A DNA stretch of 64,000 nucleotides from an uncultured Armatimonadetes bacterium (lineage in GTDB: Bacteria > Armatimonadota > UBA5829). The notes under the pieces were generated by a model. That model was not told the origin of the DNA. It was given only the letters and a program-made list of their open reading frames with translations, and searched no databases. Of the stretch, positions 1 through 64,000 are shown piece after piece. Location: positions 261,262 through 325,261 of the forward strand of contig CAVQDB010000004.1 in NCBI GenBank assembly GCA_963711155.1. The letters are read 5' to 3'. Numbering within the stretch: the first letter of the stretch is position 1; each line of letters begins with the position of its first letter. A program made the translations under genes and the position numbers.

Positions 1-210
1 ACCGGTGATCTGCAGAAAGCTGCACCGCAACCGCCCATCGGGCAGCCGCCACAGCCCCACCCAGCACGTATGGCCGGGCGTCTCGGGGGAGTGATATATG
101 CTCTTCTCCTCGTAAAACGCCACTCCGACCCTCGTGGCGCGGGCGCCCGTCGATGTCTTTTGCATCAATGCGTTTCTCCCTTTCACGTGAACCTCCGCCA
201 CTTCGTGAGG

Positions 211-1962
211 CTACCGATCTCCGACCTCGTCGAAGTTGCTCCTCAGGATGTTGCTATCCGATACGCTTATTACACCGTCGCCGTTGACGTCACCGTTTTG
301 AGGAGTCAGCGTGAGGCTCTGATTGCCCGGACTCTGTACTGTGACCGTACTCGATCTTGGTATGCACTTGCTTGCCGAGGCGCGCACCGTGTATTGACCG
401 GCGGCCAGTTTCGCAAAGCTGATGACCGGAGAGGTCGTCGATGGCATAATGCTCTCTTGAGTCACGAGAACCCCATTCTTGAGCAGCTCGACTCGAACGG
501 CCAGAAGCGATGGATCGCCGGAGTAATCCTCCAGCGCGACGGTCACGTCGAGCGTGCCCGCATCCTCGCCCACGAACGGAGCGCCCGTGTTGAATTTGAA
601 CAGGTCTCCCGTCCCGCCGTCCAGGACAAGTTCGAGTCTGTAACTCGAACCTCCCAGCGGTGTCAGTTCGACTACCTCGACCTGCCCAGTGGTTCTGCTG
701 AGCCGCTGAAGGCTGGTGATCCCGCTGGAGCCGAAGTCGAAATTCAATGTGATTCTCTGCCTGGTCTGGGCCGCCGAACCATTGGGATCGCACAGCCCGT
801 TTGTCACCATGAAATACGTCTGGTTCTGCCAGCTCGGCCCATCGAAGTCTTCATCCAGCGCCTTGAAGTACCCGATAACAACATCGCCCCGAAGACCGTT
901 GTTCAGGGTGCCCAGGTTTGTGGCCGATATGCTGGTGATGTACGGGTCGCAGCTCGAGTTCCAGGCGGATATGCCGGAAGGTAGAGGGTTGTTGAAGGTA
1001 AAGATGTTCTTGTACTGACCCATCTTCATCCTGACATCCGTGCTCAACAGCCTTACGAGTGCCCGCCCCAGGTTCCGGCTCTGACGGTTTGTCTCGGCCA
1101 GATACGAGAAGGCGGGCGTCGGGTTCTGGTCGCCCAAACCATCGAACAATGCCGACGGAAGAGGCGCCTCGGGATCATGGTTGGGATCGGTATAGACAAA
1201 CGCGCATAGGAACTTGTATCCGAACGCCCATGAGGTGAAATGCTGCAAACGCATCTCCGATTCGGATGGTATATGCGTGATCGTGCGCCTGTAGGTCTGG
1301 TTGTACTGCCCGTACGGGATGGGATGGTTCCCCGTGCCGTCATTACCGGCAAGCGCCGCGGTCCTGTACTTCTGCATAGTCGAGTATTGCAGCGTGGGGC
1401 TGCCGCCCTTGACCGCGTAGTTGTCGGCGGAGTAGTCCTCGAACGGGTAGAGATCGAATGATACCATATCGGGTTGCGCGGCGGCCATGTAGTTGCCCAA
1501 CTGAGCGGAAGTAAGCGCCGTGCCCCACTGGTTCGTACAGCTCATGGCATTGGGATAGAGGCTGCGCATCTGTTGAAGGTTCTGCGCCGCATCCAGCACG
1601 AGCGCGGGGTCCGTGAGGTCCTGCTCGTCTCTATACTGCAGACTCACGAGGTTCGGTACGTACGCCGCCTCTCCCGGCGTCAGCATACTGGGCAGCACCC
1701 AGCGCCCCCAGGGGATGCCGGGAGCAGTCCCAAGGTACGGAGTGATGTCATTATGCCAGGCGTTGACGGTGGTGAAATTCGATTGAGCCCATCGGCTGAG
1801 ATCGAAGCTCTGGGTCGGCTCCGCAAACATGAGCGCCTGAATCTGAAGCCCGTTTTCGATGAGCAGTTTGTGCCCCCTGTCGAGATCGGAAGCAACCACG
1901 GTGGAAGAGACGGCGTTCAGACACAGGAAGACCGTCATCAGACACCTGGTTATACTCGTCAT
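211..1962 (-). CDS. Secreted protein with a glycoside-hydrolase-like N-terminal region and a C-terminal beta-sandwich plus single dockerin/EF-hand-like loop
   Basis: 583-aa ORF with a signal peptide; ends NGDVNGDGVISVSDSNILRSNF. The catalytic family is not recognisable by eye. Confidence 0.65.
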   Translation of the reverse strand: MTSITRCLMTVFLCLNAVSSTVVASDLDRGHKLLIENGLQIQALMFAEPTQSFDLSRWAQSNFTTVNAWHNDITPYLGTAPGIPWGRWVLPSMLTPGEAAYVPNLVSLQYRDEQDLTDPALVLDAAQNLQQMRSLYPNAMSCTNQWGTALTSAQLGNYMAAAQPDMVSFDLYPFEDYSADNYAVKGGSPTLQYSTMQKYRTAALAGNDGTGNHPIPYGQYNQTYRRTITHIPSESEMRLQHFTSWAFGYKFLCAFVYTDPNHDPEAPLPSALFDGLGDQNPTPAFSYLAETNRQSRNLGRALVRLLSTDVRMKMGQYKNIFTFNNPLPSGISAWNSSCDPYITSISATNLGTLNNGLRGDVVIGYFKALDEDFDGPSWQNQTYFMVTNGLCDPNGSAAQTRQRITLNFDFGSSGITSLQRLSRTTGQVEVVELTPLGGSSYRLELVLDGGTGDLFKFNTGAPFVGEDAGTLDVTVALEDYSGDPSLLAVRVELLKNGVLVTQESIMPSTTSPVISFAKLAAGQYTVRASASKCIPRSSTVTVQSPGNQSLTLTPQNGDVNGDGVISVSDSNILRSNFDEVGDR

Positions 1963-2052
1963 GATATCCTCACTGCGCGCTCATGCGCGGTCTGGGACGC
2001 CCCTGCTCCCGCACGGAACGCCGGCCCCGCCGGCAGACCCTTGTCGCAGAGA

Positions 2053-3273
2053 CTAGGGACTGACCGTCTTGATGTCGGCAGCAAAGCTGCCGATGTATAT
2101 CGCCGAGGCAGCCACCGCTCCGGTCTTCTTGAGTCCACTCGCCCCGGTGACGCTTACGTAAGCGGGCACGGTCCCCGCGGTCCATGCGTGAGTCTGCCCA
2201 GACGGAAGCTGGACCGTGACCTCGACTCCCGAGCCATCATCGAGCACAAAGCTATCCGGTGATCCGGTCAGCACGGGCTTGCCCCACGCGCGGACCAGAA
2301 GCCCCACATTGTTCAGGTCGTCCGCGCCGGTCACACCGATCTGGCCTGCTCCGGTCGTGGAGTTGTAGTTCCAGTTCGACCCGCCCAGAGCTCGGTTGAT
2401 CGTGCCCAGCGGCAGGATACTCCTGCTTTGGGCGGCGGACGTGATCGCCGAAGAGGCGATATATCGCTCACCGTTGGAGTTGGTCTCGATCGTGCCCGTG
2501 ATGGTCGCCCTGACGCCTGGCGTATAGACACTCGTCCCCAGCTTTGCCACGCGAATACCGGCGGATCTGTCGGCCGACTCCACGAAGAAGCTGTCGCCCA
2601 CATCGATGGTTACCTCGGCACCGACGAGCTTGCCAAGCTCCCCGTCTGCGAGCTTCTTCCACTGCTCGATCGTGTACTCCGGCACGGACACGGAGTTCAC
2701 CGTGAGGGTATCCGGAGTCGCATCTCTGCGTACGCTGCTCATCATCGGAGCAAACGATGTCCAACGCACCCCGTCGCCGGCGTTCCAGATTGTCATATTG
2801 TAGAAACCACCCTCGGGAATCGCCTGGTTCCTGAGCACAATGTCCGCGATTCGCACGGGACTTACCGCCGTTACCGTATTACCGAGAGCGGCTCCCAGAG
2901 CCAGGCGAGCGCCATACGGCCGATCACCTGCCGTCGGGCTGAACCCGCCGCCAAGATTGTTCGCAAGGACAGTGGGAAAGCTGATGTTGTCTACTCCCAC
3001 GAGGGCGATCTCGCCGTCAATAGGAGTCGCGGCCGACCCGACGGAAGTAGCTCTGTCGAAGCCCACGAGCAGTTCGATGGCGTTATGCTCCCATGTGTCG
3101 CTGGTCTGATACCATATCGATACGCCGAAGGTATCTCCCTGAGCGACGTTGACACTGGTAAGCCGATTTCCCTCAGAATCGCCGAACCACATATCTACGC
3201 TCTGCGCGTAAGCCCCTCCTATCGAGGCTGCCGCCAGAATGAGGATTGTATAGATATGTCCGATGCCTTTCAC
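2053..3273 (-). CDS. Secreted cohesin-like protein with a C-terminal double OB-fold-like domain
   Basis: GGAGG RBS before GTG at 3273; signal peptide; beta-rich N-domain (SVNVAQGDTFGVSIWY...VRIADIVLRN). The C-domain (FFVESADRSAGIRV...VGLLVRAWG...DDGSG) is shared with the 11736 gene. Confidence 0.55.
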   Translation of the reverse strand: MKGIGHIYTILILAAASIGGAYAQSVDMWFGDSEGNRLTSVNVAQGDTFGVSIWYQTSDTWEHNAIELLVGFDRATSVGSAATPIDGEIALVGVDNISFPTVLANNLGGGFSPTAGDRPYGARLALGAALGNTVTAVSPVRIADIVLRNQAIPEGGFYNMTIWNAGDGVRWTSFAPMMSSVRRDATPDTLTVNSVSVPEYTIEQWKKLADGELGKLVGAEVTIDVGDSFFVESADRSAGIRVAKLGTSVYTPGVRATITGTIETNSNGERYIASSAITSAAQSRSILPLGTINRALGGSNWNYNSTTGAGQIGVTGADDLNNVGLLVRAWGKPVLTGSPDSFVLDDGSGVEVTVQLPSGQTHAWTAGTVPAYVSVTGASGLKKTGAVAASAIYIGSFAADIKTVSP

Positions 3274-3306
3274 TCCAGTGCCTCCTCGCCACAAGGGACC
3301 CCGCAC

Positions 3307-4322
3307 TCAGTTCCCCGCGTCGTTGAAGTTGCCGGACAGAATGCTGAAATCGATCGTGCCGACTGAGTCGTCGCCGTTAAGATCACCGTTTGGCAGAGAC
3401 AGCGCGACCGGCGAGAGAATGCCGCTTCGAACCGTCACGGCACCAGCCTTGGATACGCACTTGCTTGCGAACGCGCGCACCGTATAATCGCCCGGAAATA
3501 CGTCCGGGAAACTGACCACGGTTGTGGTTCCCGTGGCGGTAACCGTCTTCTGTGCCGCCAGAACCCCGCCCTGCAGCAGTTGGACCCGGAGAACCATCAG
3601 AGACAGATCGCCCGAGTAGGCATCGAGCGTTACGCTTACGTCAACACTCCCGCCGGGAACAGAAACCACGGCAATATCATCGAGGACGGACGGCTGACTG
3701 TAGTAGCTCTTTGCCTGCACGTAGTTCGGAGCGAAGCTCGACGGCACAACCGAGGGCAAACCCTGTCCAAGAAGAGTCCAGTCCGCTGCCGTGCTCTGTT
3801 TTCCATAGCCACGCCACACGTTGTCGGGTTCTTTGACCAGCTTGAAGTCATACCATGTGTTGAACAGGACCGCCAGGGAGCCTAATGTCGTGCCGTTACC
3901 CGCCGAGCCGACTCCGGTAGTCATATACATGCCGATGAAGCTCGACTCGGACCATACCTGTAGAGTTATGTTCGCGGATGTATCGTCCGCGGAGCTGCGT
4001 AGTGTACAACCGCCCCCTCCGTAGCCGCCGACGTACGCGGTATATAGCCTGAACGACATCTCCGTGGTGTTGGGTACCCGGCGGGTCTGAACGCGTAGCT
4101 GATACCTGACGCGGGCGAAACCTGCAAACCGTTTCCAGCATATCCCCCGCCAACGACCTTGAGGCTGCCGAAGACATCGGTCCACGGACCGGGTACCAAC
4201 TGGTCCAGCGTGTATGACTCGAAACCATCGGTCCAGCTCGCGAATGTCGCCGATGCGGTCATGGCTATCAGGGCGATAGCCGCCAGACACACCATTGCTC
4301 TCATTTGGCTCATCTCATTCAC
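3307..4322 (-). CDS. Secreted beta-sandwich protein with a C-terminal dockerin-like loop (frameshift near 4080)
   Basis: Signal peptide in ORF 3966..4322, body in ORF 3307..4290; ends PNGDLNGDDSVGTIDFSILSGNF. The last ~115 aa align with those of the 211..1962 protein. Confidence 0.6.
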
Positions 4323-4364
4323 TATCCATTCTGCTCGGACTGCGCAGGGCCCAGCCCGTGATAC

Positions 4365-6301
4365 CTACAGGGACTCGATGTCCTGCGCGAATGTTGGCGT
4401 CTCATAGCCCTGTCTCACAATACTAGAGCTCTGGTCGTATATCGGGTCGATCGGCAACGTCGGAAGCGCGTCGATTGCCTCTTTCTTGATCCTGGCGATC
4501 TGCTCCGCCGGCGCGCCCGCTTTCCTCGCTGCGTTGACCTTCTCTTTCGCCTTGGAGAACAGCCAGTGTGAGTCTCAGCCTCGCAACCAGCATATCAACC
4601 AACTTCTGAGCAGGGACGGGGAACGCGAAGTTGGGCTTCCACCCAGCGGCGATCTTAATCGTCTTCGACCTCTCGAGGACCGATGCGAGCTTCGCGTTGT
4701 ATTCCGCGGTTCCGAAGTCCGAAGGCTGCGGAATGCTGTGGATAACCCCATTCTCGCAGACCTGATACAGCTCCATCACCGCATCCGCGTTCTGCGGACC
4801 GAACCCGGCCACACAAAACTCTCGCTCGATTTCCATGAGATCGCGCCTGGGGTTCCACATCTTCTGAGCGGCACAGGTACTGGTTGATAATCTGCGGCCA
4901 GCCGTGGAAGTTGATCTCGACGCTGTTGATCCTGATCTTATCGCGAGCCGAGTCCGGCATCCTGCTGTAGTCCTCGTCCACGCGGTGCATGGCGATGTAG
5001 AGGTTGTTGTTCATTTCCATGTCCCCGATGTACCACGCCCACACATCGACCGGCCTGCCGGCCTGGATCAACATGTCGGCCTGATCGTCATTGTACGACT
5101 GATGCAGGGCGATGCCGATCTCTTTGGGCATGAAGGTCTCGTTGAGGAACTTGGCCCCGTCGGCGATCGCCACACCGAACCTGGGATCGTTCAGGGCGAA
5201 ATACTCCCTGTAGTTCGCCGTGTTCACGGGACGCGGGCTGTGGAGCCAGAATCGCGAGTTGCCCCACGTGCTTGTGGCGGCCATTACCCTGGGATTGTAA
5301 TGACGGAACACCCTGTAGTACTCGGCTGTTATCTGCTGGGGAGTCTTGTACGATGGGTCGCAACCGTTACGCGCGCAGCCGCCGGGGTCGCCCGTGTGGA
5401 TGTTGACGTGATCGACGTAGGGACCATATCTGCGGCCCATCTCAGCGATGTAGTCGATCATTACCTGGTGCTCCTTCGGGTCGTTCCAGCAGTAGGCTTC
5501 ACCCTCGTTGAAGAGGCAGTCGCTCCAAGCGTCGAAGGAGACCAGCATGTGATAGTCGCGCGAGCCCTTCATCAGAGCGATGGCGCCGTTCTGCGTGCGC
5601 TCCAACTCCTTGCCGGATATGCTGCCGTAACCTCTGTTTTCGGAGGCCTGCAGGCTGTTGAACCCGAACTGCCAGTAGAGCTCGGGGTATGCTCGTGTCT
5701 TCTCCACAGGCCACGTGTCGAAGTCTATGTCCTTGAACGGCGAGCCCTCGGGGCACTGCCGGCGCCCTGCATTGCCCATGATGATCTGGCGAAACCTGAC
5801 AAAGGGATCGTTTACCTCACGCCGAGCGGCCATCGTCAGTTTCCGGCCGTCGTTGGCCACGGTGGATACCAGGCGAGCGACCGCGCTCCGGAGACCGGCC
5901 GCTGACTTGCCCACGAGAACAACCATCGGGCCCTGATTTCCGGCGCGGACGTCCAGCAAGTAGGCTTCATCCCTGGCGTTCGCGGCAAACCGAGGCGCCG
6001 CGACGTCGGTACCAAGCGATGGGTAAGTCGCCAGAGTACCAAGTATCCACTGAGGCCCACTGTGGTTCTTGGCCACAGCCAGCGGAAAATCGGGTTCGAC
6101 AGCATAGCCTCTGGCAACAAGAAAGCCGCGCAGATAGTCCCCCATCTGCCTCAGTTCGGCGTCTCTGGGGCAGACAATGACGATCGGTCTCTGGGCACTG
6201 CCCGATACCACAACGCTACTGCCTGGCTGACTCTCGCTACACACACACTGACTCCCGGCGCAGATGAGCGCCATACATGTCGTAACAACCGTTCTTAACA
6301 C
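4365..6301 (-). CDS. Secreted glycoside-hydrolase-like protein with a GH20/GH67-type N-terminal accessory domain (frameshifted)
   Basis: Signal peptide; EAYLLDV...VVLVGKSAAGLRSAVARL motif; continues through ORF 4423..4860 and a third frame to a stop at 4365. Confidence 0.55.
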
Positions 6302-6379
6302 AGAACCTCCAAGCACGCTATCCAGCGGCGTCTCTCGATCTCGCCATTGAGCCAAGCGGGGTAGTCCGCCGCCTGGCTT

Positions 6380-7978
6380 CTAGTGGAATCGCACGTACAT
6401 GAAGACCACCGCCGCGGTTACGATCGCCCACCAGATCGCGGGATTACGCAGCCCTCGCATCTGGTCTCGCATCTCCTTGGGAAGCGTTAGGCTCGCCCTG
6501 TTCCAGATCAGGCCCTTGAGCTCCTCCTCGGACTTGGGCTTCGTGCGCAAGCTCACGATCACGCCGACCAACATGCAGACCCAGAAGACAATGCCCGTGC
6601 GGTTCGCAAACGGCGTGATGTACTGACCTATGGCGTGCGGCAGCAGTGGCGACGTCTTCTCGATGATAACTGAGAGCGGAATCGTCAGAATGCCGGCCGC
6701 TAGAACACCCGGCTGAGTTGCCCGCTTCCAGAGTATGCCGAGAAGGAACATGGTCGCGATTCCCGGAGTTATGTAGCCATAGGCGTTGAGCAGATATACG
6801 AAGATCGGTATTTTCGAATGGCCTAGAAGCACCAGGCCCCAGCAGATCCCCAATATGACTATCACCGCGCCCACGTATTTGCCGAAACGCACCGCCTGAG
6901 CATCCGTCGCGTTCTTGTTGATGTGAGGAAGGTAGAAGTCCACCGTGGCTATCGTAGTGCACGAGTTGATCGCACCGGACACGTGAGACATGATCGCGGC
7001 GACCAGCCCCGCCATCACCAGACCGATCAGACCCGAAGGCAGCAGGTGTTCCACAAGCGTCGGGAACGCCATGTCCGGCCTGGGCAGATGCGGAAAGAGC
7101 ATCGGCGCGGCAAGGCCCGGGATGATGATGATGAGCGGGGTCAATAACTTCAGGTAGTCGGTGAAGACTATGCCCATCCTTGCGTGCCACTCGTTTTTGG
7201 CCGCCAGCGCACGCTGTACAATGAACTGGTTGGCCGCGCAGTAGAAGACGCTTATACACAACCCGCCGCCAAGGAACTGCGTCCAGGGAAAGACCGGGTC
7301 CGTCGCCCCCGGAAGCAGGTGCCACTTTGACGAAGTGGACATGACCGCGCTCCATCCGCCAACCGCGCCGACTGTCTTCCAGGCGAGCGCGATCCCGCCT
7401 GCAAGCAGCACCACGAGCTGCAGCATTTCGGTCCACACGACGGCGCGCAGCCCGCCGGTGATAGTGTAGACTCCGGTGAACAGCGCGAGTATCACAATGC
7501 ACGCCTGCATGGGAATCCTGAACAACGAGTTCAGCGCGATCGCACCGAGAAACAGCACGGCGCTTATCTCAACAAAGACGTAGGTCAGGAGAATCAGGGC
7601 AGCGAACGTGACACGCGCGGTCGACCCGAACCTTCGCTCCAAGAACTCCGGCATCGTGTAGAAGCCGTTCCTGAGGTAGAACGGTAGGAATATCCACAAG
7701 AGGGCGTTGAAGCCTATCAGGATCGCTCCCCACTCGATGGTCATGGCGGCGAAGCCATAGGTGTAGGCCGTGCCGATGACGCCCACGAAGTGGTGGCTGC
7801 TTATGTTCGCCGCCACTATGCTCCCGCCAACCATCCACCACGGCAGTTTGTCGCCGGCAAGGAAGTAGTCCCGTTTCGTCCTGGCCGACGCTAGGGAAGC
7901 GAGCACCCCCAGACCAATGACCACAAGAATGTACAGCACGAATATGGCAACGTCAATGCCGGCCAACTGCAGTTTCAC
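6380..7978 (-). CDS. Sodium:solute symporter (SSS/SGLT family), probably a sugar transporter
   Basis: DYFLAG..LPWW, SIVAANISS, YTMPEFLERRF, GGLRAVVWT and NQFIVQRALAAK motifs; many TM helices. Confidence 0.95.
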   Translation of the reverse strand: MKLQLAGIDVAIFVLYILVVIGLGVLASLASARTKRDYFLAGDKLPWWMVGGSIVAANISSHHFVGVIGTAYTYGFAAMTIEWGAILIGFNALLWIFLPFYLRNGFYTMPEFLERRFGSTARVTFAALILLTYVFVEISAVLFLGAIALNSLFRIPMQACIVILALFTGVYTITGGLRAVVWTEMLQLVVLLAGGIALAWKTVGAVGGWSAVMSTSSKWHLLPGATDPVFPWTQFLGGGLCISVFYCAANQFIVQRALAAKNEWHARMGIVFTDYLKLLTPLIIIIPGLAAPMLFPHLPRPDMAFPTLVEHLLPSGLIGLVMAGLVAAIMSHVSGAINSCTTIATVDFYLPHINKNATDAQAVRFGKYVGAVIVILGICWGLVLLGHSKIPIFVYLLNAYGYITPGIATMFLLGILWKRATQPGVLAAGILTIPLSVIIEKTSPLLPHAIGQYITPFANRTGIVFWVCMLVGVIVSLRTKPKSEEELKGLIWNRASLTLPKEMRDQMRGLRNPAIWWAIVTAAVVFMYVRFH

Positions 7979-8088
7979 GGTTGCTTTCTTCCCTGCCTTC
8001 TTGAGTGCGGGACGATGCCCCGACGCCAGACTCGGTTTGACAAGCCCAGCGCAACCGAATCTCGCCCGCTAGTGTTGAGTGATGCGGG

Positions 8089-9361
8089 CTAGACCAGAGT
8101 CGGAACCTTCATCTGCTTTCCGCCGTGCAACGCCGATTGATGAGCGATGACCCCTGGCACGGTCATAGCCAGCGCCGAGTGGATATCCACCGCCGGTGTG
8201 CGATCGTTTGCGAGCGCGTCGATGAACTCGTGCGTTAGCATCGGCTCGGATCCGCCGTGGCCGCCGCCGACTCTCATCGGCTCGGGCAGAAGCTGCTTCG
8301 CCCAGTCGGGCGGCCGGTATTCCTCGTGATCGGCCGCGCCTTGGGCGAATCCGGCCGAGTCCGCTTCAGTCCGACCCGTCGGCCTGCGGATGATCGGCCC
8401 CATGCCGTTCGCCGAGTCATCGAACAAGCTCATCTTCGTGCCGTACCATTGGCCGCGCTCACAACTCCCGAAGGCGCCCTTCCAGTTTACGGATACGCGG
8501 AAGGCGTTGCCTTTGTCGGTCTTGAAGAGCGCGGTCTCGTTCCAGAAGGGGTTGTTGTATGGATTGCCCTTGATCGCCGGATCGTCGTCGCCCCAGCCGA
8601 CGCAGCTCACTTCGACCAGCCGCTCGCCGGTAAGCCCGACCAAGAACGCCGTCGCATGGGTGGGATACAGCATAGGCGGCAGAGCCCATCGCCAGGTGCG
8701 CGCGCCATCGGGACCGAACCATAGTGCCTGTATGGCCCCCGCGTCATGGTGATGGTGATACTCAGCCTCGGTGTAGTAGATGTTCTCCGAACTTGTCCTC
8801 TTTGAGGAACTGCCGGGCCGATATCATGACGGGACGATAGTAGCTGGTCTCCGCCATCATGTAGGTCAGGCCGGTCTTCCTCTGGGTGGCAAGCAGTTCC
8901 TCCGCCTGCTCGATGGAGATGCACGCCGGGACTGCCGATATCACATGCTTGCCGGCCCCCATGCAGGCGACTGCGTGCTTGACGTGATCGGGAGCCCCGG
9001 TGAACACAGCGACCGCATCGACGTTCTTGTCCTTGATGAGCTCCTCAAGCGAGTTGTACGGTTTGTTACACCTATAGACCTCCATCAGGTGCTTACGACG
9101 ATCCTCCCTCAGGTCGCTGACCGCCTCAACAATGCAGTTCGGATCCAGATGCCAATGGAAGGCCGCTCCGAACCCGCCGCCCACGATGCCCATTCTGATC
9201 TTCTTCGATGGCTTTCCCATGCCACCCCCCTGTGCTATGCTTTCATTGGCGACGAACAGGTTCGGAACCAACGCCGCCCCTGCAATGGCCAACCCACCAC
9301 GGCGCAGGAACTCGCGTCTCGTAGTGCCCCGTGTCTGGCCTCCAACCAACTCGTCATTCAT
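8089..9361 (-). CDS. Tat-exported Gfo/Idh/MocA family oxidoreductase (frameshifted)
   Basis: TRREFL twin-arginine signal, IRMGIVGGGFG, GKHVISAVP, YMMAETSYY, C-terminal GGHGGS; split over ORFs 8762..9361 and 8089..8673. Confidence 0.88.
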
Positions 9362-9869
9362 TGCGATGCCTCCTTGCGGCGGTAATGCAGCGGGATTCCG
9401 GTCAAGGCTGGCTGAGCAATTGTGCCCGCCGGAGCTTTCGTCCTGCTCGGTTTCTGGTCTGTGGGCCGCATCTCGATCAGCATCGCCGTCCTGGCTGCTA
9501 CGGAGAACACGAAGTTACGCTTCTGAGAACCAGCGGATGAGTCCCTGTGTTCTTGATGCTCAGCCCACGATCGAGATACGCCCGCGAGGAACGCAGCTAC
9601 CGAACTCGACTTCGGGCGACTGCAGGGTGATCAGACACCCCGCGCCAAACGCACATGGATTGGACACAGCGACACTTGCGACGATCACGACAGCAACTCT
9701 GACAACAAGACGCACGCGCTGCACAAAACGGCACATCGAGGAAGAGCAGCCTCTTGCCTCAGACCTCCCATCCATCTCACTCCACTTCATCCCCGCCCTT
9801 GGGTCCTTTCGCCGACCGCACGGCCGGTTGCCCTCAGTATCGCACGGAAGCCGCAAAGACCACTGTTCT

Positions 9870-10928
9870 CTAGGACAGCCCGGCGCCCACAACCCTCTGA
9901 TTGCTCACAGACAGCCCCAGCATCTCCGCGCTGTTCGAATAGGTGATCTTCTCCATCTCGGCCTTGCCGTAGCCCGCTCGCTCGATGGCCTTGATGAGAG
10001 CCTTGATCGCTTCGTAGACGTAGAATGTGTAGTTGGCTTCCTCTTCGGGGCTCTTTCTGTCGGTGTTCCAGACGTATGGGCCGCTCGTGTAGTTGACGTA
10101 CTGCTCGCCTCTGTGCTCGCGGATTCCTCGCATCAGCATCACCGGGAGGTCGGTCCCGAACAGAAGCCTATGGGGACCCACCGTCTCAAGGGCATACTGG
10201 AACACATCAGGATTCAGGTTGGCCGAAGTGTCGAACAGTATCCTGCTGTGATCCGCAAGCGCCGGAAGACCTCGCTTGGCGGCAGGCAGGCAATACGCCC
10301 TGCCTATGTGGGCGATCACCATCCTCACCCGCGGGTATGTCTCGGCAATCTCGATGATCTCCCTGATATTGTTCGGATCGCCCAGGCGGCCGGCCCGTGG
10401 GAGGTGAAGCATCAGAATGCCGCCCGCGTCCTGAAGCATCTCGAGGTGCGACTTCGGCAGGAACTCGTATATGCTTACCTCCATAGTGCGGCCGTTGACG
10501 AAGTCAGGGTATGGCTTTATGCCCACGAAGCCCTTTGAGAGAGCCTCCGCTATCTCGGCACTGCTTGTCTCGGGTCGCGTAACGAACAGGCCCGCAGCGT
10601 CGTTTCGCTGGTCAAGTATCCCGTGCAGGACGTAAGCATTCTCGTGCTGGGTGTCGATCTCGTTGTAGACATTGCCGAACGCCAGCGAGGACACTCTCTG
10701 CTCGGGAAAGAGCATTCGATAGGTCTCTCTCATCTGCTGCCACGATTGATGGCATCCAACCTCCAATGCCCACATCGCCTTCAGGCGCTCGGGGCTGATC
10801 GGCCTGCTGCCTTCTCCGAGCCCTACGTGCACGTGGCAGTCCGCTATTCTATCCGGCAGCCATGGGGCGATCTGCTCTTCATAGACCCGCCGATCCACTG
10901 CATTGCTTGTTAACGTCACGACTCTCAC
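9870..10928 (-). CDS. Amidohydrolase_2 family metallo-hydrolase
   Basis: DCHVH, GFVGIKPYP, IAHIGRAY, FDTS, RLLFGTDLP motifs; GGAGG RBS before GTG at 10928. Confidence 0.88.
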   Translation of the reverse strand: MRVVTLTSNAVDRRVYEEQIAPWLPDRIADCHVHVGLGEGSRPISPERLKAMWALEVGCHQSWQQMRETYRMLFPEQRVSSLAFGNVYNEIDTQHENAYVLHGILDQRNDAAGLFVTRPETSSAEIAEALSKGFVGIKPYPDFVNGRTMEVSIYEFLPKSHLEMLQDAGGILMLHLPRAGRLGDPNNIREIIEIAETYPRVRMVIAHIGRAYCLPAAKRGLPALADHSRILFDTSANLNPDVFQYALETVGPHRLLFGTDLPVMLMRGIREHRGEQYVNYTSGPYVWNTDRKSPEEEANYTFYVYEAIKALIKAIERAGYGKAEMEKITYSNSAEMLGLSVSNQRVVGAGLS

Positions 10929-10983
10929 CCGGCTGCCTCCTTTGATCTTCCGTACCCGACTTGCACAACAGACAAAACGGCCT

Positions 10984-11634
10984 CTATGGGGGGCCCAAAC
11001 GCGATCTGTAACCCAGCTTGTAGATCTCGGGCCACGTGCCGTAGACACACTTGGCGTGCCCATCGCAATAGCACTGGGTCTGACCGACGATCTTCGCGCC
11101 ATTCGAATCAGATCTGTCGTTGTCGTGCGGCGCATTGATCTCAGTGAGGCACGGCTTCCACGACGGTGTGCGTACGTCGGAGAGCTTGTAGCCACACAGT
11201 GCGCTTAGCGGATTGGCCGCCACGTATGGGTTGGTGTGTGCGCAGAAATACCAGTAGGTCCAATCCACTCTCCACCCGTCGCGGTACATCGTAGACGATT
11301 TCCACAGCGGGCAGAACAGTATGCCCTTGTTCTTCCCGGTGTATGGCCAGAGCGCCTGCCAGCAGACTGTACACTTTCCGCCTTGCCCGCGCGGAGGGGG
11401 GGTCAGGCTGTGTGGCCAGGCATTGGCCGTCCCTGCCCACGGAAAGCCTCCGCTGTTGTCACCAATGTACATCAGCATCGCCATGCCCCATTGCTTCTGG
11501 TTGTTGATGCAGGCACTCACATGTGCATTGCGTTTCGCCTGAAAGAACACGGGAAACACTATCGCCGCCAGGATCGCGATAATCGCTATCACGACAAGCA
11601 ACTCAATCAGAGTGAAACCTTTCCTGTTGCACAT
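10984..11634 (-). CDS. Prepilin-type N-terminal cleavage/methylation protein (DUF1559 / H-X9-DG type)
   Basis: [34 protein letters not shown]-terminal YCDGHAK. Confidence 0.92.
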
Positions 11635-11690
11635 TCCCTCGACCCCCAACACTCTCGGCACATCCGGACCATACGCTGCCAACGCTGTAA

Positions 11691-11729
11691 GGTCGGCCGG
11701 GGGGGACTTGCGAGTCCCCCCGGCCGACC
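11691..11729. terminator. GC-rich intergenic hairpin
   Basis: ggtcggccggggggact-tgcg-agtccccccggccgacc-type inverted repeat just downstream of the 11736 stop; no clear U tract. Confidence 0.5.
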
Positions 11730-11735
11730 GCTATC

Positions 11736-14700
11736 CTAGTCTGACTTGACGCCGGACACTCCGTGGAGGACCGGAACGATCGTCTCACCAGTCATCTCGG
11801 CGCCAAGAGCGCCTGTAACCGCGACATAGTCGTCGATCGCAGCCGCAAACGCCGAGGGCTTGTATACCTTCACGCTCGCGCCGCTGCCGTCGGTTATTGT
11901 GAAGTAGGAGTCGTCCGTGGCCACGAAATCGACAGTACCCCACGTGGTCATGTAGAGTCCAACGCCCGACAGATCGAGCACGGTCCGCCCGTTCATGCCC
12001 AGCGGACCAGGAATGCTACCGCTGCCCACGGGTGTCACTTGAGCACCGTCGATGACCCGCTCACCGTTCACAGTCTTCAGCGTTCCGATGACGTCTACCA
12101 GTGAACCCGAGGTCGCCGCGCCGTTGACTCGGATGCCGCTGCTGCGATCGCTTTCCTCTACGTAGAAGAAGCCGGCAAACGCGGCGCTCACAACCTTGCC
12201 GCTGATGCTCACGGCAACGTCATCGGCCATGCCTTTGAGATCCGACAGTCTATCGACCGGTATGCCCGACATCGGCTCTTCGAGCACCGCATCGTCGTAA
12301 GTAACCCAGCCGTGCTGCCAGTGACCCCCATAGCTCAGACCGCCAATATACGTCTCCATCATGAACCGGACCTTGGCGGTACCGGCCTGGGTCGTGAACT
12401 CCTCGGCGAGCCGAGTATACTCAGTCGGAGTCGTGACGAGAACCGGAGTGTGGTCTAGAACCATGCCGCCATCGGCAGCGAGTTCGATGATATGCAGGCC
12501 CGCGCAGTCGCCAGAGCCCTCTACCCCGAACCCACTACCATCAAGATCGACGGCCCTTAGCCACAGCGAGGCCTTGCAGAGCGTCTCCGGCGAGACCGGG
12601 ACATCCTGGTAGACCTCGTGATGTCCCGCGGCGGATGTGGTATGGCGAGAAGCCTCTGTTCCGCTGTGCGGAGCCCACGGACCATTGCTCACTCCCCATG
12701 GCTCCGCGGCGTCCTTGTAGACGCTCGACTCGCGTCTCAGGTAGCTGACGGAGTTTCCCCACAACTGGAACGTCCAGCCCTGGTCAATCAGGATATCTCC
12801 GTTCGCCGCGGCATCAATATAGGGAGCCTGTGTGTCCTCGAAGCCCGGATTGACAAGCAAGTTGTTCGCCGGCAGCCGGATGAGATCGTAGTCGATCTGG
12901 TTGGTCCCGTCCACCAGAACCTTGTACTTGTTCTCCGACATATACCCTGTGTACTGCACGTTGATCGTGGACAGTTGGCCGGTTATGGGGATGTCGGCGA
13001 TTGAGTAGATGCCATTCGATCCGGACACAGCCGACTTGCCTTCGACTGTCACCGTCGCACCGCTGACTGGTGATCCATCCAACCTGACCGTACCTGTTAC
13101 CGCCGCGACAGGCGCGTGCCCGGGCGGGCCGTCAAGCACCGCGTCGTCATAGTCGGCCCAGCCCACCGACCAATGAACACTGAGGTCGGTTTCGATCGCG
13201 TACTTGATCTTGACGGTGGTCGGGCCGGTGGTGAAGTCGTCGGAAAGCCGAGTCCAATCAAGCGCTTCGGTGCTAACCACTGGGGTGTGATCCACAAGGA
13301 CGGCGTCGCCAGAGTCGAGTTCCGTGATGTGCAGACCAACCGTGTCGGCGGAGTTAAGGTTCACCCGCCTTGCCATCACCGAGGCCTTGTATGTTGTGTT
13401 CGGCAGAACCCACACGGTCTGGGATAGCTCGTGCTGCCCGCCCGGGTTTGCGGTGTGCCGCGAGCACTGCGTGCCGCTGAACGGCTCCCAAGGCCCGGGG
13501 CCCACTCCGTTCGGTTCAATACCGGAGTTGTATTGGAAGACAGTCGACTCGCGTCTGAGGTAAGCCGCGCCCGTCGACCAAAGCCTGCAAGTCCAGCCGC
13601 AACTGCTCTGCGGGACTCCGCTGCCCCCAGCCGCAATGTAAGGAGCGCCGCCGCTGCCGTCAATAGCGGGCTCGAAGTCGCCGTTGGCCAGCAACTGGCT
13701 GACCGGCAGCGCATGCAGGTCGAAATCAATCGTGGCCTCGCCTTGCTCCAGAGCCACGAACTTGTTCTCAGACCAGCACTCAGGGTGACTGGCAGTGACT
13801 TGGGTGGTGGTGGTCAGGATTCCAACGTCAGCGAGGGTATAGACACCATTCTCGTCTGTAGTGGCTGACTTCCCGCCCGCCGTTACCGTTGCGCCGGATA
13901 GGGGCTGTCCATCTTTGTAGACGGTGCCAGTCAACTGCGCTAGAGCAATCCCAGCGTCAAGCACGGCGTCGTCGTATACAACCTGGCCGTGCTGCCAGTG
14001 CCCACTGCCTGACCAGAGATTGCCGATGCTGGTCTCAAGCATGTAGAGGACTGTATTGGTCGTCGGCTGGGTGGTAAACTCATCAGAGAGCTTCGTCCAG
14101 TCAGTTGGCCCAGTGATCGAGACAACCGCATGGTCCAAGACAAGCTCGGTGCCATTGTACTCCTGGATATGCAGGCCCGCGTAGTCGCCCGAGCCAGCCA
14201 CTCCAAAGCCCAACTCGTCGAAGTTCCGCGCCTTGACCCACACATAGGCCTTGTACAGTGAATCCGGAGCTACCTCTACCTCCTGGTAGGCAAGTAGGAA
14301 ACCGTGACCGGACGTACAGTGGCGTGATGCCTCTGTTCCGCTGTGCGGCTCCCACGGGGCCGCGACGCCAGCAGGCTCAGGGGCGTCCTTGTTGAGGCTT
14401 GACTCACGTCTCAGGTAGCTGCCGGCGTCTCCCCATAACTGGAACGTCCAGCCCGAGTCCTGGCCGATCGCGCCGCCGGAGGCGCTGCCATACGGACCGC
14501 CCAGCTCAAAGTCCCCGTTTGCAAGCCGGTTGTTGGCCGGCGGCGCAATTAGCGCGAAATCGACCGTGTTGGGCCCGTCCACGAGAACAGGGTAACTGTA
14601 TCCGACATATAGCCCGGGTTATGCACGTTTATCGCGGATGCTGCGCCCGTGAGCTCGATGCCGTCGATTGTATAGACGCCATCGCCGCCCGTCACAGCCG

Positions 14701-15419
14701 ACTTGCCTCCAGCCGTGACCGTCGCGCCGGTAACCGCTGATCCGTCCAGAGTCACCGTGCCGGTCAGATCGGCGTGGGGCAATACGCCGGCGGGGCCATC
14801 GAGTAATGCATCGTCGAACGACGTGCGTCCTTTGTCATACCTGCAGTGAATGAGGCTGCGTAGGATAAACTCCACTCTGTAGGTCGTGGGACTGGTGTGG
14901 AACGGCATCGATAGCAGCGTGTAGTCGACGGGATCGGTGATATCGATCTCGCCGTGATCCGCTGTCAGGTTGCCACCGAGGCCATACTCCCTGATCCACA
15001 GCCCCGCGCAGTCAGTGGTGCCAGCAGCGCCGAATCCCGTAGCGTCGCCGGAGTAGTCCCATCCCTTGACATATACCGAAGCCGTATAGTCAGTGTCGGG
15101 CACGACGATGGCTACCTGTTTGGATATCGATTCGCCGTTACCTTCAGTCGAGTGGGACATCGCATTCGCGCCGGAATGGAAGCGAGCGTCACCACCGTAG
15201 TGTATCTCTTCGACCGAGTAGCTGGCATTGCCCGGGAACTCGGCTGTCCAGCCGTGGGTCACGCCGCTCGCTCCAAAGTAGCCCATCATCAGATCGTCAG
15301 CCTTCTTCAAACCCCGGGTTAGCAAGCAGGTTCGCTGCCAGGCAGGCGTGTGGCGCCAGTAGAGCAATGCTCGCCAGGACTGCCGCCAGAGCAACCCATC
15401 TCTTGGTTTCGATTGTCAT
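11736..15419 (-). CDS. Large secreted repeat protein: four CBM-like jelly-rolls alternating with three carboxypeptidase-regulatory-like domains, plus a C-terminal OB-fold-like domain (frameshifted)
   Basis: Signal peptide MTIETKRWVALAAVLAS; repeated NLL(A/V)NPGFE...YDDAVL units with linkers GTVxxDGxPxSGATVT; ORFs 14549..15394 and 11736..14582 join. Confidence 0.75.
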
Positions 15420-15665
15420 CTCCCTACATCTCCTTTCGCTTTGCCAACGCGTCACCCGCGCCCTGTTCAAGCGGGCGAGTAACCTGAATCCGTACCTATT
15501 CGCCCAGATTTGCAGCTCTAGTTGCAGTAACCACCTCCGCTCCTCTCATCTCCTCGACCTGTCTCTTTCGAGATCGAGTCGGGAACCTCGCCTGCCGCCT
15601 TCAACTGCTCCGGCCACTACGATGTTGCTCCGCGACACGGCTTGGCTCCCGACATCTGATGGAAA

Positions 15666-16499
15666 CTATGACATCGGACTCTCGTGGTCCGTCTCGATGC
15701 CGTCAGGCCCTGCCACGACGACATCAATCCCTCGCGCGGTAAACTCCTCTACCGTCACCCGGCTCACGCCGGTGTCCGTGATCAGCACATCGATCAGATC
15801 GACCGGCCCGACCCGCGCATACGCGAACCGGCCGAACTTGCTGGAGTCGCACAGCAGCACCAGCTTGTTGCCGTGGCCGATGATGCGATACTCCATAAGC
15901 GCGGCGTCTATGTCTATCGCGCCTATCCCGCGCTCGACGTCCACCGCCGAAGCGCTCAAGAACGTAACATCCCAGCTAGCCATGTCCAGAATGTGCTCGG
16001 ACCACGAGCAGTCTGACGAGTAGCTGTCCGTCCGAATGTTGCCGCCGAGTAGGCCCACGGGCACTCCTTTGCTCGAGGCCAGGTACACGGCTATCTCGGG
16101 CGAACCGGTGATGATGCGCCCCTGCCAACCGTCGGGCACGTTCATCGCCATCTGGTAGGTCGTGCTTCCGGCTCCGATGAATGCCGACCCTGTCTCCGGC
16201 AGATAGCTGAGCGCGGCCTGACCGATCCACGCCTTCATCTGCAGGTTCTCACCGCGAAGCGCGGAGTAGGGCCGGTGGTGTACGTCGGCCTCCAAGGCGA
16301 TGGCCCCACCGTGAGACCTGATGAGCTTTCCCTCCTCGTGAAGTCCGTCAAGGTCGCGGCGGACCGTATCGGGATTCACTCCCAGCTCCTTAGCCACTTC
16401 CGAGACGTTCACGGAGCCGCGCTCCAGTGCCAAGCCGTATATCCTGCGGCGGCGCTCTGCCGCAATCAACCCGTTCCTCGAAGACTGTCTTGTCGCCAT
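15666..16499 (-). CDS. DeoR/GlpR family transcriptional regulator
   Basis: ERRRRI...V..DTVRRDL..L....LIRSHGGA HTH, FIGAGSTT, LCDSSKFG. Confidence 0.95.
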   Translation of the reverse strand: MATRQSSRNGLIAAERRRRIYGLALERGSVNVSEVAKELGVNPDTVRRDLDGLHEEGKLIRSHGGAIALEADVHHRPYSALRGENLQMKAWIGQAALSYLPETGSAFIGAGSTTYQMAMNVPDGWQGRIITGSPEIAVYLASSKGVPVGLLGGNIRTDSYSSDCSWSEHILDMASWDVTFLSASAVDVERGIGAIDIDAALMEYRIIGHGNKLVLLCDSSKFGRFAYARVGPVDLIDVLITDTGVSRVTVEEFTARGIDVVVAGPDGIETDHESPMS

Positions 16500-16578
16500 C
16501 TGTAGTCCTCCGTTCCGACCTGGAGGTTCGCACGCAATCCGGTAGGTCGCTGCGGGCCATAGGGTCGAAGTCATGCAC

Positions 16579-16680
16579 ATATTGCCACAGAAACACGGCC
16601 TTGTCAACTGGTATTTTGCCATTATTTGCGAGTATTTACGACTATAGGGCTTGACAAGAGCCATTCTGGCGGGGTAGACT
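16579..16680. promoter_or_regulatory. Divergent sigma70-like promoters with candidate DeoR operator repeats
   Basis: Plus strand: TTGACA(16651)-N18-TAGACT. Minus strand: TTGACA(16607)-N17-CAATAT. Three TATTT(T)RC-like repeats lie between them. Confidence 0.5.
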
Positions 16681-16746
16681 TCCGTTTGGGTGAGCTTCGG
16701 GCCGGCACTACCGGCCGCGGCCATACGGCACACCGAGGTGAGTGGC

Positions 16747-17559
16747 GTGTATGAGGATCTGAACGGGAAAGTAGCCGTCGTTACGGGGGCGGGAGGCGTT
16801 CTGTGCGGGACGATCTCGAAGGCGCTCGCTGGATTGGGCGTCAGGGTCGCCGTGTTGGACATATCCGCTCAAGCGGCGGCCAAGACCGCCGGCGAGATCG
16901 GCGAGTCCGGCGGCGATGCTCTGGCGATCGCTTGTGATGCTCTCGACAAGGCTGGCGTAAAAGACGCGGTTGGAGGCATCCTTCGCCGTTGGAACACGAT
17001 CGACATCCTGATTAACGGTGCGGGTGGAAGCCGCAAGGAGACTACGACTACGCCTGAACTGGAGTTCTTCGACATTGAGCCGGACGACATATCCAGCGTC
17101 CTCCGACTCAACTATATGAGTGCCGTCGTGCCCTCCCAGGTCATCGGCAGGGTTTTCAACGAGCAGAAGGCTGGAGTCATACTGAACATCACCTCCATCG
17201 CCGGTATCTCGCCTCTCACACGCACGATCGCCTACTCCAACGGCAAAGCCGCGGCGAACAGCTTCACACAGTGGCTGGCGGTCCACATGGCACGGACGTA
17301 TTCCGCGAATATCCGCGTAAATGCCATCGCTCCGGGATTTGTCCTCACGAAGCAGAACAGGTTCCTGATGGTCGACGAGGATACCGGCGAGATGACCGAA
17401 CGGGCCAGAGCGGTCATCGCCAACGTGCCCATGGCTCGTTTCGCTGACCCGGAAGAGGTCGTGGGCGCCGCCCTCTGGCTGGTCTCGGACAGTGCAAGCT
17501 TCGTAACAGGCGCTGTTATCCCGGTAGACGGCGGCTACACGGCTTTCTCAGGGGTCTGA
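16747..17559 (+). CDS. SDR oxidoreductase, D-mannonate/fructuronate oxidoreductase-like (UxuB-II type)
   Basis: TGAGGVLC, ILINGAGG, PLTRTIAYSNGK (YxxxK), FTQWLAVHMA, PVDGGYTAFSGV. Confidence 0.85.
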   Translation: MYEDLNGKVAVVTGAGGVLCGTISKALAGLGVRVAVLDISAQAAAKTAGEIGESGGDALAIACDALDKAGVKDAVGGILRRWNTIDILINGAGGSRKETTTTPELEFFDIEPDDISSVLRLNYMSAVVPSQVIGRVFNEQKAGVILNITSIAGISPLTRTIAYSNGKAAANSFTQWLAVHMARTYSANIRVNAIAPGFVLTKQNRFLMVDEDTGEMTERARAVIANVPMARFADPEEVVGAALWLVSDSASFVTGAVIPVDGGYTAFSGV

Positions 17560-17588
17560 CACAAACACATCAACCGAGGTACACAGGC

Positions 17589-18626
17589 ATGTCCCGACTG
17601 CACGAACTGAACCAGTATCCGCTGGCCCTGTGGAACGACTCAGCCGAAGCGCAAGCCATGCAGTGCGCCGTCAAGATGGGCTGCAGAGGTGGAACGACCA
17701 ATCCTCCTCTCATACTCAAGGCGGCGAGAGCCGACAGCCGTTGGTCAGATCGTGCCGCCGCACTCTGCCGCGATCGCACGCCGGAGATCGCAGCCCAGCT
17801 TCTAGCGAACGAGATCAGGCTCGCGGCGGCGGCGGAGTTGATGCCTGTCTTCGAGGCGACGGGTGGACGGGAGGGCCGGCTGTGCGTGCAGGTGGACCCT
17901 CGCAACCACGAGGACGTGGAGGCGATGGTCGCTGAGGCCCAGCAGTTGTGGATGCTGGCCGCAAACCTCTACGTGAAGATCCCGCTGACCGGCTGCGGCC
18001 TTGCCGCAATGCGACGCCTCCTCGAACGAGGCATCTGGGTGACCGCCACTGTGAGCTTTACGGTGCCGCAGGTCCTCGCGGTCACGAGTATGTATGCGGA
18101 CTTCCTCAAGACATGGCACGGTGAGGACCCGCCCGGGCTTGCCGCCGTGCTGATGGTCGGCAGGATCGACGACTATCTCAAGGTCGTGAACGAGCAGATA
18201 AGCGCTGGAGTCCCGGATTCAGTCATCACCCAGGCTGGGGTTGCGGTGGCGAAACGGGCCTATCGGCTTCTGCGGGAACAAAGCATTCCCGGATTGCTGT
18301 TGCTGGCCGCCCCGCGAGGATTGTATCATATTACTGAGTTCCTTGAGATGGACGCAGTTATGACCGCCGGGCCGGCAATACGCAACCTGGGCTATGAATC
18401 AGCGGCGCCGCTTGTGCCCGGGTTGACGCCAACCGATGATGCCGTCCAGGCACTGAGCGCCGCGTTCCCTGAGTTTCTTCAGGCTTATGAGCCGGACGGC
18501 CTGTCGGTCGATGAGTTCGCCAACTACGGGGCGACAGTGCGAACGCTGAATGAGTTCGTGTCGGCTCAGGAGGAACTGGAGCGGTTTGTATGCCGGTGCG
18601 CGGAGAACATAACCGCATGGACATGA
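17589..18626 (+). CDS. Transaldolase family protein (atypical long subtype)
   Basis: GGTTNPPLI, VQVDP, NLYVKIP (Schiff-base Lys), TATVSFTVPQ, MVGRIDDYLK. Confidence 0.9.
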   Translation: MSRLHELNQYPLALWNDSAEAQAMQCAVKMGCRGGTTNPPLILKAARADSRWSDRAAALCRDRTPEIAAQLLANEIRLAAAAELMPVFEATGGREGRLCVQVDPRNHEDVEAMVAEAQQLWMLAANLYVKIPLTGCGLAAMRRLLERGIWVTATVSFTVPQVLAVTSMYADFLKTWHGEDPPGLAAVLMVGRIDDYLKVVNEQISAGVPDSVITQAGVAVAKRAYRLLREQSIPGLLLLAAPRGLYHITEFLEMDAVMTAGPAIRNLGYESAAPLVPGLTPTDDAVQALSAAFPEFLQAYEPDGLSVDEFANYGATVRTLNEFVSAQEELERFVCRCAENITAWT

Positions 18627-19861
18627 ATCCCCCGCACAAAGCACGTTCTCGGCGGAAGAGCTGGCAACTGTACCGGACGTCTGCCGTCCCAAGGCGCTCG
18701 GGGCGGTCCCGCGACTGGGATTGGGGTCTCGAACAACCGTGCTGGGGTGGCCGGCGATCTTCACGTTCCTCTCAGAGAAGGGCATCTTCGCCAACGCGAT
18801 ACAAAACTCGGTTGCGCGAGAGCTGATGCCTCTCGATGCGCTCAAGGGCGGTCTTGGGCGGCCAAGCGCCTACCTTCCTGGACTGGGATCGGGTACACGT
18901 GGGGCATACCGGCTCGACGATCGAAGGCTTGGTTCACTGGGGAATGATGGCGGCCCGCGAGTGCGGCTACCAGGGGCCGGGCTACGGCGCGGACGCCGAT
19001 CACCTGCCGGTGCATCATCCGACGACCGACGACTGGCGCAAGACCAGGCAGTTCATTGAGTGCTCCAGGGACTATTCCCACTTCACCCTCGACGTGGGAC
19101 CGGTTGTTCGTTGGGAAGAGAATCCGCTTGCAAGACTGCGCGCGGTACCGGAGTGCGTGACCGCGGCAGTGGACGTGATCCGCGCGGTAAAGCGCGAATC
19201 CGGCTTCGACCTGGAGATCAGCCTGGACGAAAGCTCGGAGGGTGTCGGCCCTGAAGATGCGGCGACGAGGCCGGAAGAGATCGAGTGGGTCCTTGCGAAA
19301 CTGGCTGAGCGCGGAATCCAGGTCAGTTACGTCGCCCCACACCTCGGCTTCCACAAGGGCGGCGATGCGGTCGGAACCGAAGGGCGTGAGAGACTGCACG
19401 CCCTGGCATCCGAGCTGGGGCGCATATCACGTGACGCCGGAGCCCTTCTGAGCATTCACTCCGGAGATTACCTGTCCCGCGACACGCGAAGAACCCTCGG
19501 CGAGGCCTGCGCCGGGCAGTTGCTGTTCAAAGTCTCGCCGTCCATACAGGATTTGTTTGCCGATGCCGTCGTCGCCCACGATCCCAAGCTTGCAGGGCAA
19601 TGGACCGAGTTCGTGGCAGAGCTGGCGGGGCCGGGAAAAGCCGACTTTCGCGAGTACGCGTTCGAGGCATTCGGCAAGAGAGATGAGCACGAAGCGTTTG
19701 GTATGCGGAAACTGCTCTACGCCGCAAACGAGGCGGCGCAGGGCGCTTTCAGAGACAATCTCCGCAACTATCTGGGGGAACTGCAGACGGACCTGGGCAT
19801 CACCGGGTCTGCCGTAATAGGAGAAAGCAATGAAGAAGTCACAAGACATGCGGGCCGATAG
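18617..19861 (+). CDS. Tagaturonate/fructuronate epimerase-like protein, UxaE family (frameshifted)
   Basis: LGLGSR, IQNSVAREL, YGADADHL, DLEISLDE, VAPHLGFHKG and LSIHSGD motifs spread over three frames. Confidence 0.75.
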
Positions 19862-21381
19862 CAGTGCTCGATTCCCGGGGCCGAACGGCGTCGAGAGGCT
19901 CGGGATGTTCGTTGGCGGGAAATGGACGCTATCTCGAACGGACGTCTACTCCCCGGTCTACAACGCGAGCACCGGCGAGGTGATCGCCGAGACTCCAAGA
20001 TGCACAGAGGATGAGGTGAACGCGGCTGTGGCTCTGGCGAAGGCGGCGTTCGAGCCTTGGTGGGAGACTCCGGTCCAGCAGAGAGTGCAGGTGCTGTTCC
20101 GGTTCAAGGCGCTCCTCGACTCGAACATCGATGCGCTCGCGACTACCCTCGCAACGGAAAACGGCAAGACCCGCGCGGAAGCGGTGGGCGATATTGAACG
20201 CGGCAGGGAGATAGTGGAGTTTGCCTGCGGAGCGCCGACCTTGATGATGGGCGAGTCTCTTGAGAACGTCAGCAGAGGGCTGGATGTTGTCACATGGCGC
20301 CAGCCGCTGGGGGTGTGCGTCGGAATAGCTCCGTTCAACTTTCCTGCGATGATCCCGATGTGGATGTTTCCCATCGCGATCGCGTGTGGGAACACATTCG
20401 TGCTCAAAGCAGCAAGCATGGTGCCGAACACCGCGGCGAGGCTGATGGAACTGCTGCAAGAGGCGGGCCTGCCGGACGGAGTGGTCAACATGATCACCTG
20501 CGGGCGGGAGTCGGTCAAGCTTCTTCTCGAACACGCGGATGTCAAAGCGGTGAGTTTCGTTGGCTCGACCAGCGTGGGGCGCCTGATCTACCAGACGGCT
20601 GCCGGGCATGGCAAACGGGTCCAGGCGCTGACCGAGGCGAAGAACCACGCACTCGTAATGCCTGACTGCGTGCTGCCGAGGGCGGCCCAAGGGATTGTCA
20701 ACGCGGCATTCGGCTGCGCTGGCGAGCGGTGCATGGCCCTTCCGGTTGTGGTTGCCCACGAGGACATCGCGGATGAACTGGTCGGGCTGGTCGCCAAGAC
20801 CGCCAAGGGGATCGTCGTGGCGGACTCGTGCGACCCGAACTGCGGGATGGGGCCGCTTGTGTCCGCTGAGCAAAAGGAGAACGTTCTCCGCTGGATCGAG
20901 ACTGGCATCGCGGAGGGCGCGGAGCTCGTGCTCGATGGGCGGAGCGTAGTTGTGCCGGGCTGCGAGAACGGGTTCTTTGTCGGCCCGACCATATTCGACC
21001 AGGTGACCCAGGAGATGAGCGTAGGCCGCGAGGAGATATTCGGGCCTGGTACTGTGCGTCAAGCGGGTAAAGTCGTTCGAGGAAGGCCTTTCCCTCATCA
21101 ACGAGAGCCGGTTCGGGAACGGGTCGGCGATCTACACCCAGAGCGGGCGTTACGCGAGAGAGTTCGCGCACAGGGTCGGCGCCGGGATGGTCGGTGTGAA
21201 CGTGGGAATCCCGGTCCCGCTGGGGTTCTTCAGTTTCACCGGATGGAAGCAGTCGTTCTTCGGCGACTTGCATAGTCACGGCAAAGACGGCGTTCTCTTC
21301 TTCACTGAGAAGAAGTCGGTGAGCTACAGGTGGTTCGAAGAAGCGGACGCGCGCGTGAGCAGAGTCAGTACCTGGGACTGA
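19848..21381 (+). CDS. mmsA: CoA-acylating (methyl)malonate-semialdehyde dehydrogenase, IolA/MmsA family (frameshift near 21047)
   Basis: PFNFPAMIPMWMFP, SFVGST, EAKNH, AFGCAGERCMA, EEIFGP, GMVGVNVGIPVP, FFGDLH. Confidence 0.92.
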
Positions 21382-21945
21382 TCGACAGGCAGTCTGCCTC
21401 GCTCATGCCAGTTTGTACCAAGGATCGGTAGCACGGGCTGGAACAGACACGGTAAGCCGGGCGGCGACTGTTCATTCGCTTCGAAGTTCATGGGAGCCGT
21501 AACGGCCGGAATGCCTTACTGTGCCAGACTCTCGGTGCGGCCCCCGGCAAGGTATATTGGCAGGCAGGGCTATACAGCGCACTGGCGTGATGTTACCAAA
21601 CAGGCCGCCTGCTATAGCTGGTGGGACATATTGAAGAACGCGAGAGAACCAACCCTGGGCGCGCGAAAGATGAAGGCTATGAGCAATCAGGCCACTGACG
21701 ACAAGCGCATATCGAAGATGATCCGACAACCGAGGACGGAGCAGGTAGCGCCGTCGCGCGCCGTAACGTAAGGCCGGTGTGCGATGCGCTCGGTACAGCC
21801 GTTAGCATGTTTCTCACCGTATGCCGCGCGAGTGGTATGCTCTGTCAAAGTAGAGGCATCAGCGGGCCGAGACCAGGTCACAAGGTCTGTCAAGAACCGC
21901 TGCTGACAAAGACAAAGCATTAGTGAATGGGGGTTTCCTGTATAG

Positions 21946-21977
21946 TAGGGGGTGGCGCCGGTAGGCGCCACCCCTAG
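21946..21977. terminator. GC-rich hairpin at the left edge of the accessory region
   Basis: taggggg tggcgcc ggta ggcgcca cccctag inverted repeat. Confidence 0.45.
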
Positions 21978-21981
21978 CTGA

Positions 21982-22259
21982 TAGGCCAGGGAACCAACAG
22001 GAAAACTACAAACCATCCTCAGCATTGCCTCGGTGTTATGCGAAATCAAGCTCAGCCGACACACCGTAACTGCCGCCACTACATGTCCCCGGTTCTCAAG
22101 ATGAGAGATCGATCTGGTCTCGAAATTGCCCGAAAGCGGACTAGAGCGCCTCCGAAACTTAGTTTTCGCTAGCAACCAAATGGCTTCGATGACCAGGGAA
22201 CCGTCAGCAAGAATTTTCGATTGCGGGCTTGTGGTGGGCCAAGAATACTCGAAAACATG
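21982..22259 (+). repeat. Diverged ~280-bp non-coding direct repeat, copy 1
   Basis: Colinear shared blocks with 56785..57061, e.g. tcggtgttat, gttctca.gatgaga, gttttcgcta.caaccaaa, agcaagaattttcgattgc. Confidence 0.8.
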
Positions 22260-22524
22260 GCAACAGCCAAGCAGTGCAGATCGGAAGTCTCCCATCGCTT
22301 CGCGTCCACGGAATCGCTTGCGAACGCGCATTGCCGGCCGGTTGAGAAGGCAGCCATCAAACCTCAAGTACTTTCTGAATCTCAGGCGGAAGGATACCCT
22401 TCGGCACGATCAACCCGTCCACCATTACAAGGTTCTTGAATGGATCCCGCCGCCGCCTCTGTCAGCCAGCGCCGCTTCTCCTCAATCACCTCTTTGTCTC
22501 TCATAGCTCTTCTCTCCCATTTGA

Positions 22525-23236
22525 TCAGAGTGGATACACATTGCCAACTTCCGCGATGACCCACTCGCCGCATTGCTTTGCGCAAACCAAGTGAGATAGT
22601 CCAGCCTAGCTCGCATTTGCTGGTTACCGCTTTGGGAACAGCAATCGGGCCTAGGGACAGATCGCTCATAATGCTTTCCAGCCAGAGCTTGCCCGGTTCC
22701 ACCTTGGTGACTTTGAAGTGATCAAAAGTAAGCCCGCTCGGTGCTCTTGAGTATTGCTCCTGAACGAACTCGTCTAAAGCCTGCGCACATTCCTCGGCCC
22801 TCGGCAGGAGCTTCGCGGCCTTGGTCGCCTTCTCGGCAGCAGCCCTGCTTGCAGTAGGACTGGCATATCCTTTGCCCTCCAGCCAGGCCATGAGCTTCTT
22901 GGTCACAGTGCCGGCGGCGCGTAATGTATCCTTGCCGGCCATGACTTTCCGCACCATGAAGTAACTGAGGAACTCATCCACGTTACGCAGTATGTGTTCG
23001 GGACCGAATATGTTGCAGAACTCCATCTCTTCTTCGCTGTAGAGCCTGTCGTATCTCTCCGATTCCGTCTTGTCGAGATACTGGTATGCATAACCATTGA
23101 GGCTGTGCGCCAGCAGTTCCACAATGTCCCGATACTTCCTTTGAGTGGCGACCGAAAGGCCGGTGGTCTCTTCCTTGACGAATTCGTTCAGCGCGTCTGC
23201 TATGGTCGGTTTCGCTATGTCTTTGGGGTTGGTCAT
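22525..23236 (-). CDS. Hypothetical protein (probable frameshift near its 3' end)
   Basis: Start MTNPKDIAK; an alternative frame ends IAEVGNVYPL*; lies downstream of the AbiE pair. Confidence 0.55.
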
Positions 23237-23265
23237 GTCCGTATTTCCTCTTGCATCATTACTGC

Positions 23266-24181
23266 CTATGGCGACCACGGTCCTGGCTCGATCCATCTGG
23301 CCGTGAATGGCGAGCCGGAGCGAAGAACTGCAACTACAGGGGCAAGGAACTCTCTTACGGCCGCTACCACATCACGAAACTCGGCCGGCACAGCATCCGA
23401 TTGAAGCCGTCTTCGGAATGCAGCCCATTGCGCCTGCTTCTCAACCGCAAAACCCTCGGAGAACGCAACGATCTCATCTGGTACTTCCACCGCTCGTCGG
23501 GCGAACGTCCGTCTTACCGCTTCAGCCAGCACCGCACCGTCGAACTCGAACTGGCGGGAGAGCAGCCAGATATCGTAGAAGTCCTTCATCCGGCTGTTCA
23601 ACTCGCCCAGCTTGATCATCGCCTCCAGCTTCTCGGCGATGGCGCTCTCCCGGCTATAACAGAGGACGCGCGGAACGGAGCATGTCGAGCATGAGTCGGC
23701 AGCTCAGCGATCTGCGGTTGTGGGTAGATGGCATCACCGAAGCCGATGTCGATCTGCATGCTGATCCGGGCCGTATCGAGCAGTCCACGGAATCGAACTC
23801 GGACTCCCTCGTAGTCCGCATCCTCCGCGATTCGTTCACTGTGCACAGTGTCGGCATCGAATACAAGCCCATCCGGTTCGACATCAACCGAGAGCACGTC
23901 TCTGACCTGAGCGACGATATCTGTCTCCGCATTGCTCGTTATTCCCATCATGTCGATGTCCATCGTCGGACGGATCTCTGGCGAGTGCCATACGCGCAGC
24001 ATCAAGGCGCCCTTCAGGATGAACTTCTCGGAGTGCCCGGAGACGTCGACAGGCGATAGAGGAAACGCTCCATCGCGTAATACTGCAGCAGTTCGTTGAA
24101 CGGTCGGTTGTCGGCTTTCGCCCTATTGAGGAGGCGCTGCCGGACTGAAGCAGGTATGTTCTTGAGTGGCTTGTCGCTCAC
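23266..24181 (-). CDS. AbiEii/AbiGii nucleotidyltransferase toxin (frameshifted)
   Basis: ASVRQRLLN...LLQYYAMERFLYRL, ILKGAL, RPTMDID, IDIGFGD, AEKLEAM..LGELNSRMKDFYDI. Confidence 0.9.
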
Positions 24182-24795
24182 AGCACTGCCTCGATATACG
24201 GTCTCATCACGGTCTCCACTCGACAGACCTTGGAGCATTTGATGAGTTCTCCAACATTGAACGATTTCCGTGCCTTATATAGCTTCAGCGCTTCCAGAAC
24301 AACGTCCATGCCGAGCTGGTTTCTGAACTTGAAGCAGTCCGCAAGCGTTTTCTCAGGGCTGTAGACCCGCACCGTCACGCTATCTACCACGTGCTCCTGA
24401 ATGCCTTCAGTCAGAGCCTTGCCGGAAAATCGATGAACCGCCAGAGGGGGATACTCCAGCCTCGGTTGTTCCGCGCCTTTCTCGAGAGCTATGGAGACGG
24501 CGTGTGGGATCTGCGTCGTAATGTCGTGAAACGCAAGAGCCGAGACGAGGCAGATGACCGCACGCGGTATACGCGCCGCTACGGTCACGATATCAACGTT
24601 GGAGACAGGCGGCTGATCCGCCAGCCGGTATACCCCGCGCGATATCTGCACGAGATCCCCGGCGTCCCGAAGCTGATACAGGATTCGCGGATGAATTCCT
24701 GACTGGAGGGCATCAGCAGTTCGGATGATCCCATTCCGCTGCCTGATCAGTTGTTTTGCCTTCTCTGCAGAAGAGCATTCGCATCGCTCTGCCAT
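24178..24795 (-). CDS. AbiEi family type IV TA antitoxin
   Basis: LVQISRGVYRL, AVICLVSALAFHDITTQIP, VYSPEKTLADCFKFRN; stop overlaps the toxin start. Confidence 0.92.
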   Translation of the reverse strand: MAERCECSSAEKAKQLIRQRNGIIRTADALQSGIHPRILYQLRDAGDLVQISRGVYRLADQPPVSNVDIVTVAARIPRAVICLVSALAFHDITTQIPHAVSIALEKGAEQPRLEYPPLAVHRFSGKALTEGIQEHVVDSVTVRVYSPEKTLADCFKFRNQLGMDVVLEALKLYKARKSFNVGELIKCSKVCRVETVMRPYIEAVL

Positions 24796-25198
24796 GGACA
24801 GATATTACCTATACTTGTTGGTAGCTAATGGTATTATTGTCCATTATCGCGGAAATAGCAAGTGGAATCTTCCCCCAGTCGCGCATGTTCTGAACTGCTC
24901 ACCCTGATTGGAGTACGACACTTTGCGCGTTTCCCCGGTAAGTAATCATTGGAAGAGGTCTTTGATAGTATCCATTCTGTCGAGTGCGGGAAGAGCGCGC
25001 AATTGGTTCGGCTAAGTGCGGGATTACTCATCGCCTGTTTTCGCTGATGAGTGCTTGCTGGAGCAGGAATTCTCCGCAAATACTGAAGGCCGCCAAAAGT
25101 TGCGAACTCTCGATCTCATGTTTTCATGTATATCATCCGTTTTTGAGATCAACATTTGGCCCAGTGGGAGTCGCATGTTGTCAACGCTTTGTCACGCC

Positions 25199-25217
25199 TA
25201 GCCCCGAAGGGATTCGA
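25199..25217 (-). other. tRNA 3'-end-like fragment, possible att remnant
   Basis: Minus strand reads TCGAATCCCTTCGGGGCTA (T-loop plus acceptor-stem half); no full tRNA present. Confidence 0.4.
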
Positions 25218-25676
25218 GGGAATGACCACATTCGAAGTCGCCTTCGGTGGCAAGCATCGTCATGCCATCAGGCTTGCCGCTTGACGTGGCGCAATATAAC
25301 CAGAACAAGCTCCAGAAACCAAAGGTTGTAGGTTCAGAGCGGGGACCCTCTCCGTCGCTATGCACCAATTGCTGGCCGGGTGGCTGGTTAGGGTGTATCG
25401 TCTGGCGAAGAATGGGAGGCGGGCTGCGCTGACACACACGCTCCGGAGTCTGTGCCGCTCGGTTCGACCTTCGCTCTACCGGGTGGCCGTTCCTGTTCCA
25501 AGTCCAGCTGAGTAAGGCCAACCCGCGCTAGCAACAATCATAGCAAATACGTGACGCAAACACCCAAACATTACCACAAATATCATGCGCGTTTTGGCGA
25601 ACGTATGCTATAGTACCTGCAAATGTTGAGGTGCGTTCTTACCATGGCGGTATCAGACGAAGGGAGAATGCTGTAG

Positions 25677-26780
25677 ATGTGGAAATGGGTTGTCGTCGTA
25701 GTATGTGTCTTGCTTCTAGGGACGGCAGGCTACTGCACCGTCTATGATCAGGTGCGGAAGGATGCCGAGGCGCTGTCGAGATCGGGCCAGAGGTTGGCCG
25801 CCGCTGATCTGCTTGAAAGAGCTATAGGTCAGGATACCGGCCAGGATGCGGAATGGTTGCGGGGATACGTGCTGCTGCTAAGGAGCGCGCCCAAGCCAAA
25901 CATCATCGCTCAGTTCGAGGGAGTCGCCAACGCGTTTCCCAAGTCGGAGCGCACGCCCGATGCGCTGCTGCGCGCGGGCTACCTCCGCGACTCACTCGGC
26001 GATGATCCCGCCCCCGATTGGGAGCGCCTGGCGCGAGACCATCCGAACACGACTGAAGCGGCCGAGGCGCTGCTCCGTCTGGGACATCTTGCTCTGCGCA
26101 ATGGTGATCCGGACACGGCGACCAAGACATTTGAGGAAGCGGCCGCGGTGTCCGGTGCCAGCGCAAGCTGCGTTTCTGAGAGCCAAATAGAGGCCGGCTA
26201 TGCGTGCATAGGCGAGTTCTGGAAGAGCAGGGATGCCAAGTCGCTGACCAAGGCCCTGAAGCTGTTGGCCGCGGCAAAACCAGACGATGCGGCCGCAAAG
26301 CAGAAGTGCCTGCTTGCGCAGGGCGAGGCGCTGCTGCTTCTCGGAGTTCCGATGCAGGCCTTGGTCCGCTACAGCGACGCACTGAAGCTTGACACCAACG
26401 ATTCATATCTCAACGGGGTCGCGGCATTCGAGCTCGGTTGCTGCTATCGCAACATGGACATGCCTGATCGAGCTACGGCTGCCTTCGCTAGCTTCTTGTC
26501 CAAAGTGGCCGGGGATGGGCTTGCGGACAAGGATCACAACTGGCGTCAGGCCAGGCCGGGGTTCATTCAGACAGTCGTCACTAACCCGGAGAAGGCCAAC
26601 TCCCTTAGCGGGCTCGACCTGGTATCGCGGGCCGCGTACTGGCGGGCTGTTGCCCTGATAGAGACAAAGAGGTACGACGATGCGAGGACGGCGATTGCGG
26701 CCGTATCCGCCGCGTTTCCCACTACCGATCTCGCTTCAGAGCTTAACAGCAAGATGAGCGCGACTGCGGAGGGCAAGTAG
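25677..26780 (+). CDS. Secreted TPR-repeat protein
   Basis: Signal peptide; FPKSERTPDALLRAG and HPNTTEAAEALLRLG TPR-like helices. Confidence 0.8.
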   Translation: MWKWVVVVVCVLLLGTAGYCTVYDQVRKDAEALSRSGQRLAAADLLERAIGQDTGQDAEWLRGYVLLLRSAPKPNIIAQFEGVANAFPKSERTPDALLRAGYLRDSLGDDPAPDWERLARDHPNTTEAAEALLRLGHLALRNGDPDTATKTFEEAAAVSGASASCVSESQIEAGYACIGEFWKSRDAKSLTKALKLLAAAKPDDAAAKQKCLLAQGEALLLLGVPMQALVRYSDALKLDTNDSYLNGVAAFELGCCYRNMDMPDRATAAFASFLSKVAGDGLADKDHNWRQARPGFIQTVVTNPEKANSLSGLDLVSRAAYWRAVALIETKRYDDARTAIAAVSAAFPTTDLASELNSKMSATAEGK

Positions 26781-28502
26781 ATGAGAAGACTTCTAGCGTG
26801 CACTGTGACGATGGTTGCCATCCTTGCCGCTGGCACTGCCAGGTGTGACGTCAGCGATGGCGGCCTGGATAACCCCGTATACTACGTCAGCGCGAATCGT
26901 GGACACGACAACGACACCGGCCTAAGCTGGGACCATGCGAAGCTTACTATACAGGCAGCAATAGACCAGGCTGTCTATGACGAGCAGATCCCCGCCCAGG
27001 TATGGGTTTCCGCCGAGGATCTCACCCCTACCGGAACGATCAGCGTGTACCAAGAGAATGTCTACACTCAAGATGGCGTATCCGTGTACGGTGGATTCGA
27101 CGGATACGAGGCTCAGCGTTCCCAACGAAACTGGGCCGAGCACGTGACGGTCATAAAGGGCTGGGTCGCTACCGCGACAATCGTGTTCGATGGGTTTACC
27201 GTAGACGCGGAGTACACGAGCGGCGGCGGAGTCAGCCTGCTGAGCTGGACGCCATCTGCCGCAGTGGTCGCGTGCAGCTACGGCGTTATATCTCACAACG
27301 TGATCTGTGCTCAGACGATGGGCATCTCCGTGGCTGACCAGTCGCACCCCATAATCGTCGATAACCTGATCAAGGGATTCTCCAACTGCGGCGTAGGCGT
27401 GGAGGATAGCAAGGAGTGGCCGGATGGCTGCTATATCGCAAATAACACAATAGTAAGCTGCGAGGCTCCTGACGAGGACAGCTACGGCATAGACATTGAG
27501 GGAAATACGAGCTGCGATTACTACTTCTCCAATGTTGTGTCCGGCCCTACGACAGGCATCTACGACAACCAGCTATACGTCGCCGAAGCCAACGATCTCG
27601 ATACCGAGTACCCTGGCATATCCGGCCAGGACGATGACGGTCCCCTCTTCGTGGACCCGGACGCGGGCGACTACAGGCTTCAGCCCACGTCGCCATGTAT
27701 CGACACAGGCTCTGCTGCGGAGTGGGATATTGTGATGCTGGACCTTAACCACAGTTCGAGGCTTCAGGATATGCCCAACCAGGGCTACGATGGCCTCCAT
27801 TCCCTGGCCATTATGGACAGAGGCGCCTATAGTACCAAGTGCCTCCTGAAATAGATAGAGACCTTCCCGGCGACGGCCTTATCAACCGCGCCGCGGGCGC
27901 CGACAGAGCCAACGTCAGGTGGTCGGACACCGCGACCGGCATCATCTACGGGAGACGATTTCCAGCTTCCGTCCGGAAATTGGATTATAGACAGGATCGT
28001 GACCTGGGCGATTCCGAGCACGCCCGGATACATCCTCTATTACCTCAGTGACTTTTTCGATGGGCTAAGCTTGATAGCAGGTACCATCGAGGACGACGAT
28101 ATCGATGCCATCGTGACCGGGCAGTTTACTGCCCGCAACGAGGTCACCACGAATAGCTACGACAAGACCATCACCGCCACGCCCACGGTCTATGCCGGCA
28201 ACGTCGGTTACGAGGAGGCCAGCGGCTTCTTCAGCCAGGTGTGGAGGCTGGAGTTTGACAATCTGGACTGGCACGTCACCGGCGGAACTTCGAAGAACCA
28301 TGTGTTCGGCGTCCAGGGAACGGCCAAGGTTGACAGGCTGTGGTTCAATGCCGCCAGCTATGGTGTTGCTGGCGGCGATGACCATATAAGGTGCATCGAC
28401 ACCACCGCCAGCCCGCACATGACGGCTACCGCAGTGGATCCGTCCGACTGGTTCGGCAAGGGCTCTGATATCAACGTTCAGGTGTTTGCACATGCGCAGT
28501 AA
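26781..28502 (+). CDS. Secreted right-handed beta-helix protein (DUF1565 / choice-of-anchor-Q-like), frameshifted
   Basis: YYVS...GLSWDHAKLTIQAAI, VSVYGGFDG, NNTIV, PLFVDPDAGDYRLQPTSPCIDTG, DRGAY; continues in ORF 27999..28502. Confidence 0.75.
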
Positions 28503-28507
28503 GGAGG

Positions 28508-31500
28508 ATGCAATGGAGAGGCCACGTAGACGATCAGCGAGTCTGGACCATGATAGTAGTGGTGCTAGTGCTTTCCACCTCGGCGATGTTCACAGCAAGT
28601 GAGTCGCCCATACGAGCTGAATGCGATAGCTGGGCGGATTGGCGGCCGGGGCCGGGAATTGAGCTGAGTCCTTACATCGAGTATGCTCCACCTGGCCAGG
28701 ACCCGACCGGGGACGAGTTTACCGTCTGTGAGGGACCAATCTACAGCCTGAGTGCCAATCCGATCGAGGACATAGATGAGTACCAGACATGCTGGGACGA
28801 GTGCACAATAGGTGGTGTAACCTACCCGGCTGGCTGCGACGGCGAGTGGCATGAGGCAACAAGCCCATACGGATCGAGCGAATCCTACTCAGGTGATGGG
28901 ATCGTCTACGGTTTCGTGTTCAGTCCGGAAGTCGCGGGCCCTGGCGACCACGTGATAGAGTGCACCGTGACCGACAACGGTCCGGCCCCGGACCCCGCCG
29001 CCAACTGCACGTGGACGTTTCATGTCATCCCCTCGGGTCCCCCACAGTGTGAAGCTGGGAACGCGCCGCCAACTCTGGTGATGGTAACTAAGGCCTGTGA
29101 CGGCTACTACATAGCAGACTGGCCCTGCCCGCCTTGCGACTCGAATACGGGCAAGTCGTGCTCTTCCGGAAGCTGTGACGAGACGCCTGAGCCCACCGAC
29201 TATGATCGGGCAGTCGCTGGATGGCAAGGCTCCTGGAGTGCCGGTTCCCATGCCGATACAGCCTGGAAAGCCGGCTGCCCCTGCCCCACCCAGGCAGTGT
29301 CTGCCCTGGTTCCCCGAGTGCCACCCATACGGGCCCTGGGCTATCTCGATCACCATCGCCCCAAACATAGCTGGGCCGCTCAACCCGAATGACACGGTCG
29401 ACTACTGGTCGAACGGCAAGCACATCGAGGGAACGTGGGAGGAGGACGGCACTCTCACTGTCAACGTCACCTATGTAACCGGGGTGATGCTTGTCTTCGG
29501 TGGCCCCGCCCTCTGGGACGGCTGCAACTACCAGGTCCTATCAACGAGCTGGACTACAACCACCGGTGAAACCTACACAGTCACTCGCGGAGACGGTGGG
29601 GTCGTCGAAGAGGTACGTGCCGCCAGGTCCGGCGACGTCTGGGCCGCTTCACAGACTGATGAGGCCCACCCGAAGCGGACTACCGAGATCAAGGATCCGG
29701 ACGAAACGGTAGTCAGAATGGTCTTTGACGACGAGGGAGACTCCGAGCACAACACAGGCAGGCTGACCCAGGTGCTGCATCTGAGCGACGACCCGCAGGA
29801 CCCATCCACGCTGTCGGAGATCCACTACGGCTACGACTACTACGATCCCGGCAACCCACCGACCTACGTAAGCACCGACCCGGAGAGGCTTCGCAGCGTG
29901 ACCTCCGACACGAAAACGACCGTCTATGACTACTATGACGATCTGGAAGACAATGCCAGCCGGATCATCGTGCGCGAGGTCTACCGTGCCCAGGACTGGC
30001 CGGCCACCGCGGATGACGTGTACTCCGAGACCTGGTACGACTACGCCGCGCCCGTCGATGATCTCGCCACTACCACCATCACCAGGAAGGCGCTGGGGCA
30101 GACCGGCGTGGTGGATGATGAGACGATCTACGAGTACTACTGCGGCACCGATGACGCCAAGGACTACAAGATCAAGTCGATCACCAGAAACGGCGAGACC
30201 ACGTCGTACACGTACACCGCTGGCGGCCAGGTCGAGACCGTCACCGATCCCAAGGAGCGGGTGGTCACGTATGAGTACGCCGACAACTCCGACCAGTGGG
30301 AGCCCGTAGTCACAAGCGCGACGCTCGAGGACGCCAGCGAGAACACGTTGGCGGAGTTGTCATACACCTACTACCAGGACGATGGCTACAATCGCTGGCT
30401 CAAGACCCAGAAGGATGTCCGCGGCAATTACACCTACTATGAGCGCGCGGACACCAACCACATGGACAGGGTCACCGGCATCAAGGTGGCCACCGGGCCC
30501 GACGAGCCCGCGAACTGGGCGGCGGAGCCATACGTGGAGTCGTACACTTGCTACGGAGACAGCGATACCCACGGCAGGGCCGGCCAGCTCGCAACCGTGA
30601 CCGTTCCGAATGTGGATGGAGACGATCATGCCTGCGTGACCACTCTGTACTACGACGAGACGGTCGACTCGCAGGCGATGTTCTTCGATACGCCCACCGA
30701 GGTCTACCGAACGAACACATCCGGCAGCTCGGTGCGGGTCGCGACCTACACGCACGACGTGATGGGCAACGTTCTCAGCGCCACGGACGCCGACGACAAG
30801 ACCACGTGGTTCACCTACGATCTGCTGGGCAATCCGATCAGGACGATCTACGCCAAGGATGGTGAGACCCCGACCATCTACACGGAGAACCACTATATGT
30901 CCTGCTGCGGCCTGCTCGATTCGGTCCGCAACGAAAACGGCGACCGGCTGTACTTCGACTACGACAAGATGAAGCGGCCGAACCGGGTGTGGACCGACAT
31001 CCAGGCCCGCGAGTGGGGGCAGGTGGACATCGACGAGGGCACCGGCGAGGTCACGAATGGCTTGGCCTACGACGGAACCCCAGCGGTCACATGCGAATAC
31101 GACAAGCTCGGCCGCATCTACTCCGCGACGTTCTACCCCGACGCGAGCTCCGGCGGCATCACGACAAGCTGCACGTACGATGCCAACAGCCGGGTGACGG
31201 ACATCGACTACCCCGGCGACATCGCCGATACGGACTACGACTACGACGAGGTCGGCAACCTGCTCTACGCCAAGGGCGGGCCGGAGAACACCTACTTCAC
31301 GGCCAAGTACCACCTCCTCGACCGAGTCACCGACATCTATCTCACCGGCCTGGGCACGCTTCCCAACCCTCTGCCGTCGGGGACGGGCGATATTCGGATC
31401 GCGTATGACGGGTCGAGCTACCTCGTCACGGACGTGTATCGGGACAGCAAGCACGTAACCTACTCCTACGACACGTTTGGGCGGCTCAAGACCTACAAGC

Positions 31501-33305
31501 CGACGACCGGCCCGATCTCCGGGGTGAGCCTGTGGTACGACTACAACTCGCTGGGGCAGAAGAAAGAGGTCACGATCAAGGACGGCGTCGGCGCGACCGT
31601 GCACTCCACGACCTACGACTACTACCGCAACGGCTGGCTGAAGTCCATCAACTACGACGGCAGCAAGGTCGCCGAGTATACTCACGACGCAGTCGGGCTT
31701 CTTGCGCAGATCGACTTCTACCACGACGACCCCGTGTTAGGCAACATTGCTACCGGCGCGTATGATGTCTATTCCTACGACACAACCGACCCGCGCAACT
31801 TCCTGAAGACCATCACGATGCACTACAAGGACGCTGGCGGGAATCCCGCGTCGTCGGTCGTCGACTACACCGACGGTAACGGCAACCCGAACGTGGACAA
31901 GGCCGGCAACCAGCTCTCGATGGGCAACCTCGCCGGCCAGTGGACCTACACCTACGACCACGCCGGCAGGATTTCGTCGATCGTCCCCCCGAACCCCGTC
32001 CCCGAGCAGGGCCTCGGCGGCGACTACGGCTACAACTGGCTCGGCCAGCTAACCAACCCCCCCGCCGACCCCAACCACCTCACCTACAACTCCGCCGGCC
32101 TCCTCTCCACCTGGCCGGGGATGTACAGCTACGCGTATAAGGCGAGTGGCTGGCCCGAGCAGGTGAAGAATCCCGCCAGCACTACAACCATTGCCTCACT
32201 CACCTATGACTCGGCTGGGTACCTGACCGGGACCACTTTCGAGGGTGTGACGGCCCAGTACTCGTGGGATGCGGATGGGACGCCTTTGGGCTACACGGAG
32301 ACTGCCGGCGGGTCGGAAACCGGATCGGGGCTCACCAATCGCACGGCTTCCGTACCGTGCGAACAGGTTGAGGACATATCGGGCGATGTAGTATACTACA
32401 TTTGCGACCCGCAGGGCGCAACCATCGCCAGTGTTTCGTCGGCAGGGGTGGTTCACTACCACGCAGATGGAGCTGGACGCATCGTAATGTCTACCAAGAG
32501 CGATGGCAAGGTCCAAGGCACGTACATACACGGCCCCGATGGCAGGATTGCTTCTACGAACGATCCGCAGGGAGCGAAGCGCCTCCGCGGCAAAACGGGC
32601 TCGCACCCGAAGCGGCCCCCTGGGGCTGGCCCAGGGTCGCCAGACATGTCTGCCGTACTCAGGGCATTCAATCAGCTCAAGCCCGGCTCGAAGACGTACT
32701 GGAACTATAACGGCGATGATGGTTGGACACGAGATATTGCTGCCGCCTCGGTCCTGCGTGGTTTCCGTAGCCGGGTATACAAATTGGCAGGAGCCGGTTA
32801 CAAGGGACGGGTGAAGCCGGGAGAGGATATCGGTCCCTGTGCTCACTTCTGCGCCATGTTGGAGGGTAACCCAGAGGATGTCATCGACCTTGGCAGCTTC
32901 CACGTTGATGCGCGCATTGACGGCGACAACATATACTTTACAGCGAAGAACACCTGGAGTAACAACTCCAAGTACGGACTGAACGATTTTCGCAGACTTT
33001 TCCCCCAGCTGCCGACCCTTCCGGACGATCATTGGGTGTACATGAAGTGGGAATGGGTCGAGCACCCTTCGAGAAACTGGGGGGGGCGGTACGGTTATTC
33101 GCCACAGGGACCCGCCACCTGGTGGCCATGGTGGCCGGGGAATCTTATCAGGGGCATAGTGGAAGACCCGATTCTCGGTCCGATTGTCGGGCCTCCCGAC
33201 TTCGGTAAGCCGTGGCCACCCAAGGATGCGGTGTGGCCCGGCACGCCGTATCCCGGCATGCCTATTCCGTGGCCCGTGGATCCACATCATCCGACCTTTC
33301 CATAG
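28508..33305 (+). CDS. Full-length secreted RHS/YD-repeat protein with a Cys-rich N-terminus and a variable Pro/Trp-rich C-terminal domain (one frameshift near 29.2-29.3 kb)
   Basis: Signal-like N-terminus in ORF 28508..29392; many YD repeats in ORF 29175..33305. Confidence 0.85.
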
Positions 33306-33325
33306 ATGCCGACGGAGGTTTGGAA

Positions 33326-33865
33326 ATGTTCGCACATCCTCGTTCCCGGCGCCGTGCGCTCTTGGCGATACTGATAGCCGGCCTGGCCCTGGCGATGGGC
33401 TTGCTCCTAGCCAGCTTCCTTGGTCTACTCGGGCTTATGCCGGTGAGCGAGCGCTCACTGGTTGGCACCTGGGTCGTGCACTATCGGACACAGGAGGGCT
33501 GGCCCGCGGGTACCGATACACTAATCCTCAAGCCGGACAACACGTTCGTACAGATCTGCTTGCCCGAAAAAGGAAAGAAGATCGAGGCGGCGATTGGCCA
33601 TGGCGCCGCGATTGGCCGGGGTCCACTCAAGAAATACGATAGGGTGCGGATTGTTGGCACGTGGCACATAGTCCAGAACCGCCTCGAGACCGAGGGAATG
33701 CTTGGTCCCCCAGAGGATGGTATAGTTGCTGGCAACCCATACGTCAGGACGACCGGCCTCTGCGCCGCGGGATTGCCGGTCTATTGGTACATAAGAGGTT
33801 CTGAGATCTACGCTCGCGGCGACGAGGACACTGACAATGCCGACTACTTTCGGAGGGTAAGGTGA
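33326..33865 (+). CDS. Membrane-anchored hypothetical protein, putative cognate immunity protein
   Basis: GGAGG RBS, N-terminal TM helix, directly after the RHS stop. Confidence 0.55.
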   Translation: MFAHPRSRRRALLAILIAGLALAMGLLLASFLGLLGLMPVSERSLVGTWVVHYRTQEGWPAGTDTLILKPDNTFVQICLPEKGKKIEAAIGHGAAIGRGPLKKYDRVRIVGTWHIVQNRLETEGMLGPPEDGIVAGNPYVRTTGLCAAGLPVYWYIRGSEIYARGDEDTDNADYFRRVR

Positions 33866-33992
33866 ATGGTTCGCACACGGCCGAACCGCCACCAGCAGTA
33901 GCGCTTCTGGTGCTTTGGGACAGGCGCGGCAGGTGAGCGCATGCCTCGGAAGGTTTCTTGACCCGAAGCAAGAGCGACGGATCCAGATTCGT

Positions 33993-34061
33993 GCCGTACT
34001 GGTGGTCCAGCACATCCGCGTGCTGCACCAGTATGGCTGATGCCGACCGAACATTGACGAC
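33993..34061 (+). promoter_or_regulatory. Hairpin plus boxA-like motif, type A copy 1
   Basis: CAGCAC-ATCCGC-GTGCTG stem-loop, then GAACATTGACGAC. Confidence 0.5.
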
Positions 34062-34074
34062 ATGAGGCGAGCGA

Positions 34075-35792
34075 TCTTGTCACCGACGTGTACCGCGACA
34101 GCAAGCACGTAACGTACTCCTACGACACGTTCGGGCGGCTCAAGACCTACAAGCCGACGACCGGGCCGATTGTCGGGGTCAGTCTGGTACGACTACAACT
34201 CGCTGGGTCAGAAGAAAGAGGTCACGATCAAGGACGGCGTCGGCGCGACCGTGCACCCCACGACCTACGACTACTACCGCAACGGTTGGTTGAAGTCAAT
34301 CAACTACGATGGCAACAAGGTCGCCGAGTATACTCACGACGCAGTCGGGCTTCTTGCGCAGATCGACTTCTACCACGACGACCCCGTGTTAGGCAACATT
34401 GCCACAGGCGCGTATGACGTCTACTCCTACGACACGACCGACCCGAGCAACTTCCTGAAGACCATCACGATGCACTACAAGGACGCCGTCGGGAATCCCG
34501 CGTCCTCGGTCGTTGACTACACGGACGCCTACGGCAATCCCAACGTGGACAAGGCCGGCAACCAGTTGTCGATGGGCAACCTCGCCGGCCAGTGGACCTA
34601 CACCTACGACCACGCCGGCAGGATCGCCTCGATCGTCCCCCCGAACCCCGTCCCCGAGCAGGGCCTGGGCGGCGACTACGGTTACAACTGGCTCGGCCAA
34701 CTGACCAACCCTCCCGCCGACCCCAACCACCTCACCTACAACTCCGCCGGCCTGCTCTCCACCTGGCCGGGGATGTACAGCTACACGTACAAGGCGAACG
34801 GCTGGCCTTTCGAGGTCAGGAATCCGTCAGGCACAATGGTCATTGCGGCACTTACGTACGATCCGGCCGCCTATCCGAGCGAGTGCGGTCTCTCCGGCGT
34901 TACGGCAGAGTTCTCGTGGGACGCGGACGGAGCCTTTGTTGGGTACACCGAGACTGGCGGAGGGTCAGAGTGCGAGACAATGCTTAGCGACCCCACGGCG
35001 CCCGATTCCTGTGTCCTGGTCGACAACACATCGGGCAATCCACTATACTATATCAGTGATCCGGAAGGGCAGGTGGTTGCCAGCGTTTCATCTGCAGGCC
35101 AGGCCGACTACCATTCTGATGCCGATGGGCAGTTTCAGGCATCAACCGCAAATGATGGCAGAGCGCAATACAGCTATACTTACGGGCCTGACGGGGAACT
35201 CGTTCCCACAACCGACCCGCAGGGCGGCAACACCGTCTCGGGTGCCATAGGTGTACCCGGAGAACGGGCAACTTCAGTCCCTCGCTTCGTGTTGCTCGAT
35301 TGGGTGGACGATGCCTCCGATTTCTTCGCGGGCTGGGGCGATACGTTAACGTTTGGCGCGACCGGCAGGATACGTATGTGGCTTGGCGTAAATGATGTTG
35401 TTGATGAGGGTTCGGGCTGGTACCTGGGAGGGCAGATCACGGGGATGGCCCACAGCATCGCGTTCGGAGCAGCGGCGGGAGCGCGGGCTGCAGGCACAAG
35501 AGGCGCGGGAAGAGAGTTCTCTCATTTCTGGCCAAAGCGATGGGGTGGTCCACGAAACATATTCAACGGCAATTACGTTGCTCCGGCGCGGCATTATCTG
35601 CACGACGTATTCCGATATCCCCGGGGATGGAGAGATCTGGGAACTCGATTACCTCCTGTCATTGCGCAGCTAGACAGGATTCCCAACTTGTACAAAGGAA
35701 TTGCTGCGGGATCAGCATACGGCGTGTTGGGAAAAGCCGCGAGTGATCGTGAGAACGGCAAGACCATAGACGGTCCGTGCCCGTGTCCTTAG
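34075..35792 (+). CDS. Orphan RHS cassette 1: partial RHS core plus an HNH-like C-terminal toxin
   Basis: Near-identical to the main RHS from LVTDVYRDSKH to TWPGMYSY; tip EFSHFWP...NGNYV...HYLHD; ends GPCPCP. Confidence 0.8.
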
Positions 35793-35879
35793 GGATAGTT
35801 CTTTGTCGGAGTACGCGCAGTTGCCCTGGTGCGGTGAGCACAGAACGAGCCGTGCATATAGCGGAGAGAGGCCGTACAA

Positions 35880-36380
35880 GTGTATAGATTCGGCTTTACA
35901 AGCACTATTGAGGACTTGCTGGATGCTGAGGAGGCCGACGCGAGAGCAAGGACGGGCATTCGCTGCTGGCTTCGCTGGGTGATTGCGGCTGTCGGTGGCA
36001 CGGCGGTTATCCTAGCGCTTGCCACATTCGCGCTAGAGGGATGTGGCTGGTGGCCGGCAGTCTGGCTAGTGCTCGGCGGCTATGCCGCGTACTGCTTTGC
36101 CGTCGCGGGCTACGTCAGACGGTGCCGGATCCGGCGCAAAACCCCATCCTCCCTGGACGTGGTGGCGGAGTTTCGAGACGATGGCCTGGAAATCGAACTG
36201 ACTGGACACGGCATGTATAGACGGGGATGGCATTAACTGCTTAGCTTCACTGATGCCGACAAAGGACTGCTCTTGTACTTTGATGATGGCACTGTGAACT
36301 GGCTTCCCGATCGTGTTTTTGTTGACGGTACGCAGAAGAGATCATTTGTCGAGTTCCTGCGAGACCGCGAGGCTGCGTAA
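35880..36380 (+). CDS. Two-TM YcxB-like protein, putative immunity protein (frameshifted)
   Basis: Two hydrophobic helices, then AEFRDDGLEI...W; follows cassette 1. Confidence 0.45.
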
Positions 36381-36440
36381 GTCTATGTCTGAGCGCAGTA
36401 GTCGGCGTATCTACGGGCGAAGCCAAACGGCCGCTCGGCA

Positions 36441-36457
36441 GGCTGTTCCTTGACAAC
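36441..36457 (+). promoter_or_regulatory. boxA-like motif, type B copy 1
   Basis: GGCTGTTCCTTGACAAC upstream of cassette 2. Confidence 0.45.
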
Positions 36458-36545
36458 ATAAGAGCGCAAGACCCCAAGGCGGAGTCGAAGCGCTGGCGAT
36501 CTCGCGCCGGTATCGCGACCTGCGGTGTGTCTGTTCCACAGCTTG

Positions 36546-38791
36546 TCTGCGGTCTGCTCGATTCTGTTCGCAACGAGAACGGCGACCGGCTGTACTTCGA
36601 CTACGACCTTATGAAGCGACCGAACCGCGTGTGGACGGACATCCAGGCCCGCGAGTGGGGCGGGGTGTCGATAGACGGCAACGATGAGGTCACAAACGGC
36701 CTGAGCTACACCGGAACCCCGGCGGTGACCTGCCAGTACGACAAGCTCGGACGCATCTACTCGGCGACGTTCTATCAGGATGCCACGCATTCCTTAGACT
36801 ATGCCTGCACTTACGATGCCAACAGCCGGGTGACGGCAATCGACTACCCTGGCGACATGGCGGACACGGAGTATGGCTACGACGAGGAGAACGGGTAACC
36901 TGACCTACATCAAGGGCGGTCCGGAGAACACCTACTTCACGGCCAAGTACGACCTCCTCGACCGCGTCACCGATGCTGTACCTCACCGGCTTGGGCACTC
37001 TTCCCAATCCCCTGCCGTCGGGGACGGGCGACATCCACATCGCGTACGACGGCAACAGCTATCTCGTCACCGACGTGTATCGCCACAGCAAACACGTCAC
37101 TTACTCCTACGACACGTTTGGGCGGCTCAAGACCTACAAGCCGACGACCGGCCCGATCTCCGGGGTGAGCCTGCGGTACGACTACGACTCGCTGGGGCAG
37201 AAGAAAGAGGTCACGATCAAGGACGGCGTCGGCGCGACCGTGCACTCCACGACCTACGACTACTACCGCAACGGCTGGCTGAAGTCGATCAACTACGACG
37301 GCAGCAAGGTCGCGCAGTATTCGCACAAGGCAGTCGGGCTTCTCTCGCAGATAGACTTCTACAACGGCGCGACTGCCACCGGCGCGTATGACGTGTATTC
37401 CTACGACACAACCGACCCGCGCGACTTCCTCAAGACCATCACGATGCACTACAAGGACGCCGCTGGGCAATCCGACGTCCTCGGTCATCGACTACACGGA
37501 CGGCGCGGGCAACCCTAACGTGGACAAGGCCGGCAACCAGCTATCGATGGGCAACCTGGCCGGCCAATGGACCTACACCTACGACCACGCCGGCAGGGTC
37601 GCCTCGATCGTCCCCCCCAACCCCGTCCCCGAGCAGGGCCTTGGCGGCGACTACGGTTACGATTGGCTCGGCCAACTCACCAACCCCCCCGCCGACCCCA
37701 ACCACCTCACCTACAACTCCGCCGGGCAGCTCTCGGCGTGGCCGGGGATGTACAGCTACACATACAAATCGAACGGTATGCCCTATCAGGTGAAAAACCC
37801 TTCCGGCACGATGGTCATCGCGTCGTGCGCCTACAGTGCAGCCGGCTTCCCACGCGAGTTCACTACCGGCGACATAACCACGCAATGTGAATGGGATGCC
37901 GAGGGAACCCTGCTTGGATACGCCCAGACAGCCGGTGGAACGGAGAGCCAGTCCGAGCTGATCGATCCGACCATGCCCAACGGACCGGTCCTAATGGACG
38001 ATGTGTCGGGCAGTACGGTATCCTATGTGTGCGACCCTCAGGGGTACGTGGTTGCCAGTGCATCGGATAACGAACGGGTGGACTATCACCGTGACGCTTC
38101 TGGGGAATTCGGAGTGTCTACTGCAAGTAGCGGTGCAATCGTTCCCACATATGCGTATGGGCCCGACGGTGAAGTAGTCTCCACTTCCGATCCGTTGGGA
38201 GACAGGATCGCCGGCTGCAACGAGGGTTTGTTGTTCAGTAGTCTCGCGCGAACCAGTCCGTGGTCCATTGGGGATGTCTGGGACGGTATCGTACGTGTCA
38301 TCGGGGGAAGGCGTGGTGACTTCGTCGACACCTACCTGAACGTAGGTTCCGACTTCTGGGCCGGGATGGGCGACACCATCTCTGGAGGATTGACAAACGA
38401 TTTCCGCCGATTGATCGGGGTGGACGACGCTGTGCACTACGGTTCGACGGCGCACACGGTAGGCAGAGTTGGAGGCTACGCTTGGCATGCGGCTTCGCTG
38501 TTCGATGCTGGCGCAATACTGCTGGGGCGAGCAAGAATCCCCGTCACGACGTGGGCGCCACGTGGAGTGCAATCCACGCTGGTCTCAGGACGCTGGGTGA
38601 CGCTAGGCACAAAGAACCCGGTCTCGTATTTCTCGACGCTTACCTGGCTGCGGGGGTATCCTTACGCAAACGCAATCACGGAGTATGTGCTGATCAGGGA
38701 ACTGGGGCTCGTCCCAGGATGGTCGGGGATTGTCCACGCCCTGCCTCCGTTCATGCACTTCATCTATCGTGGGCCATGCCCGTGCCCGTAG
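36546..38791 (+). CDS. Orphan RHS cassette 2 with an unknown C-terminal toxin (frameshifted)
   Basis: Homology to the main RHS starts at CGLLDSVRNENGDRL; ORFs 36527, 36973 and 37388 join; ends GPCPCP. Confidence 0.8.
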
Positions 38792-38800
38792 GAGGATCCT

Positions 38801-39644
38801 GTGTGGCTAATCATCGTTGGTTTCGTATGTAGCGCGGTTCTCACAGTCCTGAACGCGCTATCTGTGAGGCGGGTCGCAGCCAGAAGTGATGTTTCATTTC
38901 CGCTCGCGCTACCGATTGTGCCCTGGGTCATTAACGTGTACTGCGTATTCCACATTCCAGTATCCTGGACGCTCAAGGTTGCCGCAATCTGCCTTGCCAC
39001 GCTCATTGAGGTTGGGGTGGACGTGGTCTATCCCCGCGTGCTCGTTCAACGCGGCAGCGGGGCGTTACACCGTGGGGCACGCAGAGGTGACCTAGAAACC
39101 TGCAACGCACTGTTGGGCGCGGGAGCGGATGTGAACTCCCGCGACAGTCAGGGGTGGTCGCCCGTGGAGTTGGCTGCCATCGAGGGACACAAGGATGTGG
39201 TTGCCGCTCTGGCTCGCGCTGGTGCCGATCTAGGGCCCTATCACACCGCGCCGTGGGGAAGGAGCCGAAACGACGCGCTTGGAATGGCTGCCAGCGAGGG
39301 AAGATACGGTGTCGTGAAGATGCTTGTGGAAGAGGGATGGTCTATCAACGACGCGGACGAGTATGGATACTTCGCTCTCCGCGCGGCGATTCGCGAAAGA
39401 CGGCCTGAAATGGTTGATTATCTTCTCAGGGCATGGAGCTTCTCCGCGTGGCCGCGGGCATTGCGAGGATACCCCTCTGCACTACGCAATCGCGAACGGT
39501 GACCTGTCGCTGGTCAGGAGATTGGTCGAGCAAGGTGCGGACGTAAACCAGAAGAACGGGCGGGGGCAAACGCCTCTCGCGCTGGCCTTGGAAACACGCA
39601 TTGAGAGCGTCGCTAGTGAACTACGTTCACTGGGTGCCAGCTAG
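38801..39644 (+). CDS. TM plus ankyrin-repeat protein, putative immunity protein (frameshift near 39430)
   Basis: ALHRGARRGD..., GADVNSRDSQGWSP, TPLHYAIANGD...GADVNQKNGRGQTPL. Confidence 0.85.
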
Positions 39645-39674
39645 CAGGCTGGGTTGAGAGACACAGCAGGCGCC

Positions 39675-39773
39675 ATTGTCCGGCACATCCGTGTGCTGAA
39701 CGATCGCATTGCTATGCCCATCGGACATTGACAACACGAGACAAGCACGTGGTCTACTCCTACGACACGTTCG
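39675..39773 (+). promoter_or_regulatory. Hairpin plus boxA-like motif (type A copy 2) followed by a ~30-bp RHS stub
   Basis: CGGCAC-ATCCGT-GTGCTG, GGACATTGACAAC, then caagcacgtggtctactcctacgacacgttcg. Confidence 0.5.
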
Positions 39774-40090
39774 ATGCTTCGGGAGGTCTTTTTCACCGAA
39801 GCAGGAGCGGCGGACTCACGCGGGCGCGGCTGCACAGTCGCGCCCGCATCCCGACCAACGGCAACGGCACTGCCCGTCCGCCCAGCAGTTCCGCCGCCGG
39901 CCGTATCTATCCGCCAACTCCACTGCCCCTCCGGCCCGACAATCCGCCGCGCGCCTCCCTTTCCTCAGCTCTCAACCCCCAAAACCCCAACCGCACAGCC
40001 CGTGAACAACAATTAACCGAAATACCACAGCCCGTTCCTTGATATTCCTGCGCATGTGTCGTCTAATAGTAGTGGACACACACAATAGGA

Positions 40091-40164
40091 GCAATCATGC
40101 GCCACCAACCCTCGAACCCTGGACTCTGGACTTTCGACTTCGGACTGCGGGCTCTCGACTCGCT
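40091..40164 (+). repeat. Degenerate heptamer tandem repeat
   Basis: ctggact-ctggact-ttcgact-tcggact...ctcgact units. Confidence 0.55.
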
Positions 40165-40266
40165 CTATAATCAAAACCCGCAAAACAGTTTCCCGCCACG
40201 CTCGAATTGAGCACGAGACTGTTTTGCACAAAAACGTTTTGCTGAGCGTGCAATTCCGTGCACGGC

Positions 40267-40283
40267 GGCTGTTCTTTGACAAG
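40267..40283 (+). promoter_or_regulatory. boxA-like motif, type B copy 2
   Basis: GGCTGTTCTTTGACAAG about 25 bp before the cassette 3 homology starts. Confidence 0.5.
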
Positions 40284-40306
40284 TAAAGACAGGCGTTACC
40301 CGACCC

Positions 40307-42180
40307 CGACACGTTCGGCCGCCTCAAGACCTACAAGCCGACCACCGGCCCGATCTCCGGGGTCAGTCTGCGGTACGACTACAACTCGCTGGGCCGGAAG
40401 AAGGAGGTCAGGATCAAGGACGGCGTCGGCGCGACCGTGCACTCCACGACCTACGACTACTACCGCAACGGCTGGCTGAAGGACATCAACTACGACGGGA
40501 GCAGGGTCGCCGAGTATACTCACGACGCAGTCGGGCTTCTTGCGCAGATCGACTTCTACCACGACGACCCCGTGTTAGGCAACATCGCTACCGGCGCGTA
40601 TGATGTCTACTCCTACGACACCAGCGACCCGCGCGACTTCCTCAAGACGATCACGATGCACTACAAGGACGCCGTCGGGAATCCCGCGTCGTCGGTCGTC
40701 GACTACACCGACGGTGAGGGCCACCCCAACGTGGACAAGGCCGGGAACCAGTTGTCGATGGGCAATCTCGCCGGTCAATGGACCTACACCTACGACCACG
40801 CCGGCAGGATCGCCTCAATCGTTCCCCCCAACCCCGTCCCCGAGCAGGGCCTGGGCGGCGACTACCGCTACAACTGGCTCGGCCAACTGACCAACCCTCC
40901 CGCCGACCCCAACCACCTCACCTACAACTCCGCCGGCCTCCTCTCCACCTGGCCAGGGATGTACAGCTACACGCGTAAGCCTAACGGCGCACTTGACCAG
41001 GTGAAGGACACTTCTGGACTGCAGACCATTGCTTCACTTAGCTATGACTCAGCTGGCTTTCTCGACCAGGTTGTGTGCGGCTGCTGCGCTACCACGCGAT
41101 GCAGCTGGGATGCCGATGGAGGGTTCCTCGGATACGCCGAGACTGGTGGCGGGTCGGATACTCAGTCAGTGCTTGCCGATCCTACCACTGGATCGGCAGA
41201 GATGGACGACGTATCAGGCAGCGCGGTTCCCTATGTTTGCGATCCACAAGGGGACGTGATTGCCAGTGCCGCATCGGCTGGCGGCGCAGCGCATTACCAC
41301 TCCGACGCAGACGGACGGATTCAGCTGTCGACCGGGGCCGACGGGCGCATGGTTTCGACTTACGAACGCGGGCCGAACGGCGGCGCGATCTTCACGTCAG
41401 ACCCGCTAGGTTCGAGGATTGCGAGCAAGGACGGCACGAGCACATGGCCGCCGCGGTGGATGGATCCAACCGGTAGCTTGAGCGGTCTCTGGGACGGCTA
41501 CTGGGGTGACGTTGGTGCGGTGTTCGCCGGCGAAGCCAGCGTGCTGAACCCCGTCAACTGGTACAACTCCGGCAAGAGCCTCTTTGAAGGCTATATCACC
41601 GCGCAAGTAGAAGGTTACCGGTACAAGGGTCAGGTACTACTCGGGGAATTTCGCGGTCACTGCCTGGGAATTGGACAGGGTGTTTCCTGCTCTGGCTCGG
41701 TCGTATACGGACCTATTCCAGCTCGACGACCCGTACCGGTTCGGCTCGTCAGTGATGACTTGGGAGCTAACCCTCGCTCCTTTGGCAGACAGACTGCCGA
41801 GCTCAGGATCAGCTCTCTGCCCCTGCGCCACAGGCATTGCTGAGGTCCCAGCCCTCGAGGAGATTGTCGGGGTTCGCAAGGTGCCGAATCCCCATGGTAG
41901 CCCGGGCGGCCCCTTGCATAGTGGAACGATCACTGAGCTCAGCGATCTGCTGGAGGGGCTGGGACGTGACGTTACTAGAGAGAAGAAATTCGACACTCCA
42001 GGTGGGCTCAAGCCCTACCGCAGACCGGATCTCCTTTGGGAAGAACCGGGCCTGGGCCAGGTCGCGATACAGGTGTACAAACCGACCAAGGGTGGGAGGA
42101 TACCCCTCCGCGAACTCAAAGCCATGCAGGATCTGAAGCTTGGCGGGTGTAGTCGCGTCATATTCGTGCCGTACGAGTAG
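40307..42180 (+). CDS. Orphan RHS cassette 3 with a restriction-endonuclease-fold (PD-(D/E)xK-like) toxin (frameshifted)
   Basis: RHS core copy; tip in ORF 41671..42180: GGPLH...REKKFDTPGG.KPYRRPDL...AIQV.K...PLRE..A..D. Confidence 0.75.
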
Positions 42181-42186
42181 GGGGAG

Positions 42187-42681
42187 ATGAGAGTGATGGG
42201 AAAACAGACGGGGTTCTTCATGTCTGAATCTGACGAGGCGGAGTTCCTGGGATTGGTCGGGGATCACGGCGACGTGATCCTGGGTCTTGACGCGCGCGAG
42301 TTGACGGTCGAGGAAGCCCTGCACTACGCACGGAGGAAGGTCTTCATTGCGTTGCCCCAGTCGGAGCCGACTCTGTCTGCGTTCGGCCTCATCTCGTCGG
42401 CTGCGGAGGTAGTCGAGTTCTGGCGGTGCCTGAGGCGAGGTGATGGGCACATAGAGGATGGAAGGATCTGGGCTGAGTTCCGGGACTACGACAGCAGTGG
42501 CAGACTGGTGCCTCGGGCCAAGCAGTTCCAGGACATGTACAGCTTCTACGCCAAGTGGATCAAGAAGCACTACCGAATCAGCAGTAATAAGCGCTACTAC
42601 ATCGGCCCGGAGGCCTACCGGAAGTACAAGGAAGACGGATGGACTATGCGGAGCGGCGTTGTCACGGTTGAGTTTGAGTGA
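42187..42681 (+). CDS. Putative immunity protein
   Basis: 164-aa ORF 6 bp after the toxin stop; GKQTGFFM.ESDE.EF, GRIW, WIKKHY, YYIGPEAY. Confidence 0.7.
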   Translation: MRVMGKQTGFFMSESDEAEFLGLVGDHGDVILGLDARELTVEEALHYARRKVFIALPQSEPTLSAFGLISSAAEVVEFWRCLRRGDGHIEDGRIWAEFRDYDSSGRLVPRAKQFQDMYSFYAKWIKKHYRISSNKRYYIGPEAYRKYKEDGWTMRSGVVTVEFE

Positions 42682-42687
42682 GCTGTT

Positions 42688-42764
42688 CGGCTGTGGGAGT
42701 ATCGGTCCAGCACATCCGTGTGCTGGATCAGACCCGTAGCCGATGCCGACCGAACATTGACAAC
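42688..42764 (+). promoter_or_regulatory. Hairpin plus boxA-like motif, type A copy 3
   Basis: GGTCCAGCAC-ATCCGT-GTGCTGGATC stem-loop, then GAACATTGACAAC. Confidence 0.5.
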
Positions 42765-42771
42765 ATGGCGC

Positions 42772-44481
42772 GAGCTATCTCGTCACGGACGTGTATCGGG
42801 ACAGCAAGCACGTAACGTATTCCTACGACACGTTCGGGCGGCTCAAGACCTACAAGCCGACCACCGGCCCGATTGTCGGGGTCAGTCTGTGGTATGACTA
42901 CAACTTGCTGGGGCAGAAGAAAGAGGTCACGATCAAGGACGGCGTCGGCGCGACCGTTCACTCCACGACCTACGACTACTACCGCAACGGGTGGCTGAAG
43001 TCGATAAACTACGACGGCAGCAAGGTCGCCGAGTATTCGCACAACGCGCTCGGCCTTCTCTCGCAGATCGCCTTCTACAACGGCTCGACGGGCCACCGGC
43101 GCGTATGATGTCTATTCCTACGACTCAACCGACCCGCGCAACTTCCTCAAGACCATCACGATGCACTACAAGGACGCTGGCGGGAATCCCGCGTCGTCGG
43201 TCGTCGACTACACCGACGGTAACGGCAACCCGAACGTGGACAAGGCCGGCAACCAGCTATCGATGGGCAACCTCGCCGGCCAGTGGACCTACACCTACGA
43301 CCACGCCGGCAGGATCGCGTCGATCGTCCCCCCCAACCCCGTCCCCGAGCAGGGCCTGGGCGGCGACTACGGCTACAACTGGCTCGGCCAGCTAACCAAC
43401 CCTCCCGCCGACCCCAACCACCTCACCTACAACTCCGCCGGCCTCCTCGCCACCTGGCCGGGGATGTATAGCTACACCTACAAGGCGAACGGCGCGCCCC
43501 ATCAGATCAAGAATCCTTCCGGATCCCTGACGCTTGCGTCCTTCACCTATGATTCGGCCGAACTGCCAAGCGAACTGCAGGTGTCGGGCGTAAGCGCAGA
43601 ACTCCTGTGGGACGCAGACGACACACTTCTGGGGTACAGCGAGACTGCCGGAGGCTCGGAGAGCCAGTCCGTGCTCACAGACCCCACTGCTTCCGTATCG
43701 CCGGCTCTGATGGCGGACGTGTCGGGCACTGTGGTATACTACGTTTGCGATCCGGAAGGGTGCGCGGTTGCGAGCGTCTCGGGCGGCAGTAGGGCAGATT
43801 GCCATTCCGACGGCTATGGCCGCATCCAGCTAGCGACCGGAGACAGTGGCGCAGTCGAGCACACCTACGTCTACGGTCCCGACGATGAGCTGATCTCGAC
43901 GGATGATCCGCTGGGACAGAGTGTCGTTCCCGGCATCGCGCTTCTGTCCATCGGGAAGCCGCCGTGGTACGTTGAGTTCGTTCCGTTCGTTGGTCCAGCC
44001 TGGTCGGCGATTGATGACTTCCAGAACGGGAACTACCTGGGGGGCATAGTCAACACAGCCTTTGCTGTCAGCGACGTTGTGGGTCTCGGAGCCGCGGGCA
44101 AAGCGATCAAGATCGCGAAGAAGATCTCAGGTCCTGCTGTCACGAGCTGGGCGTGGAAGAATGCGAGTCGTCGGTTGCACAAGGCTGGCTTCGCCGGGCT
44201 CAGGGAACCAATCCATCACTACATCATACGGCAAGGCGGCGACACCGCCGAGCGACTGGCCGAGAAGTTCGGGAAGGAGAGAGTTGAGAGGTGGGCTCGG
44301 CCACCCACTGGGCCTGGTGAACGTGAATGATCAGTTTGTTCATAATGCAATAGAGGGCAAAGGTAGGGCCAGCTGGGGGCTTGCGAGGCGTCTCTGGAAA
44401 GGGACGCCGGCTTGGCCCAAGCTGCTGTTGCCCGGCAGGATGTCGCCACTTCTTAACTCGCTTCCCTGCGACTGCGAATGA
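42772..44481 (+). CDS. Orphan RHS cassette 4 with an HNH-like toxin (frameshifted)
   Basis: RHS core copy; tip REPIHHYII...LVNVNDQFVHNAI; ends LPCDCE. Confidence 0.75.
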
Positions 44482-44924
44482 TCACTACGAGAAATCTGTC
44501 ATACCCGGTCATTGTGGTTGATGAGGATGGCTATTGCATGGTTGCTGTAGACGAGGACACCCTCACTACGCTGAACAACGTTACTCTCAAGCGTGGTGGC
44601 TTTGATGATTGCACGTTCGTCGATAGCAACGGTCAGGCTGCGAAGGTGAAAGAGACAAGACGGGTAGCGCCAAAGGGGCGATTCCTCGGCTTCACAATAT
44701 GGTTGGAGCGCATGTTCCGGGTCGAGTACACGCTTAGTGAGCCGTTTGAGATGCCGCTGGAGAAGCTCCGGGCGATCGTCCTTCGCGACGTGAGAAGAGC
44801 CGGAGGATCCCTGCACCCGGACTACTATCGGGAGGAACTGAGTAGGTTCAAGAACGCCCAGACCATTCGGGAGATCATTGAGCTCAGATTGCCAAACGCC
44901 GACCTGAAGGAGTTCTGGAAGTGA
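44478..44924 (+). CDS. Putative immunity protein
   Basis: 148-aa ORF with an ATGA overlap on the toxin stop. Confidence 0.65.
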   Translation: MITTRNLSYPVIVVDEDGYCMVAVDEDTLTTLNNVTLKRGGFDDCTFVDSNGQAAKVKETRRVAPKGRFLGFTIWLERMFRVEYTLSEPFEMPLEKLRAIVLRDVRRAGGSLHPDYYREELSRFKNAQTIREIIELRLPNADLKEFWK

Positions 44925-45081
44925 GGGGAGACGCGGCTGCGCATCATGCTCGAGCGATCTCGTTGCAGCATCTGGCAGCGCGGACTGGAGGGAGGCCCGC
45001 TATGGCGTCTGTGACTGTCCATGAACTAGCTTTCCCAGTGATTGAGTTCTATGTCTCCCTATAGAAGTGGCGTCAATAGCC

Positions 45082-45262
45082 AACTGCGTTTTTTGTTAGT
45101 TGCAGTTTGAGCGATTTCCCTATTGGCGCTTTGTGTGCGCAGATTATCGTCGCGTATCAGGAGCCTCTCAATTCGGGGCTGGACCATCAAGTGGTCAGAC
45201 ACATAGTCGGAGAGTGCTCCATCATATCGTTGTTCTGCGCATTATCTGCAGTGTTACTGGTA
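45082..45262 (-). ncRNA. Predicted bridge RNA (target- and donor-binding loops), copy 1
   Basis: Two stem / internal-loop / hairpin modules whose loop strands match the flanks and the element ends. Confidence 0.75.
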
Positions 45263-46297
45263 TCATGCGGCGGCCTTCCTCGGGGCGGCCTTCGAATTAT
45301 CCCATGCTTTGCCGTGCGCGAGCATCTGATGAATCACCCTCACGGCTTTGCGCGCCACGGCCATCTTCGCCGCGTTGGTATGGTTCCTGAACTGCACCCG
45401 CCAGTAGGTTGTGCGCAGGGCGTTGTCCTTCCTGCTGTGACTGGTCCTCTGCGCCAGCAGCCCGATTGCGTAACGCAACCACCGGTTGCCCCAGTTGCCC
45501 AGGCTGCCGTAGTAGCAGCTCTGACCGCTCTGAAACACTCTGGGCGCAAGCCCGACGTAGGATATCAACTGACTCGAACGCTTGAAACGTGCAATGTCGC
45601 CAATCTCCGCCTTGACCAGCAGGGCCGTCAAAGGTCCCACGCCGGGGATGGTCTGCAGTAACGCGCATTCCTTGTCTTGTGCTGCTTCCTCCTCTATGGC
45701 GGCCTGAAGTTCGTTCTCTATCTCTTGCGCCTTCTGCAGCAGTTCACGCCAAAGCTGCATCACCCTGGCCGAACGCGCCGGGAGTTGCGCCTGATCCAAG
45801 TCTAACCCGCCGCCTTTTGTCATCAAGCGCCTATGGCCGACATACCCCCAGCACTTAAGAAGACTGCCCATCTCGTTAGTCAGCCGAGTCGCCCACCTGC
45901 TGATTCGGACTTTGCCGCGAACCAGCACTCGCAGATCCTGGGTCTTCTCATCAGGAATGTAGAGGCATTCTATCTCGCCTCGATACAGCATCTGCGCCAT
46001 CCGCAGCGCGTCGTTGCGGTCCGTCTTTGCCCGGCGATCTTTTCGTCGATCCCACAGTTTCGTTGGATCGGCCACAGTAAGCGTCTCGAACAACGGTCTC
46101 AAGTCACGGTAGATTGCCCATGAGTTGATGCCTGACTCCATAACCCCATGCAACGGGCCCTGCAGTCCTCCGAACAACTCCCTCAAGCTGTCCGGGTCAT
46201 TCGGAACCCGATCGCGTTCGACGATCTCACCTGTGAGCGGGTCGAATCCCACAATCGTGATCCACTTGCAATGTACGTCCAATGCGATGTATAACAT
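45263..46297 (-). CDS. IS110 family recombinase (DEDD RuvC-like plus Tnp domain)
   Basis: IALDVH, VMES, KTDRNDA (DEDD); LLQTIPGVG, EIGDIARF, FQSG (catalytic Ser), AVARK. Confidence 0.96.
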   Translation of the reverse strand: MLYIALDVHCKWITIVGFDPLTGEIVERDRVPNDPDSLRELFGGLQGPLHGVMESGINSWAIYRDLRPLFETLTVADPTKLWDRRKDRRAKTDRNDALRMAQMLYRGEIECLYIPDEKTQDLRVLVRGKVRISRWATRLTNEMGSLLKCWGYVGHRRLMTKGGGLDLDQAQLPARSARVMQLWRELLQKAQEIENELQAAIEEEAAQDKECALLQTIPGVGPLTALLVKAEIGDIARFKRSSQLISYVGLAPRVFQSGQSCYYGSLGNWGNRWLRYAIGLLAQRTSHSRKDNALRTTYWRVQFRNHTNAAKMAVARKAVRVIHQMLAHGKAWDNSKAAPRKAAA

Positions 46298-46430
46298 TGT
46301 TGGCTTGACCTCCTATCGCTGTGTTTGTCAAACTGCGACTATGATCGCCTACTAAACACAGCTGAGGCAAGCCACTTCTTCATGATAATTCGGGGCTGCA
46401 CCGAGTCGTGGCCTTGACGATCAAGCGTAA

Positions 46431-46476
46431 GGACAGATGCGTCGCGGGTTCGTCTTTAGCCGCGACGCAGCTGTCC
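46431..46476. repeat. REP-like palindrome upstream of the RAYT fragment (second copy at 48111..48156)
   Basis: ggacagatgcgtcgcgg-N12-ccgcgacgcagctgtcc. Confidence 0.55.
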
Positions 46477-46538
46477 GTCAGTGAGAACGAGGCTGGCTGC
46501 CAGAGGAGAAGCCGTTGCGGGGGGCGAATATAGCGGGC

Positions 46539-46735
46539 ATGAAGTGGCGCAATATCGACGTTGGCAACGCGGCCCACTACATCACGGGCACGATCACCGA
46601 GTGGCTGCCGCTGCTGACCATCACGGAGATCAGGCAGCGGGTGTGCGATGACATCGAGTTCGCCCTCGATCTGTTCAACGGGGCGCTGCTCGCGTTCGTA
46701 ATAATGCCGACACACGTGCATCTGCTCTCTATGTG
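46539..46735 (+). pseudogene. N-terminal fragment of an HUH Y1 transposase (RAYT / IS200-like), cut by IS110 copy 2
   Basis: HYITGTITEWLPL...AFVIMPTHVHLL with the HUH motif. Confidence 0.8.
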
Positions 46736-46761
46736 TCCCTATACAAGCGGCGTCAATAGCC

Positions 46762-46942
46762 AGCTGCGTTTTTTGTTAGTTGCAGTTTGAGCGATTTCCC
46801 TATTGGCGCTTTGTGTGCGCAGATTATCGTCGCGTATCAGGAGCCTCTCAATTCGGGGCTGGACCATCAAGTGGTCAGACACATAGTCGGAGAGTGCTCC
46901 ATCATATCGTTGTTCTGCGCATTATCTGCAGTGTTACTGGTA
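46762..46942 (-). ncRNA. Predicted bridge RNA, copy 2
   Basis: Same loops as copy 1. Confidence 0.75.
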
Positions 46943-47977
46943 TCATGCGGCGGCCTTCCTCGGGGCGGCCTTCGAATTATCCCATGCTTTGCCGTGCGCG
47001 AGCATCTGATGAATCACCCTCACGGCTTTGCGCGCCACGGCCATCTTCGCCGCGTTGGTATGGTTCCTGAACTGCACCCGCCAGTAGGTTGTGCGCAGGG
47101 CGTTGTCCTTCCTGCTGTGACTGGTCCTCTGCGCCAGCAGCCCGATTGCGTAACGCAACCACCGGTTGCCCCAGTTGCCCAGGCTGCCGTAGTAGCAGCT
47201 CTGACCGCTCTGAAACACTCTGGGCGCAAGCCCGACGTAGGATATCAACTGACTCGAACGCTTGAAACGTGCAATGTCGCCAATCTCCGCCTTGACCAGC
47301 AGGGCCGTCAAAGGTCCCACGCCGGGGATGGTCTGCAGTAACGCGCATTCCTTGTCTTGTGCTGCTTCCTCCTCTATGGCGGCCTGAAGTTCGTTCTCTA
47401 TCTCTTGCGCCTTCTGCAGCAGTTCACGCCAAAGCTGCATCACCCTGGCCGAACGCGCCGGGAGTTGCGCCTGATCCAAGTCTAACCCGCCGCCTTTTGT
47501 CATCAAGCGCCTATGGCCGACATACCCCCAGCACTTAAGAAGACTGCCCATCTCGTTAGTCAGCCGAGTCGCCCACCTGCTGATTCGGACTTTGCCGCGA
47601 ACCAGCACTCGCAGATCCTGGGTCTTCTCATCAGGAATGTAGAGGCATTCTATCTCGCCTCGATACAGCATCTGCGCCATCCGCAGCGCGTCGTTGCGGT
47701 CCGTCTTTGCCCGGCGATCTTTTCGTCGATCCCACAGTTTCGTTGGATCGGCCACAGTAAGCGTCTCGAACAACGGTCTCAAGTCACGGTAGATTGCCCA
47801 TGAGTTGATGCCTGACTCCATAACCCCATGCAACGGGCCCTGCAGTCCTCCGAACAACTCCCTCAAGCTGTCCGGGTCATTCGGAACCCGATCGCGTTCG
47901 ACGATCTCACCTGTGAGCGGGTCGAATCCCACAATCGTGATCCACTTGCAATGTACGTCCAATGCGATGTATAACAT
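46943..47977 (-). CDS. IS110 family recombinase
   Basis: Protein identical to 45263..46297. Confidence 0.96.
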   Translation of the reverse strand: MLYIALDVHCKWITIVGFDPLTGEIVERDRVPNDPDSLRELFGGLQGPLHGVMESGINSWAIYRDLRPLFETLTVADPTKLWDRRKDRRAKTDRNDALRMAQMLYRGEIECLYIPDEKTQDLRVLVRGKVRISRWATRLTNEMGSLLKCWGYVGHRRLMTKGGGLDLDQAQLPARSARVMQLWRELLQKAQEIENELQAAIEEEAAQDKECALLQTIPGVGPLTALLVKAEIGDIARFKRSSQLISYVGLAPRVFQSGQSCYYGSLGNWGNRWLRYAIGLLAQRTSHSRKDNALRTTYWRVQFRNHTNAAKMAVARKAVRVIHQMLAHGKAWDNSKAAPRKAAA

Positions 47978-48244
47978 TGTTGGCTTGACCTCCTATCGCT
48001 GTGTTTGTCAAACTGCGACTATGATCGCCTACTAGACACAGCTGAGGCAAGCCACTTCTTCATGATAATTCGGGGCTGCACCCAGTCGTCGCCTTGACGA
48101 TCAAGCGTAAGGACAGATGCGTCGCGGGCTCGTCTTTCGCCCCGACGCAGCTGTCCGTCAGTGAGCACGAGGCTGGCTGCCAGAGGAGAAGCCGTTGCGC
48201 GGCGCGAATATAGCGGCATGAAGTGGCGCAATATGGATGTGGGC

Positions 48245-48475
48245 TACGACGCCAACAACCGTCTGACCACGGCCGCGCCTCCGAACCCGGTTCCGGGGCA
48301 GCCCGCGGGTGGACCGTATGATTACGACTGGGTGGGCAATCGCATCCATCCGCCCGCCGACCCGAACTCGATGACCTACAACGCCGCCGATCAGCTCCTG
48401 ACCTGGCCGGGCATGCATACCTACACCTACTACCCCGACGGTAGCCTGCACGAGGAGAAGAACGCTGTGGGCTGA
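48245..48475 (+). pseudogene. Divergent RHS fragment
   Basis: YDANNRLTT..PPNPVPGQ..GG.YDYDWVGN...PPADPN..TYNAADQL.TWPGM, paralogous to the array core. Confidence 0.7.
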
Positions 48476-48736
48476 GCGTGGGGAGACGGTGGAGAAGCTC
48501 CTGGAGCAGGTGCTGCGGCAGACGTCCAGCGAGATCGCGGCGTTGGCTGCCGAGGTGGAAGCGCGAGGCAATCAACTGGCATCGAGCTGGCTTGCCAGGT
48601 TCCGGGCACGGGCTCGCGGCAAGGCTCGCGTGCGACCTAGTTGTTTGGTGCATAGCAAACGGAGCGGGAGCCCGCTCCATTTCCGCCCCAAAGTCCCCAA
48701 CGCCCAACGCTGGATGCAGGGCGCCAACGCAAGCGG

Positions 48737-49195
48737 CTAGCGCGGCACCAGCGCTCGCAACCTGGCAAGGAATGCTCTCCGCTGCTGAGGATCAGGCACG
48801 AACTCGTCGAGCAGCGACTGCATTCCCTCGGTGATGAACTTCAACTCGGTCTTCGTGAACGCAGTGCGGTCGTGTGCGCGGGTCATCCGGTCGATCAGCA
48901 CGCTGACGGTGTCGATGAGACGCCAAAGCGAGGCCAAGTCGGCGCTGGTGACGCTCTGAGCGCACTCCACTGCGTCGAGCTTGTGCCGAAGCAAACCGCG
49001 AGCTACAGCAAGTTCGGTTGTGATGCCAAACGGGTCGGGCGACTGCCCGGTCTGCTCGATGTGCCGGCGCAGTTGGGATTTCGACACATGCTCACGTAGG
49101 CCGCCGGGAATCCGCGCGCCGGCTCTGACGGTGAGGCGATTGGGCGTTAGGAGAGGATACTGACACGTCTGGATAGGCTTTGACACGGGCTGCAC
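48737..49195 (-). CDS. Hypothetical helical protein
   Basis: 152-aa ORF with plausible composition; no family recognised. Confidence 0.35.
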   Translation of the reverse strand: MQPVSKPIQTCQYPLLTPNRLTVRAGARIPGGLREHVSKSQLRRHIEQTGQSPDPFGITTELAVARGLLRHKLDAVECAQSVTSADLASLWRLIDTVSVLIDRMTRAHDRTAFTKTELKFITEGMQSLLDEFVPDPQQRRAFLARLRALVPR

Positions 49196-49374
49196 CTCCG
49201 TCGAATCTTACGCTGGTTGCGTTCAGTCTGCACGATCGCGCCGTTGTTGGCAAGCCAACGAGATGCGGCCAGGGGCATTCCTAGCCCGGATTATTCACCA
49301 CAAGCTTAAGAGGGATACACTCTGCTTTTGAATGAGTAGATTTTGGCAAACAAACTCCGAGCGGAGGTATCCCT

Positions 49375-49873
49375 TGACCCGTACCCGATTGTACGGACAG
49401 TTTGTCATGCTGCTTGAAGCAGCTCAAACATAGCGGGCGACGTGTATCGCAGGGTCGAGTGACGCCGCTGGCAGTTGTAGAAGATCTCTATATAGTGAAA
49501 TACGTTCCTCCTGGCTTCGCTCCTGCTGTGGTAGTGCCTGTGGTGGGTGCATTCCGTCTTCATGCTGCCATAGAAGCTTTCCATCGCGGCGTTGTCCCAG
49601 CAGTCGCCCTTTCTGCTGATCGAGCATACCATGCCCGTGCTGACTCAGCAGCTTCTGATAGTCGTTGCTGGCATACTGGACACCGCGATCTGAGTGATGC
49701 AGCAGCCCAGCCACCGGCTTTCTCTGGCGGATCGCCATGCGCAGCGCGTCCATGGCCAGATCTCGGGTGACACGCTCGTCCATCGACCAGCCCACCACCC
49801 TACGGCAATACAGGTCCATCACAGTGGCCAGGTAGAGCCAGCCTTCCTCAGTTGGGATATAGGTGATGTCCGA
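49375..49873 (-). mobile_element. IS3-family remnant (rve/DDE C-terminal half plus right end)
   Basis: [60 protein letters not shown]; ends ...gggtCA at 49375. Confidence 0.85.
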
Positions 49874-50455
49874 TACAGCTTAACCTTAGCTTTCGCGCGA
49901 TCACGGACACGACCACCGCGGCCCTGCTCGCGGATCCTGCGTCTGACGCGTTCTTCTTCAGCCCAGACCGGATCAGTGGCTCGCTTGCGTCGCACGTATT
50001 CGCGGCGCCAGGCGTTGATGCGGTCCCGGTTCGCATCTATGTAGGCCTTCCGAGCCGCACGATCGTAACCCAAAACTCGTCCATTGCCCCCTTGCTTGAT
50101 GAAAGGTAACTGCTCTTACCTTACCTCAACTACAGCACAAATCAGAGCGATTGAAAAGGCTTTATGGGGGTTCGTCGAGACCTCAACGCAACCGCCCGCT
50201 GGAGCGCTCGGCGAGGACGATTGAACCATGATAATGCTTGAGGTCTGGCTGTAGGACCGTTTTCCTGAGAGGCATATTGGCGAAAGCACTGGGATTTGCG
50301 CCGCCTTTTTCTTCTTGTGGCGTTCTAGCGGGTCGTTTTGCGGCCTTTCGACAAACGACACAGGAATTCACGACAAACAAGCTTAACCATATCACTGAAG
50401 CTTTTCGCACCCGCGCTGCCCAGCAGTCTCGGTCCCCGCGGGCGACTTACAGGGA

Positions 50456-51236
50456 GTGCCTTCAGTGCGGCAAGTTGTGATCGAGAACCCAGTGATTAAC
50501 TCTCCCTTCGATGAACCGAAGCGGCATTTCCGGTTCGGCGATGACGGCATCACCGATGAGATCGTCGAACAGCGCCGGGTCAGTTCATACTTCATCCCAG
50601 TGGCGCAGCCCAAGAAGCGCGGTAAGCAGCTCGTCCTCGATACGGAGTGGACCAAAGACCGGATCGAAGAGAACAGATTCATCAGTGATGTCCGCGCACG
50701 TGTTGCCCTCTGGCGGCAAGGCGGATACTCCGGCATTACGAAGATTTCGTCCCGCCTCCTCGAATACTGGCAGCGCGAGGATCGCGAGCGCAAGCTGTTC
50801 TCTGTCAGATCGAAGCGCTTGAGACAGTCATCTACATCACTGAGGCTGCCAGGAAGTGCAGTGACGCTTGGATAGAGAACGCTCTTCGGACCGCGAACGA
50901 CTCCGCCAATCCCAGCCTCTATCGCCTTGCGATGAAGATGGCAACCGGCAGCGGCAAGACCGTCGTGATGGCCATGCTGATTGCCTGGCACGCGCTGAAC
51001 AAGCTCGCAGACAGCCAGGACCCGCACTTCTCGGACACGTTCCTAGTCGTCACGCCTGGCATCACGATCCGCGACCGCCTGCGCGTGCTTCTTCCCAACG
51101 ACCCCGGCAACTACTACGCGCAGATGGACGTCGTTCCGCCTGAGCTACGCGACGATCTGAACTAGGCCAAGTTCGTCATCACCAACTTTCACGGGTTCAA
51201 GTGCCGGGAGAACGGTCAAGGCCGGAAGGCTGACCA
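50456..51236 (+). pseudogene. Type III restriction enzyme Res-subunit-like N-terminal fragment
   Basis: IENPVINSPFDEPKRH, KMATGSGKTVVMAMLIAW (Walker A), VVTPGITIRDRL; frameshift, in-frame stop and truncation. Confidence 0.85.
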
Positions 51237-52613
51237 ATGACCTTCGCGGTCAAGACCCATCTGCTGCTTCCCAAACTCAGATGCGCCACCTGTGGTGAGC
51301 GGCTCTACGTGGACAAGCGCGAGGAACATCGCCACAGAGTCTACTGGTGCAAGAACAAGAGCGTTACGAGAGGGCACGCCTGCGTTGGCGCCAGGGCCAA
51401 GATAGCGTGGGCCGACGGCGTTGTGATCGAGGTCTTGACGAAGCTCTCGCAGGACGAGCGCATCATGACCGCGGCTGAGGCTATTATCGACAAAGAACTG
51501 AGCCAGAACACCGGCAAGCTTAGGCAGGAGAAGGCAAAGATAGACACCGACCTGCGCGCAGATCGGATACGCCTCGCTGAGATGGTCGAAAAGCTGGCAG
51601 CCCGCGGGATAGGAGAGTTGGCCTACAAGGCGTATGAAGACAAGGTGGAGGCGGCAATCGAAGAGCGGCTGGCACGGTTGCGGGAGATAGACTCGGCTCT
51701 CTCAAGTGGGGATGCCAACAGGCAAAGGATACAGCAGGCAAAGGAGATGCTGCGGGATTTTGGCACCGTTTGGGAAGGCCTCACTATCGACGAAAAGCGT
51801 AAGGCAATAGACTTACTAATCGAGGACCTGCGGCTTTCTCAGACTCACCTCATCATAAAGCCTCACTCTGCTGACCAGGTGGAGGTGCGCATACCTGTCG
51901 GCAGGTTTAGAGAGGGCAAACCGGGTGAGGCCCGCGGTCTTTCGCAGCGCGAGCTGTCGGTTCTGAAGATGCTGGGTGACGGGCTGACGGCGAGACAAAT
52001 CGCGGAGCGCACTGGCCTGGCGATGCAGACGGTCTACGGCCACATCAGCCGGATCTATTCCTGGCTGGGAGTGGATGATGCCGCTGCCGCGGTGGACATG
52101 GCACGGCCTGTTATCGAGGAGGCCGGAGAACTGCCGACGGACCGGCGGCTCGACGTGGCCCGCGAGTTTTCGGACAAGCCAACCGAGAAGATGCTTGCTG
52201 TGCTTCGCGCTGTCGCCAAGCACCCCACGCAGGCCGAGGCCTACCGAGAATTGGGTATGCCTTACATGAATGGATCGCAACGGCTGCGGGCGTTGATGAA
52301 GAAGACTGGCACCGAGAGCCTCGACGCCCTTTTCGAGATAGCTGTCCAGAGAGGCTGGATCGAGTCCGTGCCGGAACGCAAGGAAAAGGGACTTGTATTC
52401 ACGCCGGGCGAAGCCGAGATGATAAGGGCGTGTCTCTCATCGCGATCCATAGCCGCCGCCGGCAGATCTCTGGGGATCACGTCGGTCGCGGCGGCGAGCC
52501 GGATGCACACGGTATACGTGAAGCTCGGGGCACACAATGTGAAGCAAGCCCTGGACAAGCTGCGGGAACTCGGCGTTGATCCTGCGGCACTGCACATCTC
52601 CGCCGCTAACTGA
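51237..52613 (+). CDS. Large-serine-recombinase C-terminal half (Zn ribbon plus coiled coil) fused to three LuxR-like HTH units; catalytic domain absent
   Basis: LRCATCG...YWC...C, coiled coil, LTIDEKRKAIDLLIE; LSQRELSVL..LGDGLTARQIAE..GLAMQTVYGH. Confidence 0.7.
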   Translation: MTFAVKTHLLLPKLRCATCGERLYVDKREEHRHRVYWCKNKSVTRGHACVGARAKIAWADGVVIEVLTKLSQDERIMTAAEAIIDKELSQNTGKLRQEKAKIDTDLRADRIRLAEMVEKLAARGIGELAYKAYEDKVEAAIEERLARLREIDSALSSGDANRQRIQQAKEMLRDFGTVWEGLTIDEKRKAIDLLIEDLRLSQTHLIIKPHSADQVEVRIPVGRFREGKPGEARGLSQRELSVLKMLGDGLTARQIAERTGLAMQTVYGHISRIYSWLGVDDAAAAVDMARPVIEEAGELPTDRRLDVAREFSDKPTEKMLAVLRAVAKHPTQAEAYRELGMPYMNGSQRLRALMKKTGTESLDALFEIAVQRGWIESVPERKEKGLVFTPGEAEMIRACLSSRSIAAAGRSLGITSVAAASRMHTVYVKLGAHNVKQALDKLRELGVDPAALHISAAN

Positions 52614-52959
52614 ATACGACCTGATGGTTTTCTCGACGAGCACATTTCGACTGCGCTCCACTTAGTCAGGGTGACGAAGTAATGAAGGCATGCCATCCGG
52701 CACACTCTCAGACTCCGCCTCGTCGCAGCCTAGCGTCTGCGGCTGATCGACGGCCGCGTACGCTCGCGATTCTGGTCGAATGGCTGCTCGGTTGGAAAAA
52801 AGACTAGAATATTTCTGCTCGATTCGCCGATCTCCTTATATTCCTCTGCGGCATCGCTACTATACCCTGTGACAGAGACAGACTGCTCACGATGTGGGCG
52901 CTGTCGCTGATTGACCGGCCCGCACCACTGTCGGGCCGGACACAGAGGAGGAACGCACA

Positions 52960-53170
52960 TAAGACATCCTAAGTACCTGGCGATCTACGCCAGGACGGCC
53001 AGCGGTGCGACCGCTGAGTTGCAGCAGCAGATGACGGCCGTGCGGCAGATGATCCCGCAGGAGCTACGGGATTTGCCCGTCCAGCTCTTCAGCGATCTCG
53101 GCTCCGGCCTAGCAGGGTTCGAGCCGCAGGGCAAAAGGAAGACCCGACCGGGGCTCCAGGCTCTGGTAAC
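52960..53170 (+). pseudogene. Resolvase-like N-terminal fragment
   Basis: AIYARTAS...QQQ...FSDLGSG...RPGLQAL. Confidence 0.55.
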
Positions 53171-53198
53171 CAATGCCATAGCCACCACGGCAGCAATG

Positions 53199-53564
53199 TC
53201 ACTCAACGTAATCCTGCCCTGGAGCGAACGTGACGAACTGTCCTCCCTCCATCAACTTCACGCCAAGCAGGTTGCTTCCGATTTTGAGCAGCGCGACTGC
53301 CGCCACGATGACTAGTATGTAGGCGATCTTCAGCAGGCGATTCGGCCGAGCGATCTGTTCGCTCCCACACTTAGGGCACGTCAGGCTTGGCGTCTGTTCG
53401 CAAGCTTCCAGCACAGCTTGTTCCGGTACTGCCTGAGAGGAAATCGGCCGCTCATCTGGGCCGGCGTCCTGTTTTCGAGATAATGCGCAGCTATAGCATG
53501 TATCACGAGTCGACACGTTCGGCGCCCCACACGCGCCGCACTTCCACATATCGGGCTTGCTCAT
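53199..53564 (-). CDS. Small zinc-ribbon membrane protein
   Basis: WKCGACG...CYSC, CPKCGS, TM segment. Confidence 0.5.
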   Translation of the reverse strand: MSKPDMWKCGACGAPNVSTRDTCYSCALSRKQDAGPDERPISSQAVPEQAVLEACEQTPSLTCPKCGSEQIARPNRLLKIAYILVIVAAVALLKIGSNLLGVKLMEGGQFVTFAPGQDYVE

Positions 53565-53758
53565 CCGCCACCCTCCCGTTGCCAGCGCCTCTTGTCCCGT
53601 TGTGTTCCGGGAGTTGATCTGGTTGCTGAATTCAAAGGGCTCTGGCTTCTGATTCCCTTACTCTGCCACTGTGTATTGTACGAGCGGCTGGACTCAGAGT
53701 CAAGCGGCTAGATGTATGCATCGTGGAATGGGACGAGAATTCGTTCTACACTGATGTG

Positions 53759-54465
53759 ATGCTGAAGCGAGACGACACCGAGAGACTGAGACGGGCTATA
53801 GCTGAACGGCTGCGGTCATTGCGCAAAGCTGCTGCCAAGACACAAGAGAATCTTGCTGATGAGGCTGGGATCAGCCCCGAGCATCTGTCGAAGATCGAGA
53901 CGGCAAGGCGATTGCCATCGGTTGAGACGTTACTTGACCTAGCAGATGCCCTTGATGTGGAGCCCGCAGTTATGCCCGGGCACTTATCGAGGCTATGCCG
54001 CCAATTCTCAGAGACGCTGGACCCTCCGATGCAGTTGTCCGGGCAACTGCAGTGTCACAGGTATCCGGCATGATGCAGAGTGGTGTCGGCGTGGAACTCG
54101 GTCTTGAGTATCGGCTTGGTAGAGCGGAAGAGAGAGTCGAGTGGCTGCAGAAGGCATCGGGCGATGCTCAACAGGCTATCAAGGATATCGAACGTATGGT
54201 CTCCGATGTGAATGCCTCGTCGGTCATCGGTGAGTTTGCCAAGGGTGCGGAACAAGCAGTCGAATTGGAAGAGCTGCTCCAGAGGAAAGCAGACGTCGTG
54301 CCAGCGTCGCTGATCTCAGACGCATACTATGGCTTGTATGAATTCGAGATGGAGCGGTTCAATGATGAGCGCCGTCGAGACCGCAGTCATGACCTGACGA
54401 AGGCGGACTACTACCTTGGCAGAGCGCAGTCGTATCGGGAGAACACCAACGATGCCACTCTATGA
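53759..54465 (+). CDS. XRE-family HTH regulator (probably frameshifted into ORF 53995..54465)
   Basis: RLRSLRK...TQENLADEAGISPEHLSKIETARRLPS..TL..LADALDV. Confidence 0.75.
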
Positions 54466-55120
54466 GAGCCCCGGAGGGAAGAAGCTTCAGGATGCCAAGG
54501 ACTATTTGGAAGCTGTGCAACAAGGCCCAGAGGCTGTTATCTCGAAACTGGAAGGCAGAGACAGTCCCGACGCGATCAGATGGAGATTACAGGCATTTGT
54601 GGATCTAGGTCGCATTGGCGACGCGGCTGATCTGATACGGAGTCGTGAGACCGATCTGCAATGGATCGATTTGGCTACATACGTGCTTGCCGCCAACGGC
54701 GAGTCGGATGCTGCCCGACGTGCTGTTGATCGCACAAGCAAGCAGGCAAGCGATCCCAGCATTCGGCGACGCAATATGTTAGCGTTCGCGAAGGGCAGGC
54801 TGCGGTCGGTCCAGCAGGGATGCGAGAAACGTTCACCCGACAAGGCTACGGCAGAAGAAGAGGAAGGACTCAAAGAAGTCGTTGACGCTCTTGAGCCTAT
54901 CACTGCTGCCGTCATACTGAACAACCAGATCGAAAATGAGCTTGAGTCAGAAGCCGTCGGGGTTGCTCTGCAGGCCCACGGCGTGCTAGGTAACCGCAGC
55001 CAGTCTGGGCGGTTGGCAAACCTGCTCGCCTCACGAAAGCCGGTTCCGATGATGCTGGCGCACGCCGTCGTGCAGCGCTGGATTGATGCGCCTGAGGACC
55101 TGCCGCAGCGGCTTCAGCAC
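54452..55120 (+). pseudogene. Truncated helical-repeat hypothetical protein
   Basis: The ORF runs into the convergent integrase; the 3' part is shadow sequence. Confidence 0.35.
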
Positions 55121-55172
55121 CCCACGGGCCGCAGTCATAAGCGGGAACAACCGATAGCCTTAGACATTGTGT

Positions 55173-56177
55173 TCACTTCTGTTTCCGGCGGATTACCAGC
55201 TTCGCCGCCGGACTATGTAACTGGTGTTTGCGATGAAGCGCATCATCGAAAACCTTCACGTACTTCAGCGAGGTCTGAATGTCCTTATGCCGGAGTTCAC
55301 GTTGCAGTGCGTAGGGGTCGCCGCTGCTGTTGGCATACCCCGACGCGAAGGTCGTCCTCAGGCGGTGAGGATGGGACTTCTTGATGCGGTTCTGTTCACC
55401 AGCGTTTCTGATGATCTTGTATATCGCCCCGCGAGTGATCGGTCTACCGGTGGCCGGGTTCTCAAACAGGTCCTCCGGTGGACATTCCTGCACCATGAGC
55501 TTACGGACGTAGCGCAGTAATGCCAGTTTGGTGCCGTCTGTCAGGTTCAGGGACTCCTCATCCCCGCCCTTCTGCTCCACTCTTATTCTCGATCTCTGCA
55601 AGTCGATATCGTCTATTCGTATATTCGCGACCTCAGAAACTCGTCCGCCGCTGTCAACCATCAGGAGAGCTAGTAGTTGGTTGCGCCTGCCTTCGGGAGT
55701 GCCGTCGTCGAGGAAGTTAACCATCTTCTGGACATCCTTCGTATCGAACGGATCGGGAACCTTGCTTGGCACCGGGATCGGGACGAGCTTGACAGTTGGA
55801 CCGATCTCAAGCAGTTCCTCATCTATCAGGAAGTGGAAGAGTGCGGTAATGTTCTGTCGGCGGATGTTCAGTGTCTTGGGTGCGAGGCCGCGAGCGCGTT
55901 CAGAGTCCAAGTGATCTTGCAGCATCACGCGTGTGATCTTATCGATGGGGATGTCGCCGCCGATGGAGTGCGCCAGTCTTGATAGTCCGTCGGCGTACAT
56001 CGTAATCGTGTTGTCGCGTCGAGATTTGTGTCGCAGATTCTCCAGGAGAAGCTCGACAGCGTCGGCGAGGGTGATAACAACCTTCCGCCGACCTCGCGTC
56101 GCGTTGGCCTGATCCCGTCGCCTACGTATGTGCCTTATCGGCACCTGCCTTTTTCTTCTTGGCGTCAGAACACCCAT
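55173..56177 (-). CDS. Tyrosine recombinase/integrase (XerC/D-like)
   Basis: SAM-like N-domain; SGGRVSE (R), QKGG (K), HPHRLR (HxxR), LRHKDIQTSLKY (H, Y). Confidence 0.93.
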   Translation of the reverse strand: MGVLTPRRKRQVPIRHIRRRRDQANATRGRRKVVITLADAVELLLENLRHKSRRDNTITMYADGLSRLAHSIGGDIPIDKITRVMLQDHLDSERARGLAPKTLNIRRQNITALFHFLIDEELLEIGPTVKLVPIPVPSKVPDPFDTKDVQKMVNFLDDGTPEGRRNQLLALLMVDSGGRVSEVANIRIDDIDLQRSRIRVEQKGGDEESLNLTDGTKLALLRYVRKLMVQECPPEDLFENPATGRPITRGAIYKIIRNAGEQNRIKKSHPHRLRTTFASGYANSSGDPYALQRELRHKDIQTSLKYVKVFDDALHRKHQLHSPAAKLVIRRKQK

Positions 56178-56784
56178 GTCTGATCTCTATCTATCATAGA
56201 TCAGCTCCCGCAGCAGCCTGGGGGACCGGTCGATGGAGCAGAGTTGGAACTCTAAGCTCCTGATCTAGCTTTCAGGACACGACCGACGACCAAGATCGAA
56301 GCCGCCGATCCGTAGACCCTGACGCCATTATTGCAGCCGACAAGAAAGGCTGCAAATTCGCATTACAGGTCTAACCGTCTCACGACATCACACCAACATC
56401 ACAACTGCTGTCAGCAGAGCCTTTAACCCAGGCAGAAATATGTACTTCGTGTCTATCTGGGCCTGCCCTTGACAGTGGTGATGCTGGCTGGTCACCATGC
56501 GCCTGTGCAGTAGCCTAGCGTATAAACATCGTTTGACGCCGCGACAGGCGATCAGGGATTTTCGGATTTTTTCGGCGGGCACGATCATGGCTGAAACGGC
56601 AAGCGGAAAAACTGGACGGCAGGCGGCTCGGGAGGTATACTTGTGGCAACGACACTGTATCAGCGGACGCGAACGAGTTTACATGGTTTGCCAAATAACG
56701 GTGTTCACACAAGTGAACGAATGGTGGCGAAGGCAAAACAAAAGGGCTTTCCCACGAGGGAAAACCCTTAGGTCTGATTGTTGG

Positions 56785-57061
56785 TAGGGCAGGGAATCAC
56801 TAGCGAAACCTCCAACTCGGCTTGAGCACTGGGTCGGTGTTATCTGAAGTTCCCCGAACCACCACATCATCGCCAGTGGCGAATCTTGTGCCCCGTTCTC
56901 AGGATGAGAACTCAGTCTGATCTCAGAATCGCCCTCGGCAGCGAATCCACGTACCTCCGACACCCCGTTTTCGCTAACAACCAAACGACTCAGCGATCAG
57001 GGAACCGCTAGCAAGAATTTTCGATTGCAGGCTCTTGGACATCAGGAAATCCACAAACATG
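56785..57061 (+). repeat. Diverged ~280-bp non-coding direct repeat, copy 2
   Basis: Colinear with 21982..22259; also preceded by a hairpin (aagggctttccc-acga-gggaaaaccctt). Confidence 0.8.
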
Positions 57062-57247
57062 CACACAAAAAGGCGAGCAGACGTTGACACAGGAACGCAT
57101 GTAACTGATATAAAAAGGTGACCCGTAGTAAGCAGCCAGGGCAGTACAGAGACGTGCTAGAGGCTGCGCTATCTCCTCTGGCATATCTTCAGCAACTCAC
57201 GCGGCCTCCGATTGACAGTCCTGTCCCACAGCTGTGCTTTAATGGGT

Positions 57248-60200
57248 ATGAACGCTCAGTTCGAGCAAAGGGGTGTCAAGTTGTTGTCGATAAACACTCG
57301 CAGCACAATTCTGGCGGCTGGCTCACTTCTCATGCTAGTGGCCATACTGATGCTGTCCTGCCCGCGAACTGTCTCCGCTGATGTCGCAGGACCGGGATGG
57401 CTCAACAAGCCTGGCAAGCAAGTAACGCTGAGTAGCGCGAGCGCGTACTACTCGGGCAGAGCTCAGGCGTTTCCAAGGCTCAGCGTGAGGTCCGCATCTT
57501 CGACAGCCACTGCCACGCCCGAGATTACCGAGCTTGCGCGTGGCCTTCAGCATGACCCCAAAGAAATCTATGATTATGTACACAACCACATCGAATACGT
57601 TCCTTACTTCGGATCTACGAAAGGGGCAGAGCTAACTCAGCTGGACGGATCTGGCAATGATTTTGACCAAGCATCTCTGATGATCGCCCTACTTAGGGAA
57701 AGCGGTACTCGGCGCGCTACAAGTATGGAACACAGGAATTCGCCATCCCCTCTGATTTTCCCGCACTTGCAGACTGGCTGGGTACCGCCAACATTGAGTA
57801 CATTCTCAACAATGCGGGAGTGCCCTATGCCGTGCAAAGCAGTGACGGGCAAGCCGTGGCGATTGACATCACCAGAGTCTGGGTTGAGGCGACAATAGGC
57901 GGATCTAATTATGTGTTCGATCCTGCTCTCAAGCAGCACATTACTCACGAGAAGCTGGACATTGGCCCCCTGATGGGCTACGACCGTAGCCAATTCCTGA
58001 GCCTTACTGGTGGAACAGGAAATGCGGACTACGTTCAGGGGCTGAATGAAAGTGCGCTCAAAGCCAAGCTAACCGAATATTCGACCAATCTTGTCAATAC
58101 GATCCATCGCGACTACCCCAACCGCGCTATCGAAGATCTCCTCGGCCGCAGAGATATTGTTGAAGGGACTCTAGGTGCCTTTCAGACATCTCTGGCTTAT
58201 CCGGCAACCCTTACAGCGACATGGACGAGATTCCAGCGGAGTATGCAACTACGCTTCGGATACAGCACGTCGGCATCGATAAGACTGTGCAAACATCCGA
58301 ACTAGACTCTGCAAGGCTCACTGTTACTTACGCGGGAGCCGATCACCATCCAGAACTTCGGCTTAATGGAGACCTCCTGAGCTCGGGCAGTGCCACAACC
58401 CAAGGGACTGTGAACGATCTCATTCTCACTGTTGACCATCCCTATGCCGACGAAAGCGGCACATTCTGCGATCAGACATCCACGTACAAATTCAAGAGCG
58501 GAGCTGCATATGCAATAGTCTACGGTTTCGGGGGAACCTCAGAGTCACTCATAACCAAATGCCAACAGAGGCTCGATGGCTATCGCGCCGCCGGACTGGC
58601 GGAGGATTCCGAGCCTGTTCGTGGTGAGACGCTGAATATCATGGGATTGATGTGGATAAAGCAGGCGCAACTCACAGAGAACATCCTATCGGAGATATCG
58701 AACGTCATCACCATACCACACCACTGCATCGGACGGATGTCACAAGAGGACAGCTACTACGTCGACGTAGCTACTTGGACGGCGAATAGCGTGCCTAAGG
58801 ACACTGGCGACACTATGCCGGCATTCTATGGAAGCGGGCTGATCAGTAGCGCGTTGGAGCATAGTGTGCTCGAGGTAAACGATGGGACCAAGTGTGCCCG
58901 GCGTGTCGACGGTCAAGATCCTCCAGATTGCAAATGCCGCGAATCAGAAGCTGTTCCGGGCAACGAACTCCAACATCGACTCGATTGCGGGCCAACTCAG
59001 CAACTACGATGTTGCCAGCCTCAGATCAAAACTTGCAAGCGGAAGCGTGGACGCACTGATCCTGCCTCAAAACGGTCATGTTGACGTCTAACCAGTGGCA
59101 GGGAAGCGGGTACGTTGAGAAGTCCGCCAATAGCATCGGCATTATCATCAGCGGCGGGCTCCACGGCGGATATGGAACGTTGCCCGGCTACGTGGATCCA
59201 GTAGCGCTCCTTAACAACACATCCTGGAACGTGAGCCGCAGCGACCAAGCATGTCACATACTTGTGTATTCCAGTGATCCCATTGAGATGTCGACTGGGG
59301 CATTCACGCACGAGAAGACAGATCTGGCCCTGGGTGGAAGTCTGCCAACCGGCATCACGTTCGCGCGGTCCTACAACAGTGCTCGGAATATGAGCAAGCG
59401 TACAGTGGGTTACGGCTGGACTCACAGTCTCGACGTCTATCTGGACAGCGTAACTGATGTCGAGCCTGGATTGGGCGAACGGCTATCAACAGACGCGAGT
59501 CCCGTGCTGACTGCGCTGTATGTATCGCTCGATCTGCTGAAAAACGAGGACACTGTTAAGGGTTGGGCTACGACTGCCCTAGTTGGCGCATGGGCTGCTG
59601 ACCATATTCGCAATAATGTGGTCCAGATTCATCAGGGCGGGAAGATTCTGGAATACGCCAAGCAGGCGGATGGTTCATACCAGCCCCCGCCGGGCGAGAA
59701 CACTCAAGCTCGTCGATAACGGGAACGGCACGTTCTCCCTTATCGAGCGATTTGGCACTCGCACCGACTTCGATTCCGGCCGTGTCAAGACAGTCACTGA
59801 TATTGATGGCAACCAGACAATCTTCATGTACTCGGGGGACAACCTCACCCAAGTTAGGGATTCAACTGGAAGGACGCTGACCCTGGCATACACAGATGGC
59901 CGGCTCACTTCCGTTACTGATTCGGCAGGTCGTCAGTTCTCGTACAGCTATGACGCAAGAGGCGACCTCGTGAGCTACAACGACGCGAACGGCAAGCAGT
60001 GGAGCTACGGCTATGACAATCAGCACCGGATGACCAGCCTTACCAACCCGTTGGGCATCGCAACCGCCCAGAACACCTATGACTCATTGGGCCGCGTCGC
60101 AACGCAGACAACACCGAGGCAAGGAGGGACATCCGCGACCTATAACCTCTACTTCTCAGGCTATACCGGAGTGGAAGAGGATCCGCTCGGGAACAAGACC

Positions 60201-62251
60201 AGGTACTGCTACGACAAGCTCGGGAGGCTTGTGGAGCGGAAGGATGCTCTGGGCGCTTTTTCTCTCCAGAGCTACGACGGGCAGAATCATGTCATATCCA
60301 GCACTGATCCACGCGGGAGCATAACGCTCAATGACTATGACGGCGCGAACAACCGAGTCAAAACGACAGATGCGCTTGGAAAGCAGACCAGCTCTGCCTA
60401 CGATGATCAGTTCCGGCTAATAGGGACTACTGATCCCCTTGGTCACACTAGCTCATATGCCTACGACGATAAGCATCATCCGCTATCGGCAACCGATGCC
60501 GAAGGCAATAGTGTCACCACGAGCTACTACAGCAACGGTCTGAAGCAGAGCTCCACCGACGCCCGGCACGTAACATCACATTTCACTTACGATTCCTATC
60601 GAAATCCTCAGACGGCGGCGGTCGCCAGCCACCCGGCAGTGGTATACAACTACGATACGACGGGACGGTTGACAGGGCTCACAGACCAAGTGGGTTCGCA
60701 TACAGGTTTCCAATATGACTCTCTGGGGTTTCTGCTTCACAGGACGGACGCGCTTGGAAAGAGTAGCACATTTGTGCCCGACAATGCGGGCCAGCTGAGA
60801 TGGTCAACGGATCGCAACGGCAGCGCCGTTGAGTATTCGTACACTCCGACTGGAAAGGTGGAGCAGACAAGACTGCCCGATGGTTCCGCCATCACCTATA
60901 CCTACGACGTTCGTGATAACTTGACCAATGTTCACGATTCAGTTGGGGATACGACCTACAGCTATGATGCCCTGAATCGCGTTCAGTCCGTGACGGACGC
61001 GCACGGATTCACCGTCTCGTATGGTTACGATGCTGCCGGCAACACAACCAGTATTACCTATCCTGGCAACAAGACCGTGATCTGCACCTATGATCCGCTG
61101 AACCGCCTGGCGACCATAATCAACTGGCTGCAGCAAAGAGCTACTTACCGCTATGACGACGCAGGGCGACTGATCTCGCTGACGAACTTCAACGGCACTA
61201 CTACAACCTATAGCTATGATAGGGCGGACCGACTGGTCAAGCTGGAGAATAGGAAGAGCAACGGCGCAGCAATCGCGACCTATGCATTCACCCTAGATGG
61301 GAATGGCAACCGTACAGCGGTTGATCAGCACGAGCCGACTCTCGCCGATCCCGGACCCACAGTCCGTCGGCTATACCTACAACTCCCAAAAGAATCGTCT
61401 GCTGACAGCAGGCGGCATCAGCCATGGCCGGGATGCCGAGGGGCAGTTAGCGACAGCGGACAGCACCTCTTACGGATTTGATGCTCTGCATCGCCTGACT
61501 TCCATAGGCAGTGCTAACCCGGCGCAATACGTCTATGACGCGCAGAATCATCGCGTTCAGGCCAGCTGCAGCGGCTCGGTTAAGCGATACATATACGATG
61601 CGGCCGGAAATATGATTGCTGAGGCCGATACGGCCAACAACATTACAGCTTTCTACATCTATGGCAAAGGCCTGCTTGCCCGCATCGCTGCTGATGGCTC
61701 GACACTATGCTACCACTTCAATGGAATCGGCAGCACTGTCGCTATGACGGACCAGAACCAGAATCATGTGAACCGGTAACGTGTACGATTCGTTCGGTCG
61801 GGTTGTCGATCAGATTGAAGCAACACCGCAGCCTTTTACCTTCGTGGGAGCGGAGGGTGTCCAGGCAGAGCCGAATCGGTTGTATTACATGAGGGCTCGT
61901 TACTATGATCCATGGACGGGGAGGTTTATCAGCGAGGATCCCAAAGGGTTCGATGGAGGAGATGAGAATCTCTATGTCTACGTTGGGAATCAGCCGATCA
62001 ATCGAACGGATCCTTCCGGCCAATTCGTTCAGTTTCTGCTTGCGGCAGGCATTCTTGCAGCATACGTCGAGTACGAGGCTGGACCATACGCACCTGAGAT
62101 CAACGAGTTCTTGGGAATGGCTGAACAATGGCTTATGCCTGGTCCGTACACTGGCACGAGTCCGGCGCAAGGAGCAACCTGGACACTGCGTCAAGTCTAT
62201 GACTATCTCCAGGACAACGCCAAAGACTCAAGAGACAATGGCAAGAAATAG
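57248..62251 (+). CDS. Secreted RHS protein: transglutaminase-like domain, DUF6531-like domain, YD repeats, canonical RHS core, short C-terminal tip (multiple frameshifts)
   Basis: IYDYVHNHIEYVPYFGS.KGA...GNDFDQASLMIALLR; DPIEMSTG...FARSYNS...GYGWTHS; RARYYDPWTGRFISEDPKG...NQPINRTDPSG. Confidence 0.85.
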
Positions 62252-62393
62252 AACTGCGTGGGAGCTAGCGTGAGGGCATCAGACTCCGTTAGCCTGACTA
62301 CGTCGCATCAGCTATCTGTAGCAAGAGGTGGTCACGCTGTAGAGACCACAAGAGATGTGCGTAAGGCCGGCGTTTTGCGAAGGACACATAACA

Positions 62394-64000
62394 ATGGACA
62401 ACATTCGCCTAGTGGGAATCATACTGCTGATCTTCTTCGGTGCTCTGATCGCAACTCCGGTCAAGGCAGTCTCTTACGTCTACGACGACCTCAATCGCCT
62501 CACGCAGGTGGATTACGGAGGAGGCAACGTGGTCACGTATTCTTATGACGAACTGGGCAACAGAGTATCTCTGACGGCCCAGACACGACCACGGCCCACA
62601 CTCCTCGTTACACCTGTGGATGGATTAGATTCCAGCGGCGCGCCAGGTGGTCCATTTGGTCCCTCCAGCGTCGAATACACCCTCAGAAACACCGGCTCCG
62701 TCCCTGTCGACTGGACTGTCAGCAAGGGCCAGGGGTGGACGAACCTATCGGCGACCAGCGGAACCCTACCTGCAGGCGGCATTACAACCGTTACTGCATC
62801 AATCAGCGCCAGCGCCTCCGACCTCAAGTGCGGTAGCTATTCAGATACGATAGCCTTTGCGAATGAAACGAACCACAGCGGAGATACTACCAGAACCATC
62901 AACCTCTCAGTGGGGACACCGCCCGGCACGTATATCGTACAGATACGGCACCTTACGACTGGATCGATCCGAGCGCGCACGATGCCCTGACCCTTGGAGA
63001 CGACGATGCCTCCGATGCTCAAGGCATTCCATTCAGCTTTACGTTCTATGGGAACACTTATAGCCAACTCTACGTGGGCTCCAATGGACTTCTTGGCTTT
63101 GCCAGCGACAACATGTGGTCCCGGAACAACAGGACTCTTCCCAATCCTCTGCTTCCAAACGCCGTGATCTGTCCCTATTGGGGCGATCTCAATCCCAGCC
63201 AAACCGGTAGTGTTCGACTCGGCGTGGAAGGGACAGCACCCAACCGTAAGCTTGTCGTTAGCTGGGTTGGTGTACCACGTTACGAGAATCCCAACACGAC
63301 ACTGACGTTCCAAGTGCTGCTTTGTGAGACGACGAACGACATTATCTTCCAGTACGCCGAGGTTCAGCAAGGGGATCTTCAGTATGGCTCCGGGCGCAAT
63401 GCAACTGTGGGCACCGAGGATGCAACCGGTACACTGGCAACGTTGCATTCCTACAACGGCAGTAATCTTCTGCAGAACGAAGAGGCGCTCGATGTTCACC
63501 ACAAACGACACCGCGCCTCCGACTGTATCAATCAGCGCTCCATCCGTTCCCATCACCAAATCCGGGCCAGTTAGCTACACGCTGAACTTTGGCGAGAAGA
63601 TCGCTGGTCTCCACGCCGGGCAGCATCGCACTGGAGAAGACCGGCAGTGCAGATGCAACATTGGAGGAGCCCATTGGGTCGGGCGCTGGACCCTATACAG
63701 TTACATTGTCCAATATAAGCGGCAATGGCACCCTGGGCGTTAAGCTGCTGTCGGACGCGGTAACTGATATGGGGTGCAACACGAATGCCGAGAGTGCTCT
63801 CAGCACGCCCGTGATAGTAGATAACATTCCGCCTGCGTTTCTGAGCATAACCGCTACGCCCAACCCAGCGCAAGTCGGGTCCCAAGTGACCATTGGCTTT
63901 GCTGCCTCAGAGGCCCTCATCATGGATCCATCGGTGACCGTGAACGGGCATCCAGCATCGAAGATCAGCCAATCTGTGCTGGAATACAGCTACAGCTACA
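62394..64000 (+). CDS. Secreted protein with one N-terminal YD repeat, a BACON-like domain, a nidogen-like region and Ig-like domains (frameshifted, runs off the window)
   Basis: Signal peptide; YVYDDLNRLTQVDY...YSYDELGNR; YTLRNTGS..VDWTVS...W; VICPYWGDL; TFQVLL.E...IIFQY. Confidence 0.7.

Follow-up and report, generated by a model that had tools for sequence, protein, structure and literature searches.

Introduction

Arrays of orphan rhs-CT/rhsI cassettes downstream of a full-length rhs gene are a familiar feature of Enterobacteria. REP-type repeats usually lie a short distance downstream of a gene's stop codon.

Like the enterobacterial arrays (PMC7043789), the locus analysed here has a full-length gene and, behind it, fragments of the conserved RHS core in the same orientation. 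These are without the N-terminal delivery part, and each has a C-terminal part that differs from the others and a small gene downstream; the family-assigned small genes are an ankyrin gene here and an Imm11 gene in a second RHS array of the same genome, on contig C3. Unlike the enterobacterial arrays, the five cassettes in these two arrays have one common leader, i.e. a REP-type hairpin and a frame that opens with ATG and is interrupted by TGA. The orphan RHS parts revealed no conserved internal promoter, whereas PMC7043789 reports that in Salmonella the toxin and immunity genes of rhs orphans are driven by promoters located within the rhs frame.

The second system for comparison is boxA of the rrn operons with NusB/NusE (S10). 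According to PMC13753749, boxA by itself is enough to trigger formation of the antitermination complex, is found ahead of the suhB and CRISPR operons too, and binds NusB in the form of the Bacillus consensus AUGAUCUUUGAAA. The initial annotation of the window (the whole stretch of 64,000 nt analysed) had proposed that boxA-like motifs precede every orphan cassette and relay RNA polymerase to the immunity genes.

Results

Cassettes were mapped by tblastn with the main RHS protein as query; all features below lie on the + strand. The full-length RHS gene (29175..33305; a 1376-aa open frame with PF05593 RHS_repeat and its own C-terminal toxin part) is followed by putative immunity gene 0 (33326..33865), which is predicted to be membrane-anchored, has no Pfam family and has GGAGG ahead of its ATG. 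Orphan 1 (34067..35792) comprises RHS residues 747-1147, with a frame break near 34186, and a distinct C-terminal part, as do orphan 2 (36548..38791; residues 578-1135, several frame breaks), orphan 3 (residues 766-1143) and orphan 4 (42767..44330; residues 746-1149, frame break near 43085). Their downstream genes are putative immunity gene 1 (35880..36380, with an in-frame TAA at 36234-36236), immunity gene 2 (38801..39644, with ankyrin repeats and a frame break near 39460-39500), and putative immunity genes 3 (42187..42681) and 4 (44478..44924), both without a Pfam family. Orphan 3 is split: behind its leader, the RHS stub, which has a 34-nt deletion, ends at 39773, and the orphan resumes at 40308..42180. 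The intervening 524-bp insertion of dispersed genomic repeats (39774..40307) lies between 10-bp direct repeats GACACGTTCG (39764-39773 and 40308-40317). By-eye comparison revealed a degenerate remnant of the leader's 3′ part and the first RHS bases (CATCATGCTCGAGCGATCTCGT, 44942..44963), which is without hairpin and without TTGACA. The map shows four orphans in the window, not five.

The C3 array is headed by a truncated rhs-CT gene, a 568-aa frame with its own ATG and the canonical promoter TTGTCA-17-TAATAA, followed by the Imm11 gene. Because the assembly contains many indels (rho is disrupted across at least three frames; marker completeness is 60.6%), statements about the frame of a single copy are weak; the frame of the leader described below rests on the agreement of five copies.

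The sequence check confirmed the five motifs on the + strand: GAACATTGACGAC (34049-34061), TGTTCCTTGACAAC (36444-36457), GGACATTGACAAC (39723-39735), TGTTCTTTGACAAG (40270-40283) and GAACATTGACAAC (42752-42764). All lie upstream of RHS homology, as had been noted, at tblastn distances of ~6 nt (34049), 91 nt (36444), about 1-2 nt ahead of a 37-nt RHS stub (39723), 25 nt (40270) and 3 nt (42752). The accompanying statement that each lies downstream of an immunity gene needs qualifying for 40270, which is not immediately behind one but inside the insertion, at its right end. The 8-mer common to the motifs, TTGACRAS, is not enriched window-wide (12 observed versus 7.16 expected; 6 of 100 shuffles reach 12), in contrast to two larger blocks that exceed chance, the class A leader (34049, 39723 and 42752) and a 24-nt class B block (36444 and 40270). 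The five motifs are therefore two independent features in two unrelated junction sequences, and not one class.

The class A leader is ~65 nt long, with three copies here and two in the C3 array. Both a leader HMM (E <= 3e-14) and BLAST (E from 5e-39 to 2e-4) retrieve exactly these five copies from the genome, and all five are joined to an RHS fragment that starts at residue 746/747. BLAST found no copy among 40 relatives. The combined pattern of hairpin and motif had 40 matches in a collection of species-representative genomes, none of them beside RHS, and a single match in a metagenome collection, a chance one. The leader consists of a REP-type stem-loop, a variable spacer of ~14-20 nt, and an ATG with seven codons in the RHS frame; in the five-copy alignment, the hairpin has 17 invariant columns of 21, the spacer 0 of 14, and the block that runs from the ATG into RHS 20 of 32. 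This last block far exceeds the length of a -35 box or a boxA and continues into coding sequence.

The reported hairpin ahead of three of the motifs is real: the window contains the apex GCACATCCGYGTGC at exactly three places (34010, 39683 and 42710), and the stems pair with minimum free energies of -31.1, -23.4 and -25.0 kcal/mol (z -2.95, -1.22 and -1.98, respectively). The stem-loops lie at 33993..34037 (core CAGCAC-ATCCGC-GTGCTG at 34008-34025), 39665..39713 (core CGGCAC-ATCCGT-GTGCTG at 39681-39698) and 42704..42729 (GGTCCAGCAC-ATCCGT-GTGCTGGATC), and no T-tract was found behind them. The class A stem-loop belongs, as a diverged copy, to a REP-type hairpin family that is dispersed over the genome: GTCCAGCA-N-TGCTGGAC occurs 22 times, with 15 copies in one 52-nt tandem array and 7 elsewhere, and 21 of 24 positions agree between the class A hairpin and the C4:90988 copy, with A-T changed to C-G on both stem sides (manual reading). 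As in REP/REPIN repeats, the family with which the class A stem-loop has arms and loop in common occurs singly, paired and in a 16-copy tandem array, and the stem-loop lies 23-37 nt past the preceding stop codon in three copies. Unlike REP/REPIN repeats, the variant with C-G for A-T at the stem top occurs only in the RHS arrays, and the hairpin travels together with the RHS fragment and not alone.

The class A motif is part of a reading frame. The mini-frame ATG-CCG-ACC-GAA-CAT-TGA, in the RHS frame, is present at 34040..34057 and 42743..42760, and the 39723 copy, read by eye, has ATG-CCC-ATC-GGA-CAT-TGA, followed by the stub (39714..39773). GAACATTGACAAC represents codons 4-8 (Glu-His-stop-Gln-His), and the TGA within TTGACA stops the frame; the translation of the copies is ...GPAHPCAG..P*(P/L)MPTEH*QHGAS-YLVTD. 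ATG and TGA share the RHS frame in the four intact copies. One C3 copy has TTGGCA, i.e. TGG (MTPTEHWQHGASSLVTD...), and is open from the ATG into RHS. When this 51-aa natural frame was used as a tblastn-type query, the other class A copies matched from residue 2-3, each with one TGA, whereas the main RHS and relatives matched only from residue 8-12; seven to eight codons are therefore leader-specific. None of the copies has a Shine-Dalgarno-like run ahead of its ATG, whereas other genes here have one, and the codon-position skew, counted by hand in four full copies, is not significant (~14 third, 6 first and 8 second positions). Counted as one ancestral arrangement, ATG and TGA in the RHS frame amount to a coincidence of about 1 in 9. 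If TGA does close the frame, the degree of conservation beyond the stop is not accounted for by coding selection and still requires some non-coding constraint or frequent gene conversion.

For comparison with class B, we collected boxA-like sites from rrn operons. In the host, the 16S leader carries GTTCCTTGAAAAC, the 16S-23S spacer carries GTTCATTGTCAAG, and a second 23S operon has both GTTCCTTGATAGC and GTTCATTGTCAG; the consensus of 12 leaders from 11 genomes of the class is G-N-T-C-Y-T-T-G-A-N-A-A-Y, and the family spacers have GYTCATTGWCAAG. The 9-mer CATTGACAA, the core of the family's 23S-leader boxA, is also found in class A. The class B blocks lie at 36433..36457 (GCTCGGCAGGCTGTTCCTTGACAA..., boxA look-alike at 36445-36457) and 40260..40283 (look-alike at 40271-40283, at the right end of the insertion). 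Their 24-nt sharing was reached in 0 of 1000 shuffles. As the adjoining RHS residue is 578 in one case and 766 in the other, they are not duplicates of a single junction. In the whole genome (5.64 Mb), TGTTCYTTGACAAS is confined to the pair of class B sites. The 16-mer is sporadic in 401 genomes of the phylum; 0 of 30 loci examined had RHS, 0 of 30 a -10, and 0 of 20 scanned had rRNA.

These data bear on whether class B, and perhaps a weakened class A, is transcribed and loads NusB/NusE, so that polymerase would resist Rho over the untranslated RHS fragments and reach the immunity genes downstream, which we consider unlikely. The suggested comparison with the host rrn boxA shows a likeness for class B: both sites agree with the lineage boxA at all invariant positions, 36444 at 12/13 with the host 16S-leader boxA, and 40270 at 12/13 with the spacer copy of the host itself and likewise with the family's 23S-leader consensus. 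The host boxA is therefore not unlike these motifs. Class A has A at a position that is T in all 12 leaders and in 4 of the 5 spacers examined. Furthermore, 36444 is the best non-rrn match of an rrn-leader HMM built without this genome, the NusB gene and a rho gene, the latter broken in the assembly, are present, class B precedes long, possibly untranslated stretches, and the properties of boxA given in PMC13753749 are compatible with such a role. However, the E value of 36444 is 1.7 and not significant, and 40270 was not found with a 23S-leader HMM at E <= 100 and is largely base-paired in a predicted local hairpin. The boxA profile has low specificity, with 36 sites in the genome, of which ~32 are therefore background; seven and five genomic sites, respectively, lie within one mismatch of the two class B 13-mers. 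Unlike in rrn operons, HMM searches detected no promoter-hairpin-boxA-boxC architecture beyond the core, and class B-type sites are not conserved in related arrays: the suggested enrichment upstream of relatives' orphans did not materialize, as 0 of 40 starts (13 loci, 5 genomes) have a boxA-profile site or TTGACRAS within 300 nt. The intra-rhs promoters described in PMC7043789 also imply that read-through is not the sole route to expression in Salmonella. A boxA at every cassette is not supported, given that class A breaks the invariant T, one of its five copies has TTGGCA, its hairpin is REP-type and not an rrn-like boxB, and its motif is part of an ATG...TGA frame. For the two class B sites, a candidate boxA role is possible from sequence.

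That the TTGACA boxes are present or former sigma-70 -35 hexamers driving each cassette appears still less probable. CATTGACAAC is a common extended -35 in this genome; ~10 of 19 copies outside the RHS arrays have TAnnnT or CAnnnT 17-18 nt downstream (manual reading). The host rrn operons have the promoters TTGACC-17-TAGAAT and TTGACA-18-TAATAT, TTGTCA-17-TAATAA stands at the head of the C3 array, and C2:122989, a paralogue of the inserted repeat, has the canonical TTGACA-17-TATGCT 29 nt from the repeat's end, compared with 28 nt for the 40270 motif. Yet, as the initial annotation had remarked of -35 boxes, a good -10 is missing: 0 of 5 motifs have TAnnnT 16-18 nt downstream, none of the eight promoter-like sites in 28000-45500 is at a motif, and the expected -10 position in class A is RHS coding sequence (TCGTCA/TTGTCA). 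Moreover, a dead -35 would not stay conserved beside a changing spacer. TATACT was rejected as an internal promoter, because it encodes a YY.CDP motif and its -35 is not conserved.

Very improbable is a DNA-level site, i.e. palindrome and conserved block as the binding site of a recombinase that moves cassettes or a regulator that controls them: the near-perfect 10-6-10 inverted repeat has a conserved loop, folds about equally on both strands and forms the left edge of the sequence common to the cassettes, and the region downstream of the array has IS110-family, rve and serine-recombinase-like genes, but the palindrome belongs to a dispersed hairpin family without RHS link, no recombinase was found beside the C3 array in 14 frames scanned, and 1.2 kb of RHS core homology suffices for cassette exchange.

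Discussion

We tentatively favour, as plausible but short of probable, an explanation in which the class A leader represents the 5′ end of an N-terminally truncated rhs-CT gene that formerly had a start of its own, class B is separate, and the array is ordinary. The ATG would be the former start codon, and the truncated rhs-CT gene at the head of the C3 array, with its own promoter and ATG, provides a precedent in the same genome. The TGA nonsense codon would silence the frame in four of the five copies, and the likeness of class A to a -35 box or to boxA would be incidental. On this reading, one class B copy arrived with, or next to, the 524-bp insertion that splits the class A-led orphan. 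Recombination between RHS cores would have carried the leader from cassette to cassette, together with the fragment beginning at residue 746. The locus itself is an ordinary array, in which four orphan rhs-CT/immunity cassettes lie behind a single full-length rhs gene.

The orphan RHS array

The locus is best explained as an ordinary orphan RHS array, in which the five boxA-like motifs are part of two junction sequences. The 1376-aa frame of the full-length rhs gene (29175-33305, main RHS) was used as a tblastn query and retrieved four co-oriented orphan cassettes, i.e. orphan 1 from 34067 (RHS residues 747-1147, numbered here and below as in the main RHS protein), orphan 2 from 36548 (residues 578-1135), orphan 3 from 40308 (residues 766-1143, with residue 746 reached before an insertion), and orphan 4 from 42767 (residues 746-1149). 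The fragments are 64-92% identical to the main RHS up to about residue 1135-1149 and diverge beyond this point, and the C-terminal part differs in each orphan, as is typical of an orphan rhs-CT/immunity array. Downstream of each cassette lies a small open frame. One of these encodes an ankyrin-repeat protein, one in a second array on contig C3 encodes Imm11, and the remaining frames have no Pfam family match.

The second array has no full-length rhs gene nearby and is headed by a stand-alone truncated rhs-CT gene of 568 aa, which has its own ATG and starts at about RHS residue 794. This head cassette (locus L026 6680-8600, i.e. G000 C3:1103680-1105600, minus strand) consists of the rhs-CT gene and the Imm11 gene and has a canonical promoter, TTGTCA-17-TAATAA.

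Directly after the array in the window, two near-identical IS110-family elements lie in tandem on the minus strand (45100-48035), each with a transposase frame of 344 aa (45263-46297 and 46943-47977). An RHS scrap is found beyond them (48245-48463), so that the array has probably been cut by these elements. An AbiEi/AbiEii toxin-antitoxin pair is encoded on the minus strand at 23616-24792, its AbiEii frame being apparently truncated.

The broken rho gene (C5:524800-526300, locus L128), spread over three or more reading frames, and the marker completeness of 60.6% for five contigs suggest that the assembly has many indel errors. In this G+C-rich and indel-rich assembly frame breaks anywhere in the genome are affected, and those in the orphans and in two immunity genes are therefore not readable as decay. 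Putative immunity gene 1 has an in-frame TAA at 36234-36236, and its frame goes on to 36380.

Two classes of junction sequences

The initial annotation had described five boxA-like motifs and three hairpins, all of which are present exactly at the positions named there. By itself, the 8-mer TTGACRAS shows no enrichment over the window (12 occurrences versus 7.16 expected; 12 were reached in 6 of 100 shuffles). The signal beyond chance resides in two larger blocks and not in the shared 8-mer. The motifs at 34049, 39723, and 42752 belong to one leader of about 65 nt, a hairpin followed by an ATG frame (class A), and those at 36444 and 40270 belong to a separate block of 24 nt (class B). The hairpin apex word GCACATCCGYGTGC has three occurrences in the window and a single further one in the genome, on C3, also ahead of RHS sequence. 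At gathering thresholds no Rfam family was found anywhere in the window.

Class A: a dispersed hairpin and a possible gene start

The class A leader has five copies in the host genome, i.e. the three in the window and two at C3:1102992 and C3:1100952 (BLAST E-values from 5e-39 to 2e-4; leader HMM E <= 3e-14), and all five adjoin RHS residue 746/747. BLAST did not detect the leader in 40 relatives. A pattern of hairpin plus motif gave 40 matches in a collection of species-representative genomes, approximately the chance number estimated by hand, and none of the 40 lies beside RHS. A stricter pattern had a single chance match in a metagenome collection, with neither stem nor RHS.

The alignment of the five copies has 17 invariant columns among the 21 of the hairpin, none among the 14 of the spacer, and 20 among the 32 that run from the ATG into RHS. 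The hairpin starts 23-37 nt past the stop of the preceding frame in three copies; in the first copy it lies about 140 nt past the stop, behind another dispersed hairpin. Predicted folding energies for the plus and minus strands are -31.1/-33.3, -25.0/-23.7, and -23.4/-27.0 kcal/mol, favouring neither strand. The stem-loops are not followed by a T-tract, as an intrinsic terminator would be, and the class A hairpins are not among the six terminator-like sites in 28000-45500.

The hairpin is not specific for RHS, but is a member of a REP-type family dispersed in the host genome. The genome has 22 occurrences of the arm words GTCCAGCA-N(4-12)-TGCTGGAC, or 27 when R/Y is relaxed. The copy at C4:90988 is identical to the class A hairpin at 21 of 24 positions, with an A-T to C-G pair exchange at the top of the stem (read by eye). 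After the five class A copies themselves, the best matches of the class A HMM are REP-type hairpins in an array of 16 tandem 52-nt units (G000 C3:493520-494360), each of which contains GGTCCAGCAA(G/A)TCCGTTGCTGGACC. Exact-arm searches had suggested a stand-alone hairpin, a view overturned by the HMM and arm-word matches to the dispersed family.

The host genome contains further dispersed hairpin families. One of these hairpins, ATGCTTCGGGAGG...CCCGAAGCAGGAGC, is found at 33934-33979 and 39775-39815, and inverted copies of it flank a TPR-like gene at C3:443400-444780.

Read in the RHS frame, the class A copies give ...P*(P/L)MPTEH*QHGAS-YLVTD. An ATG is followed by four codons and a TGA, which is the TGA within TTGACA, and Gln-His-Gly-Ala-Ser then leads into RHS. 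The copy at C3:1100952 has TTGGCA (TGG) and one extra codon, and its frame is open from the ATG into RHS. When this 51-aa frame was used as a query, the other class A copies matched from residue 2-3, with one TGA inside each, whereas matches to the main RHS, orphan 2, and relatives began only at residue 8-12, so that the leader has seven to eight codons of its own. The succession of stop codon, hairpin, spacer, and ATG is the layout of a gene start. No Shine-Dalgarno run was found ahead of the ATG, and changes at third, first, and second codon positions (about 14:6:8, counted by hand) do not differ significantly. The in-frame arrangement of ATG, TGA, and RHS represents a single ancestral event, which limits its weight for a coding reading.

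In the best-supported account, class A would consist of a REP-type hairpin and the stop-interrupted start of a truncated rhs-CT gene that was once self-starting, the leader having presumably been copied along with the RHS core. As judged from the sequence context, a UGA before C, it is a possibility that the stop is leaky and would let a trickle of truncated toxin form.

Two other origins of the leaders were considered and rejected. Derivation of class A from the stop/immunity-start junction of the main gene (33299-33345) is an unsupported lead: the three short matches (11/12, 10/10, and 11/12) are not colinear, the class A HMM misses the junction at E <= 200, and across the five copies the junction matches were equalled in 34-443 of 2000 shuffles. 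The best value was 34/2000, and the 39723 copy shares only 8 nt with the junction (443/2000). For descent from decayed RHS coding DNA, the alignments of the 36444, 40270, and class A leaders to the main RHS DNA were no better than shuffles (373, 207, 437, and 287 of 500 shuffles matched the observed scores), and the agreement of CGGCTGTTCTTTGAC with the RHS codons for R-L-Y-F-D at 13 of 15 positions therefore does not indicate such an origin.

Class B: a shared block in different contexts

The class B block, GC(T/A)CGGC(A)GGCTGTTC(C/T)TTGACAA, is shared by 36444 and 40270 to an extent that none of 1000 shuffles reached. The two copies adjoin different RHS residues (578 versus 766) and are thus not copies of one junction. 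On the best-supported reading, class B is a short block of its own with a likeness to boxA.

A 10-bp direct repeat, GACACGTTCG, bounds a segment of 534 nt (39774-40307) that splits the orphan headed by the 39723 leader and has the 40270 copy at its right end. The segment is made up of at least two dispersed repeat modules, both of which are also found side by side at three other loci (C5:1347590, C3:138728, and C2:123274). In one paralogous repeat copy, a canonical promoter is present at a distance from the end of the repeat that corresponds to that of the 40270 motif. An element of about 95 nt at 40166-40262, a long hairpin AAACAGTTTC...GAAACTGTTT nested around CACGCTC...GAGCGTG, has 29 BLAST matches genome-wide and no Rfam family. 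Runs like GGACTTCGGACCTCGGAC often precede it, and the rrn spacer contains similar ones.

A scan of 401 genomes of the phylum for the class B 16-mer, with up to one mismatch tolerated, gave sporadic matches. None of the 30 loci examined had RHS or a -10 box, and none of the 20 scanned had rRNA. These scattered matches look like coding sequence and were discarded as a signal.

Comparison with the host boxA

According to the initial annotation, a boxA-like motif precedes every orphan cassette, and antitermination could carry RNA polymerase to the downstream immunity genes. PMC13753749 gives a boxA consensus for E. coli and Bacillus and states that boxA suffices to prompt complex formation. For comparison, we located boxA-like sites in the rRNA operons of the host, i.e. 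GTTCCTTGAAAAC in the 16S leader, where it follows two canonical promoters and a hairpin, GTTCATTGTCAAG in the 16S-23S spacer, and GTTCCTTGATAGC and GTTCATTGTCAG in a second 23S operon on C3. The rRNA layout is unusual: the 16S-23S operon (L005, C2:449460-453983) has a spacer of about 500 nt without a tRNA, and two tRNA-like genes (Ile and Ala by eye) precede the second 23S in the separate operon (G000 C3:293984-297900).

The boxA profile combines five spacers with twelve leaders, the latter taken from 11 genomes of the class. Class B fits the profile at every invariant position, each copy agreeing at 12 of 13 positions with a host or family site. Class A, including the two copies on C3, does not fit: it has an A at a position occupied by T in 12 of 12 leaders and in 4 of 5 spacers, and TTGGCA is found in one copy. 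The notion that every cassette is preceded by a boxA is not supported.

The profile is not very specific, with 36 sites genome-wide, and 7 and 5 genome sites, respectively, lie within one mismatch of the two class B 13-mers. Nevertheless, two profile sites in about 1.2 kb of junction sequence are far above background (about 0.003 expected by our own estimate). An rrn-leader HMM from which the host genome had been left out gave 36444 as its best non-rrn match, but with a non-significant E = 1.7, and a 23S-leader HMM did not find 40270 at E <= 100. In the predicted fold, most of the 40270 motif is base-paired.

Enrichment upstream of orphan rhs cassettes was not seen in relatives: at 13 loci of five related genomes, the 300 nt ahead of the orphan start contained neither a boxA-profile site nor TTGACRAS in any of 40 cases, compared with 2 of 8 and 5 of 8, respectively, with such sites in the host. 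The RHS arrays of these relatives (L097-L109; G003, G005, G009, G035, and G047) have their own conserved junction leaders, often with a hairpin, and their orphan starts recur near reference residues 735-748, 817, and 861-874.

Both factors are encoded in the host, NusB by an intact 156-aa open frame (E 4e-35) and Rho by the split gene (Rho_RNA_bind, 69 bits). A search of the literature joining boxA, antitermination, or Rho with Rhs, orphan cassettes, or CRISPR arrays yielded no antitermination in polymorphic-toxin arrays. On the basis of the sequence comparisons, we regard a boxA role for the class B sites as unlikely. The complete scenario, in which class B, possibly together with a weakened class A, would be a working boxA that loads NusB/NusE past the immunity gene, so that Rho-protected polymerase would reach the next toxin/immunity pair across 1.2-1.7 kb of RHS sequence that is not translated, appears still more doubtful.

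A promoter reading is likewise improbable. A TAnnnT -10 box at 16-18 nt follows none of the five motifs, in agreement with the initial annotation, although all five have a -35-like hexamer (TTGACA or TTGACG). A promoter-like TTGAGG/TCGACA-18-TATACT inside the RHS core turned out to be a coded YY.CDP motif, with a -35 that is not conserved in orphans 2-4. According to PMC7043789, promoters within the rhs frame drive expression of both the main and the orphan rhs toxins in Salmonella.

Implications

If class B were a working boxA, Nus-factor antitermination would operate inside a polymorphic-toxin array. Loading of Nus factors would extend the reach of boxA from rRNA, suhB, and CRISPR arrays to toxin/immunity arrays and would account for the expression of silent-looking orphan immunity genes. 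A few codons can produce a -35-like or boxA-like word, and motif counts should first be checked for copies of one ancestral junction before repeated selection is inferred. The locus illustrates how hairpin repeats, remnants of gene starts, and inserted repeats make up the junctions of rhs arrays.

What the first reader, a model, noticed from the sequence alone, without database searches (positions are those of the whole stretch)
45056..46391. IS110 element with a readable bridge RNA in the 3' non-coding end; guides match its own target and donor
Seen: downstream of the recombinase stop (minus strand) is CTCTC-[cgaCTATGTGTCt]-GACCA-cttga-TGGTC-[CAGCCCCGAatt]-GAGAG. The first loop strand equals the left flank plus core (CTATGTG-TC; exact for copy 2, one mismatch for copy 1). 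The second is the reverse complement of core plus right flank (TC-GGGGCTG). This defines a 16-bp target CTATGTG-TC-GGGGCTG. A second module, GCGA-[cGATAATct]-GCGC-acacaaa-GCGC-[caATAGGGAaa]-TCGC, matches the two element ends (GATAAT at 46384-89; TCCCTAT at 45056-62); the left donor guide pairs over only 6 nt and is imperfect at the core. Established: IS110 recombinases such as IS621 use bispecific bridge RNAs. Inference: this is a bridge recombinase with a TC/GA core, two 9-nt target guides and a downstream-encoded RNA, so a candidate programmable tool. Whether this element is already catalogued cannot be judged here.
Basis: partly seen in the sequence, partly recalled or inferred. Interest (0 to 1): 0.85.

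Follow-up and report, generated by a model that had tools for sequence, protein, structure and literature searches.

The report
IS1111-type insertion sequence with bridge RNA
Two near-identical copies of a small jumping gene carry, after their recombinase gene, a folded guide RNA whose loops spell out both the DNA site they landed in and the element's own ends; this is a real but already known kind of RNA-guided mobile element, here in an uncatalogued lineage.

Summary
Window 45056-46391 (minus strand) is a 1336-bp IS110-family element, and a second copy (4 differences) lies at 46736-48071. Downstream of the 344-aa DEDD/Ser recombinase gene lies a ~110-nt structured region. Its first internal loop carries CTATGTGTC and CAGCCCCGA, which match the two halves of the 16-bp target CTATGTG-TC-GGGGCTG. 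Its second loop matches the element's own ends. Three of the four drawn helices show compensatory changes in 43 homologous sequences. The outer helix of the donor loop does not. Both target-loop strands covary with the flanks of homologous elements (42 and 36 distinct guides; 0 of 10,000 permutations reach the observed match). The genome holds one perfect empty site. All other copies of the targeted REP-like repeat have two or more mismatches and are unoccupied. The downstream position of the RNA, the subterminal inverted repeats and the order of the guides are the published hallmarks of the IS1111 group (bridge RNA / seekRNA, 2024). So this is a new member of a known kind, not a new mechanism. 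The recombinase is far from catalogued relatives (31% or less in plasmid records). Expression and activity could not be tested.

The parts
45056..46391 (-). IS copy 1, both 2-nt core copies (GA) included; 1336 bp
   Evidence: Alignment of the two copies with flanks; coordinates checked
46736..48071 (-). IS copy 2; 4 differences from copy 1 (window 46355, 45083, 45068, 45064 in copy 1 numbering)
45263..46297 (-). Recombinase gene, 344 aa (copy 2: 46943-47977, identical protein)
   Evidence: ORF list. Pfam PF01548 E 1e-14 and PF02371 E 1.1e-20. NCBIfam NF033542 'IS110 family RNA-guided transposase' 198 bits, cut-off 140. E54, D96, S257 invariant and D7, D93 nearly invariant in 45 homologues. That these are the catalytic residues is my inference from the IS621 residues named.
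46298..46389 (-). Left end, 92 nt non-coding; begins ATTATCATGA
45058..45262 (-). Right end, 205 nt non-coding; holds the guide RNA module; ends ...TTGACGCCACTTCTATAGG
45160..45220 (-). Target-binding module: outer helix, internal loop, inner hairpin (copy 2: 46840-46900)
   Evidence: Single-sequence fold; RNAalifold; pair counts with compensatory changes
45198..45206 (-). 5' loop guide CTATGTGTC. It is complementary to the element-orientation top strand of core plus right flank (GA-CACATAG)
   Evidence: covaries with the right flank in homologues
45170..45181 (-). 3' loop guide CAGCCCC-GA plus ATT. It is identical to left flank + core + first 3 nt of the left end (ATT = handshake-like extension)
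   Evidence: covaries with the left flank; the triplet covaries with the left-end start
45111..45153 (-). Donor-binding module. 5' loop GATAAT is the reverse complement of left-end nt 1-6. 3' loop ATAGG-GA equals the last 5 nt of the right end plus core
   Evidence: Inner helix GCGC/GCGC has compensatory changes. Outer helix GCGA/TCGC does not
46371..46379 (-). Subterminal inverted repeat, left arm AGAAGTGGC
   Evidence: the arms covary in homologues (AGAAATGGC, AGAAGCGGC, ATGGAATCGGCT)
45063..45071 (-). Subterminal inverted repeat, right arm GCCACTTCT (copy 2 has GCCGCTTGT, 2 mismatches to its left arm)
45071..45076 (-). TTGACG: -35-like hexamer in the right end. In a circle junction it would sit 17 nt from TATCAT (46382-46387) in the left end
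   Evidence: Read from the sequence. Both hexamers are conserved in homologues. Promoter function is inferred by analogy
46392..46500 (+). REP-like ~105-nt repeat holding the right target half GGGGCTG (second occupied copy at 48072-48180)
   Evidence: BLAST of the flank against the genome; copies listed

Best explanation
This is an insertion sequence of the IS110 superfamily with the IS1111-type layout: short left end, DEDD/Ser recombinase gene, and a long right end that encodes a bridge RNA (also called seekRNA). By analogy with characterised relatives, the RNA is bound by the recombinase. Its first internal loop pairs with both strands of the target CTATGTG-TC-GGGGCTG. That site lies at the 5' foot of the first hairpin of a REP-like genomic repeat. 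The second loop pairs with the joined ends of the excised circular element (ATAGG-GA-ATTATC). Recombination at the shared GA/TC core inserts the element, leaving GA at both junctions. Three extra letters (AUU) after the core in the 3' target-loop strand match the start of the left end. They probably capture the donor strand after exchange, like the handshake guides of IS621. The circle junction would bring TTGACG and TATCAT 17 nt apart, making a promoter for the recombinase gene. Shown here: sequence matches, conserved structure, covariation, site occupancy. Inferred: transcription, protein binding, circle formation, catalysis.
For: Protein: PF01548 + PF02371; NF033542 above cut-off; GLAPRVFQSG motif read; E54/D96/S257 invariant in 45 homologues.
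Structure: on 43 sequences 91.6% of cells pair, against 81.6% shuffled. 15 of 24 pairs show changes on both sides, and 0 of 500 shuffles reach any of the five measures. Slid registers give 28-48% pairing. RNAalifold independently returns the same three helices, with 14 of 19 pairs compensatory.
Guides versus flanks: left side 195 of 294 positions match in 42 distinct guides, against 90.6 +/- 7.9 permuted. Right side 217 of 252 in 36 distinct guides, against 146.0 +/- 5.6. In both cases 0 of 10,000 permutations reach the observed value.
Donor loop: its 3' strand equals the right-end terminus in 32 of 32 loci across 5 variants (ATAGG/ATAGA/ATAGT/ATAGC/ATAAG). Its 5' strand versus the left end gives 104 against 89.6 +/- 3.0, 0 of 10,000.
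Handshake triplet equals the left-end start in 38 of 53 pairs (ATT, ACT and AAT all covary).
Occupancy: the two occupied sites have 0 and 1 mismatch. Of 16 unoccupied repeat copies, one has 0 mismatches and the rest have 2 or more.
The covariance model finds the module on the gene's strand in 71 of 83 related loci (downstream of the gene in those inspected). Only 3 places in the own genome match, all next to a recombinase gene or its remnant.
A third, degenerate copy (84% aa identity over 225 residues) carries different guides.
Literature: IS1111-group RNA lies in the right end. The seekRNA is essential and reprogrammable, with the top-strand complement first.
Against: There is no evidence of transcription. 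The promoter/terminator scan finds no terminator, and its only promoter-like hit lies inside the RNA module. The single-sequence fold is only marginally better than shuffles, and it pairs the donor region differently. The outer helix of the donor loop lacks support: 79% paired, no compensatory change, not predicted by RNAalifold. The 5' strand of the donor loop reads CU where UC would complement the core, here and in many relatives, so donor pairing at the core is imperfect or shifted. One perfect target is still empty. Copy 2 has two mismatches in its right inverted repeat. So activity may be low or lost. Many homologous loci are short metagenome contigs, whose flanks can be chimeric; L023 was an evident wrap-around and was dropped. 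Guide-flank matches are often only 4-6 of 7. Homologues are related, so permutation counts overstate independence.
Confidence: 0.9

Rival explanations
1. The element is real, but the conserved right-end structure works as DNA (for example single-stranded hairpins or recombinase binding sites, as in IS200/IS605 ends). No RNA guide is involved.
For: No transcript could be shown. The matches are sequence identities, which would also allow DNA-DNA pairing. No terminator-like site was found.
Against: G-U pairs occur in the helices (for example 5-72 GU:3, 27-51 GU:2, 30-49 UG:2/GU:1). They would be A-C mismatches on the other strand, so one strand is selected. All 72 model matches lie on the gene's strand. 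In characterised IS1111-family members the equivalent region yields an RNA that co-purifies with the transposase and is essential (Siddiquee 2024, abstract and section 9).
Confidence: 0.04
2. The loop-flank matches arise by chance, or because the right end merely captured a copy of its target. The two copies arose by segmental duplication, not by guided insertion.
For: The two copies are 344 bp apart. Their left flanks are homologous (6 differences in 109 nt; 91% over 189 nt).
Against: The flanks differ about 20 times more than the elements do (5.5% against 0.3%). The right flanks are unrelated beyond about 7 nt. Guides and flanks covary across dozens of different specificities on a constant scaffold. 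The two halves of the target lie on opposite loop strands in opposite senses, not as a captured contiguous copy.
Confidence: 0.02
3. The guide RNA system is as described, but these copies are inactive relics.
For: A perfect target is unoccupied. There are only two full copies plus one degenerate copy in 5.6 Mb. Copy 2 has a damaged right inverted repeat.
Against: Both reading frames are intact and identical, with the conserved catalytic positions kept. The copies are 99.7% identical while their flanks have diverged. Copy 1 keeps a perfect 9-bp inverted repeat.
Confidence: 0.25

Closest known systems
IS1111-family insertion sequences with seekRNA (ISEc11, ISPa11, ISKpn4, ISPst6; Siddiquee et al. 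2024, PMC11187229)
   Same: The longer non-coding region is downstream of the transposase gene. Subterminal inverted repeats are present. The transposase is 344 aa (their range is 330-350) with the GL-P----SG motif. The complement of the top strand of the target comes before the bottom-strand match. The target is a hairpin-forming repeat, as ISPa11 targets REP. The joined ends would form a promoter. (Paper. Element.)
   Different: The transposase is only locally similar to a bona fide member: IS4321 of R751, 27% over 93 aa, E 2e-10. My RNA model does not match R751 at E 0.01 or lower. The inverted repeat here is 9 bp with 10 and 5 nt beyond it, against their usual 11-13 bp with 7 and 3. Relatives at about 50-60% identity do have 11-12 bp with 5-6 (+2 core) and 3.
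IS621 / ISCro4 bridge recombinases (IS110 group; Durrant 2024 PMC11208160; Hiraizumi 2024 PMC11208158)
   Same: Two-loop bispecific RNA. 7+2-nt guides that include a 2-nt core. Each guide pairs with the 3' half of one strand. Extra letters next to the core match the other partner (handshake logic). DEDD + Ser recombinase. (element.)
   Different: The RNA is encoded in the right end, not the left, and the guide order is reversed relative to the gene's strand. The core is GA/TC instead of CT. Protein similarity is limited to the C-terminal part (E 1e-7 and 3e-8). There was no Rfam match for the region.
ISPpu9 of Pseudomonas putida (IS110 family in REP, small RNA gene downstream; PMC12288879; search listing and abstract start only)
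   Same: It inserts in repetitive extragenic palindromes and has a small-RNA gene downstream of the transposase gene. Separate pieces of the element occur elsewhere in its genome.
   Different: I read only the start of the abstract. Here the model finds no orphan copy of the RNA module. Only a 60-nt right-end-like fragment lies beside another repeat copy.

Membership tests
IS110 superfamily (DEDD RNA-guided recombinase elements) | N-terminal DEDD (RuvC-like) domain and C-terminal PF02371 domain with a conserved Ser | tested here: met
   PF01548 E 1e-14, PF02371 E 1.1e-20. NF033542 198 bits, above the 140 cut-off. E54, D96, S257 invariant and D7, D93 nearly invariant.
IS110 superfamily (DEDD RNA-guided recombinase elements) | Site-specific insertion without terminal inverted repeats, with a short core present at both junctions | tested here: met
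   GA at both junctions of both copies. A 16-bp target can be reconstructed and is found intact once in the genome.
IS110 superfamily (DEDD RNA-guided recombinase elements) | Non-coding end encodes a structured RNA with one loop matching the target and one matching the donor ends | tested here: met
   (in silico only).
IS110 superfamily (DEDD RNA-guided recombinase elements) | The RNA is transcribed, binds the recombinase and is required for recombination | not testable with these tools
   No run on record as RNA held the stretch. This needs bench work.
IS1111 group | Longer non-coding region downstream of the gene (short left end, long right end) | tested here: met
   Left end 92 nt, right end 205 nt. 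Criterion.
IS1111 group | Subterminal inverted repeats (7-17 bp per Durrant; usually 11-13 bp per Siddiquee) | tested here: met
   9 bp, AGAAGTGGC/GCCACTTCT. Relatives have 9-12 bp with compensatory variants.
IS1111 group | Terminal extensions of 7 bp (left) and 3 bp (right) beyond the repeats | tested here: not met
   Here 10 nt (12 with the core) and 5 nt. Relatives L059/L061/L072 have 5 (+2 core) and 3.
IS1111 group | In the RNA, the complement of the target top strand precedes the bottom-strand match | tested here: met
   The 5' loop CUAUGUGUC complements GA-CACATAG on the gene's strand. The 3' loop CAGCCCCGA equals that strand. Criterion.
IS1111 group | Transposase related over its full length to IS1111-type transposases (phylogenetic placement) | tested here: inconclusive
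   BLASTP to the IS4321 transposase gives 27% over 93 aa. Similarity to IS621/ISCro4 is equally weak. No tree with classified references was built, and ISfinder was not available.
IS621-type bridge RNA (left-end encoded) | RNA encoded in the left end, transcribed from the junction promoter, left-target guide 5' of right-target guide | tested here: not met
   The module lies downstream of the gene and the guide order is reversed.

The most novel reading that the evidence does not exclude
The element and its 50-84% identical metagenomic relatives form an uncatalogued deep lineage of IS1111-type bridge recombinases. It has a compact ~110-nt RNA, a GA core, a 3-nt handshake and at least 36-42 naturally different guide sets on one scaffold. 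It is active, can be reprogrammed, and is orthogonal to IS621/ISCro4. In addition, the DNA that encodes the guide may itself serve as a half-target. In an Armatimonadetes genome (L097) a right end abuts a partial second RNA module exactly after the core of its 3' guide. That would mean these elements rearrange themselves through their own guide-coding DNA.
Probability: 0.3. Interest if true: 0.5.

Novelty: new member of a known kind. Interest (0 to 1): 0.3.

Why it matters
Bridge/seekRNA recombinases are being developed as programmable tools for DNA insertion, excision and inversion. This finding gives a fully delimited natural example: ends, core, both guide pairs, handshake letters, empty target and a covariance model. 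The lineage is far from the characterised enzymes. It also comes with dozens of natural reprogramming events, which show which loop positions are free to vary. That is useful raw material for ortholog screening and for working out IS1111-type rules (donor-loop pairing at the core, handshake length). It does not reveal a new principle.

Tried and rejected
1. I first read the targeted repeat as the left end of an IS200/IS605-like element, because the ORF after it contains a motif that looked HUH-like to me. I rejected this. Only the first ~105 nt are repeated in the genome, and the 74-aa ORF fragment has no Pfam match. It is a REP-like two-hairpin repeat.

2. The search for related loci with the single protein in genome contigs found no relative. 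An alignment query was needed.

3. The Rfam scan of 44000-49000 at E up to 1 gave 0 matches.

4. RNA evidence: the look-up of sequencing runs listed 3 runs with small shares (0.05-0.06), and no holder on record as RNA. I did not use read laying. This says nothing about expression.

5. The promoter/terminator scan gave one promoter-like site inside the RNA module (0.8 expected) and no terminator. It is not informative.

6. Placement among named IS. The best tblastn identity in plasmid records was 31% or less. The 14 control genomes gave no loci. I fetched R751 for IS4321, and the comparison was weak. I built no tree because I had no classified IS110-group reference sequence. ISfinder could not be consulted. 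The supplements of the two 2024 papers (lists of predicted RNAs and targets) were not seen and may already contain relatives.

7. The host taxon was not determined.

8. The degenerate copy on contig C3 could not serve as a right-flank test, because its right end is rearranged.

9. Rows dropped. 65 of the 151 fetched loci entered the parsing (62 of 80, 3 of 71). The rest were partial or 36% identical or less. L023 was dropped from the left-flank count because its 'flank' is the contig's own RNA module. Loci without a recognisable end or loop were not counted.
Full report
WHAT IS THERE. Window 45056-46391 holds, on the minus strand, a 1336-bp element. A second copy lies 1680 bp further on, at 46736-48071. 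The copies differ at 4 positions, three of them in the last 40 nt of the right end. The 109 nt to their left differ at 6 positions, and the sequences to their right are unrelated after about 7 nt.

Each copy encodes an identical 344-aa protein (45263-46297). It carries Pfam DEDD_Tnp_IS110 and Transposase_20. It scores 198 bits against NCBIfam NF033542, 'IS110 family RNA-guided transposase', whose cut-off is 140. In an alignment of 45 homologues, E54, D96 and S257 are invariant and D7 and D93 nearly so. That these are the catalytic residues is my inference from the IS621 residues named. S257 sits in GLAPRVFQSG, the GL-P----SG motif described for this superfamily.

ENDS AND TARGET. In element orientation the junctions read CAGCCCC-GA|ATTATC... 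and ...ATAGG-GA|CACATAG (copy 2) or GACATAG (copy 1). So the pre-insertion site on the plus strand is CTATGTG-TC-GGGGCTG. This exact 16-mer occurs once more in the 5.6-Mb genome, uninterrupted, on contig C3.

The site lies at the start of a ~105-nt repeat with two hairpins. A pattern search found 16 unoccupied copies of this repeat. One has 0 mismatches to the 16-mer, six have 2, and the rest have 3 or more. The two occupied copies had 0 and 1 mismatch. My first idea, that the repeat was the end of an IS200-like element, did not hold.

THE RNA MODULE.

The first module is an outer helix (GGAGC-A-CUCUC / GAGAGGCUCC) enclosing an internal loop, with an inner hairpin (GACCA/UGGUC). The 5' strand of the loop contains CUAUGUGUC. 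This is complementary to GA-CACATAG on the gene's strand. The 3' strand contains CAGCCCCGA followed by AUU, identical to left flank + core + the first three letters of the left end.

The second module has GAUAAU, the reverse complement of left-end letters 1-6, on its 5' strand. It has AUAGGGA, the last five letters of the right end plus core, on its 3' strand.

The single-sequence fold reproduces the first module but not the second, and it is only marginally more stable than shuffles (z -1.87).

COMPARATIVE TEST. The protein has 803 relatives at E 1e-20 or lower. The best non-self relative is 84% identical, and the 120 listed come almost wholly from metagenomes and metagenome-assembled genomes. 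With an alignment of 45 of them I fetched 80 metagenome loci and 71 genome loci. 65 of these entered the analysis.

The region after the stop codon is conserved as a scaffold with variable loops. On an alignment of 43 distinct sequences, the structure I derived from the window gives 91.6% standard pairs, against 81.6% in shuffles and 28-48% in slid registers. 15 of 24 pairs show changes on both sides, and 0 of 500 shuffles reach any measure. RNAalifold, run without my structure, returns the same outer and inner helices of the first module and the inner helix of the second, with 14 of 19 pairs compensatory. The outer helix of the second module (GCGA/UCGC) has no compensatory change and is not predicted, so that part of the drawing is unsupported.

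GUIDE-FLANK COVARIATION. I compared the seven letters before the core in the 3' loop strand with the seven letters left of each element. 195 of 294 positions agree over 42 distinct guides. Re-pairing guides and flanks at random gives 90.6 +/- 7.9, and 0 of 10,000 permutations reach 195.

For the 5' loop strand against the right flank, taking the best of the allowed offsets, 217 of 252 agree over 36 distinct guides. Permutation gives 146.0 +/- 5.6, and 0 of 10,000 reach the observed value. Homologues are related, so these are not true probabilities, but the signal is large and comes from many different guide sequences.

The donor loop behaves the same way. Its 3' strand equals the right-end terminus in 32 of 32 loci across five variants. 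Its 5' strand follows the left end: 104 against 89.6 +/- 3.0, 0 of 10,000. The three letters after the core in the target loop equal the start of the left end in 38 of 53 pairs, with ATT, ACT and AAT all represented.

A third, internally deleted copy on contig C3 (84% protein identity over 225 residues) has different guides on the same scaffold and a different left flank. This is natural reprogramming within one genome.

EXTENT OF THE RNA FAMILY. A covariance model built from the alignment finds three places in the own genome: the two copies and the C3 relic. It finds no orphan copies, although only 150 of 1511 first-look candidates were scored. It matches 71 of 83 related loci, always on the gene's strand. 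42 of these matches are by construction. Among more distant relatives it matches 6 of 55 loci, and it does not match plasmid R751, which carries IS4321. Rfam has no match to the region.

COMPARISON WITH WHAT IS KNOWN. Durrant et al. 2024 state that IS1111-group elements have short left ends, long right ends and subterminal inverted repeats of 7-17 bp. They also state that a bridge RNA is predicted in the right end of 93% of them (passages). Siddiquee et al. 2024 show for four IS1111-family members that the downstream non-coding region gives a seekRNA that co-purifies with the transposase, is essential and can be reprogrammed. In this family the complement of the target's top strand comes first, the reverse of the IS110 type (abstract, sections 6, 9 and 13, and passages).

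The window's element fits these descriptions: left end 92 nt, right end 205 nt, a 9-bp subterminal repeat (AGAAGTGGC/GCCACTTCT), a 344-aa protein, and the same guide order. Relatives have 11-12-bp repeats with the classical 7 (5+core) and 3-nt extensions. Here the extensions are longer.

The AUU extension follows the logic of the handshake guides of IS621 (Hiraizumi et al. 2024, passages). The -35-like TTGACG in the right end and TATCAT in the left end would be 17 nt apart in a circle junction. This matches the junction promoters described for IS621 and ISEc11. It is inference here.

At protein level the element is far from anything characterised. Similarity to ISCro4 and IS621 is confined to the C-terminal part (E 3e-8 and 1e-7). 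Similarity to the IS4321 transposase is 27% over 93 aa. Identity in plasmid records is 31% or less. The best species-representative genome is an Armatimonadetes genome at 62%. I could not build a classified tree or consult ISfinder. Group membership therefore rests on architecture, not phylogeny.

VERDICT. Transcription, binding and activity remain untested. This is a new member of a known kind, in an uncatalogued lineage, and useful as a well-delimited candidate ortholog. Interest 0.3.

Supplementary files of papers were not consulted.

Noticed in passing
window 46392-46500 and 48072-48180; genome contigs C2, C3, C4, C5: A ~105-nt repeat with two hairpins (GGGGCTG..CAGCCCC, then a ~15-bp stem GGACAGATGCTTCGG/CCGAAGCAGATGTCC). 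It has at least 18 copies, some in tandem arrays about 165 or 900 bp apart. There is no Rfam match in the window's copies. It is REP-like and its function is unknown.
   Followed up: partly
L003:1500-2430 (own genome contig C3:805664-806544): A third, degenerate copy of the element: 82% DNA identity, an internal deletion removing the C-terminal part of the gene, and a rearranged right end. Its RNA module is intact but carries different guide letters and a different left flank.
   Followed up: partly
own genome contig C5:937757-937830: Directly beside an intact, unoccupied copy of the target repeat lies a ~60-nt stretch resembling the last 60 nt of the element's right end (22 of 22 identical over TTGACGCCACTTCTATAGGGAG). 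It is followed by a second copy of the target's half-site (GGCATCG against GGCATAG). This is a solo right-end remnant, or a product of partial or modular transposition.
   Followed up: partly
L097:2240-2720 (Armatimonadetes genome, 62% identical recombinase): The right end (…CTTCTATAGC-GA) is followed at once by ACTGGGAGG…, which is the part of a second RNA module that starts exactly after the core of its 3' target guide. Then come a second donor loop, tail and right end. This suggests recombination at the guide-coding DNA itself, which mimics half a target.
   Followed up: partly
L035, L036, L046, L050: In these relatives the right junction reads GG where the left junction and the donor loop read GA. 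The 5' target-loop strand has CC to match. So the two strands of the target loop specify different second core letters.
   Followed up: no
window 45064, 45068, 45083 against copy 2 (46744, 46748, 46763): Three of the four differences between the copies cluster in the last 40 nt of the right end. Copy 2's right inverted-repeat arm (GCCGCTTGT) mismatches its left arm at two positions, and one of these changes gives the letter seen in other subfamilies (GCCGCTT). This could be gene conversion or decay.
   Followed up: no
window 40307-44330 and 48161-48475: ORFs with weak RHS-repeat matches (E 0.0022 at 18.8 bits, below the 22-bit cut-off; E 9.7e-05 at 23.1 bits). They lie in two ~2.5-kb direct repeats (88-92% identity) and are each followed by small ORFs without a family. 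Another fragment with sequence similar to these ORFs (by eye, no Pfam match) follows copy 2. By my reading they look like orphan polymorphic-toxin cassettes; this was not tested.
   Followed up: partly
window 46515-46736 (+): A 74-codon reading frame that starts after the first target repeat is cut off by copy 2. Its first ~15 codons are shared with the frame after the second repeat. It has no Pfam match.
   Followed up: partly
window 49424-49822 (-) and 51237-52613 (+): A fragment of an rve-type integrase core (E 5.5e-13), and a 458-aa protein with a recombinase zinc-ribbon match below cut-off plus a LuxR/GerE helix-turn-helix. The neighbourhood is rich in mobile-element debris.
   Followed up: no
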